Shown here one piece after another: positions 1 through 64,000 of a stretch of 64,000 bases of DNA; position 1 is the stretch's first letter; each line of letters opens with the position of its first letter. The notes under the pieces are model-generated. The model had not been told where the DNA came from. It searched no databases and saw only the letters and a list, made by a program, of their open reading frames with translations. The stretch comes from Eledone cirrhosa. Its lineage: Eukaryota. Where the stretch lies: positions 382,974,001 to 383,038,000 of the forward strand of contig OZ024741.1 in assembly GCA_964016885.1 (NCBI GenBank), given 5' to 3'. A program made the translations under genes and the position numbers.

Positions 1-902
1 AGCAGGTTGCATCTGGCCTCCACAACTAGTCCCTGCTCCTTGTCTCTGGTCTCGGGATACGTATCCTTTGTGCTTCAATGCCACGTTTCTTTGGACGGTT
101 TCTTTGCCAGTCTTTGCAAAGTTGGATGCACACTATATATTTTTCGAACAGGCCTCTCTTCCAAAGGCCTGAACGTGTCCCTTGTACTCCTATGTGAAGT
201 ACGGTGTGGTATTACTGATTTTCTTGTGTTTAGCAATAGTGCTGTGTTTTGGTAGCCTCATTCGCACCAGTTACCAAATTCGGACTTTTCTCAAACCACG
301 AATTCTAGGCATCTCTAGAGGCGACCTTTAGTCCCTTCGTCGCAGATACATCACTGGTTATGAGAGTTTCTTTGGGAGCCAACTGTGTCACCCATTGCTC
401 TAATTACCTTCGTAGTTTGCGGCTGTTGGTCCGGTGTTGCTTATTCATCTGTCATAAGTCCGCTTGTATCACAAATAAAAAATATATCTAGTGGCCGTGT
501 CACTATCCTCCACCTGCAGCACGTTTTCAACTAGAACAGCTCTGCCGAGAACAGTATATTACTGACTGGTAAAGTTCAAATGAATACAAAGCGTGTCTCT
601 GCAAATACTATTTAGTTCGGAATTAATTGGCAACAGTTACTCCCGTTCTATAAACAAATGAAGCGAATGTTTAGCTTTGAAAATTTGCTCAAATCATCAT
701 CCTTATAAAGATTTCTACTGACACATTTTTCATGTAAACTCTGACACTATTCTTTTAATACCCACTTTTTTATTTACTGCCGAAGCCTATAATATATCGC
801 TTACTGTATCAATAAAAACGGACATTCCTTTAATTCTTTTACCAGGACAAAAGACACAACAATATAATGTCAACATTCTTCCAATTAACCAGTTATACCT
901 GC

Positions 903-1192
<290 letters not shown>

Positions 1193-1223
1193 GTAATAAA
1201 TGTAATCTGAGATTTTCGAGTAT

Positions 1224-1397
1224 TAATAATTGTTTCTACTTTAGGCACAAGGCCAGCAATTACCCAGTGCATTACTGGTACTTTATTTTATCGACCCCGT
1301 AAGGATGAAAGGCAAAGTCAACCTCGGCGGAATTTGAACTCAGATCGTAAAGGGACGTAACTATGCTGGAACGCATGGCGTCCGACCCTCTACCGAT
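1224..1397 (-). mobile_element. tRNA-derived SINE, copy 1
   Basis: Highly similar to 4735-4910. Minus strand has a B-box-like GAGTTCAAATTC and a central CCTTTCATCCTTACGGGGTCGATAAAATAAAGTACCAG domain that resembles conserved metazoan SINE cores (from recall). Confidence 0.8.
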
Positions 1398-1480
1398 TCG
1401 AATGCAATTATGCAAACAAGACTCAATTTTATAGCCATGTCAGTAGAATGAACAGTTCATTCTTACTCTTATGTTGGCAT

Positions 1481-1546
1481 GCGAACAGAACTGCAGACAC
1501 TAATGTTTCTGAGTATCACCCTTCATCAGTACAGCTCACTGTTCAC
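1481..1546 (-). ncRNA. Type I hammerhead ribozyme (solo)
   Basis: Minus strand: stem I GAGCUGUA/UGCAGUUC extended by GUGAACA/UGUUCGC; core CUGAUGA (1529-1523); stem II GGGU-gau-ACUC; GAAA (1509-1506); self-complementary stem III ACAUUAGUGU; GUC cleavage triplet, cut predicted between 1496 and 1495. Confidence 0.88.
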
Positions 1547-1595
1547 CTGGCAAACTGTCAGAAGTAGTGAAAATATATGCTATTTTCAAATATAG

Positions 1596-1662
1596 ACAGT
1601 GACTGATCGGCTTGATTTGCATATTAGCAGACTGCTGATATGCAAATCTGGCTGATCAGTCA

Positions 1663-1666
<4 letters not shown>
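1596..1666. repeat. Inverted repeat, 35-bp arms, 1-nt spacer
   Basis: acagtgactgatcggcttgatttgcatattagcag-a-ctgctgatatgcaaatctggctgatcagtcactgt, 4 mismatches between arms. Confidence 0.95.

Positions 1667-1702
<36 letters not shown>
1666..1702. repeat. (TA)n microsatellite
   Basis: Pure TA run. Confidence 0.95.
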
Positions 1703-1706
<4 letters not shown>

Positions 1707-3190
1707 GTGGGGGTGTATGTTCAAATATAAACACATATGCATTGTTAGAAAACGTAACTAAAGAAAGAATAAAATAAACAAAGAAACAAGCAAAGGAAGA
1801 AGGAATGAAAGAGCCTATATGAAGTGTATGCGCAGTCAGATATATCTGTTATGGGCGTATGGTCTTGAAGCCATTTCAAGTGAGAATTCAATAGACAGGT
1901 TTCAGAATGTCTCTTTTATGGTGAGATACATGACTGGCATTATGTTAGAGCTTAGTCGATAAAGACAATAACGGTTAATAAAGAACATTACTACTATACA
2001 ATTTACTGGCTCAATACTGCAGATAATTAGCAGAAGATCATGATTTCACCAGATCCCTTTAGTTAATATTCTGATTCTATAAATCAAATATATTGTCGTG
2101 TTTTGTTTTGTTGGTGCTGTGGCTGTTTTGTTGTGGTTCTTTAACTTCATGTACGTTGAGTTTCAGTGGGAATCATGAATATAATCGTTCCATACGTGAA
2201 CCATCTTGTAAGTTCTCCTATATAAAATGTCTTGGATTACATTTAATCAAATAAAACTTTCAGGCTTAGATGGAGTGTAATATTTCATAGTTTTGGCTAA
2301 TATATCTAGGACACTAAGAAGATCTCTACAGAAATATGGATATTTTTTTTATTTGATTATATGTTCTGGCGTGTTTTGTTGTTGTTGTATTGTTTTCTTT
2401 TGCTTTTTGCTAAGAGTGACGTACATGTAAATGCTATCAATGTAGAATGTTCATCGTATTACGAGTTGTTACTGACTTTCAAATAATTATATATTTATGT
2501 GAAGTAGTATATTGTAATTTTAATGCCTTTCCCGCACTCAATAGATATCTAGTTGTATGAACATGCTGAAAGAGAATATAAACTGTTTGACAATCACAAC
2601 TCACCAGTGAAAAAAGCAAATGTTTAAGAAAATATTAAAGAAAATATGAGAAATGAGAAATGTTGTTACTTCTGCTTCCATTTGAAGAACTATGGTTCTT
2701 CATTGTCTCTGTTTTCTCTTTGCTTGAATAACATTTGGTAAAGCTTGGCTAGTGGTGTGATTCCTTTATTGTAAACAGGCTGAAGACATTTTTATGTAAA
2801 TTTCCTCTCCGTTTTTACATCAGCTCTGGATACTTCATTTAACAGAATATCAGAAAGAAATTTACTTTGCCAACTAGCGCAGAATTTCTTAATGCATTGT
2901 GTTGAAACGAAAGGTTCTTTTATACTTCCTTTTCCTCCATCAGTCAATGCATGAAAATGCTTGAAGGATTTCTGTCCCAAAATGTAATCGATTAGGATAT
3001 GCTACATGTAATATAGGATTTGGTGAAAAACTATCGGTTGAAATGTTTGCGCCAAAAGTTGGGTACAGTGTTTACATAAGAATAATACGACGATGCCTTT
3101 TATTAATCTTTTCACACATTATATCTACTACTCAATATCCGATCATTTTTTAACATATATCATATACGTTTATATAACGTATATATGTAG

Positions 3191-3210
3191 GTGTGTGTGT
3201 GTGTGTGTAA

Positions 3211-3279
<69 letters not shown>
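3191..3279. repeat. (GT)n + (TA)n microsatellite
   Basis: Seen directly. Confidence 0.95.
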
Positions 3280-3280
<1 letters not shown>

Positions 3281-3423
3281 TTCAAGGAAACAAAAAACAG
3301 AGGTTCAAAATGTCTTATTAGTTACACGCTTCTATGTCGGTGGGTAGCTGTAATCAGCTGATTACTATGTTCATAGCAAAACATCGGATTAAAATATAAC
3401 CACATATTGAGCGGAAGAACGGG

Positions 3424-3454
3424 GAGAGAGAGAGAGGGGGGGAGAGAGAGAGAG

Positions 3455-3511
<57 letters not shown>

Positions 3512-3526
3512 AGTGAGTGAGAGAGA
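3424..3526. repeat. (GA)n microsatellite
   Basis: Seen directly, with G-run interruptions. Confidence 0.95.
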
Positions 3527-3653
3527 GGGTGTGTGGATGAAAGAGGTTCTAACGCATGAGTTAAGAAATGAGAGGGGTATATCTTCGGTGTTTCGTTCTC
3601 GTCTCCAAGTGACCATCTGCACACATTGCACGACTAATATGTCTCGCATTTAA

Positions 3654-3744
3654 TTATATGCGTAATTTCATATGTTTTTCCTAGTTTTTCATATATGTTT
3701 ATATGCGTAATTTCATATGTTTTTCCTAGTTTTTCATATATGTT
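3654..3744. repeat. 45-bp tandem duplication (2 copies)
   Basis: atatgcgtaatttcatatgtttttcctagtttttcatatatgtt at 3656 and 3701. Confidence 0.93.
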
Positions 3745-4734
3745 CTGTTTTGGTTTTGTTTTATACATTACTCCAAGACATTGTTTAACTATCATTTTAA
3801 ACACTGCGACTGAAAATAGAACAGCTGCACTGTTGGTCGTGGTCAAAATTGTTTAAATTCTTCCCGACAGACTATGACCACGTAGTTCTCGTGTCTGTTA
3901 ATAAATTGTATAATGTTATATTATATTATGTTATAACTGTTTATACCTACTTTTCAAGTAATTGAAATCGTTGTTTTTTCTGGTATCACATTTATCATAA
4001 TGAGCTAGACGCCCCCATAATTGTTACCTTATTCTCGCATGGTTTGCTTCCATTTAATTTCAACTCATCCACCTTCATCGTATGTGCACTATCTGGATAA
4101 ACAGTCTAGCTCAGTTCATATATTCGGAAATGTAGATGCCATCAACCGCAGAATATCGGTATGTATAGAAGGATGCAAGTCAGCAGCTGCTTTTATGTCA
4201 ACATTTTTGTTCAACATGAATCGCCTTTGATAGATGTATTATCTGCCATTGATAGAGGCAGCTACGCGTAGGACTGAACTCTTCTCTGTATAAATTCTTA
4301 AGTAAATCGGTTATCCTCTATCACAAGATTGGTCCAGAAAGAGAATGTCTCTAAACCTTGCATTTATAAATCATTGACATAATACCCTTAAACCACCAAT
4401 GGAATCATCTCCGGATTTCTAGTATGGATTAGCATTTGTCTGATAGGCTATCATATTTCTGTTTTATTTGAGGTAAGCTTAGGTATTTCAAATTGGTCGT
4501 ATCCTAATTTTTTAGTTACTCCTCTCTCTGATAGAATTTTTAGTTTGTAAGTGATATCATAAACTGAATTGTTATATATCACAAATGTTAAATATAAGAT
4601 CAACAAAATTTACCCGCAATAAGAAAACTGGAGTTTTTTTTCATTATCCTATGAAATCTAATACTCGCGCTCCACCTAGATCTTCGAGATAACATTGTTT
4701 ATATTAATTTTGTTTAATTTTATTTTACTAATAC

Positions 4735-4917
4735 TAATAATTGTTTCTACTTTAGGCACAAGGCCAGCAATTACCCAGTGCATTACTGGTACTTTATTTT
4801 ATCGACCTCGTGAGGATGAAAGACAAAGTTAACCTCGGCGGGATTTGAACTCAGAATGGCAAGGGGCGTAACTCTATGCGTCAAAGCATGGCGTCCGACC
4901 CTCTACCGATACTGCCC
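4735..4917 (-). mobile_element. tRNA-derived SINE, copy 2
   Basis: Highly similar to 1224-1397; minus strand begins GGGCAGTATCGGTAGAG (A-box-like) and contains GAGTTCAAATCC (B-box-like). Confidence 0.82.
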
Positions 4918-6144
4918 TTAATAATAATCTTGTAATAGTTCTCCTGATATTCTCATTATGTGAACAATGTTATCAACTGTGTATGAAAGGGAAAATATGT
5001 AGCTTCATTTTATTTAAAATTGTATAGCATTTATAACATATAATAGTAGTAAATTTGTCTGAAGCGTATCCTCTATGTCTTTAGTTAATCATTCTATTAG
5101 AGATAGATTATTTTAAATATTCCAATGTAATTAAGAAAATAACATAGATCGTGTGAACTCGCAAATACTTAAGTCTATGAGTAACATATTTTTTATGTTG
5201 TACCAGTTCGGTTATTCTTTACAAATACGCTATTCGCTATGACGCAAATATGACGCAAATATTACATTATTTGGAATAGTTCAATCTTGTAAAAAGTTAT
5301 AACTTGCATTAAATGTTTTTTCTACGGTAGCGAGACATCGGCACTAAAACACAGTAGCAACAGAGATTAAACTTGGGCATCACACTTTAACAATTTGAAC
5401 TTGGCTTTTATTATCAAAAAGAATGTATAAAAAGATGTTAGTAAAAGGTTACAAGTGTTCTTAGCTAACATAATTTTACCCTGGGAACTTAATTTTGATC
5501 GGAAAAATTTGGAAAAGAGAAGATATACAACTGAGCATTTTTTTTAATCAGACGAATAATTTGCATGAAACTAGAAATGGCTATCAACGGTCAGAGTGAC
5601 AAGCAGAGAGAGAGAGAGACACCACTGAATATTTGATTTCACTATATAACGGATTACTATGGTTCAACAATAGTTAATATATCTATATATATACTTTTAT
5701 TGATACTTTTCATATCTACCAGCCAATCATATAGTTACAGTCGCTTTTGACGTCTCCTTATCTATCAGCCGTTTGAGATATGGATGATTTATAAGTTTCA
5801 CAGTACTAAACAAATGATAATTGTCATAAACGATTCTTCTGATAAAATAGTAAAGCATGCAGAATGGTTCACTGCAATATTTGCTTAAAATAACAGCAGT
5901 TTAATGAATGGATATTGCGTATTAATGCCCACATGAGATCATGTAGAAACATTCAAATGATGGTTTGGTGCTTATTTGGATGCGTTTAAGTAAAAGCAGC
6001 ATAATGTATTAAAGGGATGAAACGGCTTCATATATGAATACTAACAACACAGGATGTTACATTACATATCTCTTTGAATAAAGGTTGTCAGCATTTTACA
6101 TATCAAATATTTACTACATAACTGTGATATTCATTATGTATATA

Positions 6145-6213
6145 ATACATACACAGATACATACAGGCAAACATACATACATACATGCAAACATACATAC
6201 ACGCATACATACA
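6145..6213. repeat. Degenerate (ACAT)n microsatellite
   Basis: acatacatac runs with substitutions. Confidence 0.8.
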
Positions 6214-6576
6214 TATTTAACTTGTGGTATCAACAACTGACACATATTTTGTGCTTAAACGAGTAAATGTCTTATAGTACAACAGTGGTTGAGGCGGATC
6301 ACGAACACGGCGAGATGTTGTATTTGGTGTATTTGAATTCCATATTTCTTGTTTGTTTAATTCTCATAATCAAGTAAAAGTATCGATGTTACCGACTTTC
6401 CTTCTTAAATAGGCTGTTCGTATCCCTATTATCGTTGTTGTCATATAGCATTAATAAGTACGCTTTCTATGTGACCACGACTTGACCTTTACGATTAGAA
6501 TTCATGTCATTTCTCCTTCCGTATTGTTCGTATATATTAAGGTCTCTCATGATAATTGTTGATCCAATCAACAACT

Positions 6577-6601
6577 TAGTAGAAGTAGTAGCAGTAGCAT
6601 C

Positions 6602-6658
<57 letters not shown>

Positions 6659-6679
6659 TGCTGTTGTTGTTGTATTAGT

Positions 6680-6717
<38 letters not shown>

Positions 6718-6728
6718 TAGTAGTAGTA
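6577..6728. repeat. (GTA)n/(GCA)n/(GTT)n trinucleotide microsatellite
   Basis: Seen directly; source of the poly-V and poly-L ORFs. Confidence 0.96.
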
Positions 6729-7599
6729 TGTTTATTTCAACTTGATAGACACTGTAGTTCACTTTTTCTGTCAAAAAAATGCCGAAGAAAAATTTATGAC
6801 TTGTGAATACCCATAATGAGCCAATCAACAAAGTGATATAAGCTTTCATAAAATTGCTTTTACTTCTGAGTATACATTTTTTTAAAGCCTGGGCTACATT
6901 ATTTTTGTTTGTTTTGTTTTCTTTAGTTTTTTTTTTTTTTTTTTTTTTTTTTTTGTTTACCAGCCATCATATTTTTTTTCTTTAAATTTTATTTCTTTCG
7001 ACTGGCAATAAATTCGCTTCCGTTTTATACCAGGTGATGTAATCATTTGGAATACTGCAATATATTACTTATCTTTTTATAATACCGGGGGCATGCATAG
7101 AATGATTGCTGAGATTTGAGGACAGATCATACTGAAAGAGACGTATTCATATTTAGCTGATGTGTTAGTTATTGAGTTGCAATGTTGATTGATGTATTTG
7201 ACGTATACATTGATGTAAGAAAAACCAGCATCAACAATGAATTGAGACAGACCAGCAAGAAGAACAAACTGCTAATTTAGGTATATTGTATTTGTGCCAT
7301 AGCCTGCGACGTAATCTTGTATCAGAATATATCACCACAGGAATACGTAAAATGTATGATATAAAAAAAAGTAGTGTCAACACATATTGTTCGCATTTTA
7401 TTATGTGTTTGGAAATGATGAGTGAATGTGTATATGGCGGAGAATATGGTCGCTTTTGTCGAAGAAGTGTAAAAGATAGAGAATGCGCAGATGTTGGATA
7501 AGATATTGGCATGGGGATCATCATGTTATGACTTAGCTATGGGTGCATCGAGCTACCACATTATCTGCGACAGCCGAATTCTCCTGTTAAATGTCTAAC

Positions 7600-9155
7600 A
7601 TGAAACAAAGTAAACGCCAATGAAGCAAAGAGAGGAAAGTTTAAATCAGAGTTGATTTTGAGTTAAATACCCGTATGTTTCATCGATGCAATTACCAATG
7701 TTCATGTTGTAGGTAATTTGGTCTGCATTACATACCTTACTTCCAGTCCAGGTTGTCAAGAAAACAAACAAATGAAGCAGGAAGTGATAGTGAAAGAAAG
7801 GACTTAGCGCTGCAACTGTATGGGTTAAAATCTACATGTCGGGCAACACTGCGGTCGATTCGACGAAATCCATGAGGGTTATAGTTTTTTACTAGAAAAG
7901 AGGAAGGTTTCAAGCGGCTGGAATTCTGTGGTGCCATTGATCTATCTATCTGTGACACAAACTTAAATAAACAACAGACAATCACTTGATCACCTGTATA
8001 CAGATGTGAGGCATGCCAAGCAGATATATTTTATTCTTCCCTGAAAACAGGACAGAGTGAGGGTTGTAAATACGAAGTCCCTCCCTGATGACGAATGCAC
8101 CACTCAACATAAGTAGGCGACCTGATAGATAGAGCTAGACGAATCGACGCCAGAGGCCAATCTGTAGGAGAATGTGGAAAGGGAAGGAGCACAGAGCTAG
8201 TAACAAATTTAGAGGTATACTTGTTGATGCTTTCGACAGTAAGAAAGAGGAAATAAGGACGTTCAATGTAGGGAAGCACTGGGAATTCCTGGATGATAGC
8301 CTACTGAAGGTGACAAATGAAATCTCTGGTCGGATCAGGTCTCTAGGGAGAAGGAGAGTGACTTGATGGTGGAATAGTAGTGTGGACAGGAAAACTAAGG
8401 CCAAAAGACAGGCATGGAATGGTTGGTGGGATGAGGGATTGGAGAACACTACCATGAGGCGAGAAGAGAAGCTAGGCGACAAGAGTACTTTGCAAGAAAG
8501 GAAGCACAAAATAAACAAATTAAGCTTGTTCTAAAATGGAGGAGCAAAGGGATGAAGTGTTCAGGATTGTGAGGCAATGTGTGATGTTATTGGGGAGAAG
8601 TGTGCCCGTGATGATAACGGTGTACTCGCCATCGCTGATGCTGAATAGAAGGGAGCATGGAAGTATCAATATGAAAGACTACTAAATGTGGAGAATGAAT
8701 GGGATGAAGATAGTTTGCCCCAATTGGACCCAACAGAGGGACCGGTTATGCAACTTAGCAGTAGTATAGTAAGTAAAGCAATCGTGGATATAGAGACAGG
8801 CAATGCATCTGGACTTTCTGGGTTAGGTCCTGATATGCCGAATGAATCTGGCATGGTGGGGCACGCCATGACTAACATTGTGGTAAAGCGAGTAATAAAA
8901 AATGGTGTCAAACCCAAATGATTCACGAAGCGGCGTTATTGACAATTGCTACAAGGGCAAAGGAGACGCTCTAGACAGAGAAATATATAATGGCATTAAG
9001 TTGCTTGACCAGGTGAATAAGAACACAGAAAGATTTATCGCACAGGACCCAGTTAACCTAGCTGAAATGGTGTTTGAATTTGTGTCAGAAAGAATGTACC
9101 ATGGATGCTCTCATCCTTGTGACACAACCAGTAGTGTAGAGAGTAGGCGTTAAAC

Positions 9156-9194
<39 letters not shown>
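7600..9194 (+). mobile_element. Decayed RTE-clade LINE fragment (endonuclease-RT linker and start of RT) with (GAT)n tail
   Basis: ORF 8902-9153 GVIDNCYKGKGDALDREIYNGIKLLDQVNKNTERFIAQ matches the RTE RT start motif (..YKGKGD....NYRGIKLL....K..ER); upstream WWNSSVD, AKRQAW and ENEWD linker motifs; many stops and frameshifts; left boundary approximate. Confidence 0.8.
9156..9194 (+). repeat. (GAT)n microsatellite, probable LINE 3' tail
   Basis: ggcgttaaac followed by ~13 GAT units. Confidence 0.93.
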
Positions 9195-9239
9195 ATTCAT
9201 ATATATATATATATTTTTATTTTTTTATTTTATAGAAGG

Positions 9240-9290
9240 AGCTTCTACAGGACTAGTACTGTTTCATTCAGATGAAATCTTCAGGAAGCT
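9240..9290 (-). ncRNA. Type I hammerhead ribozyme (solo, Penelope pLTR-like)
   Basis: Minus strand: AGCUUC-CUGAAGA-uUUCaucuGAAu-GAAA-CAG-uacuaguc-CUG-UA^GAAGCU; perfect 6-bp stem I, 4-bp stem III, GUA triplet, cut predicted between 9246 and 9245. Confidence 0.85.
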
Positions 9291-9508
9291 GGGTGACATA
9301 TTAAGTTCTGTTATTTATACATTTAGGTAGTGGCAAGGGAGGGTGGTGGATGGGGGGGTATTTAGATACACGGGACCACTACATGGCACAGGCCGTTTTT
9401 TCTATGGGGAGTGGTCAATTAGCCAGAGTGCTTTTTTGAAATAAATAAATATGTAAATAAATAAATAAATGAATATATAAATAGATAAATGAATAAATAA
9501 ATAAAATA

Positions 9509-9656
9509 AATAAAGAAATAAATAAAAAATAAATAAATAAAGACCCCAAGAATAGTAATTCAACAGATATATAGTAGGGAAATTTTCCTACTATATATCT
9601 GTTGAATTACTATTCTTGGGGTCTTTATTTATTTATTTTTTATTTATTTCTTTATT
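9509..9656. repeat. 148-bp near-perfect palindrome
   Basis: 74-bp arms centred on 9582/9583, single mismatch (G9579/T9586). Confidence 0.97.
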
Positions 9657-9747
9657 ACGTGCCGTACTAAGAGTGAGAAATGAAATTTCGTTTCATTCTA
9701 TTCCATTTATCGTTTTCGGTGCGCCTGGCCGACTCAACTCACTCCAT

Positions 9748-9755
9748 ATGCAAAT
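9748..9755 (+). promoter_or_regulatory. Octamer motif ATGCAAAT (first copy; present in most units)
   Basis: Exact consensus match ~80 nt upstream of each hammerhead core; also present in the solo element at 1615-1622 (minus) and 1640-1647 (plus). Confidence 0.45.
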
Positions 9756-9784
9756 TGGGCTGCCCAGCCGTTAATTTTCATAAG

Positions 9785-9800
9785 GGAAGTATATACTTTC
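9785..9800. promoter_or_regulatory. TATA-like palindrome GAAAGTATATACTTTC (first copy, GGAAG variant)
   Basis: 16-bp palindrome with a TATATA centre between octamer and hammerhead in each unit. Confidence 0.35.
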
Positions 9801-9804
9801 GGAC

Positions 9805-9891
9805 GTTCAACCATCTGGCAGAAAGGTATACGGTGCTGACGATAGCTAATAAGCTTGAAACTAGTACATCGTTCCTGTGTCAGTGTTGAAT
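9805..9891 (+). ncRNA. Minimal type I hammerhead ribozyme, first array copy, with extended stem I
   Basis: Stem I ACGGUG(9830-9835)/CAUCGU(9867-9872); core CUGACGA (9836-9842); stem II AGCU-aaua-AGCU on a U.U base; GAAA (9857-9860); palindromic stem III ACUAGU; GUA cut after 9866; stem I extends by AGG/CCU, CUGGCA/UGUCAG and GUUCAAC/GUUGAAY. Confidence 0.92.
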
Positions 9892-12800
9892 AAAAAGGTG
9901 ACGTGGTTGCCTAAACATTGTACGGCGTATTCAGGCTGTTTGTTTGTTTACAAACGAACAAACCGCGCATTATAATAAATGTTCGGTAAACTGATACGTG
10001 CATATATATATGTGTGCCTGTATGTATATATATACATGCTACTGTACGTCTGTATACATATATGTATGTACGTATACATACTTACATTTAAGTAAGTGCC
10101 GTACTAAGAGTGAGAAATGAAATTTCGTTTCATTCTATTCCATTTATCGTTTTCGGTGCGCCTGGCCGTCTGAACTCACTCGATATGCGAATTAGGCTGC
10201 TCAGCCGTTAATTTTCATGAGGAAAGTATATACTTTCGGACGTTCAACCATCATGCAGAAAGGTATACGGTGCTGACGATAGCTAATAAGCTTGAAACTA
10301 GTACATCGTTCCTGTGTCAGCGTTGAATAAAAAGGTGACGTGCTTGCCTAAACACTGTACGGCGTAATTCAGGCTGTTTGTTTGTTTACAAACGAACAAA
10401 CCGAGCATTATAATAAATGTTCGGTAAACTGATACGTGCATATATATATGTGTGCCTGTACGTATGTATACATATATGTATGTACGTATACATACATACT
10501 TACATTTAAGTAAGTGCCGTACTAAGAGTGAGAATTGAAATTTCGTTTCATTCTATTCCATTTATTGTTTTCGGTGCGCCTGGCCGACTGAACTCACTCG
10601 ATATGCAAATTGGGCTGCTCAGCCGTTAATTTTCATAAGGAAAGTATATACTTTCGAACGTTCAACCATCATGCAGAAAGGTATACGGTGATGACGCTAG
10701 CTAATAGGCTTGAGACTCGTACATCGTTCCTGCGTCAGTGTTGAATAAAAAGGTGACGTAGTTGCCTAAACACTGTACGGCGTAATTCAGGTTGTTTCTT
10801 TGTTTACAAACGAACAAACCGAGCATTATAATAAATGTTCGGTAAACTGATACGTGCATATATATATATATGTGCCTGTATGTACATATATACATGCTAC
10901 TGTACGTCTGTATACATATATGTATGTACGTATACGTACATACTTACATTTAAGTAAGTGCCGTTCTAAGAGTGAGAAATGAAATTTCGTTTCATTCTAT
11001 TCCATTTATCGTTTTCGGTGCGCCTGGCCGACTGAACTCACTCGATATACAAATTGGGCTGCTCAGCCGTTAATTTTCATAAGGGAAGTATATATTTTCG
11101 GACTTTCAACCATCTGGCAGAAAGGTATACGGTGCTGACGATAGCTAATAAGCTTGAAACTAGAATATCGTTCCTGTGTCAGTGTTGAATAAAAAGGTGA
11201 CGTAGTTGCCTAAACACTGTACGGCGTAATTCAGGCTGTTTGTTTGTTTACAAACGAACAAGCCGAGCATTATAATAAATGTTCGGTAAACTGATACGTG
11301 CATATATATATGTGTGCCTGTATGTATATATATATACATGCTACTATACGTCTGTATACATATATGTATGTACGTATACATACATACTTACATTTAAGTA
11401 AGTGCCGTACTAAGAGTGAGAAATGAAATGTCGTTTAATTCTATTCCATTTATCGTTTTCGGTGCACCTGGACGACTGAACTCACTCGATATGCAAACTA
11501 GTCTGCTCAGCCGTTAATTTTCATAGGGAAAGTATATACTTTCGGACGTTCAACCATCTGGCAGAAAGGTATACGGTGCTGACGATAGCTAATAAGCTTG
11601 AAACTAGTACATCGTTCCTGTGTCAGTGTTGAATAAAAAGGTGACGTGGTTGCCTAAACACTGTACGGCGTAATTCAGGCTGTTTGTTTGTTTACAAACG
11701 AACAAACCGAGCATTATAATAAATGTTCGGTAAACTGATACGTGCATATATATATGTGTGCCTGTATGTATATATATACATGCTACTGTACGGCTGTATA
11801 CATATATGTATGTACGTATACATACATACTTACATTTAAGTAAGTGCCGTACTAAGAGTGAGAAATGAAATTTCGTTTCATTCTATTCCATTTATCGTTT
11901 TCGGTGCGCCTGGCCGACTGTACTCACTCGATATGCAAATTGGGCTGCCCAGCCGTTAATTTTCATAAGGGAAGTATATACTTTCGGACGTTCAACCATC
12001 TGGCAGAAAGGTATACGGTGCTGACGATAGCTAATAAGCTTGAAACTAGTACATCGTTCCTGTGTCAGTGTTGAATAAAAAGGTGACGTGGTTGCCTAAA
12101 CACTGTACGGCTTATTCAGGCTGTTTGTTTGTTTACAAACGAACAAACCGAGCATTATAATAAATGTTCGGTAAACTGATACGTGCATATATATATGTGT
12201 GCCTGTATGTATATATATACATGCTACTGTACGTCTGTATACATATATGTATGTACGTATACATACATACTTACATTTAAGTAAGTGCCGTACTAAGAGT
12301 GAGAAATGAAATTTCGTTTCATTCTATTCCATTTATCGTTTTCGGTGAGCCTGGCCGACTCAACTCACTCGATATGCAAATTGGGCTGCCCAGCCGTTAA
12401 TTTTCATAAGGGAAGTATATACTTTCGGACGTTCAACCATCTGGCAGAAAGGTATACGGTGCTGACGATAGCTAATAAGCTTGAAACTAGTACATCGTTC
12501 CTGTGTCAGTGTTGAATAAAAAGGTGACGTGGTTGCCTAAACACTGTACGGCTTATTCAGGCTGTTTGTTTGTTTACAAACGAACAAACCGAGCATTATA
12601 ATAAATGTTCGGTAAACTGATACGTGCATATATATATATGTGCCTGTATGTACATATATACATGCTACTGTACGTCTGTATACATATATGTATGTACGTA
12701 TACATACTTACATTTAAGTAAGTGCCGTACTAAGAGTGAGAAATGAAATTTCGTTTCATTCTATTCCATTTATCGTTTTCGGTGCGCGTGGCCGACTGAA

Positions 12801-15800
12801 CTCACTCGATATGCAAATTAGGCTGCTCAGCCGTTAATTTTCATAAGGAAAGTATATACTTTCGGACGTTCAACCATCATGCAGAAAGGTATACGGTGCT
12901 GACGATAGCTAATAAGCTTGAAACTAGTACATCGTTCCTGTGTCAGTGTTGAACAAAAAGGTGACGTGGTTGCCTAAACACTGTACGGCGTAACTCAGGC
13001 TGTTTGTTTGTTTAAAAACGAACAAACCGAGCATTATAATAAATGTTCGGTAAACTGATACGTGCATATATATATGTGTGCCTGTATGTATATATATATA
13101 CATGCTACTGTACGTCTGTATACATATATATATGTACGTATACATACATACTTACATTTAAGTAAGTGCCGTACTAAGAGTGAGAAATGAAATGTAGTTT
13201 CATTCTATTCCATTTATCGTTTTCGTGCACCAGGCCGACTGAACTCACTCGATATGCAAATTAGGCTGCTCAGCCGTTAATTTTCATAAGGAAAGTATAT
13301 ACTTTCGGACGTTCAACCATCTGGCAGACAGGTATACGGCGCTGACGATAGCTAATAAGCTTGAAACTAGTACATCGTTCCTGTTTCAGTGTTGAACAGG
13401 AAGATGACGCGGTTGCCTAAACACTGTACGGCGTAATTCAGGCAGTTTGTTTGTTTACAAACGAACAAACCGAGCATTATAATAAATGTTCGGTAAACTG
13501 ATACGTGCATATATATATGTGTGTGCCTGTATGTATATATATACATGCTACTGTACGTCTGTAAACATATATGTATGTACGTATACATACATACTTACAT
13601 TTAAGTAAGTGCTGTACTAAGAGTGAGAAATGAAATTTCGTTTCATTCTATTCCATTTATCGTTTTCGGTGCGTCTGGCCGACTGAACTCACTCGATATG
13701 CAAATTGGACTGCTCAGCCGTTAATTTTCATAAGGGAAGTATATATTTTCGGACGTTCAACCATCTGGCAGAAAGGTATACGGTGCTGACGATAGCTAAT
13801 AAGCTTGAAACTAGTACATCGTTCCTGTATCAGTGTTGAATAAAAAGGTGACGTGGTTGCCTAAACACTGTACGGCGTAATTCAGGCTGTTTGTTTGTTT
13901 ACAAACGAAGAAACCGAGCATTATAATAAATGTTCGGTAAACTGATACGTGCATATATATATGTGTGCCTGTATGTATATATATACATGCTACTGTACGT
14001 CTGTATACATATATGTATGTACGTATACATACATACTTACATTTAAGTAAGTGCTGTACTAAGAGTGAGAAATGAAATGTCGTTTCATTCTATTCCATTT
14101 ATCGTTTTCGTGCACCAGGCCGACTGAACTCACTCGATATGCAAATTAGGCTGCTCAGCCGTTAATTTTCATAAGGAAAGTATATACTTTCGGACGTTCA
14201 ACCATCTGGCAGAAAGGTATACGGCGCTGACGATAGCTAATAAGCTTCAAACTAGTACATCGTTCCTGTTTCAGTGTTGAACAAAAAGATGACGCGGTTG
14301 CCTAAACACTGTACGGCGTAATTCAGGCAGTTTCTTTGTTTACAAACGAACAAACCGAGCATTATAATAAATGTTCGGTAAACTGATACGTGCATATATA
14401 TATGTGTGCCTGTATGTATATATATATACATGCTACTGTACGTCTGTATACATATATGTATGTACGTATACATACATACTTACATTTAAGTAAGTGCCGT
14501 ACTAAGAGTGAGAAATGAAATGTCGTTTAATTCTATTCCATTTATCGTTTTCGGTGCACCTGGACGACTGAACTCACTCGATATGCAAACTAGTCTGCTC
14601 AGCCGTTAATTTTCATAGGGAAAGTATATACTTTCGGACGTTCAACCATCTGGCAGAAAGGTATACGGTGCTGACGATAGCTAATAAGCTTGAAACTAGT
14701 ACATCGTTCCTGTGTCAGTGTTGAATAAAAAGGTGACGTGGTTGCCTAAACACTATACGGCGTAATTCAGGCTGTTTGTTTGTTTACAAACGAACAAACC
14801 GAGCATTATAATAAATGTTCGGTAAACTGATACGTGCATATATATATGTGTGCCTGTATGTATATATATACATGCTACTGTACGTCTGTATACATATATG
14901 TATGTACGTATACATACATACTTACATTTAAGTAAGTGCCGTACTAAGAGTGAGAAATGAAATTTCGTTTCATTCTATTCCATTTATCGTTTTCGGTGCG
15001 CCTGGCCGACTCAACTCACTCGATATGCAAATTGGGCTGCTCAGCCGTTAATTTTCATAAGGGAAGTATATACTTTCGGACGTTCAACCATCTGGCAGAA
15101 AGGTATACGGTGCTGACGATAGCTAATAAGCTTGAAACTAGTACATCGTTCCTGTGTCAGTGTTGAATAAAAAGGTGACGTGGTTGCCTAAACACTGTAC
15201 GGCTTATTCAGGCTGTTTGTTTGTTTACAAACGAACAAACCGAGCATTATAATAAATGTTCGGTAAACTGATACGTGCATATATATATATGTGCCTGTAT
15301 GTACATATATACATGCTACTGTACGTCTGTATACATATATGTATGTACGTATACATACTTACATTTAAGTAAGTGCCGTACTAAGAGTGAGAAATGAAAT
15401 TTCGTTTCATTCTATTCCATTTATCGTTTTCGGTGCGCGTGGCCGACTGAACTCACTCGATATGCAAATTAGGCTGCTCAGCCGTTAATTTTCATAAGGA
15501 AAGTATATACTTTCGGACGTTCAACCATCATGCAGAAAGGTATACGGTGCTGACGATAGCTAATAAGCTTGAAACTAGTACATCGTTCCTGTGTCAGTGT
15601 TGAACAAAAAGGTGACGTGGTTGCCTAAACACTGTACGGCGTAACTCAGGCTGTTTGTTTGTTTAAAAACGAACAAACCGAGCATTATAATAAATGTTCG
15701 GTAAACTGATACGTGCATATATATATGTGTGCCTGTATGTATATATATATACATGCTACTGTACGTCTGTATACATATATGTATGTACGTATACATACAT

Positions 15801-18800
15801 ACTTACATTTAAGTAAGTGCCGTACTAAGAGTGAGAAATGAAATGTAGTTTCATTCTATTCCATTTATCGTTTTCGTGCACCAGGCCGACTGAACTCACT
15901 CGATATGCAAATTAGGCTGCTCAGCCGTTAATTTTCATAAGGAAAGTATATACTTTCGGACGTTCAACCATCTGGCAGAAAGGTATACGGCGCTGACGAT
16001 AGCTAATAAGCTTGAAACTAGTACATCGTTCCTGTTTCAGTGTTGAACAAAAAGATGACGCGGTTGCCTAAACACTGTACGGCGTAATTCAGGCAGTTTG
16101 TTTGTTTACAAACGAACAAACCGAGCATTATAATAAATGTTCGGTAAACTGATACGTGCATATATATATATGTGTGCCTGTATGTATATATATACATGCT
16201 ACTGTACGTCTGTAAACATATATGTATGTACGTATACATACATACTTACATTTAAGTAAGTGCTGTACTAAGAGTGAGAAATGAAATTTCGTTTCATTCT
16301 ATTCCATTTATCGTTTTCGGTACGCCTGGCCGACTGAACTCACTCGATATGCAAATTGGGCTGCTCAGCCGTTAATTTTCATAAGGAAAGTATATACTTT
16401 CGGACGTTCAACCATCTGGCAGAAAGGTATATGGTCCTGACAATAGCTAATAAGCTTGAAACTAGTACATCGTTCTTGTGTCAGTGTTGAACAAAAAGGT
16501 GACGTGGTTGCCTAAACACTGTACGGCGTAATTCAGGCTGTTTGTTTGTTTACAACCGAACAAACCGAGCATTATAATAAATGTTCGGTAAACTGATACG
16601 TGCATATATATATGTGTGCTTGTATGTATATATATACATGCTACTGTACGTATGTATACATATATGTATGTACGTATACATACATACTTACATTTAAGTT
16701 AGTGCCGTACTAAGAGTGAGAAATGAAATTTCGTTTCATTCTATTCCATTTATCGTTTTCGGTGCGCCTGGCCGACTGAACTCACTCGATATGCAAATAT
16801 GGCTGCTAGGCCGTTAATTTTCATAAGGAAAGTATATACTTTCGGACATTCAACCATCTGGCAGAAAGGGATACGGTGCTGACGATAGCTAATAAGCTTG
16901 AAACTAGTACATCGTCCCTGTGTCAGGGTTGAACAAAAATGTGACGCGGTTGCCTAAACATTGTACGGCGTAATTCAGGCTGTTTGTTTGATTACAAACG
17001 AACAAACCGAGCATTATAATAAATGTTCGGTAAACTGATACGTGCATATATATTTGTGTGCCTGTATGTATATATATACATGTTACTGTACGTATGTATA
17101 CATATATGTATGTACGTATACATACATACTTACATTTAAGTAAGTGCCGTACTAAGAGTGAGAAATGAAATTTCGTTTCATTCTATTCCATTTATCGTTT
17201 TCGGTGCGCCTGGCCGACTGAAATCACTCGATATGCAAATATGGCTGCTCAACCGTTAATTTTCATAAGGAAAGTATATACTTTCGGACGTTCAACCATC
17301 TGGCAGAAAGGTATACGGTGTTGACGATAGCTAATAAGCTTGAAACTAGTACATCGTCCCTGTGTCAGGGTTGAACAAAAATGTGACGTGGTTGCCTAAA
17401 CATTGTACGGCGTAATTCAGGCTGTTTGTTTGTTTACAAACGAACAAACCGAGCATTATAATAAATGTTCGGTAAACTGATACGTGCATATATATATGTG
17501 TGCCTGTATGTATATATATACATGTTACTGTACGTATGTATACATATATGTATGTACGTATACATACATACTTACATTTAAGTAAGTGCCGTACTAAGAG
17601 TGAGAAATGAAATTTCGTTTCATTCTATTCCATTTATCGTTTTCGGTGCGTCTGGCCGACTGAACTCACTAGATATGCAAATTGGGCTGCTCAGCCGTTA
17701 ATTTTCATAAGGAAAGTATATACTTTCGGACGTTCAATCATCTGGCAGAAAGGTATATGGTCCTGACAATAGCTAATAAGCTTGAAACTAGTACATCGTT
17801 CTTGTGTCAGTGTTGAACAAAAAGGTGACGTGGTTGCCTAAACACTGTACGGCGTAATTCAGGCTGTTTGTTTGTTTACAACCGAACAAACCGAGCATTA
17901 TAATAAATGTTCGGTAAAATGATACGTGCATATATATATGTGTGCCTGTATGTATATATATACATGCTACTGTACGTATGTATACATATATGTATGTACG
18001 TATACATACATACTTACATTTAAGTTAGTGCCGTACTAAGAGTGAGAAATGAAATTTCGTTTCATTCTATTCCATTTATCGTTTTCGGTGCGCCTGGCCG
18101 ACTGAACTCACTCGATATGCAAATATGGCTGCTAGGCCGTTAATTTTCATAAGGAAAGTATATACTTTCGGACATTCAACCATCTGGCAGAAAGTGATAC
18201 GGTGCTGACGATAGCTAATAAGCTTGAAGCTAGTACATCGTCCCTGTGTCAGGGTTGAACAAAAATGTGACGCGGTTGCCTAAACATTGTACGGCGTAAT
18301 TCAGGCTGTTTGTTTGATTACAAACGAACAAACCGAGCATTATAATAAATGTTCGGTAAACTGATACGTGCATATATATATGTGTGCCTGTATGTATATA
18401 TATACATGTTACTGTACGTATGTATACATATATGTATGTACGTATACATACATACTTACATTTAAGTAAGTGCCGTACTAAGAGTGAGAAATGAAATTTC
18501 GTTTCATTCTATTCCATTTATCGTTTTCGGTGCGCCTGGCCGACTGAAATCACTCGATATGCAAATATGGCTGCTCAACCGTTAATTTTCATAAGGAAAG
18601 TATATACTTTCGGACGTTCAACCATCTGGCAGAAAGGTATACGGTGCTGACGATAGCTAATAAGCTTGAAACTAGTACATCATCCCTGTGTCAGGGTTGA
18701 ACAAAAATGTGACGTGGTTGCCTAAACATTGTACGGCGTAATTCAGGCTGTTTGTTTGTTTACAAACGAACATACCGAGCATTATAATAAATGTTCGGTA

Positions 18801-21800
18801 AACTGATATGTGCATATATATATGTGTGCCTGTATGTATATATATACATGTTACTGTACGTATGTATACATATATGTATGTACGTATACATACATACTTA
18901 CATTTAAGTAAGTGCCCTACTAAGAGTGAGAAATGAAATTTCGTTTCATTCTATTCCATTTATCGTTTTCGGTGCGTCTGGCCGACTGAACTCACTAGAT
19001 ATGCAAATTGGGCTGCTCAGCCGTTAATTTTCATAAGGAAAGTATATACTTTCGGACGTTCAACCATCTGGCAGAAAGGTATACGGCGCTGACGATAGCT
19101 AATAAGCTTGAAACTAGTACATCGTTCCTGTTTCAGTGTTGAACAAAAAGATGACGCGGTTGCCTAAACACTGTACGGCGTAATTCAGGCAGTTTCTTTG
19201 TTTACAAACGAACAAACCGAGCATTATAATAAATGTTCGGTAAACTGATACGTGCATATATATATGTGTGCCTGTATGTATATATATACATGCTACTGTA
19301 CCTCTGTATACATATATGTATGTACGTATACATACATACTTACATTAAAGTAAATGCCGTACTAAGAGTCAGAAATGAAATTTCGTTTTATTTTATTCCA
19401 TTTATCGTTTTCGGTGCGCCTGGCCGACTGAACTCACTAGATATGCAAATTAGGCTGCTCAGCCGTTAATTTTCATGAGGAAAGTATATACTTTGGGACG
19501 TTCAACCATCTGGCAGAAAGGTATACGGTGCTGACGATAGCTAATAAGCTTGAAACTAGTACATCGTTCCTGTGTCAGTGTTGAACAAAATGTGACGTGG
19601 TTGCCTAAACATTGTACGGCGTAATTCAGGCTGTTTGTTTGTTTACAGACGAACAAACCGAGCATTATAATAAATGTTCTGTAAACTGATACGTGCATAT
19701 ATATATGTGTACCTGTATGTATATATATACATGCTACTGTACGTCTGTATACATATATGTATGTACGTATACATACATACTTACATTTAAGTAAGTACCG
19801 TACTAAGAGTGAGAAATGAAATTTCGTTTCATTCTATTCCATTTATCGTTTTCGGTGGGCCTGGTCGACTGAAATCACTCGATATGCAAATATGGCTGCT
19901 CAGCCGTTAATTTTCATAAGGAAAGTATATACTTTCGGACGTTCAACCATCTGGCAGAAAGGTATACGGTGCTGACGATAGCTAATAAGCTTGAAACTAG
20001 TACATCGTCCCTGTGTCAGGGTTGAACAAAAATGTGACGTGGTTGCCTAAACATTGTACGGCGTAATTCAGGCTGTTTGTTTGTTTACAAACGAACAAAC
20101 CGAGCATTATAATAAATGTTCGGTAAACTGATACGTGCATATATATATGTGTGCCTGTATGTATATATATACATGTTACTGTACGTATGTATACATATAT
20201 GTATGTAAGTATACATACATACTTACATTTAAGTAAGTGGCGTACTAAGAGTGAGAAATGAAATTTCGTTTCATTCTATTCCATTTATCGTTTTCGGTGC
20301 GTCTGGCCGACTGAACTCACTAGATATGCAAATTGGGCTGCTCAGCCGTTAATTTTCATAAGGAAAGTATATACTTTCGGACGTTCAACCATCTGGCAGA
20401 AAGGTATATGGTCCTGACAATAGCTAATAAGCTTGAAACTAGTACATCGTTCTTGTGTCAGTGTTGAACAAAAAGGTGACGTGGTTGCCTAAACACTGTA
20501 CGGCGTAATTCAGGCTGTTTGTTTGTTTACAACCGAACAAACCGAGCATTATAATAAATGTTCGGTAAACTGATACGTGCATATATATATGTGTGCCTGT
20601 ATGTATATATATACATGCTACTGTACGTATGTATACATATATGTATGTACGTATACATACATACTTACATTTAAGTTAGTGCCGTACTAAGAGTGAGAAA
20701 TGAAATTTCGTTTCATTCTATTCCATTTATCGTTTTCGGTGCGCCTGGCCGACTGAACTCACTCGATATGCAAATATGGCTGCTCAGCCGTTAATTTTCA
20801 TAAGGAAAGTATATACTTTCGGACGTTCAACCATCTGGCAGAAAGGTATACGGTGCTGACGATAGCCAATAAGCTTGAAACCAGTACATCGTCCCTGTGT
20901 CAGGGTTGAACAAAAATGTGACGCGGTTGCCTAAACATTGTACGGCGTAATTCAGGCTGTTTGTTTGATTACAAACGAACAAACCGAGCATTATAATAAA
21001 TGTTCGGTAAACTGATACGTGCATATATATATGTGTGCCTGTATGTATATATATACATGTTACTGTACGTATGTATACATATATGTATGTACGTATACAT
21101 ACATACTTACATTTAAGTAAGTGCCGTACTAAGAGTGAGAAATGAAATTTCGTTTCATTCTATTCCATTTATCGTTTTCGGTGCGTCTGGCCGACTGAAC
21201 TCACTAGATATGCAAATTGGGCTGCTCAGCCGTTAATTTTCATAAGGAAAGTATATACTTTCGGACGTTCAACCATCTGGCATAAAGGTATACGGTGCTG
21301 ACGATAGCTAATAAGCTTGAGACTAGTACATCGTTCCTGTGTCAGTGTTGAATAAAAAGGTGACGTGGTTGCCTAAACACTGTACGGCGTAATTCAGGCT
21401 GTTTGTTTGTTTACAAACGAACAAACCGAGCATTATAATAAATGTTCGGTAAACTGATACGTGCATATATATATGTGTGCCTGTATGTATATATATACAT
21501 GCTACTGTACGTCTGTATACATATATGTATGTACGTATACATACATACTTACATTTAAGTAAGTACCGTACTAAGAGTGAGAAATGAAACTTCGTTTCAT
21601 TCTATTCAATTTATCGTTTTCGGTGCGCCTGGCCGACTGAACTCACTCGATATGCAAATTGGGCTGCTCAGCCGTTAATTTTCATAAGGAAAGTATATAC
21701 TTTCGGACGTTCAACCATCTGGCAGAAAGGTATATGGTCCTGACGATAGCTAATAAGCTTGAAACTAGTACATCGTTCTTGTGTCAGTGTTGAACAAAAA

Positions 21801-24800
21801 GGTGACGTGGTTGCCCATATACTGTACGGCGTAATACAGGCTGTTTATTTGTTTACAAACGAACAAACCGAGCATTATAATAAATGTTCGGTAAACTGAT
21901 ATGTGCATATATATATGTGTGCCTGTATGTATATATATATACATGCTACTGTACGTCTGTATACATATATGTATGTACGTATACATACATACTTACATTT
22001 AAGTAAGTGCCGTACTAAGAGTGAGAAATGAAATGTCGTTTCATTCTATTCCATTTATCGTTTTCGTGCACCAGGCCGACTGAACTCACTCGATATGCAA
22101 ATTAGGCTGCTCAGCCGTTAATTTTCATAAGGAAAGTATATACTTTCGGACGTTCAACCATCTGGCAGAAAGGTATACGGTGCTGACGATAGCTAATAAG
22201 CTTGAAACTAGTACATCGTTCCTGTGTCAGTGTTGAACAAAAAGGTGACGTGGTTGCCTAAACATTGTACGGCGTAATTCAGGCTGTTTGTTTGTTTACA
22301 AACGAACAAACCGAGCATTATAATAAATGTTCGGTAAACTGATACGTGCATATATATATGTGTACCTGTATGTATATATATACATGCTACTGTACGTCTG
22401 TATACATATATGTATGTACGTATACATACATACTTACATTTAAGTAAGTACCGTACGAAGAGTGAGAAATGAAATTTCGTTTCATTCTATTCCATTTATC
22501 GTTTTCGGTGGGCCTGGCCGACTGAATTCACTCGATATACAAATTAGGCTTCTCGGCCGTTAATTTTCATAAGGAAAGTATATACTTTCGGACGTTCAAC
22601 CATCTGGCAGAAAGGTATATGGTCCTGACGATAGCTAATAAGCTTGAAACTAGTACATCGTTCTTGTGTCAGTGTTGAACAAAAAGGTAACGTGGTTGCC
22701 TAAACACTGTACGGCGTAATTCAGGCTGTTTGTTTGTTTACAACCGAACAAACCGAGCATTATAATAAATGTTCGGTAAACTGATACGTGCATATATATA
22801 TGTGTGCCTGTATGTATATATATACATGCTACTGTACGTATGTATACATATATGTATGTACGTATACATACATACTTACATTTAAGTTAGTGCCGTACTA
22901 AGAGTGATAAATGAAATTTCGTTTCATTCTATTCCATTCATCGTTTTCGGTGCGCCTGGCCGACTGAACTCACTCGATATGCAAATATGGCTGCTCAGCC
23001 GTTAATTTTCATAAGGAAAGTATATACTTTCGGACGTTCAACCATCTGGCAGAAAGGTATACGGTGCTGACGATAGCTAATAAGCTTGAAACTAGTACAT
23101 CGTCCCTGTGTCAGGGTTGAACAAAAATGTGACGCGGTTGCCTATACATTGTACGGCGTAATTCAGGCTGTTTGTTTGATTACAAACGAACAAACCGAGC
23201 ATTATAATAAATGTTCGGTAAACTGATACGTGCATATATATATGTGTGCCTGTATGTATATATATACAGTTTACTGTACGTATGTATACATATATGTATG
23301 TGCGTATACATACATACTTACATTTAAGTAAGTGCCGTACTAAGAGTGAGAAATGAAATTTCGTTTCATTCTATTCCATTTATCGTTTTCGGTGCGTCTG
23401 GCCGACTGAAATCACTCGATATGCAAATTAGGCTTCTCGGCCGTTAATTTTCACAAGGAAAGTATGTACTTTCGGACGTTCAACCATCTGGCAGAAAGGT
23501 ATATGGTCCTGACGATAGCTAATAAGCTTGAAACTAGTACATCGTTCTTATGTCAGTGTTGAACAAAAAGGTGACGTGGTTGCGTAAACACTGTACGGCG
23601 TAATTCAGGCTGTTTGTTTGTTTACAACCGAACAAACCGAGCATTATAATAAATGTTCGGTAAACTGATACGTGCATATATATATGTGTGCCTGTATGTA
23701 TATATATACATGCTAATGTACGTATCTATACATATATGTATGTACGTATACATACATACTTACATTTAAGTTAGTGCCGTACTAAGAGTGAGAAATGAAA
23801 TTTCGTTTCATTCTATTCCATTTGTCCTTTTCGGTGCCCCTGGCCGACTGAACTCACTCGATATGCAAATTAGGCTGCTCAGCCGTTAAATTTCAGAAGG
23901 AAAGTATATACTTTCGGACGTCAACCATCTGGCAGAAAGGTATACGGTGCTGACGATCGCTAATTAGCTTGAAACTAGTACATCGTTCCTGTGTCAGTGT
24001 TGAACAAAAAGGTGACGTGGTTGCCTAAACATTGTACGGCGTAATTTAGGCTGTTTATTTGTTTACAAACGAACAAACCGAGCATTATAACAAATGTTCG
24101 GTAAACTGATACGTGCATATATATGTGTGCCTGTATGTATATATATACATGCTACTGTACGTCTGTATACATATATGTATGTACGTATACATACATACTT
24201 ACATTTAAGTAAGTGCCGTACTAAGTGTGAGAAATGAAATGTCGTTTCATTCTATTCCATTTATCGTTTTCGGTGCCCCCTGGCCGACTGAACTCACTCG
24301 ATATGCAAATTAGGCTGCTCAGCCGTTAATTTTCATAGGGAAAGTATATACTTTCGGACGTTCAACCATCTGGCAGAAAGGTATACGGTGCTGACGATAG
24401 CTAATAAGCTTGAAACTAGTGCATCGTTCCTGTGTCAGTGTTGAATAAAAAGGTGACGTGGTTGCCTAAACAGTGTACGGCGTAATTCAGGCTGTTTGTT
24501 TGTTTACAAACGAACATACCGAGCATTATAATAAATGTTCGGTAAACCGATACGTGCATATATATATGTGTGCCTGTATGTATATATATACATGCTACTG
24601 TACGTCTGTATACATATATGTATGTACGTATACATACATACTTACATTTAAGTAAGTGCCGTACTAAGAGTGAGAAATGAAATTTCGTTTCATTCTATTC
24701 CATTTATCGTTTTCGGTGCGCCTGGCCGACTGAACTCGTTCGATATGCAAATTAGGCTGCTAAGCTGTTAATTTTCATAAGGAAAGTATATACTTTCGGA

Positions 24801-27800
24801 CGTTCAACCATCTGGCAGAAAGGTATATGGTCCTCACTATAGCTAATAAGCTTGAAACTAGTACATCGTTCCTGTGTCAGTATTGGATAAAAAGGTGACG
24901 TGGTTGCCTAAACACTGTACGGCGTAATTATGGCTGTTTGTTTGTTTACAAACGAACAAACCGAGCATTATAATAAATGTTCGGTAAACTGATACGTGCA
25001 TATATATATGTGTGCCTGTATGTATATATATATACATGCTACTGTACGTCTGTATACATATATGTATGTACGTATACATACATACTTACATTTAAGTAAG
25101 TGCCGTACTAAGTGTGAGAAATGAAATGTCGTTTCATTCTATTCCATTTATCGTTTTCGGTGCACCTGGCCGACTGAACTCACTCGATATGCAAATTAGG
25201 CTGCTCAGCCGTTAATTTTCATAGGGAAAGTATATACTTTTGGACGTTCAACCATCTGGCAGAAAGGTATACGGTGCTGACGATAGCTAATAAGCTTGAA
25301 ACTAGTGCATTGTTCCTGTGTCAGTGTTGAATAAAAAGGTGACGTGGTTGCCTAAACACTGTACGGCGTAATTCAGGCTGTTTGTTTGTTTACAAACGAA
25401 CATACCGAGCATTATAATAAATGTTCGGTAAACCGATACGTGCATATATATATGTGTGCCTGTATGTATATATATACATGCTACTGTACGTCTGTATACA
25501 TATATGTATGTACGTATACATACATACTTACATTTAAGTAAGTGCCGTACTAAGAGTGAGAAATGAAACTTTGTTTCATTTCATTCCATTTATCGGTTTC
25601 GGTGCGCCTGGCCGACTGAACTCACTCGATATGCAAATTAGGCTGCTCAGCCGTTAATTTTCAGAAGGAAAGTATATACTTTCGGACGTTCAACCATCTG
25701 GCAGAAAGGTATACGGTGCTGACGATAGCTAATAAGCTTGAAACTAGTACATCGTTCCTATGACAGTGTTGAACAAAAAGGTGACGTGGTTGCCTAAACA
25801 TTGTACGGCGTAATTCAGGCTGTTTCTTTGTTTACAAACGAACAAACCGAGCATTATAATAAATGTTCGGTAAACTGATACGTGCATATATATATGTGTG
25901 CCTGTATGTATATATATACATGCTACTGTACGTCTGTATACATATATGTATGTACGTATACATACATACTTACGTTTAAGTAAGTGCCGTACTAAGAGTG
26001 AGAAATGAAATTTCGTTTCATTCTATTCCATTTATCGTTCTCGGTGCGCCTGGCAGACTGAACTCACTCGATATGCAAATTGGGCTGCTCAGCCGTTAAC
26101 TTTCATAAGGAAAGTATATACTTTCGGACGTTCAACCATCTGGCAGAAAGGTATACGGTGCTGACGAAAGCTAATAAACTTGAAACTAGTACATCGTTTT
26201 AGTGTCAGTGTTGAAGAAAAAGGTGACGTAGTTGCCTAAACACTGTACGGCGTAATTCAGGTTGTTTGTTTGTTTACAAACGAACAAACCGGGCATTATA
26301 ATAAATGTTCGGTAAACTGATACGTGCATATATATATGTTTGCCGGTATGTATATATATACATGCTACTGTACGTCTGTATACATATATGTATGTACGTA
26401 TACATACATACTTACATTTAAGTAAGTGCCGTACTAAGAGTGAGAAATGAAACTTCGTTTCATTTCATTCCATTTATCGTTTTCGGTGCGCCTGGCCGAC
26501 TGAACTCACTCGATATGCAAATTAGGCTGCTCAGCCGTTAATTTTCATAAGGAAAGTATATACTTTCGGACGTTCAACCATCTGGCAGAAAGGTATACGG
26601 TGCTGACGATAGCTAATAAGCTTGAAACTAGTACATCGTTCCTATGACAGTGTTGAACAAAAAGGTGACGTGGTTGCCTAAACATTGTACGGCGTAATTC
26701 AGGCTGTTTCTTTGTTTACAAACGAACAAACCGAGCATTATAATAAATGTTCGGTAAACTGATACGTGCATATATATATGTGTGCCTGTATGTATATATA
26801 TACATGCTACTGTACGTATGTATACATATATGTATGTACGTATACATACATACTTACGGTTAAGTAAGTGCCGTACTAAGAGTGAGAAATGAAATTTCGT
26901 TTCATTCTATTCCATTTATCGTTTTCGGTGCGCCTGGCCGACTGAACTCACTCGATATGCAAATTGGGCTGCTCAGCCGTTAATTTTTATAAGGAAAGTA
27001 TATACTTTCGGACGTTCAACCATCTGGCAGAAAGGTATACGGTGCTGACGATAGCTAATAAGCTTGAAACTAGTACATCGTTTTTGTGTCAGTGTTGAAA
27101 AAAAAGGTGACGTGGTTGCCTAAACACTGTACGGCGTAATTATGGCTGTTTGTTTGTTTACAAACGAACAAACCGAGCATTATAATAAATGTTCGGTAAA
27201 CTGATACGTGCATATATATATGTGTGCCTGTATGTATATATATATACATGCTACTGTACGTCTGTATGCATATATGTATGTACGTATACATACATACTTA
27301 CATTTCAGTAAGTGCCGTACTAAGTGTGAGAAATGAAATGACGTTTCATTCTATTCCATTTATCGTTTTCGGTGCACCTGGCCGACTGAACTCACTCAAT
27401 ATGCAAATTAGGCTGCTCAGCCGTTAATTTTCATAAGTAAAGTATATACTTTCGGACGTTCAACCGTCTGGCAGAAAGGTATACGTTGCTGACGATAGCT
27501 AATAAGCTTGAAACTAGTACATCGTTCCTGTGTCAGTGTTGAATAAAAAGGTGACGTGGTTGCCTAAACACTGTACGGCGTAATTCAGGATGTTTGTTTG
27601 TTTACAAACGAACAAACCGAGCATTATAATAAATGTTCGGTAAACTGATACGTGCATATATATATGTTCGCCTGTATGTATATATATATACATGCTACTG
27701 TACGTCTGTATACATATATGTATGTACGTATACATAAATACTTACATTTAAGTAAATGCCGTACTAAGTGTGAGAAATGAAATGTCGTTTCATTCTATTC

Positions 27801-30800
27801 CATTTATCGTTTTCGGTGCACCTGGCCGACTGAACTCACCCGATATGCAAATTAGGCTGCTCAGCCGTTAATTTTCATAGGGAAAGTATATACTTTCGGA
27901 CGTTCAACCATCTGGCACAAAGGTATACGGTGCTGACGATAGCTAATAAGCTTCAAACTAGTACATCGTTTTTGTGTCAGTGTTGAACAAAAAGGTGACG
28001 TGGTTGCCTAAACACTGTACGGCGTAATTCAGGCTGTTTGTTTGTTTACAAACGAACAAACCGAGCATTATAATAAATGTTCGGTAAACTGATACGTGCA
28101 TATATATATGTGTGCCTGTATGTATATATATACATGCTACTGTACGTATGTATACATATATGTATGTACGTATACATACATACTTACGTTTAAGTAAGTG
28201 CCGTACTAAGAGTGAGAAATGAAATTTCGTTTCATTCTATTCCATTTATGGTTTTCGGTGCGCCTGGCCGAGTGAACTCACTCGATATGCAAATTGGGCT
28301 GCTCAGCCGTTAATTTTCATAAGGAAAGTATATATTTTCGGACGTTCAACCATCTGGCAGAAAGGTATACGGTGCTGACGATAGCTAATAAGCTTGAAAC
28401 TAGTACATCGTTTTTGTGTCAGTGTTGAACAAAAAGGTGACGTGGTTGCCTAAACACTGTACGGCGTAATTCAGGCTGTCTGTTTGTTTACAAACGAACA
28501 AACCGAGCATTATAATAAATGTTCGGTAAACTGATACGTGCATATATATATGTGTGCCCGTATGTATATGTATATACATGCTACTGTACGTCTGTATACA
28601 TGTATGTATGTACGTATAAATATATACTTACATTTAAGTAAGTGCCGTACGAAGAGTGAGAAATGAAATGTCGTTTCATTGTATTCCATTTATCGTTTTC
28701 GGTGCACCTGGCCGACTGAACTCACTTGATATGCAAATTAGGCTGCTCAGCCGTTAATTTTCATTGAGAAAGTATATACTTTCGGACGTTCAACCATCTG
28801 GCAGAAAGGTATACGGTGCTGACGATAGCTAATAAGCTTGAAACTAGTACATCGTTTTTGTGTCAGTGTTGAACAAAAAGGTGACGTGGTTGCCTAAACA
28901 CTGTACGGCGTAATTCAGGTTGTTTGTTTGTTTACAAACGAACAAACCGGGCATTATAATAAATGTTCGGTAAACTGATACGTGCATATATATATGTTTG
29001 CCTGTATGTATATATATACATGCTACTGTACGTCTGTATACATATATGTATGTACGTATACATACATACTTACATTTAAGTAAGTGCCGTACTAAGAGTG
29101 AGAAATGAAATTTCTTTTCATTCTATTCCATTTATCGTTTTCGGTGCGCCTGGCCGATTGAACTCAATCGATATGCAAATTGGGCTGCTCAGCCGTTAAT
29201 TTTCATAAGGAAAGTATATACTTTCGGACGTTCAACCATCTGGCAGAAAGGTATACGGTGCTGACGATAGCTAATAAGCCTGAAACTAGTACATCGTTTT
29301 TGTGTCAGTGTTGAAAAAAAAGATGACGCGGTTGCCTGAACACTGTACGGCGTAATTCAGGCTGTTTTTTTGTTTACAAACGAACAAACCGAGCATTATA
29401 ATAAATGTTCGGTAAACTGATACTTGCATATATATATGTGTGCCTGTATGTATATATATACATGCTACTGTACGTCTGTATACATATATGTATGTACGTA
29501 TACATACATACTTACATTTAAGTAAGTGCCGTACTAAGAGTGAGAAATGAAATTTCGTTTCATTCTATTCCATTTATCGTTTTCGGTGCGCCTGGCCGAC
29601 TGAACTCACCCGATATGCCAATTAGGCTGTAAAGCTGTTAATTTTCATAAGGAAAGTATATACTTTCGGACTTTCAACCATCTGGCAGAAAGGTATACGG
29701 TGCTGACGATAGCTAATAAGCTTGAAACTAGTACATCGTTCTTGTGTCAGTGTTGAACAAAAAGCTGACGTGGTTGCCTAAACACTGTACGGCGTAATTC
29801 AGGCTGTTTGTTTGTTTACAAACGAACAAACCGAGCATTATAAAAAATGTTCGGTAAACTGATACGTGCATATATATATGTGTGCCTGTATGTATATATA
29901 TACATGCTACTGTACGTATGTATACATATATGTATGTACGTATACATACATACTTACATTTAAGTAAGTACCGTACTAAGAGTGAGAAATGAAATTTCGT
30001 TTCATTCTATTCAATTTATCGTTTTCGGTGCACCTGGCCGACTGAACTCACCCGATATGCAAATTAGGCTGCTCAGCCGTTAATTTTCATAGGGAAAGTA
30101 TATACTTTCGGACGTTCAACCATCTGGCACAAAGGTATACGGTGCTGACGATAGCTAATAAGCTTCAAACTAGTACATCGTTTTTGTGTCAGTGTTGAAC
30201 AAAAAGGTGACGTGGTTGCCTAAACACTGTACGGCGTAATTCAGGCTGTTTGTTTGTTTACAAACGAACAAACCGAGCATTATAATAAATGTTCGGTAAA
30301 CTGATACGTGCATATATATATATGTGTGCCTGTATGTATATATATACATGCTACTGTACGTATGTATACATATATGTATGTACGTATACATACATACTTA
30401 CGTTTAAGTAAGTGCCGTACTAAGAGTGAGAAATGAAATTTCGTTTCATTCTATTCCATTTATGGTTTTCGGTGCGCCTGGCCGAGTGAACTCACTCGAT
30501 ATGCAAATTGGGCTGCTCAGCCGTTAATTTTCATAAGGAAAGTATATATTTTCGGACGTTCAACCATCTGGCAGAAAGGTATACGGTGCTGACGATAGCT
30601 AATAAGCTTGAAACTAGTACATCGTTTTTGTGTCAGTGTTGAACAAAAAGGTGACGTGGTTGCCTAAACACTGTACGGCGTAATTCAGGCTGTCTGTTTG
30701 TTTACAAACGAACAAACCGATCATTATAATAAATGTTCGGTAAACTGATACGTGCATATATATATGTGTGCCCGTATGTATATGTATATACATGCTACTG

Positions 30801-33630
30801 TACGTCTGTATACATGTATGTATGTACGTATAAATATATACTTACATTTAAGTAAGTGCCGTACGAAGAGTGAGAAATGAAATGTCGTTTCATTGTATTC
30901 CATTTATCGTTTTCGGTGCACCTGGCCGACTGAACTCACTTGATATGCAAATTAGGCTGCTCAGCCGTTAATTTTCATTGAGAAAGTATATACTTTCGGA
31001 CGTTCAACCATCTGGCAGAAAGGTATACGGTGCTGACGATAGCTAATAAGCTTGAAACTAGTACATCGTTTTTGTGTCAGTGTTGAACAAAAAGGTGACG
31101 TGGTTGCCTAAACACTGTACGGCGTAATTCAGGTTGTTTGTTTGTTTACAAACGAACAAACCGGGCATTATAATAAATGTTCGGTAAACTGATACGTGCA
31201 TATATATATGTTTGCCTGTATGTATATGTATACATGCTACTGTACGTCTGTATACATATATGTATGTACGTATACATACATACTTACATTTAAGTAAGTG
31301 CCGTACTAAGAGTGAGAAATGAAATTTCGTTTCATTCTATTCCATTTATCGTTTTCGGTGCGCCTGGCCGACTGAACTCACCCGATATGCCAATTAGGCT
31401 GTAAAGCTGTTAATTTTCATAAGGAAAGTATATACTTTCGGACTTTCAACCATCTGGCAGAAAGGTATACGGTGCTGACGATAGCTAATAAGCTTGAAAC
31501 TAGTACATCGTTCTTGTGTGAGTGTTGAACAAAAAGCTGACGTGGTTGCCTAAACACTGTACGGCGTAATTCAGGCTGTTTGTTTGTTTACAAACGAACA
31601 AACCGAGCATTATAAAAAATGTTCGGTAAACTGATACGTGCATATATATATATGTGTGCCTGTATGTATATATATACATGCTACTGTACGTATGTATACA
31701 TATATGTATGTACGTATACATACATACTTACATTTAAGTAAGTACCGTACTAAGAGTGAGAAATGAAATTTCGTTTCATTCTATTCAATTTATCGTTTTC
31801 GGTGCGCCTGGCCGACTGAACTCACTCGATATGCAAATTGGGCTGCTCAGCCGTTAATTTTCATAAGGAAAGTATATACTTTCGGACGTTCAACCGTCTG
31901 GCAGAAAGGTATACGTTGCTGACGATAGCTAATAAGCTTGAAACTAGTACATCGTTCCTGTGTCAGTGTTGAATAAAAAGGTGACGTGGTTGCCTAAACA
32001 CTGTACGGCGTAATTCAGGCTGTTTGTTTGTTTACAAACGAACAAACCGAGCATTATAATAAATGTTCGGTAAACTGATACGTGCATATATATATGTTCG
32101 CCTGTATGTATATATATACATGCTACTGTACGTATGTATACATATATGTATGTACGTATACATACATACTTACCTTTAAGTAAGTGCCGTACTAAGAGTG
32201 AGAAATGAAATGTCGTTTCAGTGTATTCCATTTATCGTTTACGGTGCACCTGGCCGACTGAACTCACTCGATATGCAAATTAGGCTGCTCAGCCGTTAAT
32301 TTTCATTGGGAAAGTATATACTTTCGGACGTTCAACCATCTGGCAGAAAGGTATACGGTGCTGACGATAGCTAATAAGCTTGAAACTAGTACATCGTCCC
32401 TGTGTCAGGGTTGAACAAAAAGGTGACGTGGTTGCCTAAACACTGTACGGCGTAATTCAGGCTGTTTGTTTGTTTACAAACGAACAAACCGAGCATTATA
32501 ATAAATGTTCGGTAAACTGATATGTGCATATATATATGTGTGCCTGTATGTATATATATACATGCTACTGTACGTATGTATACATATATGTATGTACGTA
32601 TACATACATACTTATATTTAAGTAAGTACCGTACTAAGAGTGAGAAATGAAATTTCGTTTCATTCTATTCCATTTATCGTTTTCGGTGCGCCTGGCCGAC
32701 TGAACTCACTCGATATGCAAATTGGGCTGCTCAGCCGTTAATTTTCATAAGGAAAGTATATACTTTCGGACGTTCAACCATCTGGCAGAAAGGTATACGG
32801 TGCTGACGATAGCTAATAAGCTTGAAACTAGTACATCGTTCCTGTGTCAGTGTTGAACAAAAAGGTGACGTGGTTGCCTAAACACTGTACGGCGTAATTC
32901 AGGTTGTTTGTTTGTTTACGAACGAACAAACCGAGCATTATAATAAATGTTCGGTAAACTGATACGTGCATATATATATGTGTGCCTGTATCTATATATA
33001 TATACATGCTACTGTACGTCTGTATACATATATGTATGTACGTATACATACATACTTACATTTAAGTAAGTGCCGTAATAAGAGTGAGAAATGAAATGTC
33101 GTTTCATTCTATTCCATTTATCGTTTTCGGTGCACCAGGCCGACTGAACTCACTCGATATGCAAATTAGGCTGCTCAGCCGTTAATTTTCATAAGGAAAG
33201 TATATACTTTCGGATGTTCAACCATCTGGCAGAGAGGTATACAGTGCTGACGATAGGTAATAAGCTTGAAACTAATACATCGTACTTGTCTCAGTTTTGA
33301 ACAAAAAGGTGATTTAGTTGCTTAACCATTGTACGGCGTAATTCAGGCTGTTATTTGTTTACAAACGAACAAACCGAGCATTATACTAAATGTTCGGTAA
33401 ACTGATACGTGCATATATATATGTGTGCCTGTATGTATATATATACATGCTACTGTACGTATGTATACATATATGTATGTACTTATACATACATACTTAC
33501 GTTTAAGTAAGAGCCATACTAAGAGTGAGAAATGAAATTTCGTTTCATTCTATTCCATTTATCGTTTTCGGTGCGCCTGGCCGACTGAACTAACTCGATA
33601 TGCAAATTGGGCTGCTCAGCCGTTAATTTT

Positions 33631-36600
33631 CATAAGGAAAGTATATACTTTCGGACGTTCAACCATTTGGCAGAAAGGTATACGGTGCTGACGATAGCTA
33701 ATAAGCTTGAAACTAGTACATCGTTCCTGTGTCAGTGTTGAACAAAAAGGTGACGTGGTTGCCTAAACACTGTACGGCGTAATTCAGGCTGTTTGTTCGT
33801 TTACAAACGAACAAACCGAGCATTCTAATAAATGTTCGGTAAACTGATACGTGCAGATATATATGTGTGCCTGTATGTATATATATACATGCTAATGTAC
33901 GTATGTATACATATATGTATGTACGTATACATACATACTTACATTAAAGTAAGTGCCGTACTAAGAGTGAGAAATGAAATTTCGTTTTATATTATTCCAT
34001 TTATCGTTTTAGGTGCGCCTGGCCGACTGAACTCACTCGATATGCAAATTAGGCTGCTCAGCCGTTAATTTTCATAAGGAAAGTATATACTTTCGGACAT
34101 TCAACCATCTGGCAGAAAGGTATACGGTGCTGACGATAGATAATAATCTTGAAACTAGTACATCGTTCTTGTGTCAGGGTTGAACAAAAAGGTGACGTGG
34201 TTGCCTAAACATTGTACAGCGTAATCCAGGCTGTTTGTTTGTTTACAAACGAACAAACCGAGCATTATAACAAATGTTCGGTAAACTGATACGTGCATAT
34301 ATATATATGTGCCTGTATGTATATATATATACATGCTACTGTACGTCTGTATACATATATGTATGTACGTATACATACATACTTACATTTAATTAAGTGC
34401 CGTACTAAGAGTGAGAAATGAAATGTCGTTTCATTCTATTCCATTAATCGTTTTCGGTACACCTGGCCGACTGAACTGACTCGATATGCAAATTAGGCTG
34501 CTCAGCCGTTAATTTTCATAAGGAAAGTATATACTTTCGGACGTTCAACCATCTGGCAGAAAGGTATACGGTGCTGACGATAGCTAATAAGATTGAAACT
34601 AGTACATCGTTCTTGTGTCAGTGTTGAACAAAAAGGTGACGTGGTTGCCTAAACACTGTACGGCGTAATTCAGGCTGTTTGTTCGTTTACAAACGAACAA
34701 ACCGAGCATTATAATAAATGTTCGGTAAACTGATACGTGCATATATATGTATGTGTGCCTGTATGTATATATATACATGCTACTGTACGTCTGTATACAT
34801 ATATGTATGTACGTATACATACATACTTACATTTAAGTAAGTGCCGTAATAAGAGTGAGAAATGAAATTTCGTTTCATTCTATTCCATTTATCGTTTTCG
34901 GTGCGCCTGGCCGACTGAACTCACTCGATATGCAAATTGGGCTGCTCAGCCGTTAATTTTCATAAGGAAATTATATACTTTCGGACGTTCAACCATCTGG
35001 CAGAAAGATATACGGTGCTGACGATAGCTAATAAGCTTGAATCTAGTACATCGTTCCTGTGTCAGTGTTGAACAAAAAGGTGACGTGGTTGCCTAACCAT
35101 TGTACGGCGTAATTCAGGCTGTTGTTTGTTTACAAACGAACAAACCGAGTATTATAATAAATGTTCGGTAAACTGATACGTGCATATATATATGTGTGCC
35201 TGTATGTATATATATATACATGCTACTGTACGTCTGTATACGTATATGTATGTACGTATACATACATACTTACATTTAAGTAAGTGCCGTCTAAGAGTGA
35301 GAAATGAAATGTCGTTTCATTCTATTCCATTTATCGTTTTCGGTGCACCTGGCCGACTGAACTCACTCGATATGCAAATTGGGCTGCTCAGCCGTTAATT
35401 TTCATAAGGGAAGTATATACTTTCGGACGTTCAACCATCTGTCAGAAAGGTATACGGTGCTGACGATAGCTAATAAGCTTGAAACTAGTACATCGTCCCT
35501 GTGTCAGGGTTGGACAAAAAGGTGACGTGGTTGCCTAAACATTGTACGGCGTAATTCAGGCTGTTTGTTTGTTTACAAACGAACAAACCGAGCATTCTAA
35601 TAAATGTTCGGTAAAATGATACGTGCATATATATAGGTGTGCCTGTATGTATATATATACATGCTACTGTACGTCTGTACACATATATGTATGTACGTAT
35701 ACATACATACTTACATTTAAGAACTGTACTAAGAGTGAGAAATGAAATTTCGTTTCATTCTATTCCATTTATCGTTTTCGGTGCCCCTGGCCGATTGAAC
35801 TCACTCGATATGCAAATTAGGCTGCTCAGCCGTTAAATTTCATAAGGAAAGTATATACTTTCGGACGTTCAACCATTTGGCAGAAAGGTATACGGTGCTG
35901 ACGATAGCTAATAAGCTTGAAACTAGTACATCGTTCCTGTGTCAGTGTTGAACAAAAAGGTGACGTGGTTGCCTAAACACTGTACGGCGTAATTCAGGCT
36001 GTTTGTTCGTTTACAAACGAACAAACCGAGCATTCTAATAAATGTTCGGTAAACTGATACGTGCAGATATATATGTGTGCCTGTATGTATATATATACAT
36101 GCTAATGTACGTATGTATACATATATGTATGTACGTATACATACATACTTACATTAAAGTAAGTGCCGTACTAAGAGTGAGAAATGAAATTTCGTTTTAT
36201 ATTATTCCACTTATCGTTTTAGGTGCGCCTGGCCGACTGAACTCACTCGATATGCAAATTAGGCTGCTCAGCCGTTAATTTTCATAAGGAAAGTATATAC
36301 TTTCGGACGTTCAACCATCTGGCAGAAAGGTATACGGTGCTGACGATAGCTAATAATCTTGAAACTAGTACATCGTTCTTGTGTCAGGGTTGAACAAAAA
36401 GGTGACGTGGTTGCCTAAACATTGTACAGCGTAATCCAGGCTGTTTGTTTGTTTACAAACGAACAAACCGAGCATTATAACAAATGTTCGGTAAACTGAT
36501 ACGTGCATATATATATATGTGCCTGTATGTATATATATATACATGCTACTGTACGTCTGTATACATATATGTATGTACGTATACATACATACTTACATAT

Positions 36601-38050
36601 AATTAAGTGCCGTACTAAGAGTGAGAAATGAAATGTCGTTTCATTCTATTCCATTAATCGTTTTCGGTACACCTGGCCGACTGAACTGACTCGATATGCA
36701 AATTAGGCTGCTCAGCCGTTAATTTTCATAAGGAAAGTATATACTTTCGGACGTTCAACCATCTGGCAGAAAGGTATACGGTGCTGACGATAGCTAATAA
36801 GATTGAAACTAGTACATCGTTCTTGTGTCAGTGTTGAACAAAAAGGTGACGTGGTTGCCTAAACACTGTACGGCGTAATTCAGGCTGTTTGTTCGTTTAC
36901 AAACGAACAAACCGAGCATTATAATAAATGTTCGGTAAACTGATACGTGCATATATATATATGTGTGCCTGTATGTATATATATACATGCTACTGTACGT
37001 CTGTATACATATATGTATGTACGTATACATACATACTTACATTTAAGTAAGTGCCGTAATAAGAGTGAGAAATGAAATTTCGTTTCATTCTATTCCATTT
37101 ATCGTTTTCGGTGCGCCTGGCCGACTGAACTCACTCGATATGCAAATTGGGCTGCTCAGCCGTTAATTTTCATAAGGAAATTATATACTTTCGGACGTTC
37201 AACCATCTGGCAGAAAGATATACGGTGCTGACGATAGCTAATAAGCTTGAATCTAGTACATCGTTCCTGTGTCAGTGTTGAACAAAAAGGTGACGTGGTT
37301 GCCTAACCATTGTACGGCGTAATTCAGGCTGTTGTTTGTTTACAAACGAACAAACCGAGTATTATAATAAATGTTCGGTAAACTGATACGTGCATATATA
37401 TATGTGTGCCTGTATGTATATATATATACATGCTACTGTACGTCTGTATACGTATATGTATGTACGTATACATACATACTTACATTTAAGTAAGTGCCGT
37501 CTAAGAGTGAGAAATGAAATGTCGTTTCATTCTATTCCATTTATCGTTTTCGGTGCACCTGGCCGACTGAACTCACTCGATATGCAAATTGGGCTGCTCA
37601 GCCGTTAATTTTCATAAGGGAAGTATATACTTTCGGACGTTCAACCATCTGTCAGAAAGGTATACGGTGCTGACGATAGCTAATAAGCTTGAAACTAGTA
37701 CATCGTCCCTGTGTCAGGGTTGGACAAAAAGGTGACGTGGTTGCCTAAACATTGTACGGCGTAATTCAGGCTGTTTGTTTGTTTACAAACGAACAAACCG
37801 AGCATTCTAATAAATGTTCGGTAAAATGATACGTGCATATATATAGGTGTGCCTGTATGTATATATATACATGCTACTGTACGTCTGTACACATATATGT
37901 ATGTACGTATACATACATACTTACATTTAAGAACCGTACTAAGAGTGAGAAATGAAATTTCGTTTCATTCTATTCCATTTATCGTTTTCGGTGCCCCTGG
38001 CCGATTGAACTCACTTGATATGCAAATTAGGCTGCTCAGCCGTTAAATTT
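33631..38050 (+). repeat. Higher-order tandem duplication of 5 units (2210 bp x2)
   Basis: Diagnostic variants and ORF-track entries recur at +2210 (33832/36042, 34155/36365, 34599/36809, 35180/37390, 35485/37695). Confidence 0.9.
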
Positions 38051-39269
38051 CAGAAGGAAAGTATATACTTTCGGACGTCAACCATCTGGCAGAAAGGTAT
38101 ACGGTGCTGACGATAGCTAATAAGCTTGAAACTAGTACATCGTTCTTGTGTCAGTGTTGAACAAAAAGGTGACGTGGTTGCCTAAATACTGTACGGCGTA
38201 ATTCAGGCTGTTTGTTTGTTTACAAACGAACAAACCGAGCATTATAATAAATGTTCGGTAAACTGATACGTGCATATATATATGCGTGCCTGTATGTATA
38301 TATATATACATGCTACTGTACGTCTGTATACATATATGTATGTACGTATACATACATACTTACATTTAAGTAAGTACCGTACTAAGAGTGAGAAATGAAA
38401 TTTCGTTTCATTCTATTCAATTTATCGTTTTCGGTGCGCCTGGCCGACTGAACTCACTCGATATGCAAATTGGGCTGCTCAGCCGTTAATTTTCATAAGG
38501 AATGTATATACTTTCGGACGTTCAACCGTCTGGCAGAAAGGTATACGTTGCTGACGATAGCTAATAAGCTTGAAACTAGTACATCGTTCCTGTGTCAGTG
38601 TTGAATAAAAAGGTGACGTGGTTGCCTAAACACTGTACGGCGTAATTCAGGATGTTTGTTTGTTTACAAACGAACAAACCGAGCATTATAATAAATGTTC
38701 GGTAAACTGATACGTGCATATATATATATGTTCGCCTGTATGTATATATATATACATGCTACTGTACGTCTGTATACATATATGTATGTACGTATACATA
38801 AATACTTACATTTAAGTAAATGCCGTACTAAGTGTGAGAAATGAAATGTCGTTTCATTCTATTCCATTTATCGTTTTCGGTGCACCTGTCCGACTGAACT
38901 CACCCGATATGCAAATTAGGCTGCTCAGCCGTTAATTTTCATAGGGAAAGTATATACTTTCGGACGTTCAACCATCTGGCACAAAGGTATACGGTGCTGA
39001 CGATAGCTAATAAGCTTCAAACTAGTACATCGTTTTTGTGTCAGTGTTGAACAAAAAGGTGACGTGGTTGCCTAAACACTGTACGGCGTAATTCAGGCTG
39101 TTTGTTTGTTTACAAACGAACAAACCGAGCATTATAATAAATGTTCGGTAAACTGATACGTGCATATATATATGTGTGCCTGTATGTATATATATACATG
39201 CTACTGTACGTATGTATACATATATGTATGTACGTATACATACATACTTACGTTTAAGTAAGTGCCGTA

Positions 39270-42200
39270 CTAAGAGTGAGAAATGAAATTTCGTTTCATT
39301 CTATTCCATTTATGGTTTTCGGTGCGCCTGGCCGAGTGAACTCACTCGATATGCAAATTGGGCTGCTCAGCCGTTAATTTTCATAAGGAAAGTATATATT
39401 TTCGGACGTTCAACCATCTGGCAGAAAGGTATACGGTGCTGACGATAGCTAATAAGCTTGAAACTAGTACATCGTTTTTGTGTCAGTGTTGAACAAAAAG
39501 GTGACGTGGTTGCCTAAACACTGTACGGCGTAATTCAGGCTGTCTGTTTGTTTACAAACGAACAAACCGAGCATTATAATAAATGTTCGGTAAACTGATA
39601 CGTGCATATATATATGTGTGCCCGTATGTATATGTATATACATGCTACTGTACGTCTGTATACATGTATGTATGTACGTATAAATATATACTTACATTTA
39701 AGTAAGTGCCGTACGAAGAGTGAGAAATGAAATGTCGTTTCATTGTATTCCATTTATCGTTTTCGGTGCACCTGGCCGACTGAACTCACTCGATATGCAA
39801 ATTAGGCTGCTCAGCCGTTAATTTTCATTGGGAAAGTATATACTTTCGGACGTTCAACCATCTGGCAGAAAGGTATACGGTGCTGACGATAGCTAATAAG
39901 CTTGAAACTAGTACATCGTTTTTGTGTCAGTGTTGAACAAAAAGGTGACGTGGTTGCCTAAACACTGTACGGCGTAATTCAGGTTGTTTGTTTGTTTACA
40001 AACGAACAAACCGGGCATTATAATAAATGTTCGGTAAACTGATACGTGCATATATATATGTTTGCCTGTATGTATATATATACATGCTACTGTACGTCTG
40101 TATACATATATGTATGTACGTATACGTACATACTTACATTTAAGTAAGTGCCGTACTAAGAGTGAGAAATGAAATTTCTTTTCATTCTATTCCATTTATC
40201 GTTTTCGGTGCGCCTGGCCGATTGAACTCAATCGATATGCAAATTGGGCTGCTCAGCCGTTAATTTTCATAAGGAAAGTATATACTTTCGGACGTTCAAC
40301 CATCTGGCAGAAAGGTATACGGTGCTGACGATAGCTAATAAGCCTGAAACTAGTACATCGTTTTTGTGTCAGTGTTGAAAAAAAAGATGACGCGGTTGCC
40401 TGAACACTGTACGGCGTAATTCAGGCTGTTTTTTTGTTTACAAACGAACAAACCGAGCATTATAATAAATGTTCGGTAAACTGATACTTGCATATATATA
40501 TGTGTGCCTGTATGTATATATATACATGCTACTGTACGTCTGTATACATATATGTATGTACGTATACATACATACTTACATTTAAGTAAGTGCCGTACTA
40601 AGAGTGAGAAATGAAATTTCGTTTCATTCTATTCCATTTATCGTTTTCGGTGCGCCTGGCCGACTGAACTCATCCGATATGCCAATTAGGCTGTAAAGCT
40701 GTTAATTTTCATAAGGAAAGTATATACTTTCGGACTTTCAACCATCTGGCAGAAAGGTATACGGTGCTGACGATAGCTAATAAGCTTGAAACTAGTACAT
40801 CGTTCTTGTGTCAGTGTTGAACAAAAAGCTGACGTGGTTGCCTAAACACTGTAAGGCGTAATTCAGGCTGTTTGTTTGTTTACAAACGAACAAACCGAGC
40901 ATTATAAAAAATGTTCGGTAAACTGATACGTGCATATATATATGTGTGCCTGTATGTATATATATACATGCTACTGTACGTATGTATACATATATGTATG
41001 TACGTATACATACATACTTACATTTAAGTAAGTACCGTACTAAGAGTGAGAAATGAAATTTCGTTTCATTCTATTCAATTTATCGTTCTCGGTGCGCCTG
41101 GCCGACTGAACTCACTCGATATGCAAATTGGGCTGCTCAGCCGTTAATTTTCATAAGGAAATTATATACTTTCGGACGTTCAACCGTCTGGCAGAAAGGT
41201 ATACGTTGCTGACGATAGCTAATAAGCTTGAAACTAGTACATCGTTCCTGTGTCAGTGTTGAATAAAAAGGTGACGTGGTTGCCTAAACACTGTACGGCG
41301 TAATTCAGGCTGTTTGTTTGTTTACAAACGAACAAACCGAGCATTATAATAAATGTTCGGTAAACTGATACGTGCATATATATATGTTCGCCTGTATGTA
41401 TATATATACATGCTACTGTACGTATGTATACATATATGTATGTACGTATACATACATACTTACGTTTAAGTAAGTGCCGTACTAAGAGTGAGAAATGAAA
41501 TTTCGTTTCATTCTATTCCATTTATGGTTTTCGGTGCGCCTGGCCGAGTGAACTCACTCGATATGCAAATTGGGCTGCTCAGCCGTTAATTTTCATAAGG
41601 AAAGTATATATTTTCGGACGTTCAACCATCTGGCAGAAAGGTATACGGTGCTGACGATAGCTAATAAGCTTGAAACTAGTACATCGTTTTTGTGTCAGTG
41701 TTGAACGAAAAGGTGACGTGGTTGCCTAAACACTGTACGGCGTAATTCAGGTTGTTTGTTTGTTTACGAACGAACAAACCGAGCATTATAATAAATGTTC
41801 GGTAAACTGATACGTGCATATATATATGTGTGCCTGTATCTATATATATATACATGCTACTGTACGTCTGTATACATATATGTATGTACGTATAAATATA
41901 TACTTACATTTAAGTAAGTGCCGTACTAAGAGTGAGAAATGAAATGTCGTTTCAGTGTATTCCATTTATCGTTTAGGGTGCACCTGGCCGACTGAACTCA
42001 CTCGATATGCAAATTAGGCTGCTCAGCCGTTAATTTTCATTGGGAAAGTATATACTTTCGGACGTTCAACCATCTGGCAGAAAGGTATACGGTGCTGACG
42101 ATAGCTAATAAGCTTGAAACTAGTACATCGTTTTTGTGTCAGTGTTGAACAAAAAGGTGACGTGGTTGCCTAAACACTGTACGGCGTAATTCAGGCTGTT

Positions 42201-45200
42201 TGTTTGTTTACAAACCAACAAACCGAGCATTATAATAAATGTTCGGTAAACTGATATGTGCATATATATATGTGTGCCTGTATGTATATATATACATGCT
42301 ACTGTACGTATGTATACATATATGTATGTACCTATACATACATACTTATATTTAAGTAAGTACCGTACTAAAGTGAGAAATGAAATTTCGTTTCATTCTA
42401 TTCCATTTATCGTTTCCGGTGCGCCTGGCCGACTGAACTCACTCGATATGCAAATTGGGCTGCTCAGGCGTTAATTTTCATAAGGAAAGTATATACTTTC
42501 GGACGTTCAACCATCTGGCAGAAAGGTATACGGTGCTGACGATAGCTAATAAGCTTGAAACTAGTACATCGTTCCTGTGTCAGTGTTGAACAAAAAGGTG
42601 ACGTGGTTGCCTAAACACTGTACGGCGTAATTCAGGTTGTTTGTTTGTTTACGAACGAACAAACCGAGCATTATAATAAATGTTCGGTAAACTGATACGT
42701 GCATATATATATGTGTGCCTGTATCTATATATATATACATGCTACTGTACGTCTGTATACATATATGTATGTACGTATACATACATACTTACATTTAAGT
42801 AAGTGCCGTAATAAGAGTGAGAAATGAAATGTCGTTTCATTCTATTCCATTTATCGTTTTCGGTGCACCAGGCCGACTGAACTCACTCGATATGCAAATT
42901 AGGCTGCTCAGCCGTTAATTTTCATAAGGAAAGTATATACTTTCGGATGTTCAACCATCTGGCAGCGAGGTATACAGTGCTGACGATAGGTAATAAGCTT
43001 GAAACTAATACATCGTACTTGTCTCAGTTTTGAACAAAAAGGTGACTTAGTTGCTTAACCATTGTACGGCGTAATTCAGGCTGTTATTTGTTTACAAACG
43101 AACAAACCGAGCATTATACTAAATGTTCGGTAAACTGATACGTGCATATATATATGTGTGCCTGTATGTATATATATACATGCTACTGTACGTATGTATA
43201 CATATATGTATGTACTTATACATACATACTTACGTTTAAGTAAGAGCCGTACTAAGAGTGAGAAATGAAATTTCGTTTCATTCTATTCCATTTATCGTTT
43301 TCGGTGCGCCTGGCCGACTGAACTAACTCGATATGCAAATATGGCTGCTCAGCCGTTAATTTTCATAAGGAAAGTATATACTTTCGGACGTTCAACCATT
43401 TGGAAGAAAGGTATACGGTGCTGACGATAGCTAATAAGCTTGAAACTAGTACATCGTTCCTGTGTCATTGTTGAACAAAAAGGTGACGTGGTTGCCTAAA
43501 CACTGTACGGCGTAATTCAGGCTGTTTGTTCGTTTACAAACGAACAAATCGAGCATTATAATAAATGTTCGGTAAACTGATACGTGCAGATATATATGTG
43601 TGCCTGTATGTATATATATACATGCTACTGTACGTATGTATACATATATGTATGTACGTATACATACATACTTACATTAAAGTAAGTGCCGTACTAAGAG
43701 TGAGAAATGAAATTTCGTTTTATATTATTCCACTTATCGTTTTAGGTGCGCCTGGCCGACTGAACTCACTCGATATGCAAATTAGGCTGCTCAGCCGTTA
43801 ATTTTCATAAGGAAAGTATATACTTTCGGACGTTCAACCATTTGGCAGAAAGGTATACGGTGCTGACGATAGCTAATAAGCTTGAAACTAGTACATCGTT
43901 CTTGTGTCAGTGTCTAACAAAAAGGTGACGTGGTTGCCTAAATACTGTACGGCGTAATTCAGGCTGTTTATTTGTTTACAAACGAACAAACCGAGCATTA
44001 TAATAAATGTTCGGAAAACTGATACGTGCATATATATATGTGTGCCTGTATGTATATATATATACATGCTACTGTACGTCTGTATACATATATGTATGTA
44101 CGTATACATACAAACTTACATTTAAGTAAGTGCCGTACTAAGAGTGAGAAATGAAATTTCGTTTCATTCTATTCCATTTATCGTTTTCGGTGCGCCTGGC
44201 CGACTGAACTCACTCGATATGCAAATCTGGCTGCTCAGCCGTTAATTTTCATGAGGAAAGTATATACTTTCGGACGTTCAACCATCTGGCAGAAAGGTAT
44301 ACGGTGCTGACGATAGCTAATAAGCTTGAAACTAGTACATCGTTCTTGTGTCAGGGTTGAACAAAAAGGTGACGTGGTTGCCTAAACATTGTACAGCGTA
44401 ATCCAGGCTGTTTGTTTGTTTACAAACGAACAAACCGAGCATTATAACAAATGTTCGGTAAACTGATACGTGCATATATATATATGTGCCTGTATGTATA
44501 TATATATACATGCTACTGTACGTCTGTATACATATATGTATGTACGTATACATACATACTTACATTTAATTAAGTGCCGTACTAAGAGTGAGAAATGAAA
44601 CGTCGTTTCATTCTATTCCATTAATCGTTTTCGGTACACCTGGCCGACTGAACTGACTCGATATGCAAATTAGGCTGCTCAGCCGTTAATTTTCATAAGG
44701 AAAGTATATACTTTCGGACGTTCAACCATCTGGCAGAAAGGTATACGGTGCTGACGATAGCTAATAATCTTGAAACTAGTACATCGTTCCTGTGTCAGTG
44801 TTGAACAAAATGTGACGTGGTTGCCTAAACACTGTACGGCGTAATTCAGGTTGTTTGTTTGTTTACGAACGAACAAACCGAGCATTATAATAAATGTTCG
44901 GTAAACTGATACGTGCATATATATATGTGTGCCTGTATGTATATGTATATACATGCTACTGTACGTCTGTATACATGTATGTATGTACGTATAAATATAT
45001 ACTTACATTTAAGTAAGTGCCGTACTAAGAGTGAGAAATGAAATGTCGTTTCAGTGTATTCCATTTATCGTTTAGGGTGCACCTGGCCGACTGAACTCAC
45101 TCGATATGCAAATTAGGCTGCTCAGCTGTTAATTTTCATTGGGAAAGTATATACTTTCGGACGTTCAACCATCTGGCAGAAAGGTATACGGTGCTGACGA

Positions 45201-48200
45201 TAGCTAATAAGCTTGAAACTAGTACATCGTTTTTGTGTCAGTGTTGAACAAAAAGGTGACGTGGTTGCCTAAACACTGTACGGCGTAATTCAGGCTGTTT
45301 GTTTGTTTACAAACGAACAAACCGAGCATTATAATAAATGTTCGGTAAACTGATATGTGCATATATATATGTGTGCCTGTATGTATATATATACATGCTA
45401 CTGTACGTATGTATACATATATGTATGTACCTATACATACATACTTATATTTAAGTAAGTACCGTACTAAGAGTGAGAAATGAAATTTCGTTTCATTCTA
45501 TTCCATTTATGGTTTTCGGTGCGCCTGGCCGAGTGAACTCACTCGATATGCAAATTGGGCTGCTCAGCCGTTAATTTTCATAAGGAAAGTATATATTTTC
45601 GGACGTTCAACCATCTGGCAGAAAGGTATACGGTGCTGACGATAGCTAATAAGCTTGAAACTAGTACATCGTTTTTGTGTCAGTGTTGAACAAAAAGGTG
45701 ACGTGGTTGCCTAAACACTGTACGGCGTAATTCAGGCTGTCTGTTTGTTTACAAACGAACAAACCGAGCATTATAATAAATGTTCGGTAAACTGATACGT
45801 GCATATATATATGTGTGCCCGTATGTATATGTATATACATGCTACTGTACGTCTGTATACATGTATGTATGTACGTATAAATATATACTTACATTTAAGT
45901 AAGTGCCGTACGAAGAGTGAGAAATGAAATGTCGTTTCATTGTATTCCATTTATCGTTTTCGGTGCACCTGGCCGACTGAACTCACTCGATATGCAAATT
46001 AGGCTGCTCAGCCGTTAATTTTCATTGGGAAAGTATATACTTTCGGACGTTCAACCATCTGGCAGAAAGGTATACGGTGCTGACGATAGCTAATAAGCTT
46101 GAAACTAGTACATCGTTTTTGTGTCAGTGTTGAACAAAAAGGTGACGTGGTTGCCTAAACACTGTACGGCGTAATTCAGGTTGTTTGTTTGTTTACAAAC
46201 GAACAAACCGGGCATTATAATAAATGTTCGGTAAACTGATACGTGCATATATATATGTTTGCCTGTATGTATATATATACATGCTACTGTACGTCTGTAT
46301 ACATATATGTATGTACGTATACGTACATACTTACATTTAAGTAAGTGCCGTACTAAGAGTGAGAAATGAAATTTCTTTTCATTCTATTCCATTTATCGTT
46401 TTCGGTGCGCCTGGCCGATTGAACTCAATCGATATGCAAATTGGGCTGCTCAGCCGTTAATTTTCATAAGGAAAGTATATACTTTCGGACGTTCAACCAT
46501 CTGGCAGAAAGGTATACGGTGCTGACGATAGCTAATAAGCCTGAAACTAGTACATCGTTTTTGTGTCAGTGTTGAAAAAAAAGATGACGCGGTTGCCTGA
46601 ACACTGTACGGCGTAATTCAGGCTGTTTTTTTGTTTACAAACGAACAAACCGAGCATTATAATAAATGTTCGGTAAACTGATACTTGCATATATATATGT
46701 GTGCCTGTATGTATATATATACATGCTACTGTACGTCTGTATACATATATGTATGTACGTATACATACATACTTACATTTAAGTAAGTGCCGTACTAAGA
46801 GTGAGAAATGAAATTTCGTTTCATTCTATTCCATTTATCGTTTTCGGTGCGCCTGGCCGACTGAACTCATCCGATATGCCAATTAGGCTGTAAAGCTGTT
46901 AATTTTCATAAGGAAAGTATATACTTTCGGACTTTCAACCATCTGGCAGAAAGGTATACGGTGCTGACGATAGCTAATAAGCTTGAAACTAGTACATCGT
47001 TCTTGTGTCAGTGTTGAACAAAAAGCTGACGTGGTTGCCTAAACACTGTAAGGCGTAATTCAGGCTGTTTGTTTGTTTACAAACGAACAAACCGAGCATT
47101 ATAAAAAATGTTCGGTAAACTGATACGTGCATATATATATGTGTGCCTGTATGTATATATATACATGCTACTGTACGTATGTATACATATATGTATGTAC
47201 GTATACATACATACTTACATTTAAGTAAGTACCGTACTAAGAGTGAGAAATGAAATTTCGTTTCATTCTATTCAATTTATCGTTCTCGGTGCGCCTGGCC
47301 GACTGAACTCACTCGATATGCAAATTGGGCTGCTCAGCCGTTAATTTTCATAAGGAAATTATATACTTTCGGACGTTCAACCGTCTGGCAGAAAGGTATA
47401 CGTTGCTGACGATAGCTAATAAGCTTGAAACTAGTACATCGTTCCTGTGTCAGTGTTGAATAAAAAGGTGACGTGGTTGCCTAAACACTGTACGGCGTAA
47501 TTCAGGCTGTTTGTTTGTTTACAAACGAACAAACCGAGCATTATAATAAATGTTCGGTAAACTGATACGTGCATATATATATGTTCGCCTGTATGTATAT
47601 ATATACATGCTACTGTACGTATGTATACATATATGTATGTACGTATACATACATACTTACGTTTAAGTAAGTGCCGTACTAAGAGTGAGAAATGAAATTT
47701 CGTTTCATTCTATTCCATTTATGGTTTTCGGTGCGCCTGGCCGAGTGAACTCACTCGATATGCAAATTGGGCTGCTCAGCCGTTAATTTTCATAAGGAAA
47801 GTATATATTTTCGGACGTTCAACCATCTGGCAGAAAGGTATACGGTGCTGACGATAGCTAATAAGCTTGAAACTAGTACATCGTTTTTGTGTCAGTGTTG
47901 AACGAAAAGGTGACGTGGTTGCCTAAACACTGTACGGCGTAATTCAGGTTGTTTGTTTGTTTACGAACGAACAAACCGAGCATTATAATAAATGTTCGGT
48001 AAACTGATACGTGCATATATATATGTGTGCCTGTATCTATATATATATACATGCTACTGTACGTCTGTATACATATATGTATGTACGTATAAATATATAC
48101 TTACATTTAAGTAAGTGCCGTACTAAGAGTGAGAAATGAAATGTCGTTTCAGTGTATTCCATTTATCGTTTAGGGTGCACCTGGCCGACTGAACTCACTC

Positions 48201-51200
48201 GATATGCAAATTAGGCTGCTCAGCCGTTAATTTTCATTGGGAAAGTATATACTTTCGGACGTTCAACCATCTGGCAGAAAGGTATACGGTGCTGACGATA
48301 GCTAATAAGCTTGAAACTAGTACATCGTTTTTGTGTCAGTGTTGAACAAAAAGGTGACGTGGTTGCCTAAACACTGTACGGCGTAATTCAGGCTGTTTGT
48401 TTGTTTACAAACCAACAAACCGAGCATTATAATAAATGTTCGGTAAACTGATATGTGCATATATATATGTGTGCCTGTATGTATATATATACATGCTACT
48501 GTACGTATGTATACATATATGTATGTACCTATACATACATACTTATATTTAAGTAAGTACCGTACTAAGAGTGAGAAATGAAATTTCGTTTCATTCTATT
48601 CCATTTATCGTTTCCGGTGCGCCTGGCCGACTGAACTCACTCGATATGCAAATTGGGCTGCTCAGGCGTTAATTTTCATAAGGAAAGTATATACTTTCGG
48701 ACGTTCAACCATCTGGCAGAAAGGTATACGGTGCTGACGATAGCTAATAAGCTTGAAACTAGTACATCGTTCCTGTGTCAGTGTTGAACAAAAAGGTGAC
48801 GTGGTTGCCTAAACACTGTACGGCGTAATTCAGGTTGTTTGTTTGTTTACGAACGAACAAACCGAGCATTATAATAAATGTTCGGTAAACTGATACGTGC
48901 ATATATATATGTGTGCCTGTATCTATATATATATACATGCTACTGTACGTCTGTATACATATATGTATGTACGTATACATACATACTTACATTTAAGTAA
49001 GTGCCGTAATAAGAGTGAGAAATGAAATGTCGTTTCATTCTATTCCATTTATCGTTTTCGGTGCACCAGGCCGACTGAACTCACTCGATATGCAAATTAG
49101 GCTGCTCAGCCGTTAATTTTCATAAGGAAAGTATATACTTTCGGATGTTCAACCATCTGGCAGCGAGGTATACAGTGCTGACGATAGGTAATAAGCTTGA
49201 AACTAATACATCGTACTTGTCTCAGTTTTGAACAAAAAGGTGACTTAGTTGCTTAACCATTGTACGGCGTAATTCAGGCTGTTATTTGTTTACAAACGAA
49301 CAAACCGAGCATTATACTAAATGTTCGGTAAACTGATACGTGCATATATATATGTGTGCCTGTATGTATATATATACATGCTACTGTACGTATGTATACA
49401 TATATGTATGTACTTATACATACATACTTACGTTTAAGTAAGAGCCGTACTAAGAGTGAGAAATGAAATTTCGTTTCATTCTATTCCATTTATCGTTTTC
49501 GGTGCGCCTGGCCGACTGAACTAACTCGATATGCAAATTGGGCTGCTCAGCCGTTAATTTTCATAAGGAAAGTATATACTTTCGGACGTTCAACCATTTG
49601 GAAGAAAGGTATACGGTGCTGACGATAGCTAATAAGCTTGAAACTAGTACATCGTTCCTGTGTCATTGTTGAACAAAAAGGTGACGTGGTTGCCTAAACA
49701 CTGTACGGCGTAATTCAGGCTGTTTGTTCGTTTACAAACGAACAAATCGAGCATTATAATAAATGTTCGGTAAACTGATACGTGCAGATATATATGTGTG
49801 CCTGTATGTATATATATACATGCTACTGTACGTATGTATACATATATGTATGTACGTATACATACATACTTACATTAAAGTAAGTGCCGTACTAAGAGTG
49901 AGAAATGAAATTTCGTTTTATATTATTCCACTTATCGTTTTAGGTGCGCCTGGCCGACTGAACTCACTCGATATGCAAATTAGGCTGCTCAGCCGTTAAT
50001 TTTCATAAGGAAAGTATATACTTTCGGACGTTCAACCATTTGGCAGAAAGGTATACGGTGCTGACGATAGCTAATAAGCTTGAAACTAGTACATCGTTCT
50101 TGTGTCAGTGTCTAACAAAAAGGTGACGTGGTTGCCTAAATACTGTACGGCGTAATTCAGGCTGTTTATTTGTTTACAAACGAACAAACCGAGCATTATA
50201 ATAAATGTTCGGAAAACTGATACGTGCATATATATATGTGTGCCTGTATGTATATATATATACATGCTACTGTACGTCTGTATACATATATGTATGTACG
50301 TATACATACAAACTTACATTTAAGTAAGTGCCGTACTAAGAGTGAGAAATGAAATTTCGTTTCATTCTATTCCATTTATCGTTTTCGGTGCGCCTGGCCG
50401 ACTGAACTCACTCGATATGCAAATCTGGCTGCTCAGCCGTTAATTTTCATGAGGAAAGTATATACTTTCGGACGTTCAACCATCTGGCAGAAAGGTATAC
50501 GGTGCTGACGATAGCTAATAAGCTTGAAACTAGTACATCGTTCTTGTGTCAGGGTTGAACAAAAAGGTGACGTGGTTGCCTAAACATTGTACAGCGTAAT
50601 CCAGGCTGTTTGTTTGTTTACAAACGAACAAACCGAGCATTATAACAAATGTTCGGTAAACTGATACGTGCATATATATATATGTGCCTGTATGTATATA
50701 TATATACATGCTACTGTACGTCTGTATACATATATGTATGTACGTATACATACATACTTACATTTAATTAAGTGCCGTACTAAGAGTGAGAAATGAAACG
50801 TCGTTTCATTCTATTCCATTAATCGTTTTCGGTACACCTGGCCGACTGAACTGACTCGATATGCAAATTAGGCTGCTCAGCCGTTAATTTTCATAAGGAA
50901 AGTATATACTTTCGGACGTTCAACCATCTGGCAGAAAGGTATACGGTGCTGACGATAGCTAATAATCTTGAAACTAGTACATCGTTCCTGTGTCAGTGTT
51001 GAACAAAATGTGACGTGGTTGCCTAAACACTGTACGGCGTAATTCAGGTTGTTTGTTTGTTTACGAACGAACAAACCGAGCATTATAATAAATGTTCGGT
51101 AAACTGATACGTGCATATATATATGTGTGCCTGTATGTATATGTATATACATGCTACTGTACGTCTGTATACATGTATGTATGTACGTATAAATATATAC

Positions 51201-51700
51201 TTACATTTAAGTAAGTGCCGTACTAAGAGTGAGAAATGAAATGTCGTTTCAGTGTATTCCATTTATCGTTTAGGGTGCACCTGGCCGACTGAACTCACTC
51301 GATATGCAAATTAGGCTGCTCAGCTGTTAATTTTCATTGGGAAAGTATATACTTTCGGACGTTCAACCATCTGGCAGAAAGGTATACGGTGCTGACGATA
51401 GCTAATAAGCTTGAAACTAGTACATCGTTTTTGTGTCAGTGTTGAACAAAAAGGTGACGTGGTTGCCTAAACACTGTACGGCGTAATTCAGGCTGTTTGT
51501 TTGTTTACAAACGAACAAACCGAGCATTATAATAAATGTTCGGTAAACTGATATGTGCATATATATATGTGTGCCTGTATGTATATATATACATGCTACT
51601 GTACGTATGTATACATATATGTATGTACCTATACATACATACTTATATTTAAGTAAGTACCGTACTAAGAGTGAGAAATGAAATTTCGTTTCATTCTATT
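39270..51700 (+). repeat. Higher-order tandem duplication of 14 units (~6198 bp x2)
   Basis: Variants recur at +6197/6198 (42561/48759, 43565/49763, 43888/50086, 44332/50530, 44679/50877); boundaries approximate. Confidence 0.9.
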
Positions 51701-54700
51701 CCATTTATCGTTTTCGGTGCGCCTGGCCGACTGAACTCACTCGATATGCAAATTGGGCTGCTCAGCCGTTAATTTTCATAAGGAAAGTATATACTTTCGG
51801 ACGTTCAACCATCTGGCAGAAAGGTATACGGTGCTGACGATAGCTAATAAGCTTGAAACTAGTACATCGTTCCTGTGTCAGTGTTGAACAAAAAGGTGAC
51901 GTGGTTGCCTAAACACTGTACGGCGTAATTCAGGTTGTTTGTTTGTTTACGAACGAACAAACCGAGCATTATAATAAATGTTCGGTAAACTGATACGTGC
52001 ATATATATATGTGTGCCTGTATCTATATATATATACATGCTACTGTACGTCTGTATACATATATGTATGTACGTATACATACATACTTACATTTAAGTAA
52101 GTGCCGTAATAAGAGTGAGAAATGAAATGTCGTTTCATTCTATTCCATTTATCGTTTTCGGTGCACCAGGCCGACTGAACTCACTCGATATGCAAATTAG
52201 GCTGCTCAGCCGTTAATTTTCATAAGGAAAGTATATACTTTCGGATGTTCAACCATCTGGCAGCGAGGTATACAGTGCTGACGATAGGTAATAAGCTTGA
52301 AACTAATACATCGTACTTGTCTCAGTTTTGAACAAAAAGGTGACTTAGTTGCTTAACCATTGTACGGCGTAATTCAGGCTGTTATTTGTTTACAAACGAA
52401 CAAACCGAGCATTATACTAAATGTTCGGTAAACTGATACGTGCATATATATATGTGTGCCTGTATGTATATATATACATGCTACTGTACGTATGTATACA
52501 TATATGTATGTACTTATACATACATACTTACGTTTAAGTAAGAGCCGTACTAAGAGTGAGAAATGAAATTTCGTTTCATTCTATTCCATTTATCGTTTTC
52601 GGTGCGCCTGGCCGACTGAACTAACTCGATATGCAAATTGGGCTGCTCAGCCGTTAATTTTCATAAGGAAAGTATATACTTTCGGACGTTCAACCATTTG
52701 GCAGAAAGGTATACGGTGCTGACGATAGCTAATAAGCTTGAAACTAGTACATCGTTCCTGTGTCAGTGTTGAACAAAAAGGTGACGTGGTTGCCTAAACA
52801 CTGTACGGCGTAATTCAGGTTGTTTGTTTGTTTACGAACGAACAAACCGAGCATTATAATAAATGTTCGGTAAACTGATACGTGCATATATATATGTGTG
52901 CCTGTATCTATATATATATACATGCTACTGTACGTCTGTATACATATATGTATGTACGTATACATACATACTTACATTTAAGTAAGTGCCGTAATAAGAG
53001 TGAGAAATGAAATGTCGTTTCATTCTATTCCATTTATCGTTTTCGGTGCACCAGGCCGACTGAACTCACTCGATATGCAAATTAGGCTGCTCAGCCGTTA
53101 ATTTTCATAAGGAAAGTATATACTTTCGGATGTTCAACCATCTGGCAGCGAGGTATACAGTGCTGACGATAGGTAATAAGCTTGAAACTAATACATCGTA
53201 CTTGTCTCAGTTTTGAACAAAAAGGTGACTTAGTTGCTTAACCATTGTACGGCGTAATTCAGGCTGTTATTTGTTTACAAACGAACAAACCGAGCATTAT
53301 ACTAAATGTTCGGTAAACTGATACGTGCATATATATATGTGTGCCTGTATGTATATATATACATGCTACTGTACGTATGTATACATATATGTATGTACTT
53401 ATACATACATACTTACGTTTAAGTAAGAGCCGTACTAAGAGTGAGAAATGAAATTTCGTTTCATTCTATTCCATTTATCGTTTTCGGTGCGCCTGGCCGA
53501 CTGAACTAACTCGATATGCAAATTGGGCTGCTCAGCCGTTAATTTTCATAAGGAAAGTATATACTTTCGGACGTTCAACCATTTGGCAGAAAGGTATACG
53601 GTGCTGACGATAGCTAATAAGCTTGAAACTAGTACATCGTTCCTGTGTCAGTGTTGAACAAAAAGGTGACGTGGTTGCCTAAACACTGTACGGCGTAATT
53701 CAGGCTGTTTGTTCGTTTACAAACGAACAAACCGAGCATTATAATAAATGTTCGGTAAACTGATACGTGCAGATATATATGTGTGCCTGTATGTATATAT
53801 ATACATGCTACTGTACGTATGTATACATATATGTATGTACGTATACATACATACTTACATTAAAGTAAGTGCCGTACTAAGAGTGAGAAATGAAATTTCG
53901 TTTTATATTATTCCACTTATCGTTTTAGGTGCGCCTGGCCGACTGAACTCACTCGATATGCAAATTAGGCTGCTCAGCCGTTAATTTTCAAAAGAAAAGT
54001 ATATACTTTCGGACGTTCAACCATTTGGCAGAAAGGTATACGGTGCTGACGATAGCTAATAAGCTTGAAACTAGTACATCGTTCTTGTGTCAGTGTTGAA
54101 CAAAAAGGTTACGTGGTTGCCTAAATACTGTACGGCGTAATTCAGGCTGTTTATTTGTTTACAAACGAACAAACCGAGCATTATAATAAATGTTCGGAAA
54201 ACTGATACGTGCAAATATATATGTGTGCCTGTATGTATATATATATACATGCTACTGTACGTCTGTATACATATATGTATGTACGTATACATACAAACTT
54301 ACATTTAAGTAAGTGCCGTACTAAGAGTGAGAAATGAAATTTCGTTTCATTCTATTCCATTTATCGTTTTCGGTGCGCCTGGCCGACTGAACTCACTCGA
54401 TATGCAAATCTGGCTGCTCAGCCGTTAATTTTCATAAGGAAAGTATATACTTTCGGACGTTCAACCATCTGGCAGAAAGGTATACGGTGCTGACGATAGC
54501 TAATAAGATTGAAACTAGTACATCGTTCTTGTGTCAGTGTTGAACAAAAAGGTGACGTGGTTGCCTAAACACTGTACGGCGTAATTCAGGCTGTTTGTTC
54601 GTTTACAAACGAACAAACCGAGCATTATAACAAATGTTCGGTAAACTGATACGTGCATATATATATATGTGCCTGTATGTATATATATATACATGCTACT

Positions 54701-57700
54701 GTACGTCTGTATACATATATGTATGTACGTATACATACATACTTACATTTAATTAAGTGCCGTACTAAGAGTGAGAAATGAAACGTCGTTTCATTCTATT
54801 CCATTAATCGTTTTCGGTACACCTGGCCGACTGAACTGACTCGATATGCAAATTAGGCTGCTCAGCCGTTAATTTTCATAAGGAAAGTATATACTTTCGG
54901 ACGTTCAACCATCTGGCAGAAAGGTATACGGTGCTGACGATAGCTAATAAGATTGAAACTAGTACATCGTTCTTGTGTCAGTGTTGAACAAAAAGGTGAC
55001 GTGGTTGCCTAAACACTGTACGGCGTAATTCAGGCTGTTTGTTCGTTTACAAACGAACAAACCGAGCATTATAATAAATGTTCGGTAAACTGATACGTGC
55101 ATATATATATATGTGTGCCTGTATGTATATATATACATGCTACTGTACGTCTGTATACATATATGTATGTACGTATACATACATACTTACATTTAAGTAA
55201 GTGCCGTAATAAGAGTGAGAAATGAAATTTCGTTTCATTCTATTCCATTTATCGTTTTCGGTGCGCCTGGCCGACTGAACTCACTCGATATGCAAATTGG
55301 GCTGCTCAGCCGTTAATTTTCATAAGGAAAGTATATACTTTCGGACGTTCAACCATCTGGCAGAAAGATATACGGTGCTGACGATAGCTAATAAGCTTGA
55401 ATCTAGTACATCGTTCCTGTGTCAGTGTTGAACAAAAAGGTGACGTGGTTGCCTAAACATTGTACGGCGTAATTCAGGCTGTTTGTTTGTTTACAAACGA
55501 ACAAACCGAGTATTATAATAAATGTTCGGTAAACTGATACGTGCATATATATATATGTGTGCCTGTATCTATATATATATACATGCTACTGTACGTCTGT
55601 ATACGTATATGTATGTACGTATACATACATACTTACATTTAAGTAAGTGCCGTCTAAGAGTGAGAAATGAAATGTCGTTTCATTCTATTCCATTTATCGT
55701 TTTCGGTGCACCTGGCCGACTGAACTCACTCGATTTGCAACTTAGGCTGCTCAGCCGTTAATTTTCATAAGGAAAGTATATACTTTCGGATGTTCAACCA
55801 TCTGGCAGAGAGGTATACGGTGCTGACGATAGCTAATAAGCTTGAAACTAGTACATCGTTCCTGTGTCAGTGTTGAACAAAAAGGTGACGTGGTTGCCTA
55901 ACCATTGTACGGCGTAATTCAGGCTGTTGTTTGTTTACAAACGAACAAACCGAGCATTATAATAAATGTTCGGTAAGCTGATACGTGCATGTATATATAT
56001 GTGTGCCTGTATGTATATATATACATGCTACTGTACGTATGTATACATATATGTATGTACGTATACATACATACTTACATTTAAGTAAGTGCCGTACTAA
56101 GAGTGAGAAATGAAATTTCGTTTCATTCTATTCCATTCATCGTTTTCGGTGCGCCTGGCCGACTGAACTCACTCGATATGCAAATTGGGCTGCTCAGCCG
56201 TTAATTTTCATAAGGGAAGTATATACTTTCGGACGTTCAACCATCTGTCAGAAAGGTATACGGTGCTGACGATAGCTAATAAGCTTGAAACTAGTACATC
56301 GTCCCTGTGTCAGGGTTGGACAAAAAGGTGACGTGGTTGCCTAAACATTGTACGGCGTAATTCAGGCTGTTTGTTTGTTTACAAACGAACAAACCGAGCA
56401 TTCTAATAAATGTTCGGTAAAATGATACGTGCATATATATAGGTGTGCCTGTATGTATATATATACATGCTACTGTACGTCTGTACACATATATGTATGT
56501 ACGTATACATACATACTTACATTTAAGAACCGTACTAAGAGTGAGAAATGAAATTTCGTTTCATTCTATTCCATTTATCGTTTTCGGTGCCCCTGGCCGA
56601 TTGAACTCACTCGATATGCAAATTAGGCTGCTCAGCCGTTAAATTTCAGAAGGAAAGTATATACTTTCGGGCGTCAACCATCTGGCAGAAAGGTATACGG
56701 TGCTGACGATAGCTAATAAGCTTGAAACTAGTACATCGTTCTTGTGTCAGTGTTGAACAAAAAGGTGACGTGGTTGCCTAAATACTGTACGGCGTAATTC
56801 AGGCTGTTTGTTTGTTTACAAACGAACAAACCGAGCATTATAATAAATGTTCGGTAAACTGATACGTGCATATATATATGCGTGCCTGTATGTATATATA
56901 TATATACATGCTACTGTATGTCTGTATACATATATGTATGTACGTATACATACATACTTACATTTAAGTAAGTGCCGTACTAACAGTGACAAATTAAATT
57001 TCGTTTCATTCTATTCCATTTATCGTTTTCGGTGCGCCTGGCCGACTGAACTCACTCGATATGCAAATTGGGCTGCTCAGCCGTTAATTCTCATAAGGAA
57101 ACCATATACTTTCGGACGTTCAACCATCTGGCAGAAAGGTATACGGTGCTGAAGATAGCTAATAAGCTTGAAACTAGTACATCGTTTTTGTGTCAGTGTT
57201 GAACAAAAAGGTGACGTGGTTGCCTAAACATTGTACGGCGTAATCCAGGCTGTTTGTTTGTTTACAAACGAACAAACCGAGCATTCTAATAAATGTTCGG
57301 TAAACTGATACGTGCATATATATAGGTGTGCCTGTATGTATATATATACATGCTACTGTACGTCTGTACACATATATGTATGTACGTATACATACATACT
57401 TACATTAAAGTAAGAACCGTACTAAGAGTGAGAAATGAAATTTCGTTTCATCCTATTCCATTTATCGTTTTCGGTACACCTGGCCGACTGAACTCACTCG
57501 ATATGCAAATTAGGCTGCCCAGCCGTTAATTTTCATAAGGTAAGTATATACTTTCGGACGTTCAACCATCTGGCAGAAAGGTATACGGTGCTGACGATAG
57601 CTAATAAGCTTGATACTAGTACATCGTCCCTGTGTCAGGGTTGAACAAAAAGGTGACGTGGTTGCCTAAACATTGTACGGCGTAATTCAGGCTGTTTGTT

Positions 57701-60700
57701 TGTTTACAAACGAAGAAACCGAGCATTCTAATAAATGTTCGGTAAACTGATACATGCATATATATGTGTGCCTGTACGTATATATATACATGCTACTGTA
57801 CGTATGTATACATATATGTATGTACGTATACATACATACTTACATTTAAGTAAGTGCCGTACTAAGAGTGAGAAATGAAATTTCGTTTCATTCTATTCCA
57901 TTTATCGTTTTCGCTGCGCCTGGCCGACTGAACTGACTAGGTATGCAAATTAGGCTGCTCAGCCGTTAATTTTCATAAGGAAAGTATATACTTTCGGACG
58001 TTCAACCATCTGGCAGAAAGGTATACGGTGCTGACGATAGCTAATAAGCTTGAAACTAGTACATCGTTCTTGTGTCAGTGTTGAACAAAAAGGTGACGTG
58101 GTTGCCTAAATACTGTACGGCGTAATTCAGGCTGTTTGTTTGTTTACAAACGAACAAACCGAGCATTATAATAAATGTTCGGTAAACTGATATGTGCATA
58201 TATATATGCGTGCCTGTATGTATATATATATACATGCTACTGTACGTCTGTATACATATATGTATGTACGTATACATACATACTTACATTTAAGTAAGTG
58301 CCGTACTAACAGTGACAAATTAAATTTCGTTTCATTCTATTCCATTTATCGTTTTCGGTGCGCCTGGCCGACTGAACTCACTCGATATGCAAATTTGGCT
58401 GCTCAGCCGTTAATTTTCATAAGGAAACCATATACTTTCGGACGTTCAACCATCTGGCAGAAAGGTATACGGTGCTGACGATAGCTAATAAGCTTGAAAC
58501 TAGTACATCGTTTTTGTGTCAGTGTTGAACAAAAAGGTGACGTGGTTGCCTAAACATTGTACGGCGTAATCCAGGCTGTTTGTTTGTTTACAAACGAACA
58601 AACCGAGCATTCTAATAAATGTTCGGTAAACTGATACGAGAATATATATATGTGTGCCTGTATGTATATATATACATGCTACTGTACGTATGTATACATA
58701 TATGTATGTACGTATACATACATACTTACATTTAAGTAAGTGCCGTACTAAGAGTGAGAAATGAAATTTCGTTTCATTCTATTCCATTTATCGTTTTCGG
58801 TGCGCCTGGCCGACTGAACACACTCGATATGCAAATTGGGCTGCTCAGCCGTTAATTTTCATAAAGGAATTATATATTTTCGGACGTTCAACCATCTGGC
58901 AGAAAGCTATACGGTGCTGACGACAGCTAATAAGCTTGAAACTAGTACATCGTTCCTGTGTCAGTGTTGAATAAAAAGGTGACGTGGTTGCCTAAACACT
59001 GTACGGCGTAATTCAGGCTGTTTGTTTGTTTACAAACGAACAAACCGAGCATTATAATAAATGTTCGGTAAACTGATACGTGCATATATATAGGTGTGCC
59101 TGTATGTATATATATACATGCTACTGTACGTCTGTACACATATATGTATGTACGTATACATACATACTTACATTAAAGTAAGAACCGTACAAAGAGTGAG
59201 AAATGAAATTTCGTTTCATCCTATTCCATTTATCGTTTTCGGTGGGCCTGGCCAACTGAAATCACTCGATATACAAATTAGGCTTCTCAGCCGTTAATTT
59301 TCATAAGGAAAGTATATACTTTCGGACGTTCAGCCATCTGGCAGAAAGGTATACGGCGCTGACGATAGCTAATAAGCTTGAAACTAGTACATCGTTCCTG
59401 TGTCAGTGTTGAACAAAAAGGTGACGTGGTTGCCTAAACATTGTACGGCGTAATTCAGGCTGTTTGTTTGTTTACAAACGAACAAACCGAGCATTCTAAT
59501 AAATGTTCGGTAAACTGATACATGCATATATATGTGTGCCTGTACGTATATATATACATGCTACTGTACGTATGTATACATATATGTATGTACGTATACA
59601 TACATACTTACATTTAAGTAAGTGCCGTACTAAGAGTGAGAAATGAAATTTCGTTTCATTCTATTCCATTTATCGTTTTCGGTGCGCGTGGCCGACTGAA
59701 CTCACTCGATATGCAAATTAGGCTGCTCAGCCGTTAATTTTCATAAGGAAAGTATATACTTTCGGACGTTCAACCATCTGGCAGAAAGGTATATGGTCCT
59801 GACGATAGCTAATAAGCTTGAAACTAGCACATCGTTCTTGTGTCAGTGTTGAACAAAAAGGTGACGTGGTTGCCTAAATACTGTACGGCGTAATTCAGGC
59901 TGTTTGTTTGTTTACAAACGAACAAACCGAGCATTATAATAAATGTTCGGTAAACTGATACGTGCATATATATATGCGTGCCTGTATGTATATATATATA
60001 TACATGCTACTGTACGTGTGTATACATATATGTATGTACGTATACATACATACTTACATTTAAGTAAGTGCCGTACTAACAGTGACAAATTAAATTTCGT
60101 TTCATTCTATTCCATTTATCGTTTTCGGTGCGCCTGGCCGACTGAACTCACTCGATATGCAAACTTGGCTGCTCAGCCGTTAATTTTCATAAGGAAACCA
60201 TATACTTTCGGACGTTCAACCATCTGGCAGAAAGGTATACGGTGCTGAAGATAGCTAATAAGCTTGAAACTAGTACATCGTTTTTGTGTCAGTGTTGAAC
60301 AAAAAGGTGACGTGGTTGCCTAAACATTGTACGGCGTAATCCAGGCTGTTTGTTTGTTTACAAACGAACAAACCGAGCATTCTAATAAATGTTCGGTAAA
60401 CTGATACGTGCATATATATAGGTGTGCCTGTATGTATATATATGCATGCTACTGTACGTCTGTACACATATATGTATGTACGTATACATACATACTTACA
60501 TTAAAGTAAGAACCGTACTAAGAGTGAGAAATGAAATTTCGTTTCATCCTATTCCATTTATCGTTTTCGGTGGGCCTGGCCGAATGAAATCACTCGATAT
60601 GCAAATTAGGCTTCTCAGCCGTTAATTTTCATAAGGAAAGTATATACTTTAGGACGTTCAACCATCTGGCAGAAAGGTATACGGCGCTGACGATAGCTAA

Positions 60701-63700
60701 TAAGCTTGAAACTAGTACATCGTTCCTGTGTCAGTGTTGAACAAAAAGGTGACGCCGTTGCCTAAACACTGTACGGCGTAATTCAGGCAGTTTGTTTGTT
60801 TACAAATGAACAAACCGAGCATTATAATAAATGTTCGGTACACTGATACGTGCATATATATATGTGTGCCTGTATGTATATATATACATGCTACTGTACG
60901 TATGTATACATATATGTATGTACGTATACATACATACTTACATTTAAGTAAGTGCCGTACTAAGAGTGAGAAATGAAATGTCATTTCATTCTATTCCATT
61001 TATCGTTTTCGGTACACCTGGCCGACTGAACTCACTCGATATGCAAATTAGGCTGCTCAGCCGTTAATTTTCATAAGGTAAGTATATACTTTAGGACGTT
61101 CAACCATCTGGCAGAAAGGTATACGGTGCTGACGATAGCTAATAAGCTTGAAACTAGTACATAGTCCCTGTGTCAGGGTTGAACAAAAAGGTGACGTGGT
61201 TGCCTAAACATTGTACGGCGTAATTCAGGCTGTTTGTTTGTTTACAAACGAACAAACCGAGCATTCTAATAAATGTTCGGTAAACTGATACATGCATATA
61301 TATGTGTGCCTGTACGTATATATATACATGCTACTGTACGTATGTATACATATATGTATGTACGTATACATACATACTTACATTTAAGTAAGTGCCGTAC
61401 TAAGAGTGAGAAATGAAATTTCGTTTCATTCTATTCCATTTATCGTTTTCGGTGCGCGTGGCCGACTGAACTCACTCGATATGCAAATTAGGCTGCTCAG
61501 CCGTTAATTTTCATAAGGAAAGTATATACTTTCGGACGTTCAACCATCTGGCAGAAAGGTATACGGCGCTGACGATAGCTAATAAGCTTGAAACTAGTAC
61601 ATCGTTCCTGTGTCAGTGTTGAACAAAAAGGTGACGCCGTTGCCTAAACACTGTACGGCGTAATTCAGGCAGTTTGTTTGTTTACAAATGAACAAACCGA
61701 GCATTATAATAAATGTTCGGTAAATTGATACGTGCATATATATATGTGTGCCTGTATGTATATATATATACATGCTACTGTACGTCTGTATACATATATG
61801 TATGTACGTATACATATTATACTTACATTTAAGTAAGTGCCGTACTAAGTGTGAGAAATGAAATGTTTCATTCTATTCCATTTATCGTTTTCGGTGCACC
61901 TGGCCGACTGAACTCACTCGATATGCAAATTAGGCTGCTCAGCCGTTAATTTTCATAAGGAAAGTAGATACTTTCGGACGTTCAACCATCTGGCAGAAAG
62001 GTATACGCCGCTGACGATAGCTAATAAGCTTGAAACTAGTACATCGTTCCTGTGTCAGTGTTGAACAAAAAGGTTACGCCGTTGCCTAAACACTGTACGG
62101 CGTAATTAAGGCTGTTTGTTTGTTTACAAACGAACAAACCAAGCATTATAATAAATGATCGGTAAACTGATACGTGCATATATATATGTGTGCCTGTATG
62201 TATATATATACATGCTACTGTACGTCTGTATACATATATGTATGTACGTATACATACATACTTACATTTAAGTAAGTGCCGTACTAAGAGTGAGAAATGA
62301 AATTTCGTTTCATTCTATTCCATTTATCGTTTTCGGTGCCCCTGGCCGACTGAACTCACTCGATATGCAAATTAGGCAGCTCAGCGGTTAATTTTCAGAA
62401 GGAAAGTATATACTTTCGGACGTTCAACCATCTGGCATAAAGGTATACGGTGCTGACGATAGCTAATAAGCCTGAAACTAGTACATCGTTTTTGTGTCAG
62501 TGTTGAATAAAAAGGTGACGTGATTGCCTAAACACTGTACGGCGTAATTCAGGCTGTTTGTTTGTTTACAAACGAACAAACCGAGCATTATAATAAATGT
62601 TCGTTAAACTGATACGTGCATATATATAGGTGTGCCTGTATGTATATATATACATGCTACTGTACGTCTGTACACATATATGTATGTACGTATACATACA
62701 TGCTTACATTAAAGTAAGAACCGTACTAAGAGTGAGAAATGAAATTTCGTTTCATTCTATTCCATTTATCGTTTTCGGTGGGCCTGGCCGACTGAAATCA
62801 CTCGATATGCAAATTAGGCTTCTCAGCCGTTAATTTTCATGAGAAAAGTATATACTTTCGGACGTTCAACCATCTGGCAGAAAGGTATATGGTCCTGACG
62901 ATAGCTAAAAAGCTTGAAACTAGTACATCGTTCCTGTGTCAGTGTTGAATAAAAAGGTGACGTGGTTGCCTAAACACTGTACGGCGTAATTCAGGCTGTT
63001 TGTTTGTTTACAAACGAACAAACCGAGCATTATAATAAATGTTCGGTAAATTGATACGTGCATATATATATGTGTGCCTGTATGTATATATATATACATG
63101 CTACTGTACGTCTGTATACATATATGTATGTACGTATACATATTATAGTTACATTTAAGTAAGTGCCGTACTAAGAGTGAGAAATGAAATGTTTCATTCT
63201 ATTCCATTTATCGTTTTCGGTGCACATGGCCGACTGAACTCACTCGATATGCAAATTAGGCTGCTCAGCCGTTAATTTTCATAAGGAAAGTATATACTTT
63301 CGGACGTTCAACCATCTGGCAGAAAGGTATAAGCCGCTGACGATAGCTAATAAGCTTGAAACTAGTACATCGTTCCTGTGTCAGTGTTGAACAAAAAGGT
63401 TACGCCGTTGCCTAAACACTGTACGGCGTAATTCAGGCTGTTTGTTTGTTTACAAACGAACAAACCAAGCATTATAATAAATGTTCGGTAAACTGATACG
63501 TGCATATATATATGTGTGCCTGTATGTATATATATACATGCTACTGTATGTCTGTATACATATATGTATGTACGTATACATACATACTTACATTTAAGTA
63601 AGTGCCGTACTAAGAGTGAGAAATGAAATTTCGTTTCATTCTATTCCATTTATGGTTTTCGGTGCGCCTGGCCGACTGAACTCACTAGGTATGCAAATTA

Positions 63701-63772
63701 GGCTGCTCAGCCGTTAATTTTCATAAGGAAAGTATATACTTTCGGACGTTCAACCATCTGGCAGAAAGGTAT

Positions 63773-63815
63773 ACGGTGCTGACGATAGCTAATAAGCTTG
63801 AAACTAGTACATCGT
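63773..63815 (+). ncRNA. Minimal type I hammerhead ribozyme, last array copy in window
   Basis: acggtg-ctgacga-tagctaataagctt-gaaa-ctag-ta-catcgt, identical to the first copy. Confidence 0.92.
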
Positions 63816-64000
63816 TCTTGTGTCAGTGTTGAACAAAAAGGTGACGTGGTTGCCTAAATACTGTACGGCGTAATTCAGGCTGTTTGTTTGTTTACAAACG
63901 AACAAACCGAGCATTATAATAAATGTTCGGTAAACTGATACGTGCATATATATATGCGTGCCTGTATGTATATATATATACATGCTACTGTACGTCTGTA

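What the first reader, a model, noticed from the sequence alone, without database searches (positions are those of the whole stretch)
1440..1666. Solo element 8 kb upstream is a short, diverged relative of the array unit
Seen: read on the minus strand it has the same module order as the array unit. ATATGCAAAT is followed by (ct)GGCTGaTCAGtC in the right palindrome arm (array GGCTGcTCAGcC). Next is the GAAAAT..ATATATTTTC palindrome (array GAAAGTATATACTTTC), then the hammerhead. Last comes atgccaacaTAAGAGTaagAATGAActgTTCATTCTA (array gtgccgtacTAAGAGTgagaAATGAAatttcgtTTCATTCTA). In the solo copy this last motif follows the ribozyme directly, whereas the array unit has ~200 extra bases there. The hammerhead helices differ almost entirely in sequence yet keep their pairing. 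Inference: a family of ribozyme elements with conserved non-catalytic modules; the AATGAA..TTCATT hairpin may be a protein or RT recognition signal. The array also begins at exactly this motif (9659).
Basis: partly seen in the sequence, partly recalled or inferred. Interest (0 to 1): 0.78.

Follow-up and report, generated by a model that had tools for sequence, protein, structure and literature searches.

The report
Self-cutting jumping RNA with U6-like promoter
This stretch is a broken copy of a self-cutting-RNA repeat found thousands of times in this animal genome; it and its sister repeats carry a match to the host's own small-RNA (U6-type) promoter, so they are likely transcribed from it and likely pasted into (TA)n runs by Penelope-type transposons.

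Summary
The hammerhead and the shared modules are real, but the 'solo' is neither solo nor short. It is a 5'-truncated, SINE-interrupted copy of a dispersed 437-nt family (B; 3,656 exact matches of one 27-mer), distantly related to the 442-nt array family (A) and to a third family (G, 466 nt). All fit the definition of non-LTR retrozymes. Their copies show Penelope-type insertion marks: fixed 3' ends on (TA)n, scattered 5' ends and head-to-head inversions. Neptune-type Penelope elements are abundant in the genome, but no donor was identified. So each monomer likely carries a Pol III type-3 promoter that fires into the next ribozyme. B has a T6 run where many copies end; A has only T4 and forms long arrays. 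Against this: TATA spacing is 3-7 nt short, G reads through T5, and there are no RNA data. The module order is not identical: the TAAGAG hairpin sits elsewhere in B. New variant of a known kind.

The parts
1394..1639 (-). Main piece of the family B copy (B327 to B136 of the next unit), 94% identical to the family consensus
1611..1623 (-). U6-type upstream box TATGCAAATCAAG (family consensus TATGCAAATCAGG; this copy has one change)
   Evidence: score 12.1, 6 of 500 shuffles; B consensus 16.9, 0 of 500
1569..1587 (-). Palindrome holding a TATA-like box (GCATATAT), inferred TATA of the promoter
   Evidence: TATA score 7.5 against 9.9-11.6 in host genes; spacing shorter than in the host
1481..1546 (-). 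Type I hammerhead: helix I 1546-1530 / 1495-1481, core 1529-1523, helix II 4 bp closed by an A.A mismatch, GAAA 1509-1506, helix III with UUAG loop, predicted cut between 1496 and 1495; predicted transcription start near 1546-1549
   Evidence: sequence; cleavage and start site untested
1445..1463 (-). AGAATGAA/TTCATTCT hairpin (module M1) shared with families A and G
1394..1417 (-). Start of module M2 (GTTTG..CAAAC and CGA..TCG hairpins), broken by the SINE
1231..1393 (-). tRNA-type SINE (B-box-like GAGTTCAAATTCC at 1341-1329) inserted into the TTATTATT loop of M2; not part of the element
   Evidence: the SINE label rests on the B-box-like motif and on recalled knowledge
1195..1230 (-). Last piece of the B copy (B143-178), ending at CATTTAT, the commonest 3' end of the family, next to a TA/TG microsatellite (903-1195)
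1628..1666 (+). Short inverted piece of B (promoter-box repeat) joined head-to-head to the main piece and ending on (TA)19 at 1666-1703: the 5' inversion
9659..64000 (+). Tandem array of family A, 442-nt unit (first unit: hairpin 9659-9700, octamer 9748-9755, hammerhead core 9836-9842, predicted cut between 9866 and 9867); runs about 5.8 kb past the window, about 136 units, ends at A317 on (TA)n

Best explanation
The feature is a truncated genomic copy of a 437-nt hammerhead repeat family (non-LTR retrozyme type) whose monomer carries a match to the host's U6-type promoter, is likely transcribed from it by Pol III, is predicted to cut itself, and is likely copied into (TA)n microsatellites by the RT-endonuclease of a Neptune-type Penelope element. 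Steps: (1) shown: each monomer has TATGCAAATYAG, then a TATA-like box, then a hammerhead whose core lies 88-100 nt after the octamer; inferred: transcription starts about 72-78 nt after the octamer, inside the 5' arm of helix I. (2) Inferred: the ribozyme cuts about 45-55 nt later; most B transcripts stop at the T6 run (B207-212), while read-through into a second ribozyme in tandem copies releases a full monomer (linear or circular) that carries the promoter at its 3' end. (3) Shown: copies have two fixed 3' ends joined to (AT)n, scattered 5' ends and head-to-head inversions; inferred: target-primed reverse transcription in trans with internal initiation, as for Penelope-like elements. (4) Inferred: families without a strong terminator (A, G) give multimer copies that seed long arrays such as the one at 9659. 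My split: retrozyme-type family 0.9, Penelope-type mobilisation 0.8, Pol III U6-type promoter 0.6.
For: Family size and monomer. Homology of A with B in modules (sum of the four best local alignments 101; shuffles mean 70, max 87, 300 shuffles) and of A with G over the whole monomer (84; 0 of 300). Hammerhead cores intact and helices paired with different sequences in A, A2, B, G and K. Ends: 73 of 80 B matches end at B177-222 and none at 223-437; 55 of 80 are followed by an AT run; 39 of 80 have an inverted partner; 23 of 26 A ends and 23 of 25 G ends fall in two narrow clusters. These match the published marks of Penelope-like elements (PMC8557442, passages; PMC11167929, main text). RT plus GIY-YIG ORFs with a CxxC linker and hammerheads in their ends are abundant. 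Promoter: the top-scoring U6 (two loci and one array), U6atac and MRP genes all carry TATG(C/G)(A/T)AAT(T/G)AG at -76 to -78 and TATA at -30; leave-one-out finds the box at the right place in 5 of 5; A, A2, B, G and K score 16-20 bits with 0 of 500 shuffles each; 8 of 8 controls (2 U2 promoters, 4 Penelope ends, 2 other hammerhead families) do not. 8 of 67 B 5' ends fall in the 6 nt after the predicted cut, 1.0 expected. 12 of 15 B copies that reach the T6 run end in or at it.
Against: No expression or cleavage data. The TATA-like box scores lower and lies 3-7 nt closer to the box than in host genes (oct+41 to +43 against +46 to +48), and K has none. G copies of 2-3 units pass two T5 runs per unit, and 27 of 67 B copies reach upstream of the predicted start, so read-through or another template is required. 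Helix I pairing extends upstream of the predicted start in A, B, G and K, so the start is not independently marked by structure. No sampled Penelope terminal repeat is a significant homologue (best non-microsatellite hits 11-12 of 300 shuffles among 21 comparisons). The host promoter set is only five genes, and the other U6/U6atac hits lacked the box (they look like retrocopies). The 5'-end peak was a window noticed after the fact; four of its eight copies start at the same position, three with the same inversion junction (P rises from 1e-5 to 0.004 if they count once). In vitro, the one reconstituted Penelope protein starts without homology and prefers uncut RNA (PMC11167929).
Confidence: 0.58

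Rival explanations
1. Same retrozyme family and Penelope-type mobilisation, but the octamer plus TATA is a Pol II promoter (as reported for newt satellite 2) or an enhancer-like site, and multimer Pol II transcripts are the templates.
For: Multi-unit copies read through T4 and T5 runs; TATA spacing differs from the host's Pol III genes; newt satellite 2 is described as Pol II-transcribed from an snRNA-type promoter (PMC2220036 and PMC6765202, passages). ATGCAAAT is a general POU-factor site (recalled).
Against: The match extends beyond the octamer (TATGCAAATKAG) and is found in the host's Pol III genes but not within 330 bp of five U2 genes viewed (two scored); B copies stop at the T6 run and none of 80 ends in B223-437.
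Confidence: 0.22
2. The repeats are detached terminal repeats (pLTRs) of an unsampled autonomous Penelope family; the box is that family's own promoter and most copies are just 5'-truncated Penelope insertions.
For: Retrozymes are reported to derive from pLTRs (bioRxiv 10.64898/2026.07.22.740005). Family A's hammerhead has the same build as those in this genome's Neptune ends (U.U closing mismatch, 4-bp helix II, palindromic tetranucleotide). Only 50 of 150 listed GIY-YIG hits were fetched, of 10,596 candidates.
Against: Copies longer than one unit continue into another monomer, never into an ORF, in the loci examined; sampled Penelope ends have CCAAT-like and TATA boxes, not the octamer box, and do not align.
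Confidence: 0.1
3. They are satellite-like DNA spread by DNA-level mechanisms (rolling-circle DNA, recombination in microsatellites), with the ribozyme and box as relics.
For: The 136-unit array almost certainly grew by DNA-level expansion; 26 of 118 window units have lost the core pattern.
Against: Fixed 3' ends with scattered 5' ends and inversions are retroposition marks; helices keep pairing across families while sequence changes; copies are young (90-99% identical).
Confidence: 0.05
4. They are mobilised by an AP-endonuclease LINE (RTE or L2 type), like ordinary SINEs.
For: LINE fragments and a SINE lie nearby; SINE-like behaviour of short Pol III RNAs is established knowledge.
Against: No poly-A or repeat tail of its own; two internal 3' ends 30-70 nt apart and inversions with a 3' end on each side fit Penelope, not LINE, integration (PMC8557442).
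Confidence: 0.05

Closest known systems
Non-LTR retrozymes of animals (Cervera and de la Pena 2020, PMC7229834; passages read)
   Same: Type I hammerhead in a non-coding 150-450 bp repeat of low GC, dimers to long multimers, dispersed monomers; mussel families of 350-390 bp; U.U mismatch at the base of helix II as in axolotl HHR_Amex2.
   Different: The passages seen name no promoter ('octamer' 0 hits) and no cephalopod. Here a U6-type box, two fixed 3' ends on (TA)n and inversions are documented. Circular RNA, shown there, is untested here.
Retrozymes as non-autonomous Penelope derivatives (bioRxiv 10.64898/2026.07.22.740005; parts 1-3 of 5 read, supplements not seen)
   Same: Co-occurrence with Penelope-like elements, proposed mobilisation in trans, arrays up to 180-300 units.
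   Different: That work rests on co-occurrence and pLTR homology in vertebrates; here the support is the insertion junctions, and no pLTR homology was found in six sampled stretches.
Neptune-type Penelope-like elements (PMC8557442 passages; PMC11167929 parts 1-2 of 4; PMC4209133 part 1 of 4)
   Same: 5' truncation, partial tandems, inverted 5' copy, two 3' ends ('tail'), microsatellite targets, hammerhead, promoter in the upstream unit serving the downstream one.
   Different: No ORF; promoter box unlike the sampled pLTRs; B has a hammerhead with a stable helix III.
Newt satellite 2 and schistosome SM-alpha (seen only through PMC6765202 and PMC2220036 passages; the primary papers were not held)
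   Same: Hammerhead repeat with its own promoter that ends up at the 3' end of the cut monomer, so tandem copies are needed.
   Different: Newt uses an snRNA-type promoter with Pol II; schistosome uses Pol III (internal A/B boxes, recalled). Here the match is to the external box plus TATA of U6, U6atac and MRP genes.

Membership tests
non-LTR retrozyme | type I hammerhead with intact core in each unit | tested here: met
   cores and helices in A, A2, B, G, K; 92 of 118 window units keep the core pattern
non-LTR retrozyme | short tandem monomer of about 150-450 bp, low GC, dimers to multimers | tested here: met
   437, 442 and 466 nt; GC about 0.37 in the array; B tandems in 3 of the first 30 loci
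non-LTR retrozyme | no LTRs and no coding region; monomer joins monomer | tested here: met
   multi-unit copies continue into the next monomer; no ORF search beyond inspection of the consensus
non-LTR retrozyme | self-cleavage activity | not testable with these tools
   only indirect: 5'-end excess just after the predicted cut
non-LTR retrozyme | expressed as small circular RNA | tested here: inconclusive
   no suitable RNA run; 0 contigs laid from X1, two weak 35-nt pieces from X2
Penelope-mobilised element | 5' truncation, inverted 5' copy, two fixed 3' ends, microsatellite target | tested here: met
Penelope-mobilised element | autonomous RT + GIY-YIG elements present in the genome | tested here: met
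Penelope pLTR derivative | sequence homology to the pLTR of an autonomous element | tested here: not met
   no significant non-microsatellite alignment with six stretches from five families; sampling incomplete
Pol III type 3 (U6-type) promoter | upstream box matching the host's U6, U6atac and MRP genes | tested here: met
Pol III type 3 (U6-type) promoter | TATA box at the host's spacing from the upstream box | tested here: inconclusive
   TATA-like box in A, A2, B, G but 3-7 nt closer; absent in K
Pol III type 3 (U6-type) promoter | oligo-T terminator downstream | tested here: inconclusive
   T6 in B coincides with copy ends; A has only T4; G passes T5; host terminators T5-T10
Pol III type 3 (U6-type) promoter | Pol III occupancy and mapped start site | not testable with these tools
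   needs ChIP or 5'-end mapping

The most novel reading that the evidence does not exclude
A retrozyme superfamily has captured the host's external U6-type Pol III promoter and keeps it by ribozyme-driven permutation, scattering over ten thousand such promoters through the genome by hijacking Neptune proteins; terminator strength decides whether a family spreads as short solos (B, T6) or as multimers that seed satellites (A, T4). This would name both the polymerase and the integrase of an animal retrozyme, and would show a route by which an external promoter survives retroposition.
Probability: 0.45. Interest if true: 0.72.

Novelty: new variant of a known kind. Interest (0 to 1): 0.55.

Why it matters
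How animal retrozymes are transcribed and integrated is largely open. These families give clean, testable answers from sequence alone: a defined promoter box shared with U6, U6atac and MRP, a predicted start and cut site, nucleotide-level RT start sites, and near-intact Neptune ORFs as candidate helpers. They also link satellite birth to a retro-insertion (the 60-kb array has the same 3' junction as dispersed copies). As a by-product the work defines a compact Pol III type-3 promoter box for this animal, useful for guide-RNA expression. I found no report of these points in searches (open-access library only; supplements of the 2026 preprint and the 2020 paper, which may list related genomes, were not seen).

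Tried and rejected
Rfam at gathering score: 0 matches in the window. Expression: the one run search was aimed at the flank of L019 rather than the element, so it was weak; laying X1 and X2 gave no real cover of B or A, which says nothing about expression; X3 (kind not on record) holds B abundantly. A first promoter matrix with unaligned boxes gave non-significant scores (A 42, B 25, G 15, K 88 of 200 shuffles) because host boxes are offset by 1-2 nt; it was redone aligned on the octamer. The idea that the predicted start equals the outer end of helix I was rejected: pairing extends further upstream. The idea that B has a second degenerate M1 at the position collinear with A was rejected (219 of 1000 shuffles). 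B against G is not significant on its own (79 of 300), so B is tied in through A. pLTR homology to five Neptune families: not significant. My first hammerhead scan of GIY-YIG loci found none because it was too strict; a relaxed scan found them. R-scape and a covariance model were not run: copies within a family are too alike and there are only four or five independent families. Earlier-findings look-ups returned nothing. The primary newt and schistosome papers were not held.

Full report
What is there. Against the consensus of 118 array units, 1440-1631 scores 55, reached by 6 of 1000 dinucleotide shuffles; the upstream part and the tail each by 1 of 1000; the hammerhead alone by 358 of 1000. 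Rfam finds nothing at gathering score. The array is 442-nt units from 9659 to about 5.8 kb past the window, about 136 units.

It is not a solo. A search of the own genome (3.0 Gb) gave 2,212 candidates, with the best copies 90-96% identical; one 27-mer has 3,656 exact matches against 0 for the reversed control. Three of the first 30 loci hold tandem copies 436-438 nt apart, so the monomer (family B, 437 nt) is as long as the array unit (family A). The window copy runs from 1639 to 1394, is interrupted by a SINE (1231-1393), resumes at 1230-1195 and ends at CATTTAT beside a microsatellite; a short inverted piece at 1628-1666 ends on (TA)19. The long palindrome at 1594-1666 is that inversion. 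Family A is also dispersed (2,782 candidates; 1,904 exact matches of a 31-letter pattern).

Relationship between families. A and B share the octamer module (score 31, 1 of 300 shuffles), a double-hairpin module M2 (31, 1 of 300) and the TAAGAG hairpin M1 (not significant in the whole-monomer test, 265 of 300; 4 of 1000 in a focused test); the four best alignments sum to 101 against a shuffle maximum of 87. The order differs: ribozyme-M1-M2 in B, ribozyme-M2-TA-rich stretch-M1 in A. The M1 pattern has 9,301 genome matches and the octamer module 22,309, both against 0 controls. A relaxed hammerhead scan of 648 kb of fetched sequence found 148 motifs in 11 clusters, among them a third family G (466 nt; the octamer-to-hammerhead pattern has 8,625 matches against 3, mostly G among the 100 listed). 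G is collinear with A over the whole monomer (84; 0 of 300); B against G is not significant alone (79 of 300); one copy of a further family K matches G around the octamer (1 of 300). Helices I and II pair in all of them with different sequences.

How the copies were made. I took the first 80 matches of the B 27-mer on contig C1 (70 fetched loci; not a random sample). 73 of 80 end at B177-222 (38 at 177-182, 35 at 199-222), none at 223-437, and 7 run into the next unit; 55 are followed by an AT run; 39 have an inverted B piece at the 5' end; 5' ends are scattered. A ends cluster at 256-260 and 312-317 (23 of 26 in the loci), G ends at 259-265 and 332-334 (23 of 25). The big array ends at A317 on (TA)n like the dispersed copies, so it likely grew from one such insertion. 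5' truncation, partial tandems, an inverted 5' copy, a two-ended 'tail' and microsatellite bias are the described marks of Penelope-like elements (PMC8557442, passages), and a purified Penelope protein starts reverse transcription at two internal sites and extends both strands of AT-rich DNA (PMC11167929, parts 1-2 of 4). The genome has many candidates: 150 scored GIY-YIG hits of 10,596 candidates, with CxxC linkers typical of Neptune (clade call from that motif, no tree), RT domains (3 of 3 tested), ORFs up to 1,096 aa and hammerheads in their ends, some with a U3-A8 core. None of six terminal stretches from five families aligns significantly with A, B or G outside TA repeats, so the helper is inferred, not identified. 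Leaving out 13 SINE-interrupted rows, 8 of 67 B 5' ends fall at B35-40, right after the predicted cut, 1.0 expected (P 1e-5; 0.004 if the four at B40 count once; window chosen after looking), while 33 go past the cut and 27 past the predicted start. Templates therefore likely include cut linear RNA and longer uncut or circular forms.

The promoter. I fetched the host's snRNA genes to test the octamer. The two top U6 loci, the U6 array, the top U6atac locus and the single RNase MRP gene all have TATG(C/G)(A/T)AAT(T/G)AG at -76 to -78 and TATA at -30. Five U2 genes viewed lack it. The other U6 (12 fetched, plus L266 and L267) and U6atac (7) hits lack it at that place and look like retrocopies, and some U6 array units have a SINE between box and TATA. 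With a matrix aligned on the octamer, leave-one-out finds the box at the right place in 5 of 5; A, A2, B, G and K score 16.1-20.3 bits, 0 of 500 shuffles each; the window copy, with one change, 12.1 (6 of 500); eight controls score 1.2-8.0 (46-467 of 500). An earlier, misaligned version of the matrix was not significant. The host's distance puts the start inside the 5' arm of helix I, 11-24 nt before the core, so a primary transcript would hold a whole ribozyme. Host terminators are T5-T10; B has T6 at 207-212, where 12 of 15 copies that reach it stop, A has only T4, and G has T5 runs that multi-unit copies pass. This fits a Pol III promoter with leaky termination, and would explain why B is mostly short solos while A and G form arrays, but it is inference from three families. 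B's A-like CATTTAT site beyond the T6 run is not used as an end in the 80-copy sample.

Comparison. The elements meet the sequence definition of non-LTR retrozymes (PMC7229834, passages); circular RNA and cleavage are untested (searches gave no usable RNA). A Penelope origin and helper is already proposed (bioRxiv 10.64898/2026.07.22.740005, parts 1-3 of 5). Promoter-bearing hammerhead repeats are known from newt (snRNA-type, Pol II) and schistosome (Pol III) (PMC6765202, PMC2220036, passages). An external U6-type box in such an element, junction-level evidence for Penelope-type integration, and the families themselves did not turn up in searches (listings and abstracts; open-access library only). 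The host is probably an octopus-type cephalopod (recalled from its repeats, not tested); a squid genome paper lists 235 hammerhead hits without analysis (PMC6962438, passage).

Verdict. The most useful results are the promoter match and the exact ends, which make transcription and mobilisation of an animal retrozyme directly testable. Interest 0.55.

Noticed in passing
window 1231-1393 and 4742-4906; 13 of 80 B copies: A tRNA-type SINE inserts again and again into the same TTATTATT loop of family B (B143); copies differ in length and sequence, which suggests independent, target-biased insertions. The same SINE sits between box and TATA in several U6 array units (L252, L253, L257).
   Followed up: partly
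L300:1257-1625: A 244-nt family B piece is joined head-to-head to a full-length U6atac copy that ends on (AC)n(AT)n, like a two-armed insertion with one arm from each RNA. Single case.
   Followed up: partly
window 9200-9420 minus strand; also L011, L137, L150, L157: Another hammerhead family (C) with a long helix III ends on (AT)n just upstream of the array; it lacks the octamer box.
   Followed up: partly
window 9543-9623: A perfect palindrome of about 80 bp flanked by (AAAT)n and (TTTA)n directly before the array; looks like a head-to-head insertion of another element's 3' end.
   Followed up: no
L051-L079, L141-L159 (3' ends of GIY-YIG ORFs): Several Neptune-type families carry hammerheads with the U3-A8 core (TTGATAA or TTGAAAA ... 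GAAA CCGG TA); one family appears to have GCAA instead of GAAA.
   Followed up: partly
L129:2223-2867; L003, L183: A 322-nt tandem hammerhead family (H) whose members switch between C3-G8 and U3-A8 cores; no octamer box; a piece of it follows the end of the big array in L278.
   Followed up: partly
L231, L233, L246, L247, L264 at about -250 to -270: U2 and U6 genes share a distal TKACCTCCCTT-like motif; U2 genes share TCAGTGGRTGT at about -58. Candidate promoter elements of this animal.
   Followed up: no
window about 8300-9130, + strand: Degraded LINE-like RT fragment (CYKGKGDAL..YNGIKLLD), several stops and frameshifts; RTE-like label is recalled.
   Followed up: no
C1 positions (for example 5540785-5543224): Family A has subfamilies with units of about 460-500 nt, and an A2 variant with changed hammerhead closing bases.
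   Followed up: partly
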